Shown here one piece after another: positions 1 through 64,000 of a DNA stretch of 64,000 nt. The stretch spans positions 1,002,725 through 1,066,724 of the forward strand of contig NW_003314327.1 in assembly GCF_000143415.4 (NCBI RefSeq). Reading direction: 5' to 3'. A program made the translations under genes and the position numbers. This stretch comes from Selaginella moellendorffii. Its lineage: Eukaryota; Plantae; Lycopodiophyta. Positions within the stretch are counted from its first letter, which is position 1; every line of letters starts with the position of its first letter. The notes under the pieces were generated by a model. The model searched no databases, was not told the DNA's origin, and saw only the letters and a program-made list of their open reading frames with translations.

Positions 1-1
1 G

Positions 2-574
2 GTGGGGAAGGCGGTCGCGGCTTCTTGTGCTCGAGTGCAGGCCACTCCCTTCGCTCACCCACGCGCAGAGGAGATTGCGCAGCACTTGGCCACGTGCGGT
101 TACAACAAGTGGGGTCAAGAGCGTGTCTATAGCGGGCGCACTGGCAGGATGATGGAGGCCATGGCCACGGTTGGCCTCACTTTCTACCAGCGTCTGCATC
201 ACTTGTCCGAGGACAAGATGAAGTGGAGGGGTGCCAGTGGACCCGTACACCCGCTTACTCACCAGCCAGTCAAGGACAGGAAGCGGGAGGGGGGAACCAA
301 GTTTGGCGAGATGGAGAGGGACTGCCTCATCTCCCATGGTGCCTCTGCCACTGTCAAGGAGAGGCTCTTCTTTGTTAGTGACAGGTCCCTAGTCCCAGTC
401 TGCACAAACTGCCATAGGCTTGCTATCCTCAACTGCAAGCAGCACCCTCGCTGCCTCTTTTGCAACCCGCAGCAACGCATTGCCACACTAGACATGCCAC
501 ATGCGTGTAAGCTCTTGAGCATGGAGCTCAGATCCATGGGCGTGGACATGAGATTCCGAGTATCACAACACTGA
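2..574 (+). CDS. NRPD2: 3' end of DNA-directed RNA polymerase IV/V second-largest subunit (NRPD2/NRPE2-like), divergent; 5' part lies outside the window
   Basis: The translation has RPB2-family C-terminal motifs in their Pol IV/V form: ATPF, GYNKWGQERVYSGRTG, TFYQRLHHLSEDK, GPVHPLTHQPVKDRKREGGTKFGEMERDCLISHGASA..ERLF..SD, the Zn-binding CTNC...CLFC, and MPHACKLL.MEL.SMG. GPVHPLT.QPV.DRKR..G.KFGEMERDC matches NRPD2/E2 rather than NRPB2. Confidence 0.8.
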   Translation: MGKAVAASCARVQATPFAHPRAEEIAQHLATCGYNKWGQERVYSGRTGRMMEAMATVGLTFYQRLHHLSEDKMKWRGASGPVHPLTHQPVKDRKREGGTKFGEMERDCLISHGASATVKERLFFVSDRSLVPVCTNCHRLAILNCKQHPRCLFCNPQQRIATLDMPHACKLLSMELRSMGVDMRFRVSQH

Positions 575-1189
575 CAAAAGTCATGGAAGAGTATCTTTTC
601 CTGTCTTGGTCCGATGTAGCGGCCAATAACGAGCCAGGCGGGACACGTGGATGATGACATGGACAGAGATCGGCAGGGAGATCCGACGTGGCGGGGAGGA
701 GATCGGTTTGTTACAGGGGATCGGGCGGCGCATCAGGAGGGACTTCTTGGGATGCAGCAGGGCGGCGATAAAAGGGAGATCATCTCAGGAGCAAACCCAA
801 GGGGCCGGCGAGCAGGGGCGATCAAGATTCGAGCAAGGTGAGGGCTTTGAGCTCGTGTGAACTCTAGTAAGCCTTGCCTGGGCTTACGCCCATTTTGGAA
901 CCACTACACTGATCAGTTATGTCAATTTGGATATTTAATTTGCCACCATTTGGTATGATTGATGACTGAACTGTCCAAACCTAGGGCAAAACTGGAATAT
1001 TACTCCCTAATTTGACAAAATTAGAGACAAAATGCAATAAGGATTTTCAATTCAATTTTAAGAGATTTGGCTAGGAATAGGAGATATAAAGAGGAGGACA
1101 ACTTAATCCAAGTTTCACTCAACAAACTTTTGTGACTAATTCCAGGCTTTGGACAACAGTTGGAGACTCTTGCATGATCAAGCTAGTCT

Positions 1190-1767
1190 TTTCTTCATGC
1201 TCGCTAGGAGATTCATATTGTGGATACCATGGCATTATAGGACCTAGGAGCTTTCATGGCATCAATCACTTTGCAAAATGTTGTTAGAGCTAAAGCACTT
1301 TTGGACTCAAGGTCTAGGAGCAATATTTGTCATTAGCAAAGTTTGTTTGACTCCAGATCTAAGACAACACAGTTGTCATCCTCAAAACAGTTGTGAACCA
1401 CACCATGATTTCAATTGATAGGATCTTATCATTGGTGGATTTTGTGGTAGTAGATTTTCAACAAGTTGACTCAACCTCCCTCAAGGACTTTATGATTTTG
1501 GGATGCTCTTAACACCTCCAAGTAGATGCTGAAACATATTGGAAAAAGGGGATGATGCAAATCAGTCACAAGATCACCAAAGCAAAGCTATACAATGCTT
1601 ATACCTCTGTTTGATGAAGAAGGCTCCTACCCCTTCTCCAACACAAGTCCCTATTCCTACTCCAACTCCAAAGTGCTCAACTTTCCCAACCAACTTATCT
1701 TTCATGAACTTCTCAACAACCTTTCCTTACAAGAGATGGAGGTTTTCAACATTAACATTATCCATCG
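1190..1767 (+). pseudogene. Relic Ty3/gypsy protease region related to element D
   Basis: Degenerate translations ALLDSRSRSNIC (~1296-1330) and VDFVVVDFQQVDSTSLKDFMILG (~1435-1503) parallel element D's ALVDSGSGSNII and DFVVVDYKCLGMSSLKDSIILG. Confidence 0.55.
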
Positions 1768-2079
1768 TGTGAGACACAAAACCCAGAGCCCCAAAAGTAG
1801 AGCCAAAAAGGTGCCATGTGGTAATGGCCGAAGTAGAAGCTAAACAAGAGTAACACGTTTGGACTAAAAACTTCGACTTGAAAAATTGAGAATGGGAGTG
1901 GAACTCTCAACGAAGTGCTCAAGGAACAAGCACGAAGCAAACAATAAGTGAATCTCTAGAAAAGGGACACAAAAGGATCAACACATAACACATGGAAGTG
2001 TTGAGATGGACCTGAGATGGAGTCCAAGATGAACCCGAGATAGAGTTTGAAATGGACACGAGATGGAGTCGAAGATGGA
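1768..2079 (+). mobile_element. Family A LTR fragment (A-i), interrupted in its tandem-repeat region by copy A-ii
   Basis: Begins TGTGAGACACAAAA like all family A LTRs and aligns to the first ~310 bp of 2080ff. Confidence 0.8.
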
Positions 2080-4890
2080 TGTGAGACACAAAATCCCTAG
2101 GCCCCAAAGTGGAGCCGGAAGGGTGCCATGTGGTGGTGGCCGAAGCGAAAACCAAACGAGCGTAACATGTTTGGACTAAAAAGCTCCGACTTGAAAAGGT
2201 CGAGAGTGGGAGTGGAACTCCTAATGAGGTGCTCGAGGAACGAGCATGAAGCGAGCAATAAGCAAGGCTCCAAAAAGGGACCCAAAAAGGACCAACACAT
2301 GACACATGAAAGTGTCCGAGATGGACCCGAGTTGGGGTCCGAAGTGGAGTCCGAGGTGACCCGAGATGGAGTCCGAGATGGACCCGAGATGGAGTCCGAG
2401 ATGGCCCTGAGATGGAGTCCGAGATGGAACCGAGACCGAGACCGAGACTGAGATCGAGTCCGAGTCCGAAACCGGGACCGAGACCGAGTCCGAGTCCGAG
2501 TCCGAGTCCGAATACTAATACAGGCAATTGGGTGAAAGCCCAAAACGATCGTCCCCCAGGGGGGGGGGGGGGGGGGGGGCTGCAGGGGGTTCCAAAAGTA
2601 TAGTAGGGAGAGTGTGGGGGTTGGAGCCCAGTGGAGCCAGTTTGGCCAAGAAGGGCCAGTTTGTCCAGGAAGGGCCAATTTGGCCCAGGAAGGCCATACC
2701 CAGTGTTGGGTGATGAACTGGCCACTGGGAAGTCCAAAACTAGAGTGAATATAGATCGACAAGTGGGGTAGCTTGGTGAACTGTTCAAAAGTCGGCTCTA
2801 GTTCCCCCAGAAGATCGAATGGTCGATGCTCTCAGTCCAAGTGTGGGTGGCACTACCTACTTGGATACCTGGTGTGGCTCAACAGAACCTCGCTCTAAGC
2901 CCATGGCTAAAGCACCCAAAGGCGGAAGGCAGGGAGAGTACCCATGAGGCCCGCGTAGGACCACGGTGTTTTGAAATGTTGTCCCAAAGGCCCAGACTGT
3001 GGAAAGGAAGAGGAGTAGTCCTCTGGTGTAGTGACCAAGGATACAGTTGAGTGGTGAGGAAGTCCCAGAGGACCAGGGGGCTTAGTGGTCAGGCCTATGG
3101 GCCTCGATCCAGTGGCAATGTTGGCAAACATGGCCATGGGCAGAAAGGGATTTAGTGAAGACCGGAAAAGGGATATTGAGGAAGGTTATTCCCTATGTCT
3201 GTGGGCATCCTAAGGATGCTAAGGAGTGGATCTAGAATGACCACTCATGAACGGATGACCCCGTCCTTGAGAGATGGGACTGTGATGCAGGTGGTGTTAG
3301 ACCACCGGTGTGACCAAGGTAAAGGGGCATGGCTTTAGCGTAACGGGCTGATATATCGGTGGTACCTTGGGGTGTCGGTCATGGGATCGGACACGTGGAG
3401 CACTTGGATCAAGTGCAAAGGCTGAGTGGCGGGGATGCCATTCTCGGGGCTAGCAAGCCCAAGTCTAAAATAGGACTTATGGAGGTTGTGAGTGAGACTC
3501 CTCCAAGTGGTTGGAGGTGTGGTTAAGTGACTAAAGTAGAATGGAAAATTTAGTTATTTACAACTTGGTATCAGAGCTGTTCCTTAGTCTGACTTTTATT
3601 GGGGGCCAAGTATATCACCGCTTGTATTGGAATCGGAAGGTCCTAGATATGGACCTATCCTCGAGGAGTAGCATGTCGAAAGGACATGGCTCTCCACTCA
3701 AGTTCATGCATGAACTTGTGCACGATATGGTGGATGCAAAAGGGCCAGTAAGGGAACGACTTTGGGATCTTGAGAACAGTATAAGGGTTTTCTCAGAGAG
3801 CTGAGGATGTGATCCAGATGAGCGTTTGACGTAGCAAACGAGCTAATGTAGTTGTGGTAAACAACTATAGTTGGGATCACGGGAAAGATGCAGACTCCAA
3901 AACAATAAAGGAGTCACAAGACTACCCTTATATGGTTGAGGCTGGTACTCATAAATTTGAGACCGGAATTGTTGACCGTGGGAGGTCAAATACAGAAGAG
4001 GACACCAATCCTTGAAATGGTAGCCGGGTCTACCTCTAATAAATGCTGGAACAATCCAAGGAGTTGGGGGTGTACTTAAAGATGAGTTGCTATTCTCATC
4101 ACATGGACAAGTAGTCATAAGGGGCAAAAGTTAGCCCCAAGAAAATCATCAAGTGTCAAAGTAACACTTGCAAAGATTGTCTTTGTGAGTAGGACATGAA
4201 TACAAGAAGTTGTATTCCAGTGAGTTGGGACCTCTAAGACTGAGACCTTGCAGGTTGTTGGATTAGCAAAGTCCAAAATGCTGGATGACTCAAGCAGAGT
4301 CAGGGAATGGTCCTAAGGGATTGGTTGGAGCATTTGGACTGAGGTGTATGGTGCCCCATGAGGTATGGGGAGGATCATAAAATCCAAGTATGAGAACAGT
4401 AGGTATCTCATTGATGGCAGAATGTGCTATACTAAAGTTGTGGGAAAGATGTTCCCAAAAGAAAGCAACTTTGGCCCAGAGTTGGGTGCAAACACTATAG
4501 TGCGGTGCTAACGGATAGTTAGCATGAGGAACAATTATATTGGTCTTGGCAAAGACCTAGACACTAATAAGTAGTGTTATAAGGGTAGGCTTGTGGGGCC
4601 GATGGTGTGAAGACACTAAATGTGCCAAGATGTAATACCTTGAGGTTATGATGGTGGGTTCATAAGAACCCCTTGCCAAGGGAATCCCAATGGAAGCGGG
4701 AATGGCATGGCCTAAGCTGGAAGGCATGCGGTTGGAGTGTGGTGACCCAGATAATGATGGAGGTGTGGAAGCACCAAGCAATGAGTTATAGAACTTGACA
4801 ACTATGGGGCAACTAAGGAAGAGGTGTAAGATAATTGATTAAATGGGTAAAAGGTAGCTACCCTAATGGCATAAGGAAGTTAGATATACC
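2080..4890 (+). mobile_element. Family A non-autonomous LTR element (A-ii): 5' LTR 2080-3562, PBS, partial internal region
   Basis: TGTGAG...TTTACA LTR followed by TGGTATCAGAGC at 3566-3577 (tRNA-iMet PBS). The internal region is homologous to 34269ff. Confidence 0.85.
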
Positions 4891-7800
4891 TGTAAGCGAC
4901 TAATTTTTCCATTTTACTTTAGTCACTTAACTGCACCTCCGACCACTTGGAGGAGTCTCATTCACAACCTCCATAAGTCCCAGTTAGGACTTGGGGCTTG
5001 CTAGCCCTAAGAATGGCATCCATGCCACCCAACCTTTGCATTTGGTCCAAGTGCTCCATGTGTCCGATCCCATGACCGACACCCCAAGGTACCACCAACA
5101 TACCAGCCCGTTACACTTGGCCATGCCCATTCACCTTGGTCACACCGGTGGTCTAACGCCATCTGCATCATAATTCCGTCTCTCAAAGACTGAGCCGTCC
5201 GTCCATGAGCGATCATCCTAGATCTACTCCTTAGCATCCTTAGGATGCCCGCAGACATGGGGAATAGCCTTCCCCGACAACTCTTTTCCAGTCCCCACCA
5301 AGTCCCTTTTAGTCTATGGCCGTGTTCGCCAACACTGCCACTGAATCAAGGCCCGCAGGCCTGACCGCTAAGTCCCACTATCCTTTGGGACTTCCTCACC
5401 ATGTGACCGTATCCTTCGTCACTGCATTAGAGGCCTACTCCTCTTCCCTTTCACCGTTTGGGACTTTGGGACAACATTTCGGAACACCGTGGCCTTACGC
5501 AAGCCTCATGGGTACTCTCCCCGCCTTTCGCCTTTAGGTGCTCTAGCTATGGGCTTAGAGCGAGGTTCCGTTGAGCCACGATAGGTATCCAAGTAGGTAG
5601 TGCCACCCACACTTGGACTGGGAGCATCGGCCAGTTGATCTCCCGGGGGAACTAGAGCCGGCTCTTGAACACTTCACCAAGCTACCCCGCTTGTCGGTCC
5701 GTGTTCACTCTAGTCTTGGACTTCCCAGTGGGCAGCTCATCACCCAATACTGGGTCCGGCCTTCCTGGGCCAAACTGGCCTTTCCTGGCCAAACTGGCTC
5801 CACTGCAGTCCTCCCCCTACTATACTTTTGGAGCTCACCAAACCCCCCAGGGTCTGGGAGACGAACGCTTTGGGCTTTCACCCTCTCAGGCTCAAACTCG
5901 GACTCGGCCTCGGACTCGGACTCGGACTCGGACTTGGACTCGGATTCTGACCCGGACTCGGACTCGGCCTCGGCCTCGGACTCAATCTCGGTCCCGATCT
6001 CGGTCTCGGTCCCGGTCTCGGTCTTGACCTCGGACTCCATCTCGGGTCCTTCTCGGACTCCATCTCGGACTCCGTCTCGGTCCATCTCGGACTCCATCTC
6101 GGACTCCATCTCGGGTCCATCTCGGACTCCATCTCGGGTCCATCTCGGACTCCGTCTCGGTCCATCTCGGACTCCATCTCGGGTCCATCTCGGACTCCAT
6201 CTCGGGTCCATCTCGGACTCCATCTTGGACTCCGTCTCGGTCCATCTCGGTCCATTTCAGACTCCATCTCGGACTCCACCTCGGACTCCAACTCGGGTCC
6301 ATCTCGGACTCCATCTCGGACTCCATATCGGACTCCACTTCGGGTCCATCTCGGACTCCAATTCGGGTCCATCTCGAACTCCAACTTGGGTCCGCCTCGG
6401 ACTCCATCTCGGACACTTCGATGTGTCATGTGTTGGTCCTTTTTGGGTCCCTTTTTTGAGCCTTTCTTATTGGTTGTCTCGTGCTTGCTNNNNNNNNNNN
6501 NNNNNNNNNNNNNNNNNNNNNNNNNNNNNNNNNNNNNNNNNNNNNNNNNNNNNNNNNNNNNNNNNNNNNNNNNNNNNNNNNNNNNNNNNNNNNNNNNNNN
6601 NNNNNNNNNNNNNNNNNNNNNNNNNNNNNNNNNNNNNNNNNNNNNNNNNNNNNNNNNNNNNNNNNNNNNNNNNNNNNNNNNNNNNNNNNNNNNNNNNNNN
6701 NNNNNNNNNNNNNNNNNNNNNNNNNNNNNNNNNNNNNNNNNNNNNNNNNNNNNNNNNNNNNNNNNNNNNNNNNNNNNNNNNNNNNNNNNNNNNNNNNNNN
6801 NNNNNNNNNNNNNNNNNNNNNNNNNNNNNNNNNNNNNNNNNNNNNNNNNNNNNNNNNNNNNNNNNNNNNNNNNNNNNNNNNNNNNNNNNNNNNNNNGAGG
6901 GTAGCCTCCCCAACTTAGAGACTGATTGGACCACATGTAGTGGTTCTCGCTAAACCTCTTAAAGACCCTTCTCTAAGTCAATCCCACTACTCCTTCTCGG
7001 GTAGTCTCAATTTCCATCTATTGAACGTTTGCACCTTGGAACTTTTACTGTTTTGACTTTTGGAAGTCAATTTCCTAAGTGTCTCCAATACCTTGCATTG
7101 CACAGATTGTGCAACTCCACTTCCCCATCCTAGGAAGTTCATTACTTGAGGGCACCATCATCCTCTCTTCTATTTCGTGCCACCTTGGGCACTAAGTTCC
7201 ATTTATCATACTTTGTGCTAGGGCTGTCCATGGCCCTATCATTTGGCTACCTTACCGCTCCCTCACTTGGAGCTTTTACTTCGCCAAATTGGAGCACTTA
7301 AGAATCCATCCTTGGAAGTCCACTTCCTTTCCCACAAGCTGTTAGCACCGAACACATTAGTGTTCCTTGGCTAACTTTGCCATTTGGATCCCTTCCATTT
7401 AAATTCCATGGCCCAAACTTGGCCACTAGTCCTTTGCTCCTATCCTTGATTGTTGCACCCAGCAACATCGGATCGCTACCTCCATTTTTGAGGTATCCTT
7501 TCGGTTCCATAGCAAAGACTCTTCTTTGCCAAGTCCGGAGGATGTTCACCCCTAGTACGTCTCTTTAGCATCTTCTGCTATGGGCTCTATCCATGGCCCA
7601 ACTTTGTGACCCTCCCATGGATCTTTTATAGAGACTACTTTCCTCGGACTCACTATGCCATCGGACGGACATAGTTTATTTCCCTTAGGTGCTCTTCCCA
7701 CTTGGTCATCACGACCAAGCCACACCATCTTAAACAGTTCAATTTCAACATTTTGAACTAGGAACTTCATTCCTTAGCCAACCAAGGACCTTGTCCTTAT

Positions 7801-10800
7801 CTGGCCATAAGATCACCTAGTGATCTCACCTTGGCACCTTAACAGAGTTGCCAAGAGGTACTTGGTCTTCTAGACCTCCAAGTTGTTGACTATAACCCCG
7901 GGGGCATCCCCAATACTTGGCGGTGCACCCAAGCTAGCCCTTACGGCCAAGGGTTCATAGCAACTGAGATTAGGTGTCCCCATCTCACTCACCATGTCCT
8001 TGGTGCCACTTGCACCAAAGCGTTCAAGTTAGATATGCTGAGCTTTCACACTAAGCAATCTAACCGTGCATCACGACTCCGAAGCATCCCTCGCTTGGCG
8101 GTGTGCCCAAACCAGTCTCCCCACTGAGAGTCCATGACCACCGAAATATGAGTGTCCTCATATTCCAAACCATCACCACGCCCTAGTGATTTGGGACTCG
8201 AACCCAAGCACTAGAGGGTCGGGACTTGAACCCAACCTCCGTATATGCATCTACAGACGGCATCACACCGGATGCCTGACGTGACTCCCCACGCCTGTGC
8301 ACTAACTTATATTTAAAGCGCACTATAGATCACAGCTTAGGAACCTAGTTCCTCCCCACTGCCAAGTCTTCTCACTTGACAAGCCTGTGATCATGCATGG
8401 ACTCCTCCATGCTTGGCCCCATGGCCCACCCTTTTTTGAAGTTATCACCTTCAACTAGGGTATTTGTTCCCTTGACTTGCCAATCTCGCTTTGGCAAGTC
8501 CTCCGACCACTTTAACATGGTTCCTGCACAAGCGTGAAAGCCCTTGATCATCGACTTTCGTTCAAAGCCTTCTCTTTGAACACTCGGGAACTACTTCCCT
8601 AACCTTGATAGCCTTGCCTCATGGCAAGCTTCAAGACCATGCTTCTGCTGCGCCACTCTGATTTCGCGCGTTCCTTGAACCATTTATGCTTGGCCTTTCT
8701 AGGTACTACGCTACCTAGAATCCTCTTTCGGAACCTTGAAGGAACTCTGTCCCTTAGCTTGCTAAGGCCTTCTTTTTTGCAAGCTTTCCAATTGCCACAT
8801 AGTCTAACATGGACAATTCCATATTTTAGACTCTTCATGGCATCACGGTTGCTAGCGGCAACACCCTCGAGCCCCCACTTGATTCTCCACTCCCAGCTGG
8901 CATAACCAACCTTGGTTATGCCCTTCGATTCCTATGGTTCGGTTCCATCCCCTTACTTCTTGCTTTTGGCTTCACACCTTTCCTTCGGTTATTCTCCTCC
9001 AGACCAGGAGGATAGCTTTGCACCTTCTATCATGCCTTAGCAAGTATCCTTAGGGATGAACCTACCCAATAGCCCAGGGAGTGGTTCCTCAATCCAGGTA
9101 TGCTCACCTTATAATCCCACACACTAGGATTACATTGTTGCTTATGGGCCTTTACAGGCCCATCACTAGCCTTGCCAAAATTCCATTTTTGGCTTTGTCC
9201 AACTCGGGTAGACAGTCCTCTCCTGTCTCCGCAACCTTGGACATTTGGATAGCACCTTCTATCTATCATTCGCTAGGGACTTAGTCCCTTGGGCTTTATC
9301 CATTGCCCTCGCGACATCAAACACCACTTTCTGGTGTTCTAGAGTGTTCGGGTGTCCCAATGATGGCTTTCTTGACAATGAGTATTTCCTTTTATGACAT
9401 TGACTTACTATATCGCAACACAAGCAACTTATCCCCCGTAAGGGTATATGCGACTTCCCTATGCTATTAAGAAGTCTTGGGTAGCTACCTTCTACCCGTT
9501 TAACTAGTTATTTTGCACCTCTTGCTTAGTTGCCTCATAGTTGTCAAGTCCTACAACTCATTGCTTGGTGCTTTCACACCTCCATCATTATCTGGGTCAC
9601 CACACTCCAACTGCATGCTTTGCAGCTTAGGCTATGCCATTCCCATTTCCATTGGGATTCCTTTGGCAAGGGGTTCTCATGAACCCACCAACATAACCTC
9701 AAGGTATCACACCTTGGCACATTTGGTGTCTCCACACCATCGGCTCCACGAGCTTACCTCTATGACACTTCTTCTTTGTGTCTAAGTCTTTGCCAAGACC
9801 AATACCACTCTTTCTCATGCCAACCATCTGTTAGCACTGCATCATAGAGGTCACACACAACTTTGTGTCAAAGTTGTTTTCTTTTTGGGAACACCTTTCC
9901 CACGACTTTAGCATGGCACATTTTGCCATCGATGAGATACCCTCTGTTCTCATCCTTGGATCCTATAATCCCCCCCCCATCCTTTGTAAGGTACAACACA
10001 CCTTAGTCCAAATGCTTCCATCAGTCCTTTTAGGACCGTCCTTTGACTCTACTTGAGTCATCGAGCAGTTTTGGACTTGGTTAATCCACAGACCCGTAAG
10101 GTCCTACTTATGAGGCACTAGCTCACTGGAATACACTTCTTGCATTCCTGTCCCACTCAAAAGGACTATTTTCACAAGTGTTACTCTGACACTTGATTTT
10201 GTTCTCTGGGGGCAACCTTTGCCCCTTAGGACTACTTGTCCATGTGATGAGAATACCACTCATCTCTAAGTACACCCCCCAACTCCTTGGGTTGTTCCAG
10301 CATTTATTAAAGGTAGCCCCGGCTACCATTTCAAGGACTTGAGTCCTCTTTCGTATTTGACCTCCCACGGTCATTACTTCTGGTCTCACATTCATGAGCA
10401 CCAACCTCAACTATATGAGGATAATCTTATGACTCCTTTATTGTTTTGGAGTCTCTATCTTTCCCGTGATCCTAACTATAGTTGTTTACCACAACTACCT
10501 TAGCCAACTTGCTGAGACAAATGCTCATCCAGATCACATCCTCAACTCAATGAGGAAAACCTTGCACTGTTCCCAAGATCCCAAAGTCGTTCCATTATTG
10601 GCCCTTTTCTATCCACCACCTTGTCTACAAGTTCACACATGAACTGTAATGGAGAGCCATGTCTTCCTGACTTGCTACTCCTCAAGGATAGGCCCACTCC
10701 TCAGACCTTCCAATGCCAACACTAGTGGTGATATACTTGAGCACCAATAAAAGTCGGATTAAGGAACAGCTCCGATACCAAATTGTAAGCGACTAATTTT

Positions 10801-12400
10801 TCCATTCTACTTTAGTCACTTAACCACACCTCCGACCACTTGGAGGAGTCTCATTCACAACCTCCATAAGTCCAATCCAGGACTTGGGATTTGCTAGCCC
10901 CGAGAATGGCATCCATGCCACTCAACATTTGCACTTGGTCCAAGTGCTCCACGTGTCCGATCCCATGACCGACACTCAAAAGTACCACCGATATGGCAGC
11001 CCGTTACGCTAAGGCCATGCCCAATCACCTTTGCCACACTGGTAGTCCATTACCACTTGCATCACAGTCTTGGCTCTCCAGGACTAGGCAAACCCTCCGT
11101 GAGTGGTCATCTCAGATCCACTCCTTAGCATCCTTAGGATGCCCACCGACAAGGGGAATAGCTTTCCCCAATATCCCTCTATCAGTCCCCACTAAGTCCC
11201 TTTCTGCCCCTGGCCGTGTTTGCCAACACTGCCACTGGATCGAGACCCACAGGCCCGACCACTAAGTCCCATAGTCCTCTGGGACTTCCTCACCACACGA
11301 CTGTGTCCTTGGTCACTACCCCAGAGGACTGCTCCTCTTCCTTTCCATAGTCTGGGCCTTTGGGACAACATTTCGGAACACCGTGGCCCTACGCGGGCCT
11401 CATGGGTACTCTCCCTGCCTTTCGCCTTTGGGTGCTCTAGCCATGGGGTTAGAGCGAGGTTCCGTTGAGCCACACCAGGTATCCAAGTAGGTAGTGCCAC
11501 CCACACTTGGACTGGGAGCATCGGCCAGTTGATCTCCCGGGGGAACTAGAGCCGGCTCTTGAACACTTCACCAAGCTACCCCGCTTGTCAGTCCGTGTTC
11601 ACTCTAGTCTTGGACTTCCCAGTGGGCAGTTCCTCACCCAACACTGGGTCCGGCCTTCCTGGGCCAAACTGGCCTTTCCTGGCCAAACTGGCCTTTCCTG
11701 GCCAAACTGGCTCCACTGCAGTCCTCCCCCTTACTATACTTTTGGAGCTCACCAAACCCCCTAGGGTCTGGGAGACGAACGCTTTGGGCTTTCACCCTCT
11801 CAGACTCAAACTCGGACTCGGACTCGGACTTGGACTCGGGCTCGGTCTCGGCCTTGGCCCTTGTCTCGGTCTCGGTCCCGGTCTCGGTCTCGGTCTCGAT
11901 CCCGGTCTCGGTCTCGGTCTCGGTCCCGGTCTCGGTCTCGACCTCGGACTCCATCTCGGGTCCTTCTCGGACTCCATCTCGGACTCCGTCTCGGTCCATC
12001 TCGGACTCCATCTCGGACTCCATCTCGGGTCCATCTCGGAATCCATCTCGGGTCCATCTCGGACTCCGTCTCGGTCCATCTCGGACTCCGTCTCGGGTCC
12101 ATCTTGGACTCCAATTCGGGTCCATCTCGGACTCCAACTCGGGTCCGCCTCGGACTCCATCTCGGACACTTCCATGTGTCATGTGTTGGTCCTTTTTGGG
12201 TCCCTTTTTGGAGCCTTTCTTATTGGTTGTCTCGTGCTTGCTCCTCGAGCACTTTGTTGGGAGTGCCACTCCCGCTCTCGACCTTCCAAGTCGGAGCTTT
12301 TAGTCCAAACGTGTTATGCTCGTTTGGCTTTCGCTTCGGCCACTACCACGTGGCACCCTTTCCGGCTCCACTTTGGGGCCTAGGGATTTTGTGTCTCACA
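4891..12400 (-). mobile_element. Family A element (A-iii): 3' LTR 4891 to the gap at ~6490, internal region to 10783, 5' LTR 10784-12400
   Basis: Reverse-complement LTR ends TGTAAGCGAC/GTCTCACA; Met PBS GCTCCGATACCA at 10769-10780. Flanks ATACC and ATAGA do not form a TSD. Confidence 0.85.
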
Positions 12401-14447
12401 ATAGACTGTGTCAATGTGATGTGAATCCAAGAAAATAATTTCTAAGAAAGACTTATGGGAAGGCCATAAAGTTGGGTTATGGATAAAGCCCATAGCAAGA
12501 ATGCTAAAGGGACCTATTAGGGGTGAACACCCTTTATATTTAACAAAGCAAAGCCTTTGTTATGAAACTGAAAGGATATCTCAAGAATGAAAGTAGTGAT
12601 CTTATGTTGCTTGGTGCAACAATCAAAGGATATACTAATGGCCAAGATTGGGCCATAAAAATCATTGGAAGGAATCCAAACGACAAAGTTGAGCAAAAAA
12701 CACTTATGTGTTGGATGCTAATGGATTGTGGGAAAAGGAATGTGTTTCCAAGGATGGATTCCTAAATGTTTAAATTTGGCAAAAGTGAAAACTGCAAAGG
12801 AGGGAGCGGCAAGGTAACTAAATGATAGGGTCATGGACAGTTTTAACATAAATTATGGATAAATGGAACTTAGTGTCTAGAGTAGGACAAAATAGAAGAG
12901 AGCATGATGGTGCCCTTAAATAAAGAATTTCTTAGGATGGGAAAATGGAGTTTGCATAACATATGTAATGCAAGGTGTTGAAAACACTCAAGAAATCAAC
13001 TTTGAGAAGTCAAAATTAAAAGTTCTAAAGTGTGATGGTTATATTAATAGAAATTAAGACTAGTAGTAATATTAAGATAGAGAAAGTGTATAGCAAGAAC
13101 TAAATAAACAAAAAGGGAAGGACTACCATAAATGGTTTAATAAATCTTTCAATTGGAGAGACCATACTCTTTAAAGGATGGGAAATGTATGGTGAGCTTT
13201 TGGTGTCGAACCATTGATGAATATTGGCTTGGTGCCAAGGAAAATGGTAATCTATAATGGGGTTACTTTATAAAATGGTTTATCATTTGATGAGGACATC
13301 TAACTTCGTTTATAAGTGGTGGAGTTGTGAGATACAAATCCCTAAGCCCCAAAATGGAACCAAAAGGATGCTTTGTGGTAATGGCTGAAGTAGAAGCCAA
13401 ATGAGTGTAACACATTTGAACTAAAAGCTCCAACTTAGATAATTGAGACTAGTAGTGGAACTCTTAACGAAGTGCTTGAGGAAGCAGTAAGTGAGTTTTT
13501 AGAGAGCACATAACAAGCAATAAGTGAGCTTTTAGAAAAGGGACATAAGAGGACCAATACATAACACATGGAAGTGTCAAGATGGAGTTCGAGATGGGCC
13601 CGAAAAGGAGTATGATAGACCCAAGATAGAGTTTGAGATGGAGTCAGAGATGGAGTTTGAGATGGACCCGAGATGGAAACAGAGATTGAGACCGAGACCG
13701 AGGTCAAACTGAGACCGAGACCGAGGTCAAGACTGAGACCGAGACCGAGGTCAAGACTAAGACCGAGACCGAGGTCAAGACTGAGACCGAGACCAAGGTC
13801 AAGACTGAGACTGAGACTGAAACCAAGACCGAGTCCAAGTCCGAGTCTGAGTCCGAGCCCGAGTCTAAGTCTGAGGGTGAAAGCCCAAAGAATTCGTTTC
13901 CCAGACCCTAGGGGGTTTGGTGAGCTCCAAAAGTATAGCAGGGGGCAGACTTTAGTAGAGTTAGTTTAGCCAGGAAAGACTAATGTAACCAAGGAAGGCT
14001 ATACCCATGTGTTGGGTGATGATATAACCATTAAGGAGTTTAAGGCTAGAGTGAGTATAGACAAACAAACGGGGTAACTTGTTGAAGTGTTCAAGAGCTG
14101 GCTATATCTCCCTCGGTGATCGAATGGTCAATGCTCCCAATCCAAGTGTGGGTGGCACTACCTACTTGGATATCTAGTGTGGCTTATTAGAACCTCACTC
14201 TAACCATATAGATAAGGCACCTAAAGGCAAAACGTGGGGAGAATACCCATAAAGCTTGTGTAGGGCTATAATGTTTTGAAATGTCACCACAAAGTCCTAG
14301 ACTATAGAAAGGAAGAAGAGCAATCCTCTAGTGTAGTGACTAAAGATAATATCACATGGTGAGGAAGTCCTAAAAGACAGTGGGACTTAGTGGTCAGGCT
14401 TATAGGCCTTGACCCGGTGGTGGTGTTGGCAAGCACAACCATGGATA
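12401..14447 (+). mobile_element. Older family A fragment (A-iv): 3' internal region, PPT, and 3' LTR from 13326, interrupted by A-v
   Basis: Decayed, AT-shifted homology to 37370-39780; GTGGTGGAGT PPT followed by TGTGAGATAC at 13326. Confidence 0.8.
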
Positions 14448-16244
14448 TGTAAGCGACTAATTTTTCCATTCTACTTTAGTTACTTAACTATACCTTTGAC
14501 CACTTGGAGGAGTCTCACTCACAACCTCCATAAGTCCTATTCCAAACTTGGGGACTTGTTAGCCTTGAGAATGATGCCACTCAACTTTTGCACTTGGTCC
14601 AAGTGCTCCACGTGTCCAATCCCATGACCGACACCCCAAGGTACCACTGACAAATTAGCCCGTTACGCTCAGGCCATGCCCCTTCACCTTGGTCATATCG
14701 GTGGTCTAACACCACCTACATCACGGTCCCCTCCCTTAAGGACTGGGCTATCCATCCATGAGTGGTCATCCCAGATCCACTCCTTAGCATCCTTAGGATG
14801 CCCGTAGATATGGGGAACAGCTTTCTCCAATATCCCTTTTCCAGTCCCCACCAATGTCCCTTTTTGTCCATAGCTGTGTTTACCAACATTGCCACTGGAT
14901 CAAGGTCTATATGTAAGCCACAAATTTTTCCTTTCCAATTTGCTAGCTCACCTCGTCTATCCGTCCGACACTGCCTTGGCTTTTGCTAAGTTCCCTCGCC
15001 AAGGTTCTTGCCTATGGTACCAGCTCCTACTTGGTCCTACTTGCTTTCAGCTACTCACTGCACGAGCAACGGAGCGTTAGCCACCATCCACAGATTCCCA
15101 ATCTCTCCCAATCCCCCTCCCCGGGTTAGACTGGACTTAAGGTTCGGCTACACTCCCCGCAAGCACAAGCAGCCAAGCACACCAAGCTTCCAGGTTCCTA
15201 ACTTCCCTTGGTACCACAAGACTTGATCATAGGACCCTCTAAATCCCAAGTCTTGAGTGCAACACTTGCTTCGGGACGCCGGGGCGAAACACCGTGGCCT
15301 AGCGGCCCGGTATGGGTACCTTTACCCCCCCACTTCTATCCCGAAGGAAGGCCCAAGCCCCTAGGAAGGGCGAGGACCAATGAGCTGCATGGTACTCAAG
15401 TGGGGCACCACTCCACATGAGCCGGGAGCACCGCAATCGGTTTCCCTTTCGGGAGTGGGAGCTGCTCTTGAGCACTTCCTTGGATGGCCCCTCCGGCACC
15501 AACCAAGTCCATGCTCACTCCCACCCAAGGCCCCTCGGTCCCAGTCCCAACCTCAAGTCAGTTTGGGAGCCCCACTGGAGAGTCCCTTCTAAACTGGTTC
15601 CTGGACCTCACTATCCCTACTATACTTTTGGAACCCCCTACAGCCCCCCCGCCCTGGGAGACGCACGCTTTGGGCTTTCACCCCTTGACTCGTATTAGTA
15701 TTTGGACTTAGTCTCTGGCTCGATCTCGAACCCGATTTCGGATCCGACTTCGGATTCGGTCTCGGACTCGATCTCGGACTCGATCTCGGACCCGATCTCA
15801 GACCCGACCTCGGACTCGACCTCGGACTCGGTCTCGGACCCGATTTCGGATCTCGGACTCCGTCTCGAACTCGGTCTCGAACTCGGACTCGAACTCAGTC
15901 CCCGAGTCGGTCTCGGACTCGATTCCGGATTCTATCTCGAACTCGGTCCTAGAGTCGGTCTTGGACTCGATCCTCGACTTGGTCCCATCCGATGAACTCT
16001 TTGTCATTTTGGTCATGCTTTCGGGGTTCCTTTAGCCTACGACACCTCGGCGAGTTGGTTCCTTACAACTCCACCACCCATAGAAGAAGTTCGATGCCCA
16101 CATCGAACATCTCGTTTTATCCTACGACTTGTTGACCATGTCTTCGGGGGCATCCCCCCACTTAGCGGTGTGCATAAGTTAGCCTCCCCGGCCAAGAGCC
16201 CATGACAACGGAATATAGGTGTCCCTATACTCCTCACCTCACCA

Positions 16245-16376
16245 CGCCCTAGTATGGGGTCAGGACTTGAACCCAGCCTTGCTTTACTAGGGGGTTGGGA
16301 CTCGAACCCAACCTCCGTAGAATACGTCTACGGATTCGACATCCCCGCAGGGTGTCGGGCGTAGCTCCCTACGCCT
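16245..16376 (-). other. Multi-hairpin RNA element with two tRNA T-loop/box-B mimics in the chromovirus 3' UTR; homologs in family A at ~8181-8297, 36754-36870 and ~46325-46445
   Basis: Sense-strand stems GGCGTAG/CTACGCC, CGACA../..TGTCG, CCGTAGA/TCTACGG, GGTTGGG-TTCGAGT-CCCAACC and CTAGTA..GG-TTCAAGT-CC..TACTAG. Confidence 0.6.
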
Positions 16377-16852
16377 GGTCGACCTAGCTAACCCATGCTA
16401 ATTAGCTTACCTTCGGCATGCCTTCGGGTCCCAACATATGCCACTTGCTCAACTTTGCAAATTGATATTTTTAATTGAACTTTGCATAAGTACATAGAGT
16501 TTTGCCATGCAGAAATTCCTCCACTAGATCTCGCACGTTCGCTAGGTTCTCCTCCGGTTCCCATGTTGCTTCGCAGTGTGGAAATCCTTTCCACTTCACA
16601 TGGAACTCTCTCACCTCGCGTCCTTGTCGCTTGCTCTTGCGTGCATTGAGGATGGCCTCGACTTCGTATTCCTCCTCCCCTTGGATAACCTCAGGTAAAG
16701 GTCTTACTTGGTCCTTGCGAAGCGGATCCTCAAAATACGGCTTGAGCAAGTTCACGTGGAACATGGGATGCATCTTCCCCATCTCTCGAGGAAGTCGGAG
16801 ACGGTAAGCCACTTTACCGATTCGAGCCTCAATCTCGTAAAGCCCCGCGAAC

Positions 16853-16904
16853 CTGCTTAAGGAACTCAAGATCAATTCATTTACAGGAATACATGCATTT
16901 TTAC
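16853..16904 (-). other. Putative 52-nt GT-AG spliceosomal intron immediately before the integrase GPY/F motif
   Basis: CAAAG|GTAAAA...TTAAGCAG|GTTCGCG; AT-rich; removal joins KLTQ-R-FAGLYEIEARIGKVAYRLRLP in frame. Confidence 0.82.
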
Positions 16905-17322
16905 CTTTGGGTCAACTTTCGGCTGATCCCACTTGGTAGCCTAAGGTCCTTGGTGTTCAGCCACACCTTCTCCCTAGCTTGGAACTCCACATCCCGACGC
17001 TTTTGGTTCGCGTACTTAGTTTGCCTTTGTTGAGCCCGTTCCAAGGAATCCCTCACTAGATTCCAAATGTTGAGTCTTTCCGCCGTGAATGCCTCCACTG
17101 CGGGTAACTCTCCATGATACTCGGCCACGCCGAATTCCACAGGACCTTCAATAGCTCGCCCATTGATGACTTCCCATGGACTCACCCCGATGCTCGAATG
17201 TGGTGAGTTGTTATAACACATTTCCGCAAGTCCCAAATGATTTACCCAATCGGTCTGGTCTTCTGAGACATAGCATCGCAAATAATCCTCCAGCTGCCTA
17301 TTCACCCTTTCCATTTGTCCGT

Positions 17323-17368
17323 TTGTCAAGAAGTGTTAGTGCCATCAACTTGACTTAATACCCCATAC
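17323..17368 (-). other. Putative 46-nt spliceosomal intron in the integrase core (3' AG mutated to AA in this copy)
   Basis: ACAG|GTATGG...GCACTAAC...TTGACAA|ACGGA; removal gives HPQT-D-GQMER. Confidence 0.72.
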
Positions 17369-20300
17369 CTGTCTGTGGGTGATAGGTTGTGCTGAATTTC
17401 AACTTGGTGCGATACTGTTCTAGGAGTGTCCTCCAGAACCTACTGGTGAAGATCTTATCTCGATCTGAGATAATCTCTTCCGGCCTTCCCCGCAGTCGAA
17501 CCACTTGTTCGAAGAACAGCTTCGCCACACCTTCCGCATCCACTTCTGTTGTGGTGGGTATGAAATGTGCCATCTTTGAAAATCGGTCCACCATCACGAA
17601 TATCGCATCGAACCCCTCGCTTGGGGGTAGTCCCGTGATGAAGTCCATCGTGAGACACTTCCACGGACGATCTGGAATTGGGATGCTTTGCAACAAGCCC
17701 CCACTAGCCTTAGTCACGACTTTGACTTGCTGACATGTTGGACATGTCTTTACATAGTCTTGGACGTCCTTAGCCATATCTGGCCAATGGTACTTCCTCT
17801 TGAGTAAGCCCATCGTCTTGGGCACTCCGCCGTGTCCCGCAAGAGGTCCGTCATGACACTCTTCTAAGGCTACCTTCCTTAGTTCCCCTTCTGGAACATA
17901 CACCCTCGTTTGCTTGTAATAGATGAGTCCGTTGTGTTCCGCATAGCCCGTTTTCTCTTCCGTCGGCAGCTCACCTCTCTGGTGAGCTTCCCGCGCCTCT
18001 AGATTCCTCAGCAACACTTCTTGTGCTAGACCATCGTTCTCATATGCTGTCCGCACATCGTCCCAGAAGGTTGCTGTTGCGCTGGATATCGCTAATTTCA
18101 AGCTCGCTTTTCAACTTAGCGCATCCGCCACGATGTTGCTCTTCCCAGGCTTGTACAGAATTTCGCAATCAAACTCGGCCAAGGTATTGGCCCACCGACC
18201 TTGTTTCCCTCTCAGGTCGGGCTGTGACAAGAAGTGTTTCGTTGCCACATTGTCCGTGTAAACCTTGAAGTGTCTCCCAAGGTAGTGTCGCCACTCCTTA
18301 AGCGCCTTGACCACCGCAAACAGTTCCTTCTCATGGGCAAGCCACTTCCGTTGAGCCTTGTCCAACTTCTTCGAGAAGAACGCTACTGGATGGTTGTCTT
18401 GCTTCAAAACTGCGCCCAACGCAAAGTCCGAAGCATCCGTTTCTACCTCAAAGTCCTTACCAAAGTCTGGTAATGCCAACACTGAAGCCTTCCTCAACTT
18501 CCCTTTGAGGTGGACAAATGCCGCCTCGCATTTTGCTGTCCATACCATTTTCCCTTTTCCTGTTTGGTCCGTTAAGGGCAGGGCTACTCTCGAATAGTGT
18601 CTAATAAAATTTCGGTAGTAGTTGCATAGCCCCAAGAATGCCCTTAACTCGTGTACATTCGATGGTCGTTCCCATTCCTGGATCGCTTGGACCTTCTCCG
18701 GGTCCACCTTGAGCCCGTCCTGGCCCACCACATGCCCGAGAAACTTTACCTCTTGTTGAGCAAAGTCACATTTGCTCTCTTTAGCATACAGTTTGTGTTC
18801 CCTTAGTTTCTCAAACACCTTCGCCAAGTGTTCGACATGCTCCTCTAGCGTCTTGCTATAGATCAGGATGTCGTCGATATAGACGACCACAAAGTGATCC
18901 AGATAGGGTACAAAGATGTGGTTCATCAACGCCGAAAACGTTGCCGGTGCATTGCATAGCCCAAAAGGCATCACCAGAAACTCAAAGCTCCCATACCTCG
19001 TTCGATAGGTTGTCTTCTCGACATCTTCCTCAGCTACCCTGATCTGGTAGTATCCTGACCTTAGGTCAATCCTCGAGAAGTATTTTGCCTTTCCCAACCT
19101 ATCGAACAGGTCCTCGATCCTTGGCAAAGGGTACTTGTTCTTCTTGGTATACTTGTTGAGCAACCGGTAGTCTATGCATATGCGCATAGATCCATCTTTC
19201 TTTTTCACAAATAGCACCGGCACCCCATACGGCGACTTGCTCAACCTAACATACCCTTTGTTCACCAACTCCTCTAGATGGCGCTTGAGCTCCGCGAGTT
19301 CTTTTTCGTTCAATCGATAGGGTGGACGAACCACAGCCTCAGCACCCTCAACCAGCTCAATCTTATGTTCTATCGGTCGTGCGGGGGGCAACCCCGCCAG
19401 TAGCTCCTCCAGCATGGTATCCTGGAATTGGTCCAGTACCCGCTGGATCACTAAAGGTACTTCTTCTGTTCTTGTCTTTTTGTCACTCTTCACCGAGAGT
19501 AAGCACAAAAAGGCTGCCTTAGTTCCTTTAGTGAGTTGTCCTCTCGTGGACACCAGGTTTAAGCATGACTCTTTGGCCTTGCTTTGCCCTACCTTTAGAT
19601 CCTGGGCCTCCACCCTAGATCTTCTTCCTTGGGCATTCGCCAATACCACAAGGTTCCTACCTTGTCCATGCAGGGCTACCACGAACCGATTAAACCAATC
19701 CATTCCGAAGATCACGTCAAATCCCGCCATGTCCAAGACAGTGAAATCCATGTCTACTTTCCATGTCCCTACTTCGACTCTCGCTTGTCGAAGTACCTCA
19801 TCGGTGCTTTGGCTACCTTGAACAAACTCTATAGTCCTTGGTTCGCCTAGCCGCTACACCGTTAGTCCGGCTTGCCGGACTATGTCTGCAGCCACAAAAT
19901 TATCCGAGGCACCCGTGTCAATAAGGATCTTAACAAAGCTACCTCCGAGCTTCCCTCGGAGGGCTAGTAGATGTCGCGAACGACTTTCTACCAAAGTTGC
20001 TCGTGTAATGAGTAGCTTTGAGTTAGGGACTAGATCACATACCTCAGTTTGGACTTCACCCGACTTGATGGCCATATTGGCTCTGGCCTTCTTCGGGTAG
20101 GGACATTCCCTCGAGAAGTGTCCCGCTTCGCCGCAGTTGTAGCATACGTTGTTTCCCACGCCGCTATACGACTTGACCTTCTTATCCGTGGGTTTGTCTC
20201 TTTTCGCTTGACTTCCCCATGTACTCGCTCGCTGGCCACCGGATTTGCCTTTCCGAAACCCCGAGGACTCATTCTTAAAGAAACTCTTCTTGAATTTCCC

Positions 20301-23300
20301 CTTGCTATATGTTCCCCTCGGTTTGGCCCCTTTGTGAAACGTGGATCCCGACCCCGTCGTGTTCCCCTTTCGCAGGTTATCGTTAAAATGCACCTTGATG
20401 GCCGCATCCAACACTTCCTTGTAGTTGGTCGGGTTCCAGCGCATCACCTCACCGCGAGCCCAGGTTTGCAGACCTGATATAAACGCATGGAACGCATTCA
20501 TATCCCCCATGTCCGTGACAAGTATCCTCTTTACCATGAACCCATTCACATATTCCTGGATGGTTCCAGTCTGCTTCAGCCTACTCAGCTCATCTCTCAG
20601 ATGCAGAGTGGCATTCGGAGGAACATATGTTGCACGGATCCTCGTCTTCATCATGTCCCAGGTGGCCACTGGTCCTTCGTTGGCCTCCGTTGTTCTCCAC
20701 CAAGACTTGGCATTATCTGCCAAGTATGGTTTTGCACATGGGACCTTCTCCGAGCTCGGTAACCTCAACGCTTGGAAGTAGTCCTCCATATCGTAAAACC
20801 AATCCTCCACAACCTTATAGTTGTTCACTCCCTTGAACACCGGTGGGGGCTTTGGTTTGTACTTGGGAACTACCTGAGGGACTGATTCCACTTCGGTTTG
20901 TTCGACCTTGTCTGGTTTTGCCTCAGTCCCTGCCGAAGGGTCTGCACCTTCTGCGCTGCCAGCATCCGCAGTCTTTCGCTTTTTCTTCCGCTTCTCGTCA
21001 CGCTTTAACTTGCGTACGAGAGTCTCCAGCAGGGCATTGGTCTGTGCCAACTGTCCTTCTAGCACGTCCAATCGAGCCTTGGACGACCGAACCTCACCAC
21101 CGGACTCCTGTTTGGAAGTTTCCTCACTAGAGTCCTCCTCGTGCAAGGATTCCTCATCCATAGCCTCTTGTTCAACCAGAGGCTCCAGCTCTGGCAGAGG
21201 TTCCGTCTCCGCCTGGGTTCGCTTACGCCCTGCCCTTGCCATCTCCCAGCAATCCGCCTCTATCCTTCGCTAGAACTAAGGAAAAGGCTCCGATACCAAA
21301 TTGTAAGCCACAAATTTTTCCTTTCCAATGTCCCTTTCTGTCCATAGCTGTGTTTACCAACATTGCCACTGGATCAAGGTCTATATGTAAGCCACAAATT
21401 TTTCCTTTCCAATTTGCTAGCTCACCTCGTCTATCCATCCGACACTACCTTGGCTTTTGCTAAGTTCCCTCGCCAAGGTTCTCGCCTATGGTACCAGCTC
21501 CTACTTGGTCCTACTTGCTTTCAGCTACTCACTGCACGAGCAACGGAGCGTTAGCCACCATCCACGGATTCCCAATCTCTCCCAGTCCCCCTCCCCGGGT
21601 TAAACTGGACTTAAGGTTCGGCTACACTCCCCGCAAGCACAAGCAGCCAAGCACACCAAGCTTCCAGGTTCCTAACTTCCCTTGGTACCACAAGACTTGA
21701 TCATGGGACCCTCTAAATCCCAAGTCTTGAGTGCAACACTTGCTTCGGGACGCTGGGGTGAAACACCGTGGCCTAGCGGCCCGGTATGGGTACCTTTACC
21801 CATGAAGGCCGAAGCCCCTAGGAAGGGCGAGGACCAATGAGCCGCATGGTACTCAAGTGGGGCACCACTCCACATGAGCCGGGAGCACCACAATCGGTTT
21901 CCCTTTTGGGAGTGGGAGCTGCTCTTGAGCACTTCCTTGGATGGCCCCTCCGGCACCAACCAAGTCCATGCTCACTCCCACCCAAGGCCCCTCGGTCCCA
22001 GTCCCAACCTCAAGTCAGTTTAGGAGCCCCACTGGAGAGTCCCTTCTAAACTGGTTCCTGGACCTCACTATCCCTACTATACTTTTGGAACCCCCTGCAG
22101 CCCCCCCCCCCCCCCTGGGAGACGCACGCTTTGGGCTTTCACCCCTTGACCCGTATTAGTATTTGGACTTAGTCTCTAGCTCGATCTCGAACCCGATTTC
22201 GGATCCGACTTCAGATTCGGTCTCGGACTCGATCTCGGACTCGATCTCGGACCCGATCTCGGACCCGACCTCGGACTCGACCTCGGACTCGGTCCCGGAC
22301 CCGATTTCGGATCTCGGACTCTGTCTCGAACTCGGTCTCAAACTCGGACTCGAACTCAGTCCCCGAGTCGGTCTCGGACTCGATTCCGGACTCTATCTCG
22401 AACTCGGTCCTAGAGTCGGTCTTGGACTCGATCCTTGACTTGGTCCCATCCGATGAAACTCTTTGTCATTTTGGTCATGCTTTCGGGGTTCCTTTAGCCT
22501 ACGACACCTCGGCGAGTTGGTTCTTTACACTATAGGCCTGACCATTAAGTCCCACCTCTTCTGGGACTTCCTTTCTACACGACCGTATCCTTGGTCAATA
22601 CACCAAAGGACTACTTTTCTTCCTTTCTACAGTTTGGGACTTGGGACAGCATTTCGGAACACCGTGGCCCTACACGAGCCTCGCAGGTACTCTTCCCGCC
22701 TTCCGCCATTGGATGCTCTAGCCATGGGCTTAGAGCGAGATTCCGTTGAGCCATGCCAGGTATCCAAGTAGATAGTGCCACCCACACTTGGACTAGGAGC
22801 ATTAACCATTCGATGTCCCAGGGGAACTAAAGTTGGTTCTTGAACACTTCACCAAGCTACCCCGCTTGTCGGTCCATTTTCACTTTAGTCTTGGCCTTCC
22901 CAGTGGTCAATTCATCACCCAACACCTGGGTACAGCCTTTCTAGGCCAAACTGGCTTTTCCTGGCCAAACTAGCTCCACTAGGCTCCAACCCCCACACTC
23001 TCCCTACTATACTTTTGGAACCCCCTGCAGCCCCCCCTCCCCAGGGGACGATCGCTTTAGGCTTTCACCCAACAGCCTGTATTAGTATTTGGACTTGGAC
23101 TTGGTCTCAGCCTCAGACTCAGACTCGGTCTTGGTCTTGGACTCGGACTCGGTCTCGGTCTTGGCCTCGGACTCAACCTCGGACTCAGACTTGGTCTCGG
23201 TCTCGGTCTCAGGTCTCTATCTTGGGTCCATCTTGGACTCCATCTCGGGTCCATCTCGGACTCCATCTCAGATTCCATCTCAAACTCCATCTCAGACTCC

Positions 23301-24431
23301 ATCTCGGGTCCATCTCAGACTCCATCTTGGACTCCATCTCGGGTCCATCTTGGACTCCATTTCGGGTCTATCTCGGACTCCATCTTGGGTCCATCTCGAG
23401 TCCATTTCGAACTCCATCTCGGACTCATTTCGTACACTTCTACGTGTCATGTGTTGGTCCTCTTGTGTCCCTTTTTCAGAGACTCAGTTATTGCTCACTT
23501 CGTGCTTGTTCCTCGAGCCCTTCATTGGGAGTTCTAGTCCTGCTCTCAACCTTTCAAGTCAAAGCTTTTAGTCCAAACTTGTTATGCTCGTTTGGCTTTT
23601 GCTTTAGCCACCACTATATGGTGCCCTTTCGGCTCCACTTCGGGGCTTAGGGATTTATGTCTCACAACTCCACCACCCATAGACGAAGTTCAATGTCCTC
23701 ATCGAACGATAAACTACTTTATAAAGTAATACTAGTATATATTACTTTTTCCATCCTTGGCACCTAGCCAATATTTGTCTTTGGTTTGACACAGAAGGCT
23801 CACCAAGCCTTGTCCATCCTTTAAAGAGCATAAGCTCTCCAACTTAGAGACTCATTCGAGCATTTGTGGTGGTTCTCTCCCTTTATTGGTTTAGTTCTTG
23901 TTAAATCTGTTAGAGACACTTTCTCTATCTCAATTCCTTGGTTTAGTTCTTGCTAAACTTGTTAGAGACACTTTCTCTATCTCAATTCTACTACTCATTC
24001 TTGAGTAGTCTCAAATCCCATTGATATAACCTTTGCCCTTTGGAACTTTTAATTTTGACTTCTTAGAGTCCATTTCCTGGGTGTCTCTGACACCTTGTTT
24101 TGCACATTTTGTGCAACTCCACTTCCCCATCCTAGAAAGTTCTCTATTCAAAGGCACCATTATCCTCTTTCCTATTTTATGCCACCTTTGACACTATGTT
24201 CCAATAATCATAATTTGTGTTAAGGCTGTACACGGCCCTATCATTTAGCTACTTTGCTGCTCCCTCACTTGGAGCTTTCACTTTTGCCAAATTGGAGCAC
24301 TTGCGAATCCATCCTTGGAAGCACACTTCCTTTCCCACAACCCGTTAGCATCCAACACATTAGTGTTCCTTGGCTAACTTTGCCATTTGGATTCCTTCCA
24401 ATGAATCCTATGACCCAAAATTGGCCACTAG

Positions 24432-27400
24432 TATTGGGGGAAGGAGGGGCGCTTCCTCCAACGCTCGCTCAAACACAAGAAATGCTTCACTGCTCTTCGC
24501 AAAATGCCCCCCCCCTTTGCCCTTGTGGGGCAAGGGTTTTATACAAGGAAGATGTGGAATATTCAAAGGACCAGAATATTCCCTCTCTCTCTCTCACACT
24601 CTCGGTGGCCACGCCCTAACATGCAACCACAGTGGATCACACTAGCTCTAGATGCGCGAGAACCCTCCGAACAGTGTAGAGTGGACCGCGGCTACTGAGG
24701 CCAAGTGCTGGTAACTACGTGAAATAGTAGAAACTCTAGAAAACAAAGTGGAAAAGAAAGAAAAGAGGTAGGTATGAAGTTTGGAGACAGGGAGGAAAAC
24801 CCAGTGGGAAACCCTGTAGTCAAACTGGACCTTGAAGTTGAAGAAAAGTGTAGAAAAAGTGTGAAAAGAGGAGGAAAATAGAGGAAAAAGAGTGAGCACC
24901 CAAAAAACTTAACCAGTGCCTGGATTTCGGCTCAGGAAAGTGTAATATGCAAATGCAACCTCTTGATGACTTTCGGTATGCTCCAAGGATTGGCCAAAAT
25001 CGAGAAAGAAAAAGAGGTAGAAGAGGGGATGCGTTATCCAAGGGTGGTAAGTATGGAAATGATGAAAAATGGAGTGGTATGGTGGAGCACCGAGATGGTG
25101 GTGGCACTTTGAAAAGGTTGCCATTGATAACTATTGCCCCATAGAGTAAGTGTTGACCACTCGGAGTAGCCAGTAACCAGTAACTAGTAGCTGGGTACTT
25201 GTAACCGGTAACCACTTGCTCTCGCTCCTACTCTTGTGCTTGCTCCGGCACTAATATGGTGGAGCGCTGAGATGGAGGTTGCACTCCAAAAAGGTGGTCA
25301 GTCTAATGTGTCGGACTGAAGAAGTCAATAGGTAAAAAGGACAGCATAGTCACTGGGTTGCCGATAAAGAGAGGTGGCATGTGTCCACTAAGTGCTAGAG
25401 CAGAAGAAAGTGGCTTTGGCTTCTATAGCTTCGCCTAAAGATCCACCTAGGTGCCTTGAGTGAACAGGTTCACCTGGTTGGAAGAAAGTCGCTCCAAAAA
25501 AGCTAGTGCATCGTCAGCAAATGGTCATAAGGATATCTCACAAACGGCACGTCCAAATGAGGTGGTGTCTTTTGCTGCTAGTGCATGTATGTGTGTCTGT
25601 GGTATAGTGTAAATGTGACCTCATGCAGAGATGTGAATGATGGTGAAAGAATGAAAGATGCAAGACGGGAATCTAGAGATAAGTGTGGGCAACACTGCTG
25701 GAAGTGATTGGTGATGGAACTGTGAGTGTAGATGATATGGAATGAGTGAGAGGAATGTGTGGGGTGTAGTAATGGTAAGGGAAGGGCCAAAGAACCTGGA
25801 ACATAGATTGAGCCAAGTGAGGAACCTCCATACAAATGGCAATGCAGCTTGAGGGCAAAATCCAAAGCATAAGCCACGGTCCAATGGAGAAACACCCTCT
25901 GAAAGTAAGAAAAATAGCCATGAAAGTAAAGTGAAAGAAAGGAAGAAAAAGAAAAAGAAAAAGAAGAAAAAAGGAACGCCTTACTAAATGAAGTGTTTGA
26001 GATGAGAGTGGTTGTGAGCGTGTGGGAGCTCCCATCCATCAGCATCAACTAGCACATATGCTCCACCTCCGATGTATCGCTGGACAAAGTAGGTGCCGGT
26101 CCAGCGAGGGGAGAACTTCGAAGGTGGAGTAAACTCCTTGAGTAGAACAAGATTGCCATCCTCGAATGGTTCGGCAGACTGCTAGTGATCAATGACTGAC
26201 TTGATCTTTTGCTTGCCTCGAAGGAGATGTTTTGATGTGGATCGTCATTGTTCTTCCAAGGCAAGAACCTCCAAGTCACATACATGAAGCTTGTCTTCAT
26301 CACTAAGCTAGATCTCTATTGGAAGCATGGCCTCTGTCCCATAGACAAGGGAGAATGGGGTCGCAGAGATGGATGTCTTGAAGGATGTCTAAAAGGCCCA
26401 CCATGCCATAACTAAGTGTTCGTGCCAACGCCTTGGGTGATTCTCCACAAGCTTTGAGATGACTGTCTTCAATATCTTGTTACTGGATTCCGCCTGGCCA
26501 TTGCACTCAGGAGAATAGCTGCTGCTCTTCACATGCTTGACCTGTAGCTGTTGGAGAAGATGCATCACACACTTCCGCCGCATGTGAAAAGTTGGCTGGA
26601 ACTCTTGAATGGTCACAATCCAAGATAAAGTACGAGGACTGTGAACTAGTCGCTGTAAAAGAAAAGTCAGCACAATAAAACAAACATGGGAATGGATACA
26701 GGCTCCAGCAAGAAAGTGACAAAATCGCTCCAAGGTATAAACAACAGCCATTGCTTCTTTTTCTGCATCCACGTACTTCTTTCCAATCTCCTCGAACGAA
26801 TGTGAGGCATAATATGTTGCATGTAGTGGCTTGCCAAGCTGTGAACATTGGAAAAGGTATAGTCCAAAAGCCTCCGTGCCCGTCGTGATGTAAATTTTGA
26901 AAGGAAGTTGTTCTGGTGGTTGGAGTACTAGGGGCTCCATGGTAGGAAATTCTAAACTCAAAGAACTATAACTCGCATGCAGCATGTTCGATTGGCTTGA
27001 TTCTTTCTACCAGTTCTATGTCTGGATGTTATCCTCCATCTCCAAGAAATGGCATGACAGAATACACTCAGAGTCATCAGCTACCACGATTTTAGTAGGA
27101 AGATGTTGGCTGTGTGACACCTTAGATAGTTGCTGAGAAGGATTGAGTTCGGCTGTGTCCTGCGAAAGATGGACCTGGTCTGGAGTGACTGTGTCATCAA
27201 GCTCCATAAGAGAGAGTTGGTCCCATGCAAGAAACAAATCGAGGAGCCCTTCCTTTATCAAGAAACGCTCCAAAAAGCTGGATATGGGAGCCCATACTTT
27301 ATAAGCCCCGTCATCAAATAAAGAGGGCCTGTCTAGAGGCTTGGCCTTACTCTTAAATAAAGAGAGTGATGTTGAGAGATGTCTCGGGCTGCCTAACTCA

Positions 27401-30400
27401 CCTCCAACCATGTCAATCACATTGCATGAGAAAGCATCCATCATATAGATGGTCGACACCACCGCCAACTTAGGAAAAACCTCTGTGAGCTCAGGAGGAA
27501 AGTATGGTGTGGAGGCCATTTTAGTCAGAGCTTGCTAGGCTTGCTAAGAAAGAGCTCTGCCGTGGTTGTTGAGAAAGGTGGCACTGTGGGTTCCATCGCT
27601 AATTTCCATCTTGCCTTGTGTGCTGTCAATGGTGCAATGGGATGTGACTTGCCATGAACGGCCAAGGATGATAGAGTCCTTCAAAGAGGACATTCCAAGA
27701 CATTTGTAGTCAACCACGACGAAATCCACCTTAGAAATAACACCCTACACAGAGATTTTGACACCACAGCAAATTCCTGCTAGAGGAACGTTATGGTTGG
27801 TGAAGGTTTTGAGCACGATGGAGGAGCTCTCAGTGATTTGTAGCTGTGCTGAAAGGGCAGCCTCGAGAGAGATAATGTTGCTTCCAGAACCGGAGTCAAC
27901 CAAAGCATCCATCCTATAAGAGGAAGTACCGATCTGCACTAGGACGAAGAACGAACCAGGATCTCCACCATATCTTGTCATATCGACAATGTGCACCTCT
28001 TGAGGAGTCCTCTTGAGAGTGCTCTCTAGTGTTCCTGACCGTGCAAACTCCTCTAAATGCTAGCTGAATCCCAGGACAAGACACAATATGTCTTGGAGCG
28101 AAAAGGTGACAGTAGTGTCAACCAACTATTGAAGAACTAGTTCCAGAACAGGAATAGCTGTTGGTGAGATCTCAAAAGGAGGAGAGAGTAGTGACTTGAA
28201 GGGGAGCTTACAAGCCACCCTCTGTGTCACTGGGCCTGATGCCAACGGAGATTCGCTCTCAACTGGCGGCGGGGGATTTGTGGCAAGCTGAGCGGCTGCC
28301 TTCTTCTTTGCTTGGGCTCGAGTGGTTGTGGTTTGCTGCTATTGCCTATAGAGTTCCTCGGCTACCAAAATTGTGTTGACTGATGAGGCTGGTGCCTTGC
28401 CTTTGCTTGACCAAGGGCTGCCTCAATTGCTTGTCGTTCCAACTGCTCCTGATACATCTCTAGACCCCGAGATGATATGGAATTATTAGTGAAGGGATGT
28501 TGTTGGACACGTTGAGAAGATGGAGGCCGAAGCTCTGGGTGAAGCTTGAAGCAGCGCTATGTGTTGTGTGTGTTCATCTCGCAGTAAGTGCACTAGCAGG
28601 ATTTAAATCTACGTTCCCGAGCTGTAGCGGCCTCTTTCCTAGACTCCACCAGCTCCTGGAGCAGTTTGTCATGGTGTGATTGCTACTGAAGAATGATCTC
28701 CTTCAGCTGCCACATCTCATTGGCAAAGTTCTCAAGAGCCGGAGGTGTATGCTCAATAGTGACGGGCTTTGGTATGGACAGATGAATGTACAAGGTGACT
28801 CTAACGAGATGATGGCTTGGTCAAAATCAACTCTAGTAATCCCCAGGTTGACCAGAAGCTCTCTTTCTAGCTTCGTGGCAAACGAAAATGCCTCACGGCA
28901 AAACCTGAATGTCTTCTTAAGAAGTTTCCGCTGCACGTTCCCACGTAGACCTGCTATGAATGCCATGATCCCCTGTTGCTCATCTTGGACTACTCTGCAA
29001 TCCCAACACTACTTGCAGTAAGTTCGAAACCATGTGATGTTGTCAGGAACAGACTCGTGAGCACCCTGCTGGAACGAAAAGAGGTCGACAAGTAGCTAAT
29101 TTGTGGGTTTTTCCTCAACAAAGCATTCTCTGAAAGAAGCAAGTAGTGTCTGGAAGTTTGTCTAGTCCTCTGGGAGGAGAGAATCTACCCAAGTTGTTGC
29201 TTTGCATTCAAGAGATTGCAAGAAGTCATGGCACATACGATCATCATCGACAATCATGTTTGTGGTGCAGTAGTAATCAAAGCGACTAATATGCAATGTT
29301 GGAGAGACTGTTCCAACACCTAAGAAGGTTGGCAGATCACTCCCCTTCTGCAGAACATGGAGCTGAGGTCGAGCTAAGGGTGGTTGTGCGATAGCTCGTA
29401 GATCTAAGTCACTGGAATCTGCCAAGGATGAAGAGGGCTCAGCCCGAGAAGGTGCAGTGTCGTATCTAAGCTGCCTTTGGATGTTAGAAAATTTACTTCG
29501 TACCTTAGGGCCTCGAGGTATGGTAAAAGGGTGCCAGTTTGTCGTATGTCTAGTTTGTACCCGCATCAAGTACCCTAAACATTGCAAATGCCCGGTCAAG
29601 GCAACTGGGTTGACAGGAGCAAGAAGACTGTAGGCTAGTGCTCAAGTTGCTCAAAGTTGCCCAAAATGCCTGTGACGAAGAGGAATAAAGGTGAAAACGG
29701 AGATGTAGGCCTCAAGCACACATAACCATTGACCCGTGGGATAATCACCAAAGTAGCCACTGGAGTAGCCAGTAACTGGTAACCGAGGACAAATAACCGG
29801 GACCTGTGACCTGTAACTGGTAACCCCCGCTCTCGCTCCTACTCCTACGCCTGCTCCAACACCAACTCCTATCCCTGTACCCGTTCTTATTGTCCCTGTT
29901 CCTATGCCAACTCTTGTTCCTGCTCCTCCTGTTCCTGTTCCTACGGCTACCTGTTCCTTGAAGATTGCTTCATTCCCAAGGAACCCCCAACAAAGTTTAA
30001 CCCAAAAGAGAAAAATGAGTCCTTTGGTCTTGATCCTTCCCTATTTTGACTGTTGGTGGGCTTGTTGGAAAGAGATCAGCCCCGTCTACCCTCTATTGTA
30101 GGAATATGAGAAGAAGCCACCTCAATATTCCCTGAAATCCATGAAGAGGTAGCCAGAACACCAATATTGTGGAAAAACATGTGCATGTTTATGATGTACA
30201 TCGATACTGAGGCGCCATTGGTATTTCTGGAAAGCCTAGGACCAAGAGCACCTTTAGAAACAAACGGCATCCAAAACAAAGCCTGGAAGAGCACAAATTC
30301 CTACTACAAAGATGACCCAACTTAGCCGGAGAAGAAAATCCTTTTGCATGCCATCAATTCGCCCAAATCTAGTGCCAAGAACCACCACTACTAATAGATC

Positions 30401-30899
30401 TAGGCCAGATTTACAAGCCCAAATGCACTACCTAGAAAAATTCAGCCGAGGATCCAAGCGAGAAAGTGAAAACCCCAAAATGCTCATCCAATCGAGCCAA
30501 GAAATGTTGTATCTCTTCAAATACTGCACGGCTTGATAAGTGCCATACTTTGTTGGAAAGAGGAGCTCCAGACCTATCCAACACGCCCAAGATCAAAGAA
30601 AACCACAGCAAGACGAACAAGGAATTCCTTCCCAAAGTCTGCGGCCAAAAGAAAAGAGAGAAATGATGCTTTAGAAAGTGTTGCACGTCACGCCGGGTTC
30701 ACCATTTGTTGGGGGAAGGAGGGGCACTTCCCCCAACACTCGCTCAAACACAAAAAATGCTTCACTACCCTTCACAAAATGCCCCTCCCCCCTCTTGCCC
30801 TTGTGGGGCAAGGGTTTTATACAAGGAAGATGGGGAATATTTTGAGGACCAGAATATTCCCTCTCTCTCTGTGACTCTCTTGGTGGCCACACCCTAACA
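24432..30899 (-). mobile_element. Non-chromovirus-like Ty3/gypsy deletion derivative (element D) with short LTRs 24432-24621 and 30707-30899
   Basis: ~190-bp direct repeats T(G/A)TTGGGGG...CCCTAACA; 4-bp TSD CTAG; PBS TGGTGAACCCGGCGTGA (~30688-30704) complementary to the 3' end of plant tRNA-Trp; relic gag, protease (LVDSGS), RNase H (AEKEAMAVVY) and integrase (SSYSPECNGQAESSNK). Confidence 0.85.
26389..29599 (-). pseudogene. Degenerate gag-protease-(RT missing)-RNase H/integrase of element D
   Basis: Fragments: 29162-29599 (FLQSLECKATTWVDSL), 28703-28966 (FIAGL), 27745-27996 (DSG protease), 26389-26985 (RNase H fused to IN core). No YxDD RT region was seen. Confidence 0.7.
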
Positions 30900-32216
30900 C
30901 TAGTCTCTTGCTCTTATCCATTAATTGTTGTATGGAGCAACATAGATTCACTACCTCCATCCTTGAGGTATTCTTTTGGTTCAATGGCAAAGACTTTAAT
31001 TTGCCAAGTCTAGAGGGTGTTCACCCCTAGTACGTCTCTTTAGCATTTTCTACTGTGGGATCTATCCACGGCCCAACTTTGTGACCCTCCCATAGGTCTT
31101 TTATTGAGACTACTTTCTTCGCACTCACTATGCCATCGGATTGTCACGGTTTATTTCCCTTAAGTGTTCTTCCCATTTAGTCACCTTAACCAAGTGTCGT
31201 GAATGTGACTTCGGGTATCGAAAGTTACCTATCAACTAGTCCTTATGGACACTCTTACCTTACTGCCACGATGGCAGGAGGTCGGTATTGCTGGACCCTT
31301 TATCAGCCCCTCTTGTTCAAGTGTTAGTAAACTGGACTTTGCATCTGTACTTGGCCGGATGAGCATAAGGACGGAATTCCTTAGTGTCTATTCAGCCAAG
31401 CATACTTGGCCTGGCTTTTTAGTTCTCTTTTGCTCTGTCTTGCACTGGCTTGACAAGAACCCTCGCGTATTGAGATTGGTCCCTCAATATCGTTATATGA
31501 TAGCTTACCGTGTCTGCCAAACACCCTTGCTATCATGCCCTTTGTGTTAGTCTCATTTCGGTCCTAAATGCTATTTATGGAAAGTGTCCAGATTTGCTCA
31601 TTTGGCATATCTACGGAATGTAGAGATCGGTCTGAACACAATGGTATTCGTCCCATGTCCAAATTCACAATCTAGGGACATTCCATATTTAGTAAGTTTC
31701 GAGCTTGTCCCAGAGACTAACTCCTGATACTAAGGGAGGCTTGGGGTGAAAGCCCAAAGCGTGTGTTCCTCAAGGGGGGGGGGGGGGGGGGGGGCTGTGG
31801 GGGGTTCCAAATGTATAGTAGGGATAGTGGGTAGGTCAGGTATAGCCGACCAACCTGAGGTATAGTCTAGCTCCCGCTTGCGTGCCTGTCCTTGTTCTAC
31901 GTGCGGCTTGGGTCTAAGCCCAAGTTCCATTCCATGCTAGTTGGTGGAGTACCTATGTCCTCGCGTTAGGCCACCGGTATACCGAAATAGTGTCAGACTC
32001 CGTTTGGCTCCGTTTTGCGTGCTGGTCCTGGCATTGGGATGCTGGTTGCTCCAGGACTGTTCCAAGTCGCTCCGGGCTCCTGTCCCTTCGCTCCTTGGGC
32101 TTTATGCCCGGGAGTTGCTCCGTGGTTCGGTTCTGTCACTCCTTGGCTTCATGCTTGGGAGTTTGGCACTGTTCCTTCGTTTAGTGGCCCAAGGTCCTGA
32201 ACCTTGGGTTCCTATG

Positions 32217-32268
32217 GACACGTGGCATGGACACGTGGCATATGACACGTGGCATCTGTCACGTGGCA
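32217..32268 (+). promoter_or_regulatory. Tandem ABRE/G-box array (CACGTGGC x4) in the family B LTR; x3 in the 3' LTR at ~45745-45782
   Basis: GACACGTGGC..GACACGTGGC..GACACGTGGC..TCACGTGGC read directly from the sequence. Confidence 0.55.
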
Positions 32269-32458
32269 CAAAGAGGGTTAGGTTCCACTTCGTGGTGTTA
32301 TCCTATGGTAAATCACCATAGGATAAAGGGTCAAAACCACGTGCGCTACATTTGGTATCAGAGGATGAGTCTCAGCGAGTACTATTCAATGAGATTGGGC
32401 AACTAGTCTCGTTGCATACGCAGAGATGAAAACGATGATCCGAGCGGGTACACGTTTG

Positions 32459-33097
32459 TGTGAGACACAAAATCCCTAGGCCCCAAAGTGGAGCCGGAAG
32501 GGCGCCACATGGTAGTGGCCGAAGCGAGAGCCAAACGAGCGTAACACGTTTGGACCAAAAGCTCCGACTTGAAAGGTCAAGAGCGGGAGTGGAACTCCCA
32601 ACGAAGTGCTCGAAGAACGAGCACGAAGCGAGCAAAAGGCAAGGCTCCAAAAAGGGACCCAAAAGGACTAACACATGACACGTGGGAGTGTCCGAGATGG
32701 ACTCGAGTTGGAGTCCGAAGTGGAGTCCGAGATGGACCCGAGTTGGAGTCCGAAGTGGAGTCCGAGATGGACCCGAGTTGGAGTCCGAAGTGGAGTCCGA
32801 GATGGACCCGAGTTGGAGTCCGAAGTGGAGTCCGAGATGGACCCGAGTTGGAGTCCGAAGTGGAGTCCGAGATGGACCCGAGATGGAGTCCGAGATGGAG
32901 TCCGAAGTGGAGTCCGAGGTGGACCCGAGATGGACCCGAGTTGGAGTCCGAGATGGAGTCCGAGATGGACCCGAGATGGAGTCCGAGATGGAGTCCGAGA
33001 TGGACCCGAGATGGACCCGAGATGGACCCGAGATGGAGTCCGAGATGGAGTCCAAGATGGAGTCCGAGATGGAGTCCGAAGTCGAGACCGAGACCGG

Positions 33098-33129
<32 letters not shown>

Positions 33130-36100
33130 TTGGAACCGAGACCGAGATCGGAACCGAGACCGAGACCGAGGCCGAGGCCGAGACCAAGCCCGAGCCCGAG
33201 TCCGAGTCCGAATCCGAGTCCGAGTCCGAATCCGAGTTCAAGTCCGAGTCCGAGTCCGAGTCCAGAGCCTGAGAGGGTGAAAGCCCAAAGCGTTCGTCTC
33301 CCAGACCCTGGGGGGTTTGGTGAGCTCCAAAAGTATAGTAGGGGGGAGGACTGCAGTGGAGCCAGTTTGGCCAGGAAAGGCCAGTTTGGCCCAGGAAGGC
33401 CGGACCCAGTGTTGGGTGATGAGCTGCCCACTGGGAAGTCCAAGACTAGAGTGACACAGACCGACAAGCGGGGAAGCTTGGTGAAGTGTTCAAGAGCCGG
33501 CTCTAGTTCCCCCGGGAGATCGACTGGCNNNNNNNNNNNNNNNNNNNNNNNNNNNNNNNNNNNNNNNNNNNNNNNNNNNNNNNNNNNNNNNNNNNNNNNN
33601 NNNNNNNNNNNNNNNNNNNNNNNNNNNNNNNNNNNNNNNNNNNNNNNNNNNNNNNNNNNNNNNNNNNNNNNNNNNNNNNNNNNNNNNNNNNNNNNNNNNN
33701 NNNNNNNNNNNNNNNNNNNNNNNNNNNNNNNNNNNNNNNNNNNNGACACGGTCGTGTGGTGAGGAAATCCCAGAGGACCGTGGGACTTAGTGGTCGGGCC
33801 TGTAGGCCTCGATCCAGTGGCAGTGTTGGCAAACACGGTCAGGGGCAGAAAGGGACTTAGTGGAGACTGACAGAGGGATATTGGGGAAGGCTATTCCCCT
33901 TGTCGGTGGGCATCCTAAGGATGCTAAGGAGTGGATCTGAGATGACCACTCACGGATGGTTTGCCTAGTCTTGGAGAGCCAAGACGGTGATGCAAGTGGT
34001 ATTGGACTACCAGTGTGGCAAAGGTGATTGGGCATGGCCTTAGCGTAACGGGCTGCTATGTCGGTGGTACCTTTGAGTGTCGGTCATGGGATCGGACACG
34101 TGGAGCACTTGGACCAAGTGCAAATGTTGAGTGGCATGGATGCCATTCTCGGGGCTAGCAAGTCCCAAGTCCTGGATTGGACTTATGGAGGTTGTGAATG
34201 AGACTCCTCCAAGTGGTCAGAGGTGTGGTTAAGTGACTAAAGTAGAATGGAAAATTTAGTCGCTTACAATTTGGTATCGGAGCTGTTCCTTAGTCTGACT
34301 TTTATTGGTGCTCAAGTATATTACCACTAGTGTTGGCATCGGAAGGCCCGAGGAGTGGGCCTATCCTTGAGGAGTAGCAAGTCGGGAAGACATGGCTCTC
34401 CATTACAGTTCATGTGTGAACTTGTAGACGAGGTGGTGGATAGAAAAGGGCCAATAATGGAACGACTTTGGGATCTTGGGAACAGTGCAAGGTTTTCCTC
34501 ATTGAGTTGAGGATGTGATCCGGATGAGCATTTGTCTCAGCAAATTGGCTAAGGTTGTTGTGGTAAACAACTAAAGTTGGGATCACGGGAAAGATAAAGA
34601 CTCCAAAACAATAAAGGAGTCACAAGATTATCCTCATATAGTTGAGGTTGGTGCTCATGAATGTGAGACCAGAGGTAATGACCATGGGAGGTCAAATACG
34701 GAAGAGGACTCAAGTCCTTGAAATGGTAGCCGGGGCTACCTTTAATAAATGCTGGAACAACCCAAGGAGTTGGGGGGTGTACTTAGAGATGAGTGGTATT
34801 CTCATCGCATGGACAAGTAGTCCTAAGGGGCAAAAGTTGCCCCCAGAGAACAAAATCAAGTGTCGGAGTAACACTTGTGAAAATAGTCCTTTTGAGTAGG
34901 ACAGGAATGCAAGAAGTGTATTCCAGTGAGCTAGTGCCTCACAAGTAGGACCTTAAGGGTCTGTGGATTAACCAAGTCCAAAACTGCTGGATGACTCAAG
35001 TAGAGTCAAGGGATGGTCCTAAAAGGACTGATGGAAGCATTTGGACTGAGGTGTGTTGTACCCCACAAAGGATGGGGGGGGATCATAGGATCCAAGGATG
35101 AGAACAGAGGGTATCTCATCGATGGCAAAATGTGCCATGCTAAAGTTATGGGAAAGGTGTTCTCAGAAGAAAACAACTTTGACACAAAGTTGTGTGTGAC
35201 CTCTATGGTGCAGTGCTAACGGATGGTTGGCATGAGAAAGAGCGGTGTTGGTCTTGGCAAAGACATAAACACGAAGGGGAAGTGTCATAGAGGTAGGCTC
35301 GTGGAGCCGATGGTGTGGAGACACCAAATGTGCCAAGGTGTGATACCTTGAGGCTATGTTGGTGGGTTCATGAGAACCCCTTGCCAAAGGAATCCCAATG
35401 GAAATGGGAATGGCATAGCCTAAGCTGCAAAGCATGCAGTTGGAGTGTGGTGACCCAGATAATGATGGAGGTGTGAAAGCACCAAACAATGAGTTGTAGG
35501 ACTTGACAACTATGAGGCAACTAAGCAAGAAGTGCAAAATAACTGGTTGAACGGGTAGAAGGTAGCTACCCAAGACTTCTTAATAGCATAGGGAAGTCGG
35601 ATACACCCTTACGGGGGATAAGTTGCTTGTGTTGCGATATAGTAAGTCAATGTCATAAAAGGAAATACTCATTGTCAAGAAAGCCATCATTGGGACACCC
35701 GAACACTCTAGAACACCAGAAGGTGGTGTTTGATGTCGCGAGGGCAATGGATAAAGCCCAAGGGACTAAGTCCCTAGCGAATGATGGATAGAAGGTGCTA
35801 TCCAAATGTCCAAGGTTGCGGAGACAGGAGAGGACTGTCTACCCGAGTTGGACAAAGCCAAAAATGGAATTTTGGCAAGGCTAGTGATGGGCATGTAAAG
35901 GCCCATAAGCAACAATGTAATCCCAGTGTGTGGGATTATAAGGTGAGCATACCCGGATTGAGGAACCACTCCTTGGGGTATTGGGTAGGTTCATCCCTAA
36001 GAATACTTGCTAAGGCATGATAGAAAGTGCAAAGCTATCCTCCTAATCTGGAGGAGAATAACCAAAGGAAACATATGGGGCCAAAAGATAAGTAGTATTG

Positions 36101-39050
36101 GGATGGAACTGAGCCATAGAAATCAAAAGGCATATCCCACAGTGGTTATGCAAGTTGGGAGTGGAAAATCAAGAGGGTGCTCGAGGATGTTGTTGCTAGT
36201 AACCGTGAGGCCATGGAGAGTCTAAAATATGGAATTGTCCATGTTAGACTATATGACAACTATAAAGCTTGCGAAAAGGGAGGCCTTAGCAAGCTGAGGG
36301 ACAGAGTTCCTTCAAGGTTCCCAAAGACGATTCTAGGTAGCTTAGTACCTAGAAAGGCCAAGTGTAAATGGTTCATGGAACACGCGAAATCAGAGTGGTG
36401 CAGCAGAAGCGTGGTCTTGAAGCTTGCCATGAGGCAAGGCTATCAAGGTTAGGGAAGTAGTTCCCGAGTGTTCAAAGAGAGGGCTTTGAACGAAAGTCGC
36501 TGGTCAAGGACTTTCACGCTTATGCATGAACCATGTTACAGTGGTCAGAGGACTTGCCAAGCGAGATTGGCATGTCGGGGGAACAAATACCCTAATTGAA
36601 GGTGATAACTTCAAAAAGGGTGGGCCATGGGGCCGAGCATGGAGGAGTCCATGCATGATCACAGACATGTCAAGTGAGAGGACTTGGTAGTGCGGAGGAA
36701 CTAGGTTCCTAAGCTGTGATCTGTAGCGCGCTTTAAATATAAATTGGTGCACCGGCATGGGGAGTCACGCTAGGCATCCGGTGTGATGCCATCCGTAGAT
36801 GCATATACGGAGGTTGGGTTCGAGTCCCGACCCTCTAGTGCTTGGGTTCGAGTCCCAAATCACTAGGGCGTGGTGATGGTTTGGAATATGAGGACACTCA
36901 TATTTCGGTGGTCATGGACTCTCAATGAGGAGATTGGCTTGGGCACACCGCCAAGCGGGGGATGCCCCGGAGTCGTGATGCACGGTTAGATTGCTTAGTG
37001 TGAAAGCTCAGCATATCTAACTAGAACACTTTGGTGCAAGTGGCACCAAGGTCGTGGTGAGTGAGATGGGGACACCTAATCTCAGTTGCTATGAACCCTT
37101 GGCCGTAAGGGCTAGCTTGGGTGCACCGCCAAGTGTGGGGGATGCCCCCGGGGTTATAGTCAACAACTTGGAGGTCTAGAAGACCAAGTACCTCTTGGCA
37201 ACTCTGTTAAGGTGCCAAGGTGAGATCACTAGGTGATCTTATGGCCAAATAAGGACAAGGTCCTTGGTTGGCTAAGGAATGAAGTTCCTAGTTCAAAATG
37301 TTGAAATTGAACTGTTTAAGGTGGTGTGGCTTGGTCATGATGACCAAGTGGGAAGAGCACCTAAGGGAAATAAACTATGTCCGTGCAATGGCATAGTGAG
37401 TCCGAGGAAAGTAGTCTCTATAAAAGACCCATGGGAGGGTCACGAAGTTGGGCCGTGGATAGAGCCCATAGCAGAAGATGCTAAAGAGACGTACTAGAGG
37501 TGAACATCCTCCGGACTTGGCAAAGAAGAGTCTTTGTTATGGAACCGAAAGGATACCTCAAAAATGGAGGTAGCGATCCTATGTTGCTGGGTGCAATAAT
37601 CAAGGATAGGAGCAAAGGACTAGTGGCCAAGTTTGGGCCATGGAATTTAATGGAAGGGATCCAAATGGCAAAGTTAGCCAAGGAACACTAATGTGTTTGA
37701 TGCTAACAGCTTGTGGGAAAAGAAGTGGACTTCCAAAGATGGATTCCTAAGTGCTCCAATTTGGCGAAGTAAAAGCTCCAAGTGAGGGAGCGGTAAGGTA
37801 GCCAAATGATAGGGCCATGGACAGCCCTAGCACAAAGTATGATAAATGGAACTTAGTGCCCAAGGTGGCACGAAATAGAAGAGAGGATGATGGTGCCCTC
37901 AAGTAATGAACTTTCTAGGATGGGGAAGTGGAGTTGCACAATCTGTGCAATGCAAGGTGTTGGAGACACCTAGGAAATTGACTTCCAAAAGTCAAAAGAG
38001 TAAAAGTTCCACCGTGCAAACGTTCAATAGATGGAAATTGAGACTACTCGAGGAGTAGTGGGATTGACTTAGAGAAGGGTCTCTAAGAAGTTTAGCGAGA
38101 ACTAAACCAATAAAAGGAGAGAACCACTATATGTGGTCCAATCAGTCTCTAAGTTGGAGAGACTACCCTCCTTAGAGGATATGCAAAAGGCATGGTGAGC
38201 CTTCAATGTCCAACCATTGACGAATATGGAGAAGGCATGGTGAGCCTTCAATGTCACACCATTGACAAATATTGGCTACGCGCCAAGGATGGAAATGGTA
38301 ACACATGCGGGTGTTACTTTATAAAATGGTTCACCGTTCGATGAGGACATCGAACTTCGTCTATGGGTGGTGGAGTTGTGAGACACAAAATCCCTAGGCC
38401 CCAAAGTGGAGCCGGAAGGGCGCCACATGGTAGTGGCCGAAGCGAGAGCCAAACGAGCGTAACACGTTTGGACCAAAAGCTCCGACTTGAAAGGTCAAGA
38501 GCGGGAGTGGAACTCCCAACGAAGTGCTCGAAGAATGAGCACGAAGCGAGCAAAAGGCAAGGCTCCAAAAAGGGACCCAAAAGGACCAACACATGACACG
38601 TGGGAGTGTCCGAGATGGACTCGAGTTGGAGTCCGAAGTGGAGTCCGAGATGGACCCGAGTTGGAGTCCGAAGTGGAGTCCGAGATGGACCCGAGTTGGA
38701 GTCCGAAGTGGAGTCCGAGATGGACCCGAGTTGGAGTCCGAAGTGGAGTCCGAGATGGACCCGAGTTGGAGTCCGAAGTGGAGTCCGAGATGGACCCGAG
38801 TTGGAGTCCGAAGTGGAGTCCGAGATGGACCCGAGATGGAGTCCGAGATGGAGTCCGAAGTGGAGTCCGAGGTGGACCCGAGATGGACCCGAGTTGGAGT
38901 CCGAGATGGAGTCCGAGATGGACCCGAGATGGAGTCCGAGATGGAGTCCGAGATGGACCCGAGATGGACCCGAGATGGACCCGAGATGGAGTCCGAGATG
39001 GAGTCCGAGATGGAGTCCGAGATGGAGTCCGAAGTCGAGACCGAGACCGG

Positions 39051-39082
<32 letters not shown>

Positions 39083-40203
39083 TCGGAACCGAGACCGAGA
39101 CCGAGGCCGAGGCCGAGACCGAGCCCGAGCCCGAGTCCGAGTCCGAATCCGAGTCCGAGTCCGAGTCCGAGTTCAAGTCCGAGTCCGAGTCCGAGTCCGG
39201 AGCCTGAGAGGGTGAAAGCCCAAAGCGTTCGTCTCCCAGACCCTGGGGGGTTTGGTGAGCTCCAAAAGTATAGTAGGGGGGAGGACTGCAGTGGAGCCAG
39301 TTTGGCCAGGAAAGGCCAGTTTGGCCCAGGAAGGCCGGACCCAGTGTTGGGTGATGAGCTGCCCACTGGGAAGTCCAAGACTAGAGTGAACACAGACCGA
39401 CAAGCGGGGAAGCTTGGTGAAGTGTTCAAGAGCCGGCTCTAGTTCCCCCGGGAGATCGACTGGCCGATGCTCCCAGTCCAAGTGTGGGTGGCACTACCTA
39501 CTTGGATACCTGGTGTGGCTCAACGGAACCCGCTCTAAGCCCATGGCTAGAGCACCCAAGGGCAGAAGGCGAGGAGAGTACCCAGGTGGCTCGCGTAAGG
39601 CCACGGTGTTCCGAAATGTTGTCCCAAAGGCCCAGACTGTGGAAAGGAAGAGGAGCAGTCCTCTGGGGTAGTGACCAAGGACACAGTCGTGTGGTGAGGA
39701 AGTCCCAGAGGACCGTGGGACTTAGTGGTCGGGCCTGTGGGTCTCGATCTAGTGGCAGTGTTGGCAAACACGGCCAGGGGCAGAAAGGGACTTAGTGGGG
39801 ACTGACAGAGGGATATTGGGGAAGGCTATTCCCCTTGTCGGTGGGCATCCTAAGGATGCTAAGGAGTGGATCTGAGATGACCACTCACGGATGGTTTGCC
39901 TAGTCTTGGAGAGCCAAGACGGTGATGCAAGTGGTATTGGACTACCAGTGTGGCAAAGGTGATTGGGCATGGCCTTAGCGTAACGGGCTGCTATGTCGGT
40001 GGTACCTTTGAGTGTCGGTCATGGGATCGGACACGTGGAGCACTTGGACCAAGTGCAAATGTTGAGTGGCATGGATGCCATTCTCGGGGCTAGCAAGTCC
40101 CAAGTCCTGGATTGGACTTATGGAGGTTGTGAATGAGACTCCTCCAAGTGGTCAGAGGTGTGGTTAAGTGACTAAAGTAGAATGGAAAATTTAGTCGCTT
40201 ACA
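32459..40203 (+). mobile_element. Complete young family A LARD-like element (A-vi): 5' LTR 32459-34268, 3' LTR 38377-40203
   Basis: TSD GTTTG on both sides; near-identical LTRs; PBS TGGTATCGGAGC after 34268; PPT ATGGGTGGTGGAGT before 38377; ~4.1 kb internal region with no long ORF. Confidence 0.95.
32692..33265 (+). repeat. U3 minisatellite of family A LTRs: 11/12-bp GAGATGGA(G/C)TCC-type units, a 35-bp higher-order unit and GAGACC/GAGTCC hexamers
   Basis: Visible tandem arrays, also at ~2315-2510, 5895-6410, 11810-12165, 13600-13870, 23090-23425 and 38610-39200; a related array occurs in the C LTRs. Confidence 0.9.
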
Positions 40204-43200
40204 GTTTGGTGCAAAGGGTTCACATTTGTTCCTTGGTTATAGTTTAGGTTACCTTTTGTACCTAATAATGTGAGCTTGCTCTTGGGCTTATAGGATGGAT
40301 TTGAGATGTTCCGTTCACACGAGTTTGAGCTTGGGCTCGTGAGTGAGGCACATTAGCAACTTGAGGTTATGCTTTGAGTTGGCAGGATTAATGTTAGCCT
40401 ATCGGTGGTTCCATAAGTTGTTCCATGTACCATGGGTGAAAGCAAACCTCCTTGGGTTTGCTATGAGTGGCAAATAAGCTGGTCCGTAGCTGTTTAGCAC
40501 GGCACTAGTAGATCCTTCCTAGGCATGATTACAAGTGGATCAACTAAGACTGTAGGCATTAGTTTATTGGTTCAAGTAATCATTGTTGTGCTCTCTCATA
40601 AACTTTTCTTGGATTGGACTGAAGGCAGTGCGAAAGCAAGCTTGAGGTTTGGTCAAAGATGAGACCGAAAAGAGAGTCATCGGGAACGGAGGATCAAACA
40701 CGTAAATCATCTTTTCTTCTTGGAGAGATGATTTGCAACAAGGTGTTAACTCATTGCTCGTGTTCACATCATGCAATCAAGAGTCCCTACCTTGATGCAT
40801 CTTGGAGATGATGGTCTTACAAATGGTGAGTTATGGGATGGATAGTGGTGAAACACTATACCATTTTGTCTAAGCTTGTTATTGGAAGACTTGGGTTGCA
40901 ATGTTCAATTCTTTTCCGAAAAACCTTGCTATTGCTCCTTGAGTAACTTGGTGTTGGATTAGTTTTGAGTTTGGTTGGATAGAGAGTGGCATGAGCTTGT
41001 CCGTGTTATGAACAAAAGTTAGTGGTGTTAGGTGTTGTAAATCTCTATCAGTGGAGTGTGGCATTTATGTTGCATTTTGTCGAATCGAGTTGGCACTTGA
41101 TACTCACATAAACCTTTGTAGTAGTGACATTGGCATTGCTCGTGGTGTTACTCAATTGATGATCAAGTTATTGTGATAATTATATCATATCCATGTGATA
41201 ATGAGCAATGTGTTTACAAAGTTGCTTGGTTAAACGATGATCAACCCCAAAGTGGTTGATGGTGAGGCTAGTCTACTTGCACGAAGTAGCATTGTAGTAG
41301 CTTTGACTAGATTCTCAATGGTGGTTCATTATGCTAAGCTTAAGTTGGTTCCTTGTTCCTTGTTTCCTTGAGGGTTTGCCCATAAAGTGTTGGAAAGGAT
41401 TATAGCATTCACTTGCTATAGCTTGTTGGTTTATCCGTTAACACTTGGAGTAGATTGTTGGATGAAGAAGGTGTGTAGTTGAGGCATTAACATCGCTTAC
41501 ACTTGTGTTAGTGGAAGTGGCATTATTATTTCAAGTGATGAGGAATTTTCCTTAGAGCTTGATTTTCCATGTCATTTTTCTTGTTAGTGTTTTAGCTTCA
41601 CATTGGATCTTGAAGGTGGTTGAAGAAGAGTGTTAGTGCAATGTGGATATTTGAAGATGTGGTCTTCGTGATCAAGTCTTGGATATTCCATTTGCATTTT
41701 TATAGATATCAATGTTGGATGACGAAAGAATGGGCAAAAAGATGTTCGATGCTTAAGCATGCTATGGGTCTCGAGAATTTGTGTTGAGGTGAGCCTATGT
41801 GAAGTTGTTAAGTAGGAGGAAGTTGGTTGAGTCTTGAAAGTTTGCATTCCTGGACTAAGAGTCATTCTTTCTCTAGGATGGAAAATTTTCCATAAATTTT
41901 CTTAGACTTTTCCAATGGCTGATCTGTTATCATTTTGTCCAAAAACCATTCCGTTTTCGTAAGCCAATACAAACTAGTGAAGGGGTTAGAGTTGATTTTG
42001 GTTGGCTTAGACCTTAATAGATAGTTTGTATGATGCGGCCCGAAAGGGATGCTAACTTTTGGGGCTAAGGCAATTGAGTTGGATAGAGTCTGGAGTTAGT
42101 GTAAAAAAGTGGCCGCTGCATTTTTCTAGAAAGGTGACCCTTGTGCCTTTCTTTTGTAACGTTATGCTTGGTGGCAGCTTGCACTTTGCATTTCGTTAGA
42201 CTCTATGAGAGTAGTGAGCTCTCACTGATCTTGACTTGGTCTTGGTGGCCCTGCGCCTTGGCTGAGGATGGTGATGTCCAACTTAGTTGTTTGAGTTTGA
42301 GATGTTAGTACCCATATTATAGCTTTGTCTATGAGGAAGTTGTGTACCAATATAGATCCATCTCATGGTCTTCACTTTAGTTTCAGCTGAGTGTTGATCA
42401 TGCATAGCTAGCCTCTTCAAGGTATGCTTAGAGCTAGTGGCTAAATGCATTAGTGAACTTATTGCAGTTGAGTTGGATTCGAGTGGTCATTTAGTTTGTG
42501 CTTGTCAATGAACTTTTATCTCATACCGAAGGTATCACATTCATGTTGGACAAGTGTATGACTAAATGACGTGAGTTTAGTGTTTGGGTCTCATGAAAGC
42601 AAGTTGAAAAAGTGATGGTTAGTTGCTTGGCAACTAGTGATTGCTTGTAGACTTTGTCAAGGACTGTTGACACTTGCTTCACTCGATGAAGATTTATCAG
42701 TGATGGGCTTGCTTTACCGAATGGGGTTGCAGAGGATTGTGTCATTAAACTTACATGGGTTTTCCATGTTGGCATGTCGACTCTACCTCTGTCGATATCA
42801 TTTGGTTGCATTTAGTTCATAGTGTTGGATTTCATTGAGTCTTGGACGTGGTGATGCACTCCTTGAGGAAGTGTTATCTATAACTGAGTATTGTTGAAGG
42901 ATTGGTTTCGGATACTAAATAAAGTATCTTCGATCTTGGTTAGCTTGGTTGCTAGAGAGCTTTGAATGGTGATTCACTCTTGCTTTCTTCTAGCTTTGTT
43001 CTAATATTGATAGCATTGAAGTAATGCCTTGTCATTGACATTGTTGATATTGAGATTTCAGTGAAATGAGATGTCTCTCCGCAAGATTGATGTCGAGTTT
43101 CATTAGTCTTAATGAAGATAGTGTTGATGATTTGGCTATGGCTTGTGTTATTGGCATTGGTGCATTTGCTAGTTAGCAACTATGTTGACGTTCAAATGAA

Positions 43201-46200
43201 TTGAGTGACAAGTTTGAGTTAGTTGTGTTCTAGACAAAGTTGTTCAGTAGAGGTTGAGCTTTGAGCTTTCTTTGAAAAGTGATTTAGTCATGGACTATGC
43301 TAACTCTATAAGTGGAAGAGTTAGTGATCGATGTTCGAATGTTTGAATCCTTATTGGATTTGAATTGGAATATATTGATCATTGATGATTCTTCTTGTGC
43401 TTGTTATAAAGTGACTTACGTCTTGCTATAGATGGATTCATGGAGGATCGTTTGGTGATCACTTGTTAAGCATAGCTTCGTTATGCTTAGCTTTTGGATT
43501 GATGCAGATATGCTCTTCATTAGCTTTGCATTCTGAAGTTTAGTTTATGGATGTGTTGAGGAGAATATTATGGATTATACCATGATTTTCTTCTTAGTAT
43601 TGAAGTTAGTTCATGTGAGACTCGTGATCATTGCTAGGCATGACTTGGCTATAGACTTCTTAGAGCTTGTGGTTCTTTGAGTTTTATGCTCGTTGTTCCA
43701 TTTGTTAGAAGTTGTTGGGGAAGGCATTATGGCTCATTAGCCTTAATATTGAAGTTGGCTTTTACATCTTGCAGTCATTAGTGATGCTTAACTATCATCT
43801 AAGATAGTTGATTATCATTAACAAAGGTTTTGCTTGATTATTGTTGGTATAGACTGGGTTGCTGTTCTTCGGGATGGTGGATTCTTTCTTCAACGATGAT
43901 TATGCATCACTGCATTGATGGGATGATTGATGATCTTTCATGATAGTTAGTTGTTCTCTTTGATGGCTTGTGGCTTTTTGCAATATCACATATTCTTTGT
44001 GATTTGCTCTGGATTGGTCCCTTGGGTTTGAGACATCAATAGGATGTTGCTGACACTTGCTTAGGCAACTTAAGTTCCTTGGTATTCTTGGCTGGGATCT
44101 ATTCAGATTGGCTTTTGTGATAGTTGGCAGGACTGAGTGTTTGTTGGTCTTACTGCATTCATTCTCTTCTGTTGATTGTTGCTCGAATTAGTTTTAATAG
44201 ATTTGGATGTTCTTTCCTTTAGGTGATACATTCGCGAGCATTTTGCTTGTCTGTCAATGATACTTTGTGTTCTTTGAGTTATCTTTCATAAGTTGTTTGG
44301 CATTCTGTTTGCAATCTTTAATAGTTAAACATTATCATTGAGTTTACTTGATGATATACTTGCTATTGAATTTTGTTGATGGTGCATCTTATGTTTACCA
44401 ACTATAATGATCTTGGTGGTTCCTGCACTATTATACTGGTTTATCGGATGATAACTTGCTTAGAATACTTTTGTGTTCTACTCTAAGATATAATCACTGA
44501 TAATTAAGCTTCTAAGATATCATTGTTTCTGACTTTGATATTGTCCATCTATTGATCTTTGAGTTTGGGCCAGTATAGGCAGACTGGCTTTGGCACTTCG
44601 TGTGCACGTTGAAATCTCTAGTCATGGGGTAGCTACTGTCGACTGGTCACATAACCCGCCTCTCTATCGATGTTCCTTATTCCGTTAAAAGGGCGTGACT
44701 GTGTAAACAACTCTAACTGCCTGTTTACAGTAGTCTATCTAAACCTTACCGATGGGTTTCGCGAATGTGACTTCGGGTATCGAAAGTTACCTATCAACTA
44801 GTGCTTACGGACACTCTTACCTTACTGCCACGATGGCAGGAGGTCGGTATTGCTGGACCCTTTATCAGCCCCTCTTGTTCAAGTGTTAGTAAACTGGACT
44901 TTGCATCTGTACTTGGCCGGATGAGCATAAGGACGGAATTCCTAAGTGTCTATTCAGCCAAGCATACTTGGCCTGGCTTTTTAGTTCTCTTTTGCTCTGT
45001 CTTGCACTGGCTTGACAAGAACCCTCGCGTATTGTGATTGGTCCCTCAATATCGCTACATGATAGCTTACCGTGTCTGCCAAACACCCTCGCTATCATGC
45101 CCTTTGTGTTAGTCTCATTTCGGTCCCAAATGCTATTTATGGAAAGTGTCCAGATTTGCTCATTTGGCATATCTACGGAATGTAGAGATCGGTCTAAACA
45201 CAATGGTATTCGTCCCATGTCCAAATTCACAATCTAGGGACATTCCATATTTAGTAAGTTTCAAGCTTGTCCCAGAGACTAACTCCTGATACTAAGGGAG
45301 GCTTGGGGTGAAAGCCCAGGGATGTGGGGGGTTCCAAATGTATAGTAGGGATAGTGGGTAGGTTGGGCATGGCCGACCAACCTGAGGCATAGTCTAGCTC
45401 CCGCTTGCGTGCCTATCCTTGTTCTGCGTCTGGCTTGGGTCTAAGCCCAAGTTCCATTCCATGCTAGTTGGTGGAGTACCCATATCCTCGCGTTAGGCCA
45501 CCGGTATACCGAAATAGCGCCAGACTCCGTTTGGCTCCGTTTTGCGTGCTGGTTCTGGCATTGGGATGCTGGTTGCTCCAGGACTGTTCCAAGTCGCTCC
45601 GGGCTCCTGTCCCTCCGCTCCTTGGGCTTTATGCTCGAGAGTTGCTCCGTGGTTCGGTTCTGTCACTCCTTGGCTTCATGCTTGGGAGTTTAGCACTGTT
45701 CCTTCGTTTAGTGGCCCAAGGCCCTGAACCTCGGGTTCCTATGGACACGTGGCATGTGACACGTGGCATCTGTCACGTGGCACAAAGAAGGTTAGGTTCC
45801 GCTTCGTGGTGTTATCCTATGGTAAATCACCATAGGATAAAGGGTCAAAACCACGTGCGTTACACCAAGCCACACCATCATCAATAGTTCAAATCAACAC
45901 TTTAAACTAGGAACCTTATTCCTTAACCTCATAAGGACCTTGTCCTTGTTTTAGCTAGAAGATCACCTAGTGATCTAACCTTAGCACCTTAACAGGTTAA
46001 CCCAAGGTTCTAAGTCCTTCAAACCTTTAAGTTGTTCACTATGACCCCGGGGGCATCCCCCACACTTGGCAGTGCACCCAAGTCAGCCCTTCTGGCCAAG
46101 GGTCCATAGCAACTGAGATTAAGTGTCCCCATCTCCTTCACCACATCCTTGGTGCCACTTACACCAAAGTGTTTAAGTTAGATATGCCAAGCCACACTAA

Positions 46201-49200
46201 GCAATTTAACCGTGCATCATGACTCTGGGGCATCCCTCGCTTAGCGGTGTGCCCAAGCTAGTCTCCTTACTAAGAGTCCATAACCACCGAAAAATGAGTG
46301 TCTTCATATTCCAAACCATCACTGCGCCCTAGTGAGTTGGGTTTAAAACCCAAGTACTAGAGGGTTGGGACTTGAACCCAATCTCCGTATATGCATCTAC
46401 AGACAACATCACCCAAGATGCCTGGCGTGACTTCTGACGCCGGTGCACCAACTTATACTTAAAGTGCGTTACAAATCACAGCTTAAGAACCTAGTTCCTC
46501 CGCACTGCCAAGTCCTCTCACTTGACAAGTCTGTGATTATGCATGGACTCTTCCATGTTTGGCCCCATGGGCCACCCCTTTTGAAGTTAGCACCTTCAAC
46601 TAAGGGATTTGTTCCCTTGAGTTGCCAATCCCACTTAGCAAGTCATCCAACCAACGTAACATGGTTTCATGCATAAGCGTGAAAGTCCTCAACCATTGGC
46701 TTTCGTTCAAAGCCATCCCTTTGAACACTTAAGAACTACTTCCCCAACCTTGCTAATATTGCCTTATGGCAAGCTTCAAGACCACGCTTCTACTGCACCA
46801 CTCTGATTTCACACGTTCTATAAATCATTAAACCATGGTTTCTAGGTACTAAACTACCTAGAATTGTCTTTGGGAACCTTCAAGGAACTCTATTCCTTAG
46901 CTTGCTAAGGCTTCTCCTTTTGCAAGCTTTCTAATTACCATATGGTCTAACATGGACAATTCCATGATTTAGACTCTCCATGGCAACATGCCTGAGTGCC
47001 CACTTGATTCTCCACTCCCAACTAACATAACCACCCTTGGTTATGCTCTCTAATTCCTATGGTTTAATTCTATCCCCTTACTATTTGCTTTTGGCCTCAC
47101 ACATTTCCTTCGGTTATTCTCCTCTAGACTAAAATGATAGCTTTGCACTTTCTACCATGCATTAGCAAGTATTCTTAAAGATGAACCTACCCGATAGCCT
47201 AAGGAGTGGTACCTCAATCCGGGTATGCTCACCTTATAATCCCACATACTGGGATTAACATTGCTATATATGGGCTTTTATATGCCCATCATTAGCCTTG
47301 CCAAAATCCCGTTCTTGGCTTTGCCCAATTTGAGTAAATGGACTTCTCCCATCTCCGCAACCTTGAACATTTGGATAGCACCTCTTATCCATCATTCGCT
47401 AGGGATTTAGTCCCTTAGGCCTTATCTATTGCCCTCACGCTACCAAACACCACCTCCTGGTATTCTATAGTGTTTGGGTGTCCCAATGATGGCCTTTTTG
47501 ACAATGAGCATTCCCTTTACAACATTGACTTACTATATTGCAATATAAACAATATATCCCCATAAAGGTATATCTAACTTTTTTATCCCAATAAGAAGTC
47601 TTAGGTAGTTACCTTCTACTAGTTTAACCAATTATTTTTCACCTTTTACTTAATTGCTTTATAGTCGTTAAGTCTTACAACTCATTATTGGTGCTTCCAC
47701 ACCTCTATCATTATTTGGGTCACCACACTCCAATTGCATGCCTTCCAGCTTAAGGTATGCAATTCCTATTTCCATTAGGATTCTTTTGAGAAGGGGTTCT
47801 TATGAACCTGCCAACTTGACCTCAAGGCATCAGGCCTTGGCACATTTGGTGTTTCCACACCATTGGCTCTACAAGCTTACCCTTATGATACTTCCCATTT
47901 GTGTCCGGGTCTTTACCAAGACCAAAGTAGTCATTTCTCATGCCAACTATCAATTAGCACAGCACCATAGTATTCACATACAACTCTATGCCAAAGTTGC
48001 TTTCTTCTAGGAACACCTTTCCCACGACTTTAGTATAGCACATTCTGCCATTGATGAGATACCCACTATTCTCATACTTAGATCTTATGGTCCTCCCCAT
48101 CCTTCATGGGGTACAACGCACCTCAGTCCAAATGCTTTTATCAATCCCTTAGGACCATTCCTTGACTCTACTTGAGTCATATAACATTTCCGGACTTTGC
48201 TAATCCAATGACCTGTAAGGTTCTATTTTGAGGTGCCAACTCGCTGGAATACAACTTCGTGTATTCATGTTCTACTCACAAGGACCATCTTTGCAAGTGT
48301 TACTCCAATACTTGATTTTGTTCTCTGGGGGCAACCTTTGCCCTTAGGACTACTTATCCATGTGATGAAAATACCAACTTATCTTCTAAGTACACCCCCA
48401 ATTCCTTGGGTTGTTCCAGCATTTACTAAAGGTAGCCCCGGCTACCATTTCAAGAACTTGTATCCTCTTCTGCATTTGACCTCCCATGGTCATTAATTCT
48501 GGTTTCACATTCATGAGCACCAACCTCAACTATATAAGGATAATTTTGTGACTCCTTTATTACTTTGGAGTCTTTCCTATGATCCTAAGTATAGTTGTTT
48601 ACCACAACTACATTAGCCAATTTGTTAAGTCAAACGCTCATCTGAATCAAATCCTTAACTCTCTGAGGAAACCCTTATACTATTCCCAAGATCCTAAAGT
48701 CATTCCCTTACTGGCCCTTTTCTATCCACCACATCACGCACAAGTTCACGCATGAACTTGAGTGGAGAGCCATGTCCTCTCGACATGCTACTCCTCGAGG
48801 ATAGGTCCATACCTAAGACATTCAACTTCCAATACAAGTGGTGATATACTTGGCCACCAATAAGAGTCAGACTAAGGAACAGCTCCGATACCAAATTGTA
48901 AGCGACTAATTTTTCCATTCTCTTTAGTCACTTAACCATACCTCCGACCACTTGGAGGAGTCTCACTCACAACCTCCATAAGTCCTATTCCAGACTTGGG
49001 AACTTGTTAGCCCCAAGAATGACATCCACGCCACTCAACCTTTGCACTTGGTCTAAGTGCTCCACGTGTCCAATCCCATGACCAACACCCCAAGGTACCA
49101 CTGATAAATCAGCCCGTTACACTCAAGCCATATCCCTTCACCTTGGTCACACCGGTGGTCTAACACCACCTACGTCACGGTCCCATCTCTCAAGGATTGG

Positions 49201-51275
49201 GCCATCCATCCATGAGTGGTCATCCCAGATCCACTCTTTAGGATGCCCGCAGACATGGGGAATAGCTTTTTGCAATATCCCTTTTCCAGTCCCCACCAAT
49301 GTCCCTTTCTATCCATGGCCGTGTTCGCCAACACTGCCACTAGATCAAGGCCCATAGGCCCAACCATTAAGTCCCACCTCCTCTGGGACTTCCTCCTTAC
49401 ACGACCGTATCCTTGATCACTACACCATAAGACTGCTCCTCTTCCTTTCTACAATTTGGGACTTGGGACAGCATTTTAAAACACCATGTCCCTATGCGAG
49501 CCTCGTGGGTACTCTTCCTGCCTTCCACCATTGGATGCTCTAGCCATGGGCTTAGAGCGAGGTTTCGTTAAGCCACGCCAGGTATCCAAGTAGGTAGTGC
49601 CACCCACACTTGGACTGGGAGCATCAACCATTCGATCTCCCAGGGGAACTAGAGTCGGTTCTTGAACACTTCACCAAGCTACCCCACTTGTTGGTCCGTA
49701 TTCACTCTAATCTTGGACTTCCCAGTAGTAATCTCATCACCCAACACCTAGGTACAGCCTTCCTGGGCCAAATTAGCCTTTCCTGGCCAAATTGGCTCCA
49801 CTGGGCTTCAACCCCCACACTCTCCCTATTATACTTTTGGAACCCCCCGCAGCCCCCCCCCCCCCTCCAGGGGACGATCCAGTTATTACAAACCACTCTA
49901 ACCGTTTGAATTGCTTTACATCTAATACATTTAGGTGAATTAGTTAAAGCTCAAAAATTTGTTATACAAATTTGATCAACAATTTGTATTGACCATTGTC
50001 ACCTATTGGCGGAAAGGCTAGAGAGAAATTTACCTTAAAAAGTAATTTTTCTCTAGATCTGAAGCAAAGTTTTCCACAAATTAGCTATTATATGTTTGAA
50101 AAACTACCTAACGTCATTCCACAAACAAATTGATCTAGAATATACTATCATGTGTTAGATAATTTAACACTTGTGTTGATTTTATAGGGCAATTTCATGA
50201 AATGGTCTCCACGCCCAATTCAAATTAGTCTTTAGTGTTGATCTAGTTTGCCTAAAATTTGCCAAAAGCAATAGGCCATTCTTTCTAATTTTACAATTGT
50301 AAGAGCAAGGATGGCTATATGCCAGAGGGTAAAACCCACTGCGAAGCAAACAAGCTATTCCGGAATTAGCTATAATATGCCAAAAACATGTAAACATTGA
50401 ATTAATTTTAACCACATTAGGCACGGGTAGAAAGGGAAGATCCTCCTACACACCTAGATGGAGAGATTGAGGATTGACAACCCTCCACAGTTCTAATAGA
50501 AGTTTATTGGATTAATTGGGGTATATAAAGTAAGAATATTTATCAATGATCACCACACCTATTAAAAGATACATTTTTCTTATAGACCTAGATAGAAGTT
50601 GGTTGATCCCCACTCTGTGTGACTAAGCAAAAGTATAAGAAAAGAAAAAACTAAACTATTTTATGTGCCTAACTAAGCTAATGAATTATAGATTTAACAA
50701 AATTGCTTAAATAACTTGACGAATTACCAAGTGAAATACTTGATAGTATTCTGCTCAAGATATATAGAAGTCTGACTCTTGATACCTTTATTATTGTTAA
50801 ATAAGGTGGGATAATACACTTAGATTACTTTGTAAGTACATAGTGTAAACGAGACTTATATCTATGGAGTTACCTATACAAAGAGAAAATAGTACCAAGA
50901 TTCTTCCTAAACAAAGAGATAGTTTGCCTATTTGAGCTAGATACAAATCCTAAGTATTATAATCTGTAAAGGATTTATAAAATTCTGCCTATTAGATAAT
51001 TACTAAAATTTTATCCAATCTTAGGCAAAGAAGCTATTATATAGAAATTTTAATTGTTCATAATAAAGCTTGGATACCCATAGGTAGAAATACACTTACT
51101 GATAATTGGTTTTACTCCTTATCCTCATCTTCATCCTTCTGCTTTACCTGCTTTAAGAAAACTCAATTGTTAGGCACTAGATTAAGATAATAAGATAAAG
51201 AAAGGGCCCTGCAATCAAGTGATCACCCCTTTAGCCAGTTGACTTAGGGTGTAAGGGATAGGATCCTAACATTAA

Positions 51276-52032
51276 TGTTATGATCTGGTGCAAAAAAACA
51301 AAGATTGAGTCTTTTTAGACTACATTATACTTCCTCTTGAAGTTCCTCACCACCCAACCACCCCTAAACTACCTCAAAAGCTCCATTGCACCACCACTCT
51401 ACTATGAGCCCTAGGGTAGGTTAAGTCCCTTATCCTAATATGCTTTAATATACCCTTGAGCTTCCCATTGACTGATGTTCACTGCATGTTTAAAGCTAGC
51501 ACCTAACAATTCTTCCCCTCTAAAAAAGTCCTTGTCCCAAAGATGAGTTATACCAGTGATCACCCTTTCTAGGAAACTCTGCTCAAGCTCTTGGTCCATC
51601 TTCCATAACAGTATATATTAAGGAGGCATTGGGCCCATCATTTCGAGATAATATACTTTTTCACTAGGCTGGCATAAAATACTGAATGATTTTCACCCCA
51701 GCTGGTAGTTACACCCAATAAGCTGCTTTACAATGCACTCCAGCACTTTATTGGACTAGCATATTGATAGGAAAGTTTGTCACTCTTCCCTCTCTATAAA
51801 GGCACTAAGGTGTCCACCGCTCACTTAATGGAAAGATCACTCGCACAAAGACAAGATCACCCACTTTATATTCTCGGAATTGGCAATGCTTATTAGTAAA
51901 CTTCTCTACTCTATCCTGAGCTGCTTGCAAATTACTTTTGCACACCACTAGAATCTCATCAAGTTCTATGGTTAGATTAGTTGCCTCAAAATCAAGTTTA
52001 TCTTGAACATCCTTACTCAAATGTAATCCCAA
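51276..52032 (-). mobile_element. Relic 3' end of another gypsy element: integrase fragment, PPT and probable ~230-bp LTR (51276-51508)
   Basis: LQAAQDRVEKFTNKH..FREYKVGDLVFVRV; on the minus strand GGACAAGGAC..AGAGGGGAAGAAT|TGTTAGG. Confidence 0.6.
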
Positions 52033-52289
52033 CTCCGCAGCTGTTCAGGGATGACACGAACCACGGGAATATTCTAAGAATATTTGATGGCCTATGGGAT
52101 TTAAGGCCGTAACGCCTTAAGGGTTGGGAGGTTGGCCTAGGGTTTGCTCTCTAATTCGTTTCATTAGTATCGGAGCAGCATGTTCTTTTGGGGATGGCGG
52201 GAGAGCAAGCTATTGATCCTGATGAGGAGTATGGCATTAGTGATGATAGCCATGACGATGTAGAAGAAACTCTTGATGATGTCATTCTG

Positions 52290-53170
52290 CGGCAAGGATG
52301 CTAGATTTCTACGATTCAGAGCAACATAAAGGAGGTTAAAGATTCTGTCAATCTCATTAAGGATTTCTTGCTTCACATGGACCCTCAAGGATTGAATCGA
52401 TCTCATGACCGTGATTTCCATTGGTACGTCAAGCATGCCAAGGATTATGGTATTATGGAATGGAAATCATCACCCGATGTTTGTGATAGTCAAGAGATTG
52501 ATTCTTTGTTGGAATTGTGGGAAAGTTGTTGGTCTCACAATCCTTGTGAGGATAAGGTGAAGATAGATTTCTTTGTGACGAAGCTTATGGGCCATGCTTC
52601 TTCGTGGTAGAACTACATCAAAGCTAATCCGAAACTGACTTCTTGGACTGATTTGACAAAGGTTTTCTACACTTCTTTTGTCAAGAAGTTTGAAGAGGTT
52701 GATCTCATGAATCAATTATTAGAGATCCGGCAAGGGACTTTGTCTTTAGATGCGTATGCCCGCAAGTTCCGTGATCTTTGCCTTAGTCTCACAAGCACCT
52801 ATAATGAGCTGCTAAAGGTGCAATGTTTCATCAAAGGATTGAGCTCCATGGATGTGCAGCAGAAGGTCAAAAAGGATTTTCCAGCAACATTGACTGATGC
52901 TATCACTAAGGCTTAGATCTTTTCGCCCGAACCATCAGTCAACTCGGTCAACTCTGGTCAACGAGATAGTCTACAGAGTAGTCAATGTGATGACCAGCTC
53001 GCTAATTCTTCATATTCGGGGAAGAAACGGTTGTTATTCCGTTGTGGCTCGAAGCATGAAGATGGCAGTGAGGCTAAGAAACTTCGTTTGGACCAGCAAG
53101 AGAAAGACAAAGCAGAGGGCAATTGTTTTCGTTGCCATGGGGCTAGATATCAGAACAAGGATTGTTTTGA
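52290..53170 (+). pseudogene. Degenerate retrotransposon gag with decayed zinc knuckle
   Basis: KLMGHASSW*, LLEIRQGTLSLDAYARKF, FIKGL, PATLTDAITKA and CFRCHGARYQNKDC. Confidence 0.65.
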
Positions 53171-53965
53171 AGGGGTCAATGAATGATAAGGTGACTGTGG
53201 TGGAAATTATAGGCAATGATGTGAGTGATAGTGCTTTTGGGGCTGTATTGATGTGTATGAAGACAAAAAGGAATGTTTGGCTTTTCATTGCACTCTTTTC
53301 TGTTCTTCAAACACAATCTTGTTCAGAGTTGTGAATTGTGGTTATCAAGGTGGCTAAAAAATAGTCCACTGGCTATGTTACTGCTGCATGCGCAAATTCA
53401 TTGTAACACAGCCAGTGGAGTATTTTTTGTGTTCAAGCTCAGGTCTGGGTATTCCTCATGTAGCTTGAGCTTTCTCACGTGTAGATCCATTTATGATACT
53501 AGATTTTGACACAACACATTATAAGAAAGACCAGATACTAAACAACAGCATGGCTGTCCATTCGTCCAGTGTCAAAAAGGTATGTTTTCATGAAGATCTC
53601 ATACATGAAATTACATGATAGATATGGAATCATGGTAAATATTTGCAGTATGCTTTTTCAGTATAATGAACCACAAAATTATCTTAGGGAAGCTTCCTAC
53701 ATGTCCCATCAATGTCTTCAACCAGTTACCAATGGAATGGATAGATTTTCAAAAAGAGTCTATCGGTTAGCCCCATATTAATTGTAAGAAACGAAAGTAA
53801 AAACCCTAACTGATAAGAACACAAACTCTAGGGTTTCAAGACAAAAGAACAACCATCCCTCGATGGTGTCTTCCTAAAATCTATTTTCTCTTCACTACTG
53901 CCATACTGCTCTGTGCTCAAACTACTCTATTGCTATTTCACACTTAATCCACTTTCAAAAGCAAA

Positions 53966-56900
53966 ATGAACACAAGAAAAAGATGAGCAACAACAGAACT
54001 GGTTTTGAGCATTTCTGAAAATGTGAATAACACAAATGCACCACACATTAACGTACCAATGAATCACTATATACAGAACAAAATGGGGCTCCTAAACACA
54101 AATCATGAAGGAAACTGTGAAGAAAACTACATAGGGCCAATGGACAAACAATGTGTCCATTGCAGAGCTTTCCATTTTAATGCAGAAACAAAATCACAAT
54201 GCTGTCATCACGGTCGTGTCCAAATAAAAAATAGAAACCATTTCCCTGAATTGATCCAGAGGTTGCTAGAAGGTAATTCAAACCAGGGAAATTTCAAAGA
54301 ACTAATAAGGAACTATAATAGTGCTCTAGCATTTGCTTCCATGGGAGCAAACATCAAAGAATTTTCGGGTGGTGGACCATACTACTTTAAGATACACAGT
54401 CAAGTGTATCACCGAATGGGCAGCTTCAGACCACGAGATGATCAAGAAGCAATGTATTCACAACTCTATATTCTAGATACGGCACAAGCAACAGAAACAA
54501 GAATGAGAAATATGCATAACAAAAAATGCGACCGGGAACTAATGTACAGATTAGATGTTCTCTTACGAGAAATCAATCCCTATGCAAAAGCATTCAAGAT
54601 GTTGCATGAGCTTGAGAATGAGATGTCTCTTTCATCACAAGAGATTGTCATGTACATCAAGGGAGAGAGCACAACAGATCCTCGAAGATACAATGCACCG
54701 TGTTCAAATGAAATTGCTGCCATTTTTACAAATCCAAGTGGGAACCCACCATTTGACCGTAGTATAGCAGTCTATCCAAAGGAAGAATCAATGCAGGAAA
54801 TATCAATCATTTCATCATGTTGTGACCCTATGATCTACCCAATTCTTTTTCCCAGTGGAGAGGACGGATGGTCAAATGATATAAAATACACAGATAATGG
54901 CAATACACTTAAACGTTGTAATGTCACAATGATGGAATTTTATCAGCACAAATTTGCTATATGGGGCATATGTCACAATGGCATAAGAAGCATATATTTC
55001 AACCCTGTGTTGACAGCAGGAAAACTCACACAACAATACATGGTCGATACATACACCAAGATTGAAGGTGGCCGACTAACATGGATAAGAAACCACCAAC
55101 GTGAGCTACGTGCTGAAGCATACGGTGGCCTCTCAGATTTCGTGAAAAACAGAGCCAAACAGGAAGGGGTACGTGCTGGAAAACTAATAATACTTCCATC
55201 CTCATTCACTGGAGGCCCATGACAAATGAATCAGAACTACCAGGATGCCATGAGCCTTGTAAGGAAGTATGGAAAACCTGATTTGTTCATAACATTCACC
55301 TGCAATCCTAAATGGAAAGAGATCACATAGAACTCATAGATGACATTTACAAACGAGAAATATTTGGCCAGGTCAATGCTTATGTCTATGTGATTGAATT
55401 CCAAAAAAGAGGACTGCCACACTGTCATATTTTGGTGATCCTTGGTAAAGATAATAAAATCAAAACTATCGATGACATAGACAATATAGTTACTGCCGAA
55501 ATACCAGATGCCAGACTAGACCCAGAATTATATGAATTGGTTAAAAAGCACATGATACATGGCCCTTGTGGGCCTGAATTTCCAAACAGCCCATGCACGA
55601 AGGATGGTGAATGTAAGTCACACTATCCAAGAGATTACTGTGAAGAAACACAGAATGTCGGTGGTCAGTTTCCAGAGTATAGAAGGTGCCAAGAAGGACA
55701 TACAGTCCTAATAAAGAACAAACCTATTGACAACAGGTTTGTTGTGCCATACAACAAGTACCTCTTACGTAAGTACAGAGCACACATAAATGTCGAGGTG
55801 TGTTCCACTGTAAAAAGTGTCAAGTATATATTCAAATACATATACAAGGGACATGATTGTGCGGAGGTACGCCTTTGAAGGGATGAGAACTCAACACCAG
55901 AACAAGTACTAGACTGGGACGAAATAGAGGCTTTCAGAAACTGCCGCTATGTCTCCGCATCAGAAGGAATATGGAGGATCTATGGATATGACTTACACGG
56001 GAGATCACATTCTATTGAGAGACTGGACATCCACCTGGAAAACCTTCAAAATATTTATTTCAATGATGGTGAGGAAGAGGTTGCATTACAAAGAGGCCGT
56101 AAAACCAAACTGACAGAATGGTTTGAGCTAAACAAGATTGATGAATTTGCAAGGACACTCTTGTACCACGAGATCCCTGAGTGGTATACATGGAATTCAA
56201 GAAACAGAATGTGGACACCACGCCAACGTGCATTCAAGGTGGTTGGTAGAATGTATACTGTATCACCACATGACTCTGAACGTTTCTACCTACGTATGAT
56301 CCTGCTCTACAAAAAAGGTGCTACAAGTTTTAGTGATTTAAAGGTATTAAATGGTGTTGCATATGACACATACCGTTCTACTGCACAAGAAATGGGACTT
56401 CTACAGGATGATTGTGAGTGGGAGAAATGTTTAGAAGAGTCGTTGACATTTCAGATGCCTGCAAAAGTAAGGTATCTATTCAGTGTCATGTGTTTATTTT
56501 GCGAGCTCATTGATCCCAAAAAACTATGGGATAAATTCAAGGAAGGGATGTGTGAAGACTTGGTCCGAAATCACAACAACTATGAAGCAGCAATGCAACA
56601 TGGATTGCATGAAATGTCAATATTACTCCAGGAACATGGCAAGAAACTGTCTGACTACGAGTTACCAGATCCAGAGTTTATAGGAGTTAACGAAACAACA
56701 ACTGAAACAAGATGTGTGCCATGCACACCTGATGAAGCTGAATTACTAAAAACCAGATTGAACAAGGAACAGCTTCACATATTTAACAATGTCTTGAATG
56801 CAATACAAAAAAAAAAAGAAACAAGCAGATTATTCTTTGTTGATGGTGTAGGAGGCACAGGGAAATCATACCTTTTTAACACACTGATAAAATATGTTAC

Positions 56901-58146
56901 TGCTTATGGCATGAAAGTCTTAGCAGTCACGTGGACAGGAATAGCGAGTACTCTTCTTGTAGGAGGCCGAACGGCTCATTCAACATTTAAGCTTCCAGTA
57001 CCAATCACAGAAACATGCACCTCGGACCTGCGAGAGAATTCAGCACCTGCCGAGGTCATAAGAAGAGCTGACCTGCTCATATGGGACGAAATAAGCATGG
57101 TACCCGTTCACGCTTTTAAAGCTGTCGAGAGGGTCTTGCGTGATATAAAAAACTGTGATACAGAATTCGGTGGCATCACATTAGTAACAGGAGGAGATTT
57201 CAGACAGACATTACCTGTTCTAAAAAGAGCCCGTCGCACACAAATTATCCAAAACAGCGTGAAATCCTCACCAATATGGTGGAAACTTGTAAAGTTCTCA
57301 TTACATACAAACATGAGGGTGAACTCTGAAGAAAAGGAATGGTCAAGATGGCTTGTGAAGCTTGGAAATGGTAACCTACCTAGCCTCCAAGGATTCAACC
57401 AAGAAGTTATAAAATTACCTCTAACATCGACATCCAGAGAACAAATGATAGATAATGTGTTTGGAAAGCATATACAACCAAATGACCCAAACCTATCACA
57501 AAAAGCTATTCTCATGACTTTAAATGATCTCTCTCTACAAATGAACGACCAAGTTCTTTCGAGAATGACTGGCAGAACAATAACATACAGAAGCATTGAC
57601 ATTGTAGAAACAGATTCGGAAGAAGAGATGTTGGACTATCTTGTAGAATTTTTAAACTCAGTAACACCATCTGGAATGCCTCCACACAAGCTACAGGTAA
57701 AAATCGGATGTATTGTAATGTTGTTACGCAACATTGACACTAAAAAAGGCCTCTGTAATGGCACTAAGCTGATTATAACCAAGGCACTACCAAATGTTAT
57801 AGAAGCTGAGATTCTACATAATGGTATGCAAGGAAAAAAAGTCCTCCTACCAAGAATCTCTTTAAAACCAACTGAAGAAGACATGCCATTTATCCTCAAA
57901 CGACAACAATTCCCAATAAGGCTTGCGTTCTCCATAACAATTTGCAAATCTCAGGGACAAACATTACAGAATGTGGGTATCTACTTGCCAAGACCTGTTT
58001 TTGGCCATGGTCAACTTTATGTTGCACTTTCAAGAGGAACATCAAAGAAACAAATTACAATGTCTATCGAACAATGTGAAGGACAAGGTGTGCTCCAGAA
58101 CCATAATGTCTATACGAAAAACATTGTGTACAAAGAAATTCTCTAG
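53966..58146 (+). pseudogene. Helitron Rep/Helicase (HUH-Y2 nuclease plus Pif1 helicase), with three TGA stops and one deletion/frameshift near 55330
   Basis: ILPSSFTGGP, PDLFITFTCNPKW, EFQKRGLPHCH, KYIFKYIYKG, DGVGGTGKS, DEISM, GDFRQTLPV and QFPIRLAFSITICKSQGQT. Confidence 0.93.
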
Positions 58147-60064
58147 GATTCATGTCACCAATGTAACAGATGTCCTATCTATCCCAGTGGAGCTGGATTC
58201 CCTGAAAACTTAAATGTGACGAGGATACATAATTTGTCGACCTGAATGTATACATATGTAACATAAGAAATTGGAAGAGATAATGTGGACAGTTTATGTT
58301 GTGTCTAATCTTCACAAACATCCAGGCATAAAACTTCTGCCATCCCGGCCCAGTCCCGGCTGCTATTTTTTGTCATAACCACCATAGCAAAGCTTGCAAC
58401 GTGCCATTGAGAGCTCTTGCCTAGAGCTCGAGTCCTAAGGTTTATTTTTTTTTTTTGTCTTCTCTAAGGAACTTTCTTGAGTTTAAGTTGCTGTTCTTGA
58501 TGAAGGTGGCACAATCACATCAACTACTCAAAAAGACTGTCTGGAGAAGAATTGAAGATCACCATTGCTGCCTACGACTGAGTCCCTGGAGTGGAGAAGC
58601 TGGTGATAAATACAAAGATGGACCTTGCCTTACAGCTTATACAGCATGAGAAGCCCGAGGGCTTGCTACATTACTACAAGGCCATGGAGCTGTCCACAAA
58701 GTTCAATTTGTTTCTCACATGTCCAAGAAGATTTGGCCCCCCATCGATCACAACATGGTCAGATGCTACCAGCATTTTGGACAAATATTCACAGGTTATA
58801 CTTCCCACCAAAGGATCAACTACAAGGAAATAAGTTCAAGAAAAACAAAGAGAAAACTCACAAGGATCTGGCTCACCCAGCAATGCCCAAATTGAAACAA
58901 AACTTTGGAAATTGTANNNNNNNNNNNNNNNNNNNNNNNNNNNNNNNNNNNNNNNNNNNNNNNNNNNNNNNNNNNNNNNNNNNNNNNNNNNNNNNNNNNN
59001 NNNNNNNNNNNNNNNNNNNNNNNNNNNNNNNNNNNNNNNNNNNNNNNNNNNNNNNNNNNNNNNNNNNNNNNNNNNNNNNNNNNNNNNNNNNNNNNNNNNN
59101 NNNNNNNNNNNNNNNNNNNNNNNNNNNNNNNNNNNNNNNNNNNNNNNNNNNNNNNNNNNNNNNNNNNNNNNNNNNNNNNNNNNNNNNNNNNNNNNNNNNN
59201 NNNNNNNNNNNNNNNNNNNNNNNNNNNNNNNNNNNNNNNNNNNNNNNNNNNNNNNNNNNNNNNNNNNNNNNNNNNNNNNNNNNNNNNNNNNNNNNNNNNN
59301 NNNNNNNNNNNNNNNNNNNNNNNNNNNNNNNNNNNNNNNNNNNNNNNNNNNNNNNNNNNNNNNNNNNNNNNNNNNNNNNNNNNNNNNNNNNNNNNNNNNN
59401 NNNNNNNNNNNNNNNNNNNNNNNNNNNNNNNNNNNNNNNNNNNNNNNNNNNNNNNNNNNNNNNNNNNNNNNNNNNNNNNNNNNNNNNNNNNNNNNNNNNN
59501 NNNNNNNNNNNNNNNNNNNNNNNNNNNNNNNNNNNNNNNNNNNNNNNNNNNNNNNNNNNNNNNNNNNNNNNNNNNNNNNNNNNNNNNNNNNNNNNNNNNN
59601 NNNNNNNNNNNNNNNNNNNNNNNNNNNNNNNNNNNNNNNNNNNNNNNNNNNNNNNNNNNNNNNNNNNNNNNNNNNNNNNNNNNNNNNNNNNNNNNNNNNN
59701 NNNNNNNNNNNNNNNNNNNNNNNNNNNNNNNNNNNNNNNNNNNNNNNNNNNNNNNNNNNNNNNNNNNNNNNNNNNNNNNNNNNNNNNNNNNNNNNNNNNN
59801 NNNNNNACATCTACAATGATAAGTTGTTCATTGGAAAAAAGAACTCTCTACCTTCCAATAAATTTGACCAGATCATTACTTGTACGTTTTGAGATCCACA
59901 TTGAGATCTTTTAGCTTTCCTATCATTACCGCATCCTTGATCTCTGTATGGACAAAAAAATGTTTTCTATTCTACATCTTCTTCCACAATCGTACAACTG
60001 ACCTCTTCCTGTGAAGCTGGCTATATATATAGATATAGCATTATAATTTGGCCCCCCTGGGAGA

Positions 60065-62802
60065 TTTGGCCCCCCGTCGATCACAACATGGTCAGATGCT
60101 ACCAGCATTTTGGACAAATATTCATAGGTTATACTTCCCACCAAAGGATCAACTACAAGAAGATAAGTTCAAGAAAAACAAAGAGCAAAGTCATAAGGAT
60201 CTGGCTCACCCAGCAATGCACAAATCAAAACAAAACTTTGGAAATTGTAAGAGCTGGACTTTAATTCTCCTTGAGAGTTTTCAAGAAGATCTGTCCACTA
60301 GGATAAATGTTGCAGTGATAGATTTACGTTTTAAACACCACCTACATTTTCCAACAAGAGATAAGATCTTTGAATTGTTCCTCCTTGAGAGGCTTTAATG
60401 GATAATTGCTGGGGAGGCTAATGTTGCCCTTATAAAGGGATCCTATGAGATCAAGAAGAATTTCTTCAAAAGTTGAGAATTGAGCTAAGAAATTCCATAC
60501 ATGCAAGTAAACCCAGAAGAAAAAGAATGGTCAAGATGGCTTGTGAGCCAAGGAAATGGCAATCTCCCTAACCAAGGTTTAACCAAGTTTACATTGCCGA
60601 GTTCACACCCCAGTGATCAAAGAAGTATATGTATGAATTTGTATATGATATATGTATCTGTAGTTGATTCCCCAGATAAATCCCTGCACCACGACCGAGT
60701 GATCATACAAAGATAGAAGCTGGCCAACTGTATATGGCTTTAGAGTTGGTAGCAGCATGCTCAAGGCTGGATGGTTTCTGGCGAATTCTTGCAGACTTTC
60801 ACTTAGCATGCTAGGTAACAGTAGAGCAGCAAGGAAAGAACATTCAGGAACTTACTTTGTGAGGAGTCAAATAATATGGAACACCTTCCGCTCGAAGTTC
60901 CTCGAGGATCTGAAGAAAGAAACATTTAGACCATGAAAGAATACAAGAGATTCCTTACTGACCCTGCCATCTTGCAAGTTATGCAAAAAAGATTTTGATT
61001 AGAATCCTTTCTATAATTTTAAATTTCTGTAATAACTTCCTATACAGTGATAATAATTGCAACAATATGGGATATGAGAGATCATCTGCTTATATTACTT
61101 TTGTTACCAATAAAAGAAAGGGTATATACAAAGACAATGTTCCATTGTCATAAAAAGTATTTGTGGATATTGATGATCTCCAAGGTATAACTATCAATCT
61201 CTACACTAAAATGACATTATGAATTTCAGACAAACAATTTGAAAAATGTACATCATCACTACTGGATGATGAAAACAAACAATTAATTCTTTAGGATTCA
61301 TGTCACCTATGTAACAGATGTACTATCTATTCCAGCGGAGCTGGATTCCTTGCTAGTATTTATATGTAATAAATATTATATTTATTAAATCTATTCTATA
61401 GCAATGTTTGCCAATACTTAGTTAATTTAAACAATTTTTAACTAATTACATTATTACAAATTGTTTTAATCATTCATCAACTTCTACACAACATTAGTTT
61501 TGGCCCCCTGTCGATCACAACATGGTCAGATGCTACCAGCATTTTGGACAAATATTCACAGGTTATACTTCCCACGAAAGGATCAACTACAAGGAAATAA
61601 GTTCAAGAAAAACAAAGAGAAAACTCACAAGGATCTGGCTCACCCAGCAATGCACAAATCGAAACAAAACTTTGGAAATTGTAAGAGCTGGACTTTAATT
61701 CTCCTTGAGAGTTTTCAAGAATATCTGTCCACTAGGAAGAATGTTGCAGTGATAGATTCACGTTTTAAACACCACCTACATTTTCCAACAAGAGATAAGA
61801 TCTTTGAATTCTTCCTCCTTTCCACATTATCTTGAGAGGCTTTAATGGATAATCGCTGGGGAGGCTAATGTTGACCTTAGAAAGGGATCCTATGAGATCA
61901 AGAAGAATTTCTTCAAAATTGAGAATTGAGCTAAGAAATTCCATACATGCAAGTAAACCCAGAAGAAAAAGAATGGTCAAGATGGCTTGTGAGCCAAGGA
62001 AATGGCAATCTCCCTAACCAAGGTTTAACCAAGTTTACATTGCTGAGTTCACACCCCATTGATCAAAGAAGTATATGTATGAATTTGTATATGATAAATG
62101 TATCTGTAGTTGATTCCCCAGATAAATCCCTGCACCACGACCCAGTGATCATACAAAGATAGAAGATGGCCAACTATATATGGCTTTAGAGTTGGTAGCA
62201 GCATGCTCAAGGCTGGATGGTTGCTGGTGAATTCTTGCAGACTTTCACCTAGCATGCTAGGTAACTGTAGAGCAGCAAGGAAAGAACATACAGGAACTTA
62301 CTTTTTGAGGAGTCAAATAATCCGGAACACCTTCTGCTCGAAGTTCCTCAAGGATCTGAAGAAAGAAACATTTAGACCATGAAAGGATACAAGAGATTCC
62401 TTACTGACCCTGCCATCTTGCAAGTTATACATAAAAGATATTGATTAGAATCCTTTCTATAATTTTAAATTTCTATAATAACTTCCTATACAGTGATAAT
62501 AATTGCAACAATATGGGATATGAGAGACCATATGCTTATATTACTTTTGTTACCAATAAAAGAAAGGGTATATACAAAGACAATGTTCCATTGTCATAAA
62601 AAGTATTTGTGGATATTGATGATCTCCAAGGTATAACTATCAATCTCTACACTAAAATGACATTATGAATTTCAGACAAACGATTTAAAAAATATACATC
62701 ATCACTACTGGATGATGAAAACAAACAACTAATTCTTTAGGATTCATGTCACCTATGTAACAGATGTCCTATCTATTCCAGCGGAGCTGGATTCCTTGCT
62801 AG
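60065..62802 (+). repeat. Tandem ~1.45-kb Helitron-derived units (60065-61356 and 61499-62802; partial copy 58731-58915), each ending in hairpin+CTAG
   Basis: Near-identical units with a helicase fragment (MQVNPEEKEWSRWLV); TCCAGC-GGA-GCTGGA hairpins at 61331 and 62777; CTAG at 61353 and 62799. Confidence 0.85.
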
Positions 62803-63074
62803 TAATNNNNNNNNNNNNNNNNNNNNNNNNNNNNNNNNNNNNNNNNNNNNNNNNNNNNNNNNNNNNNNNNNNNNNNNNNNNNNNNNNNNNNNNNNNNNNN
62901 NNNNNNNNNNNNNNNNNNNNNNNNNNNNNNNNNNNNNNNNNNNNNNNNNNNNNNNNNNNNNNNNNNNNNNNNNNNNNNNNNNNNNNNNNNNNNNNNNNNN
63001 NNNNNNNNNNNNNNNNNNNNNNNNNNNNNNNNNNNNNNNNNNNNNNNNNNNNNNNNNNNNNNNNNNNNNNNNNN

Positions 63075-64000
63075 ACCGACATTCTTCTGCCGGAAACCAG
63101 ATCATACGGGCGCATCATAGTTACTGATGGCATAGACAACATCGAATCTGTAGTTTCATCTCATATTACGCAAGCCATGAGAATGGAAATCATACGACCA
63201 AACACGTTCTTGAAGTTCACAGACTACGCATTTTATGCAAACAATGGAAAAGAGTATGCATGTGGTTATATAGTGATTTTCAATTCTATGGTTTTACTTT
63301 TCTACAGGACTTTAACTGTTTTGGATGTAATGTATCTTCATAACAATATCTGGAGTCCAATTTCAACTTACAATATTCAACCCGAATCAAGCAAAGTGAG
63401 TAAAATGTCAAAAAAAACTTCAGCAAATCTTTTCATTGAATTTTTCCTTTCATTGTTAAAACAAAATGGTGCAGGCATCTAAGCATCATAGTGGTGTATC
63501 AAGTGTAAGTCTTTTTTCTTTGGAACCAATTTCACAAATTTTCTTTCTTTTTTTAAAAAAATTGTTATTGTAAATGTAGGAGAATGAGTCAAAGCGGCCA
63601 TTAATTGCTCAAACTGCAATTGCAAGCCTTACAAACCGTTCATATAAATGGTCATTTAAGGCGAGAGTCACTCACAAGGACACTCTTAGACAATTCACTA
63701 CAAAACACACAGGTTGGGTCTTTAATTTTTATGTGGCTGATTCTGCAAGCAGTGAGATTCGTATAGTCAGCTATGGTGAAACTGCACGTGCATTGTCAGA
63801 AAAAGTTATCCAAGGGGCCATTTATATATTTTCTGGAACATGTGGTCTTCGTTCTGCTAGTGAGCTCTACACGCCTTTTCCTGCAACTTGGGAGATACTT
63901 GCAGATAAAAAGATGGAGATTATGCCTACAGCAGATGATGAATGTATTCCACGTATTGTTCTTCACCGGAAATGTATTGCTGAAATACTTGACATCACTA
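63075..64000 (+). CDS. RPA70/RPA1-like ssDNA-binding protein, multi-exon and partial (exons ~63075-63253, 63308-63395, 63475-63504, 63580-64000+)
   Basis: GT-AG introns of 54, 79 and 75 nt splice in frame with no stops. The N-terminal part RIIVTDG..TLTVLDV resembles the RPA70N OB fold, and IASLTNRSYKWSFKARVTHK..VFNFYVADSASSEIRIVSY..IPR resembles DBD-A. Confidence 0.75.

Follow-up and report, generated by a model that had tools for sequence, protein, structure and literature searches.

Are the two short AT-rich inserts that interrupt the integrase gene of one long terminal repeat (LTR) retrotransposon of Selaginella moellendorffii, here called element C, spliceosomal introns, or do they simply break the gene? 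Copying through RNA should strip an LTR retrotransposon of its introns, and the gene interrupted here encodes an enzyme needed for each new insertion. We put the chance at about two in three (0.68) that both inserts are gained spliceosomal introns, in which case the full integrase could be made from spliced RNA only and unspliced RNA would be the form that is propagated. All positions refer to the window, by which we mean the whole stretch of 64,000 nucleotides that was analyzed.

Element C is a Ty3/gypsy chromovirus with its integrase in three pieces

Element C runs on the minus strand from 22529 to 14912, a span of 7618 nt that includes an extra piece of 84 nt, and it is nested, its target being an LTR of a related element. 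It has the Gag-PR-RT-RH-IN order with a C-terminal chromodomain that characterizes the chromoviruses, together with paired TG...CA LTRs, a primer-binding site (PBS), a purine tract, and a 5-bp target duplication (Table 1). The PBS motif is one that we take to be of the tRNA-Met type. Comparison of the 3' LTR with the 5' LTR region gave 1173 identities and 27 substitutions. Across the coding pieces, Pfam matches followed one another in the order Gag, zinc knuckle, PR, RT, RH, integrase, SH3_Tf2-1, and chromodomain. The stretch from Gag to the integrase core is a single frame, and it aligned with an unbroken homologue in one tblastn stretch. This copy is dead, since gag-pol contains two in-frame stops, at 19854-56 and 18111-13.

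The 84-nt piece (21302 to 21385, minus strand) lies between the 5' LTR and the PBS. A portion of 61 nt resembles the insertion's own 3' flank and overlaps the LTR-end repeat; the piece is either an assembly error or the result of a repair or recombination event.

Table 1. Features of element C and their positions in the window
Feature	Position	Strand	Description
Target site duplication, left copy	22530..22534	-	5 bp
5' LTR	21386..22529	-	1144 nt, TG...CA, G15 tract
Primer-binding site	21287..21298	-	taken to be of tRNA-Met type
Gag-pol frame, unspliced	17355..21242	-	1295 codons: Gag, zinc knuckle, PR, RT, RH, integrase HHCC and two Asp
Insert 1	17323..17368	-	46 nt, phase 1, donor AG/GTA, ends CAA in this copy
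Integrase piece 2	16905..17322	-	open, 138 codons; catalytic Glu, remaining core, linker, start of SH3-like tail
Insert 2	16853..16904	-	52 nt, phase 2, AG/GTA...CAG/GT
Integrase piece 3	16471..16852	-	remaining SH3_Tf2-1 (GPY/F) domain and chromodomain; contains the 309-nt "ORF3" from 16782
Purine-rich tract preceding 3' LTR	16069..16079	-	
3' LTR	14912..16067	-	1156 nt
Target site duplication, right copy	14907..14911	-	5 bp

Element C likely belongs to the published SM1-Galahad family

The SM1-Galahad family of Selaginella moellendorffii is about 7.5 kb long and present in hundreds of copies at 95% similarity, according to the main text of its description (Novikov et al. 2012, PMC3350952). 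The same text gives LTRs of 1076/1146 bp with G tracts, a tRNA-Met PBS, and a consensus open reading frame (ORF) of 3885 bp, or 1295 amino acids, that lacks a chromodomain. Behind this long ORF it places two short ones of 316 and 309 bp, of which the 309-bp ORF has a group I chromodomain.

Element C shares with the family its size, its G-tract LTRs of more than 1 kb, its tRNA-Met PBS, and its three-ORF layout. In figures, it measures 7618 nt with LTRs of 1144/1156 nt and a G15 tract, and it has an ORF of 1295 codons from 21242 without a chromodomain and a separate chromodomain ORF of 309 nt (103 codons) from 16782. The middle ORF, of 316 bp in the consensus, is 318 nt long in element C when counted by hand from its second Met and 414 nt long from its first. 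Element C likely belongs to SM1-Galahad, the match being one of published layout and lengths rather than of exemplar sequence.

The main text treats the tail of SM1-Galahad as two additional ORFs and leaves the stop of the long ORF before the catalytic Glu unremarked; the strings "intron" and "splic" occur in it 0 times. The earlier note on this DNA knew of no description of the arrangement. The element and its three-ORF layout had in fact been published in 2012, and it is the introns that go unmentioned there. No intact SM1-Galahad copy was found at that time. The closely related sister family SM2-Galahad, likewise of hundreds of copies, is described in the same text with one intact ORF of 1577 amino acids and LTRs that are 99.7% identical (PMC3350952).

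The inserts carry splice-like signals and fit the reading frame exactly

The positions, sizes, and AT-richness that the earlier note had claimed for the two inserts were reproduced. Their GC contents are 0.39 (insert 1) and 0.33 (insert 2); the coding DNA on either side has about 0.50. All 4520 other coding-region windows of 52 nt exceed the value of insert 2, and a value as low as that of insert 1 was seen in only 3.8% of 4538 other 46-nt windows. Both inserts are 3n+1 in length. The sequence AG/GTA, found at the upstream border of each, occurs at 13 of about 4720 coding positions of element C, and the chance of meeting it at both inserts is about 2e-4, a post hoc estimate in which five registers were allowed for each.

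The claim of splice signals at both inserts held for the AG/GTA donors and for the CAG end of insert 2. It did not hold for the end of insert 1, CAA, which is noncanonical and had not been flagged. In terms of U2-type introns, a GT donor is thus present at both inserts and an AG acceptor at insert 2 only. Because it ends in CAA, insert 1 of this copy lacks a canonical acceptor, and we do not file it as a working intron here, where it stays a candidate. Alternative AG acceptors near insert 1 were considered by eye and rejected: upstream ones would leave 15 to 20 nt, and the next downstream AG lies 16 nt past the insert, out of frame and beyond the Glu codon. A CTAAC sequence stands 12 nt ahead of the end of insert 1, and in insert 2 the match to a branch point is only weak. 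A length of 46 nt is short for an intron, and the putative branch point of insert 1 is near its 3' end.

Removal of the inserts restores the integrase exactly, as had been claimed. In an alignment to Ty3 Gag-Pol (7q5b), residue 1267 is the last covered by piece 1 and residue 1269 the first covered by piece 2. We then counted the residues between adjoining pieces against 151 homologues, excluding at each junction those whose matches fell short of it. Of the matches that could be used, 118 of 119 at junction 1 and 40 of 49 at junction 2 left exactly one residue, that of the split codon, between the pieces. The spacing from the second Asp to the Glu, counted across the break, is 35 residues. The one-residue joins at both junctions and this spacing together indicate that neither insert cost the gene a coding base.

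Insert 1 splits a codon four residues ahead of the catalytic Glu, and the unspliced gag-pol frame meets a stop 10 nt into the insert, upstream of that Glu, in agreement with the earlier note. One supporting detail failed: the peptide FAGLY, cited as a conserved motif behind insert 2, is GP[FY] in homologues (7 of 121 proteins matched the pattern used). Insert 2 is set in a direct repeat of 4 nt and insert 1 in one of 5 nt with one mismatch. Short repeats of this kind resemble the pattern left by intron gain through insertion with target duplication.

The inserts are family-wide

The published consensus stops where element C stops, so insert 1 is part of the SM1-Galahad consensus; insert 2 follows from its having two short ORFs rather than one. 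In a genomic sequencing run (X1), 59,723 contigs aligned to the internal region. Depth in the bins of the two inserts was 1.02 and 0.95 million, in a range of 0.68 to 1.20 million over 30 bins (these depths are not copy numbers). No joint lacking an insert was present among the 15 best-supported of the 67 joints counted in this run, and those 15 had depths of 153 to 356 versus about 340,000 inside insert 1. Since the consensus has the same breaks and the genomic run covers both inserts at flat depth, both inserts are family-wide and not private to one dead copy, the latter being the main refuting condition named in the earlier note.

In the same run, only two rows of insertions or deletions reached at least 5% of depth in 5251 nt, both of them inside insert 1 (14% and 25%) and none in the coding pieces; being adjacent, the two are perhaps one variant. 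At 16841, just behind insert 2, where element C departs from the GP[FY] motif, 99.7% of the depth differs from it, so this departure is private to the copy. Among the 40 private differences listed (of 321), 27 are losses of the C-to-T type, and a loss of this type would account for the AA end of insert 1; place 17323, at that end, does not figure in the 40.

Integrase pieces 2 and 3 were also compared with five unbroken homologues, giving 33 to 44% and 32 to 43% identity, respectively. The same five share 32 to 54% (piece 2) and 32 to 43% (piece 3) with one another, one close pair aside. On this comparison, which is blind to recent decay, long-term decay of the two pieces is excluded. SM2-Galahad has its single intact ORF and all homologues found are unbroken at both places; the inserts would therefore most simply be gains on the SM1 lineage.

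Searches of RNA, protein, and metagenome collections

Three RNA runs (X22 to X24), of each of which about 12% (9.2 million records) was sampled, yielded 10, 2, and 0 reads of the element and no joints, and 12 reads are too few to test splicing. Three of the 12 reads, near insert 2 (16774 to 16960), appear to match only partly and then continue into unlike sequence; their source is perhaps another transcript that contains a rearranged copy.

No gene model joining the integrase pieces was present in the protein collections, the best identity being 47% among the 150 representatives listed. The closest protein match to piece 1 had 54% identity. Longer proteins gave one match, at 39% identity, and none of four candidates of similar length joined the pieces. 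A look-up in the atlas returned generic integrase-tail clusters only. A pattern search of metagenomes for an insert at the same codon gave 12 matches, none of which encodes an integrase, and we regard them as chance; in viral contigs scanned for the insert pattern there were 5 pattern matches, none confirmed.

A proposed scheme of integrase expression through splicing

Judged from sequence, the reading of the inserts as introns is well supported, and the products expected from it can be laid out. Unspliced RNA would encode Gag-PR-RT-RH with a truncated integrase that lacks the catalytic Glu. If only insert 1 were removed, the core would be made without most of the SH3-like tail and without the chromodomain; the full enzyme would require removal of both inserts. 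The SM1 lineage may have gained the inserts by insertion, with duplication of a short target, and may have kept them because they could be spliced. New insertions are likely copied from unspliced RNA.

A full-length RNA that has been spliced still has the PBS, the purine tract, and the LTR ends and should therefore yield copies without inserts. The rarity of such copies would require either that the RNA pools for translation and packaging be separate or that splicing be inefficient and insert-less copies be selected against. Separate pools are described for barley BARE in a passage of PMC3735527. In S. moellendorffii, intron retention is reported to be the commonest form of alternative splicing, with 42% of events, and the retained introns to be short (passages in PMC5310277); partial splicing is plausible because retention of short introns is so common in this plant.

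Two extensions of this scheme go further. That the inserts were later selected as a control of integrase dosage is a tentative suggestion, which we think somewhat doubtful. That a family of hundreds of copies possesses a three-output switch, giving no integrase from packaged, unspliced RNA, a core without chromodomain when one intron is out, and a chromodomain-targeted enzyme when both are out, seems to us rather unlikely. Against the splicing scheme as a whole stand the AA end of insert 1, its shortness and the place of its putative branch point, the lack of a joined protein, and the lack of an intact SM1-Galahad copy in the 2012 survey beside an intact SM2-Galahad. Copies without inserts, which a spliced RNA should yield, were also not among the 15 joints listed (of 67).

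Alternative explanations

The inserts might instead have been fixed in a founder without ever being usefully spliced, the family being dead for integrase and spreading by means of a relative's enzyme, for example that of SM2-Galahad. We consider this possibility, which the earlier note did not raise, unlikely, and it is the alternative that survives best. A donor is at hand in SM2-Galahad, which is close, numerous, and intact, with nearly identical LTRs, and no intact SM1 copy was found in the published survey (main text of PMC3350952). Several elements in the window itself have related LTRs but lack a detectable gag-pol, such that mobilization in trans looks common in this clan. A family without working integrase would explain the lack of insert-less copies with no extra assumptions, and it agrees with the lack of a junction read, in only 12 RNA reads. 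However, it requires that AG/GTA should stand by chance at two independent inserts (the post hoc figure given above) with zero coding bases lost, and it sits poorly with the location of the common indels, which spare pieces 2 and 3 and are confined to insert 1, and with the absence of long-term decay from those pieces.

A second possibility is that the inserts are fossil introns, the acceptor of insert 1 having been lost in a master copy from which much of the family then expanded nonautonomously. The AA end of this copy, the indel polymorphism inside insert 1, and the existence of an intact sister family all agree with such a history. However, C-to-T type losses dominate the private changes and the site would be in a CHG context, so that a private loss of the acceptor is the simpler reading, and the fossil history is, in our view, very improbable.

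Ribosomal +1 frameshifting past both breaks, in place of splicing, would suit the 3n+1 length of the inserts and the frame of piece 3, which, followed upstream, stays open across insert 2 as far as 16911. Piece 2 ends in AGG followed by a stop, loosely like the +1 sites of Ty1 and Ty3. However, stops interrupt insert 1 both in the frame that leads into it and in the frame that leads out of it, which rules out a frameshift across it, and at insert 2 a frameshift would add 17 residues inside a conserved motif; we give frameshifting hardly any weight. Insertions private to a single dead copy, or errors of assembly, which the two in-frame stops, the odd 84-nt duplication, and the N gaps of the window might suggest, are largely refuted by the published consensus with the same ORF lengths and by the independent genomic run that covers both inserts.

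Other features of the window

Elements with LTRs related to those of element C and the same tRNA-Met PBS, and with no detectable gag-pol, lie at about 4891-12401, 32459-40210, 45864-49880, and 1767-4890, and they are likely large nonautonomous derivatives. Two of them are about 95% identical and inverted. The LTRs of this clan (15700-15990, 22150-22450, and others) contain tandem arrays of 6, 12, 23, and 35 nt with GAGACC/GAGTCC-like units, which differ in length among copies and generate long spurious ORFs. A second, decayed element of the Ty3 type, with remnants of RNase H and integrase, occupies 25500-29700 on the minus strand. Between 40200 and 44600, about 4.4 kb has a plus strand strongly skewed to T and G and no long ORF.

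A broken Helitron Rep/PIF1 helicase gene lies at 53987-58146, and behind it, at 58700-62800, a unit of about 1.3 to 1.4 kb (repeat family D17) occurs three times. The earlier note had taken introns of a host-type RPA gene in the window as a gauge of spliceable size. An RPA70-like fragment is indeed present at 63080-64000, and its introns, of 54, 79, and 77 nt, are mere candidates. Because it lies about 5 kb behind the Rep/helicase gene on the same strand, it is probably not a host gene but cargo that a Helitron carries.

Comparison with known systems

The inserts have apparently gone unrecognized as introns in an already described family. No report of introns within the integrase of an LTR element was found in the literature searched, which lay outside most subscription papers, Repbase, and two REXdb supplements. 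A 2025 review gives as plant exceptions only Ogre and elements of the EVADE type, which tune Gag against Pol, in the part of its text that deals with them (PMC12786077). SM1-Galahad would be a further variant of splicing-based expression among LTR retrotransposons; splicing in it is likely, and any regulatory gating through it is conjectural.

If the proposed splicing is real, a spliced full-length RNA can escape reverse transcription even though it is the sole source of an essential enzyme, and both integration and chromatin targeting are tied to host splicing. The sorting of RNA between translation and packaging would become testable with a built-in marker, and the three unexplained ORFs of the published family would be reannotated. 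More generally, short introns could make working families seem broken to pipelines that look for a single ORF. The family would also offer two recent, datable intron gains within a retroelement, both at short target duplications, and its sister family, free of introns, could serve as the outgroup.

The nearest parallel is Ogre, a Ty3/gypsy element of the Tat group in pea and Medicago, in which an intron in the polyprotein gene is spliced from part of the transcripts and its removal is needed for the whole polyprotein (passages in PMC6317226 and PMC4408406). The Ogre intron, however, lies between protease and RT, where element C is uninterrupted, its inserts being in integrase. In the Ty1/copia elements EVADE and BARE1, splicing likewise sets protein ratios, and BARE keeps separate RNA pools, but the spliced product is a short mRNA for Gag only, whereas SM1-Galahad would need splicing for its longest product (passages in PMC5580714 and PMC3735527). 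Penelope-like elements also keep spliceosomal introns after retrotransposition, and one Selaginella family has an inferred intron, but these are non-LTR elements that lack a DDE integrase and are copied by another mechanism (passages in PMC8557442). Finally, Ginger1 DNA transposons carry introns, up to 4, in Gypsy-like integrase genes; unlike the LTR elements, they move by cut and paste with no RNA step, and the keeping of introns is therefore expected in them (passages in PMC2836005).
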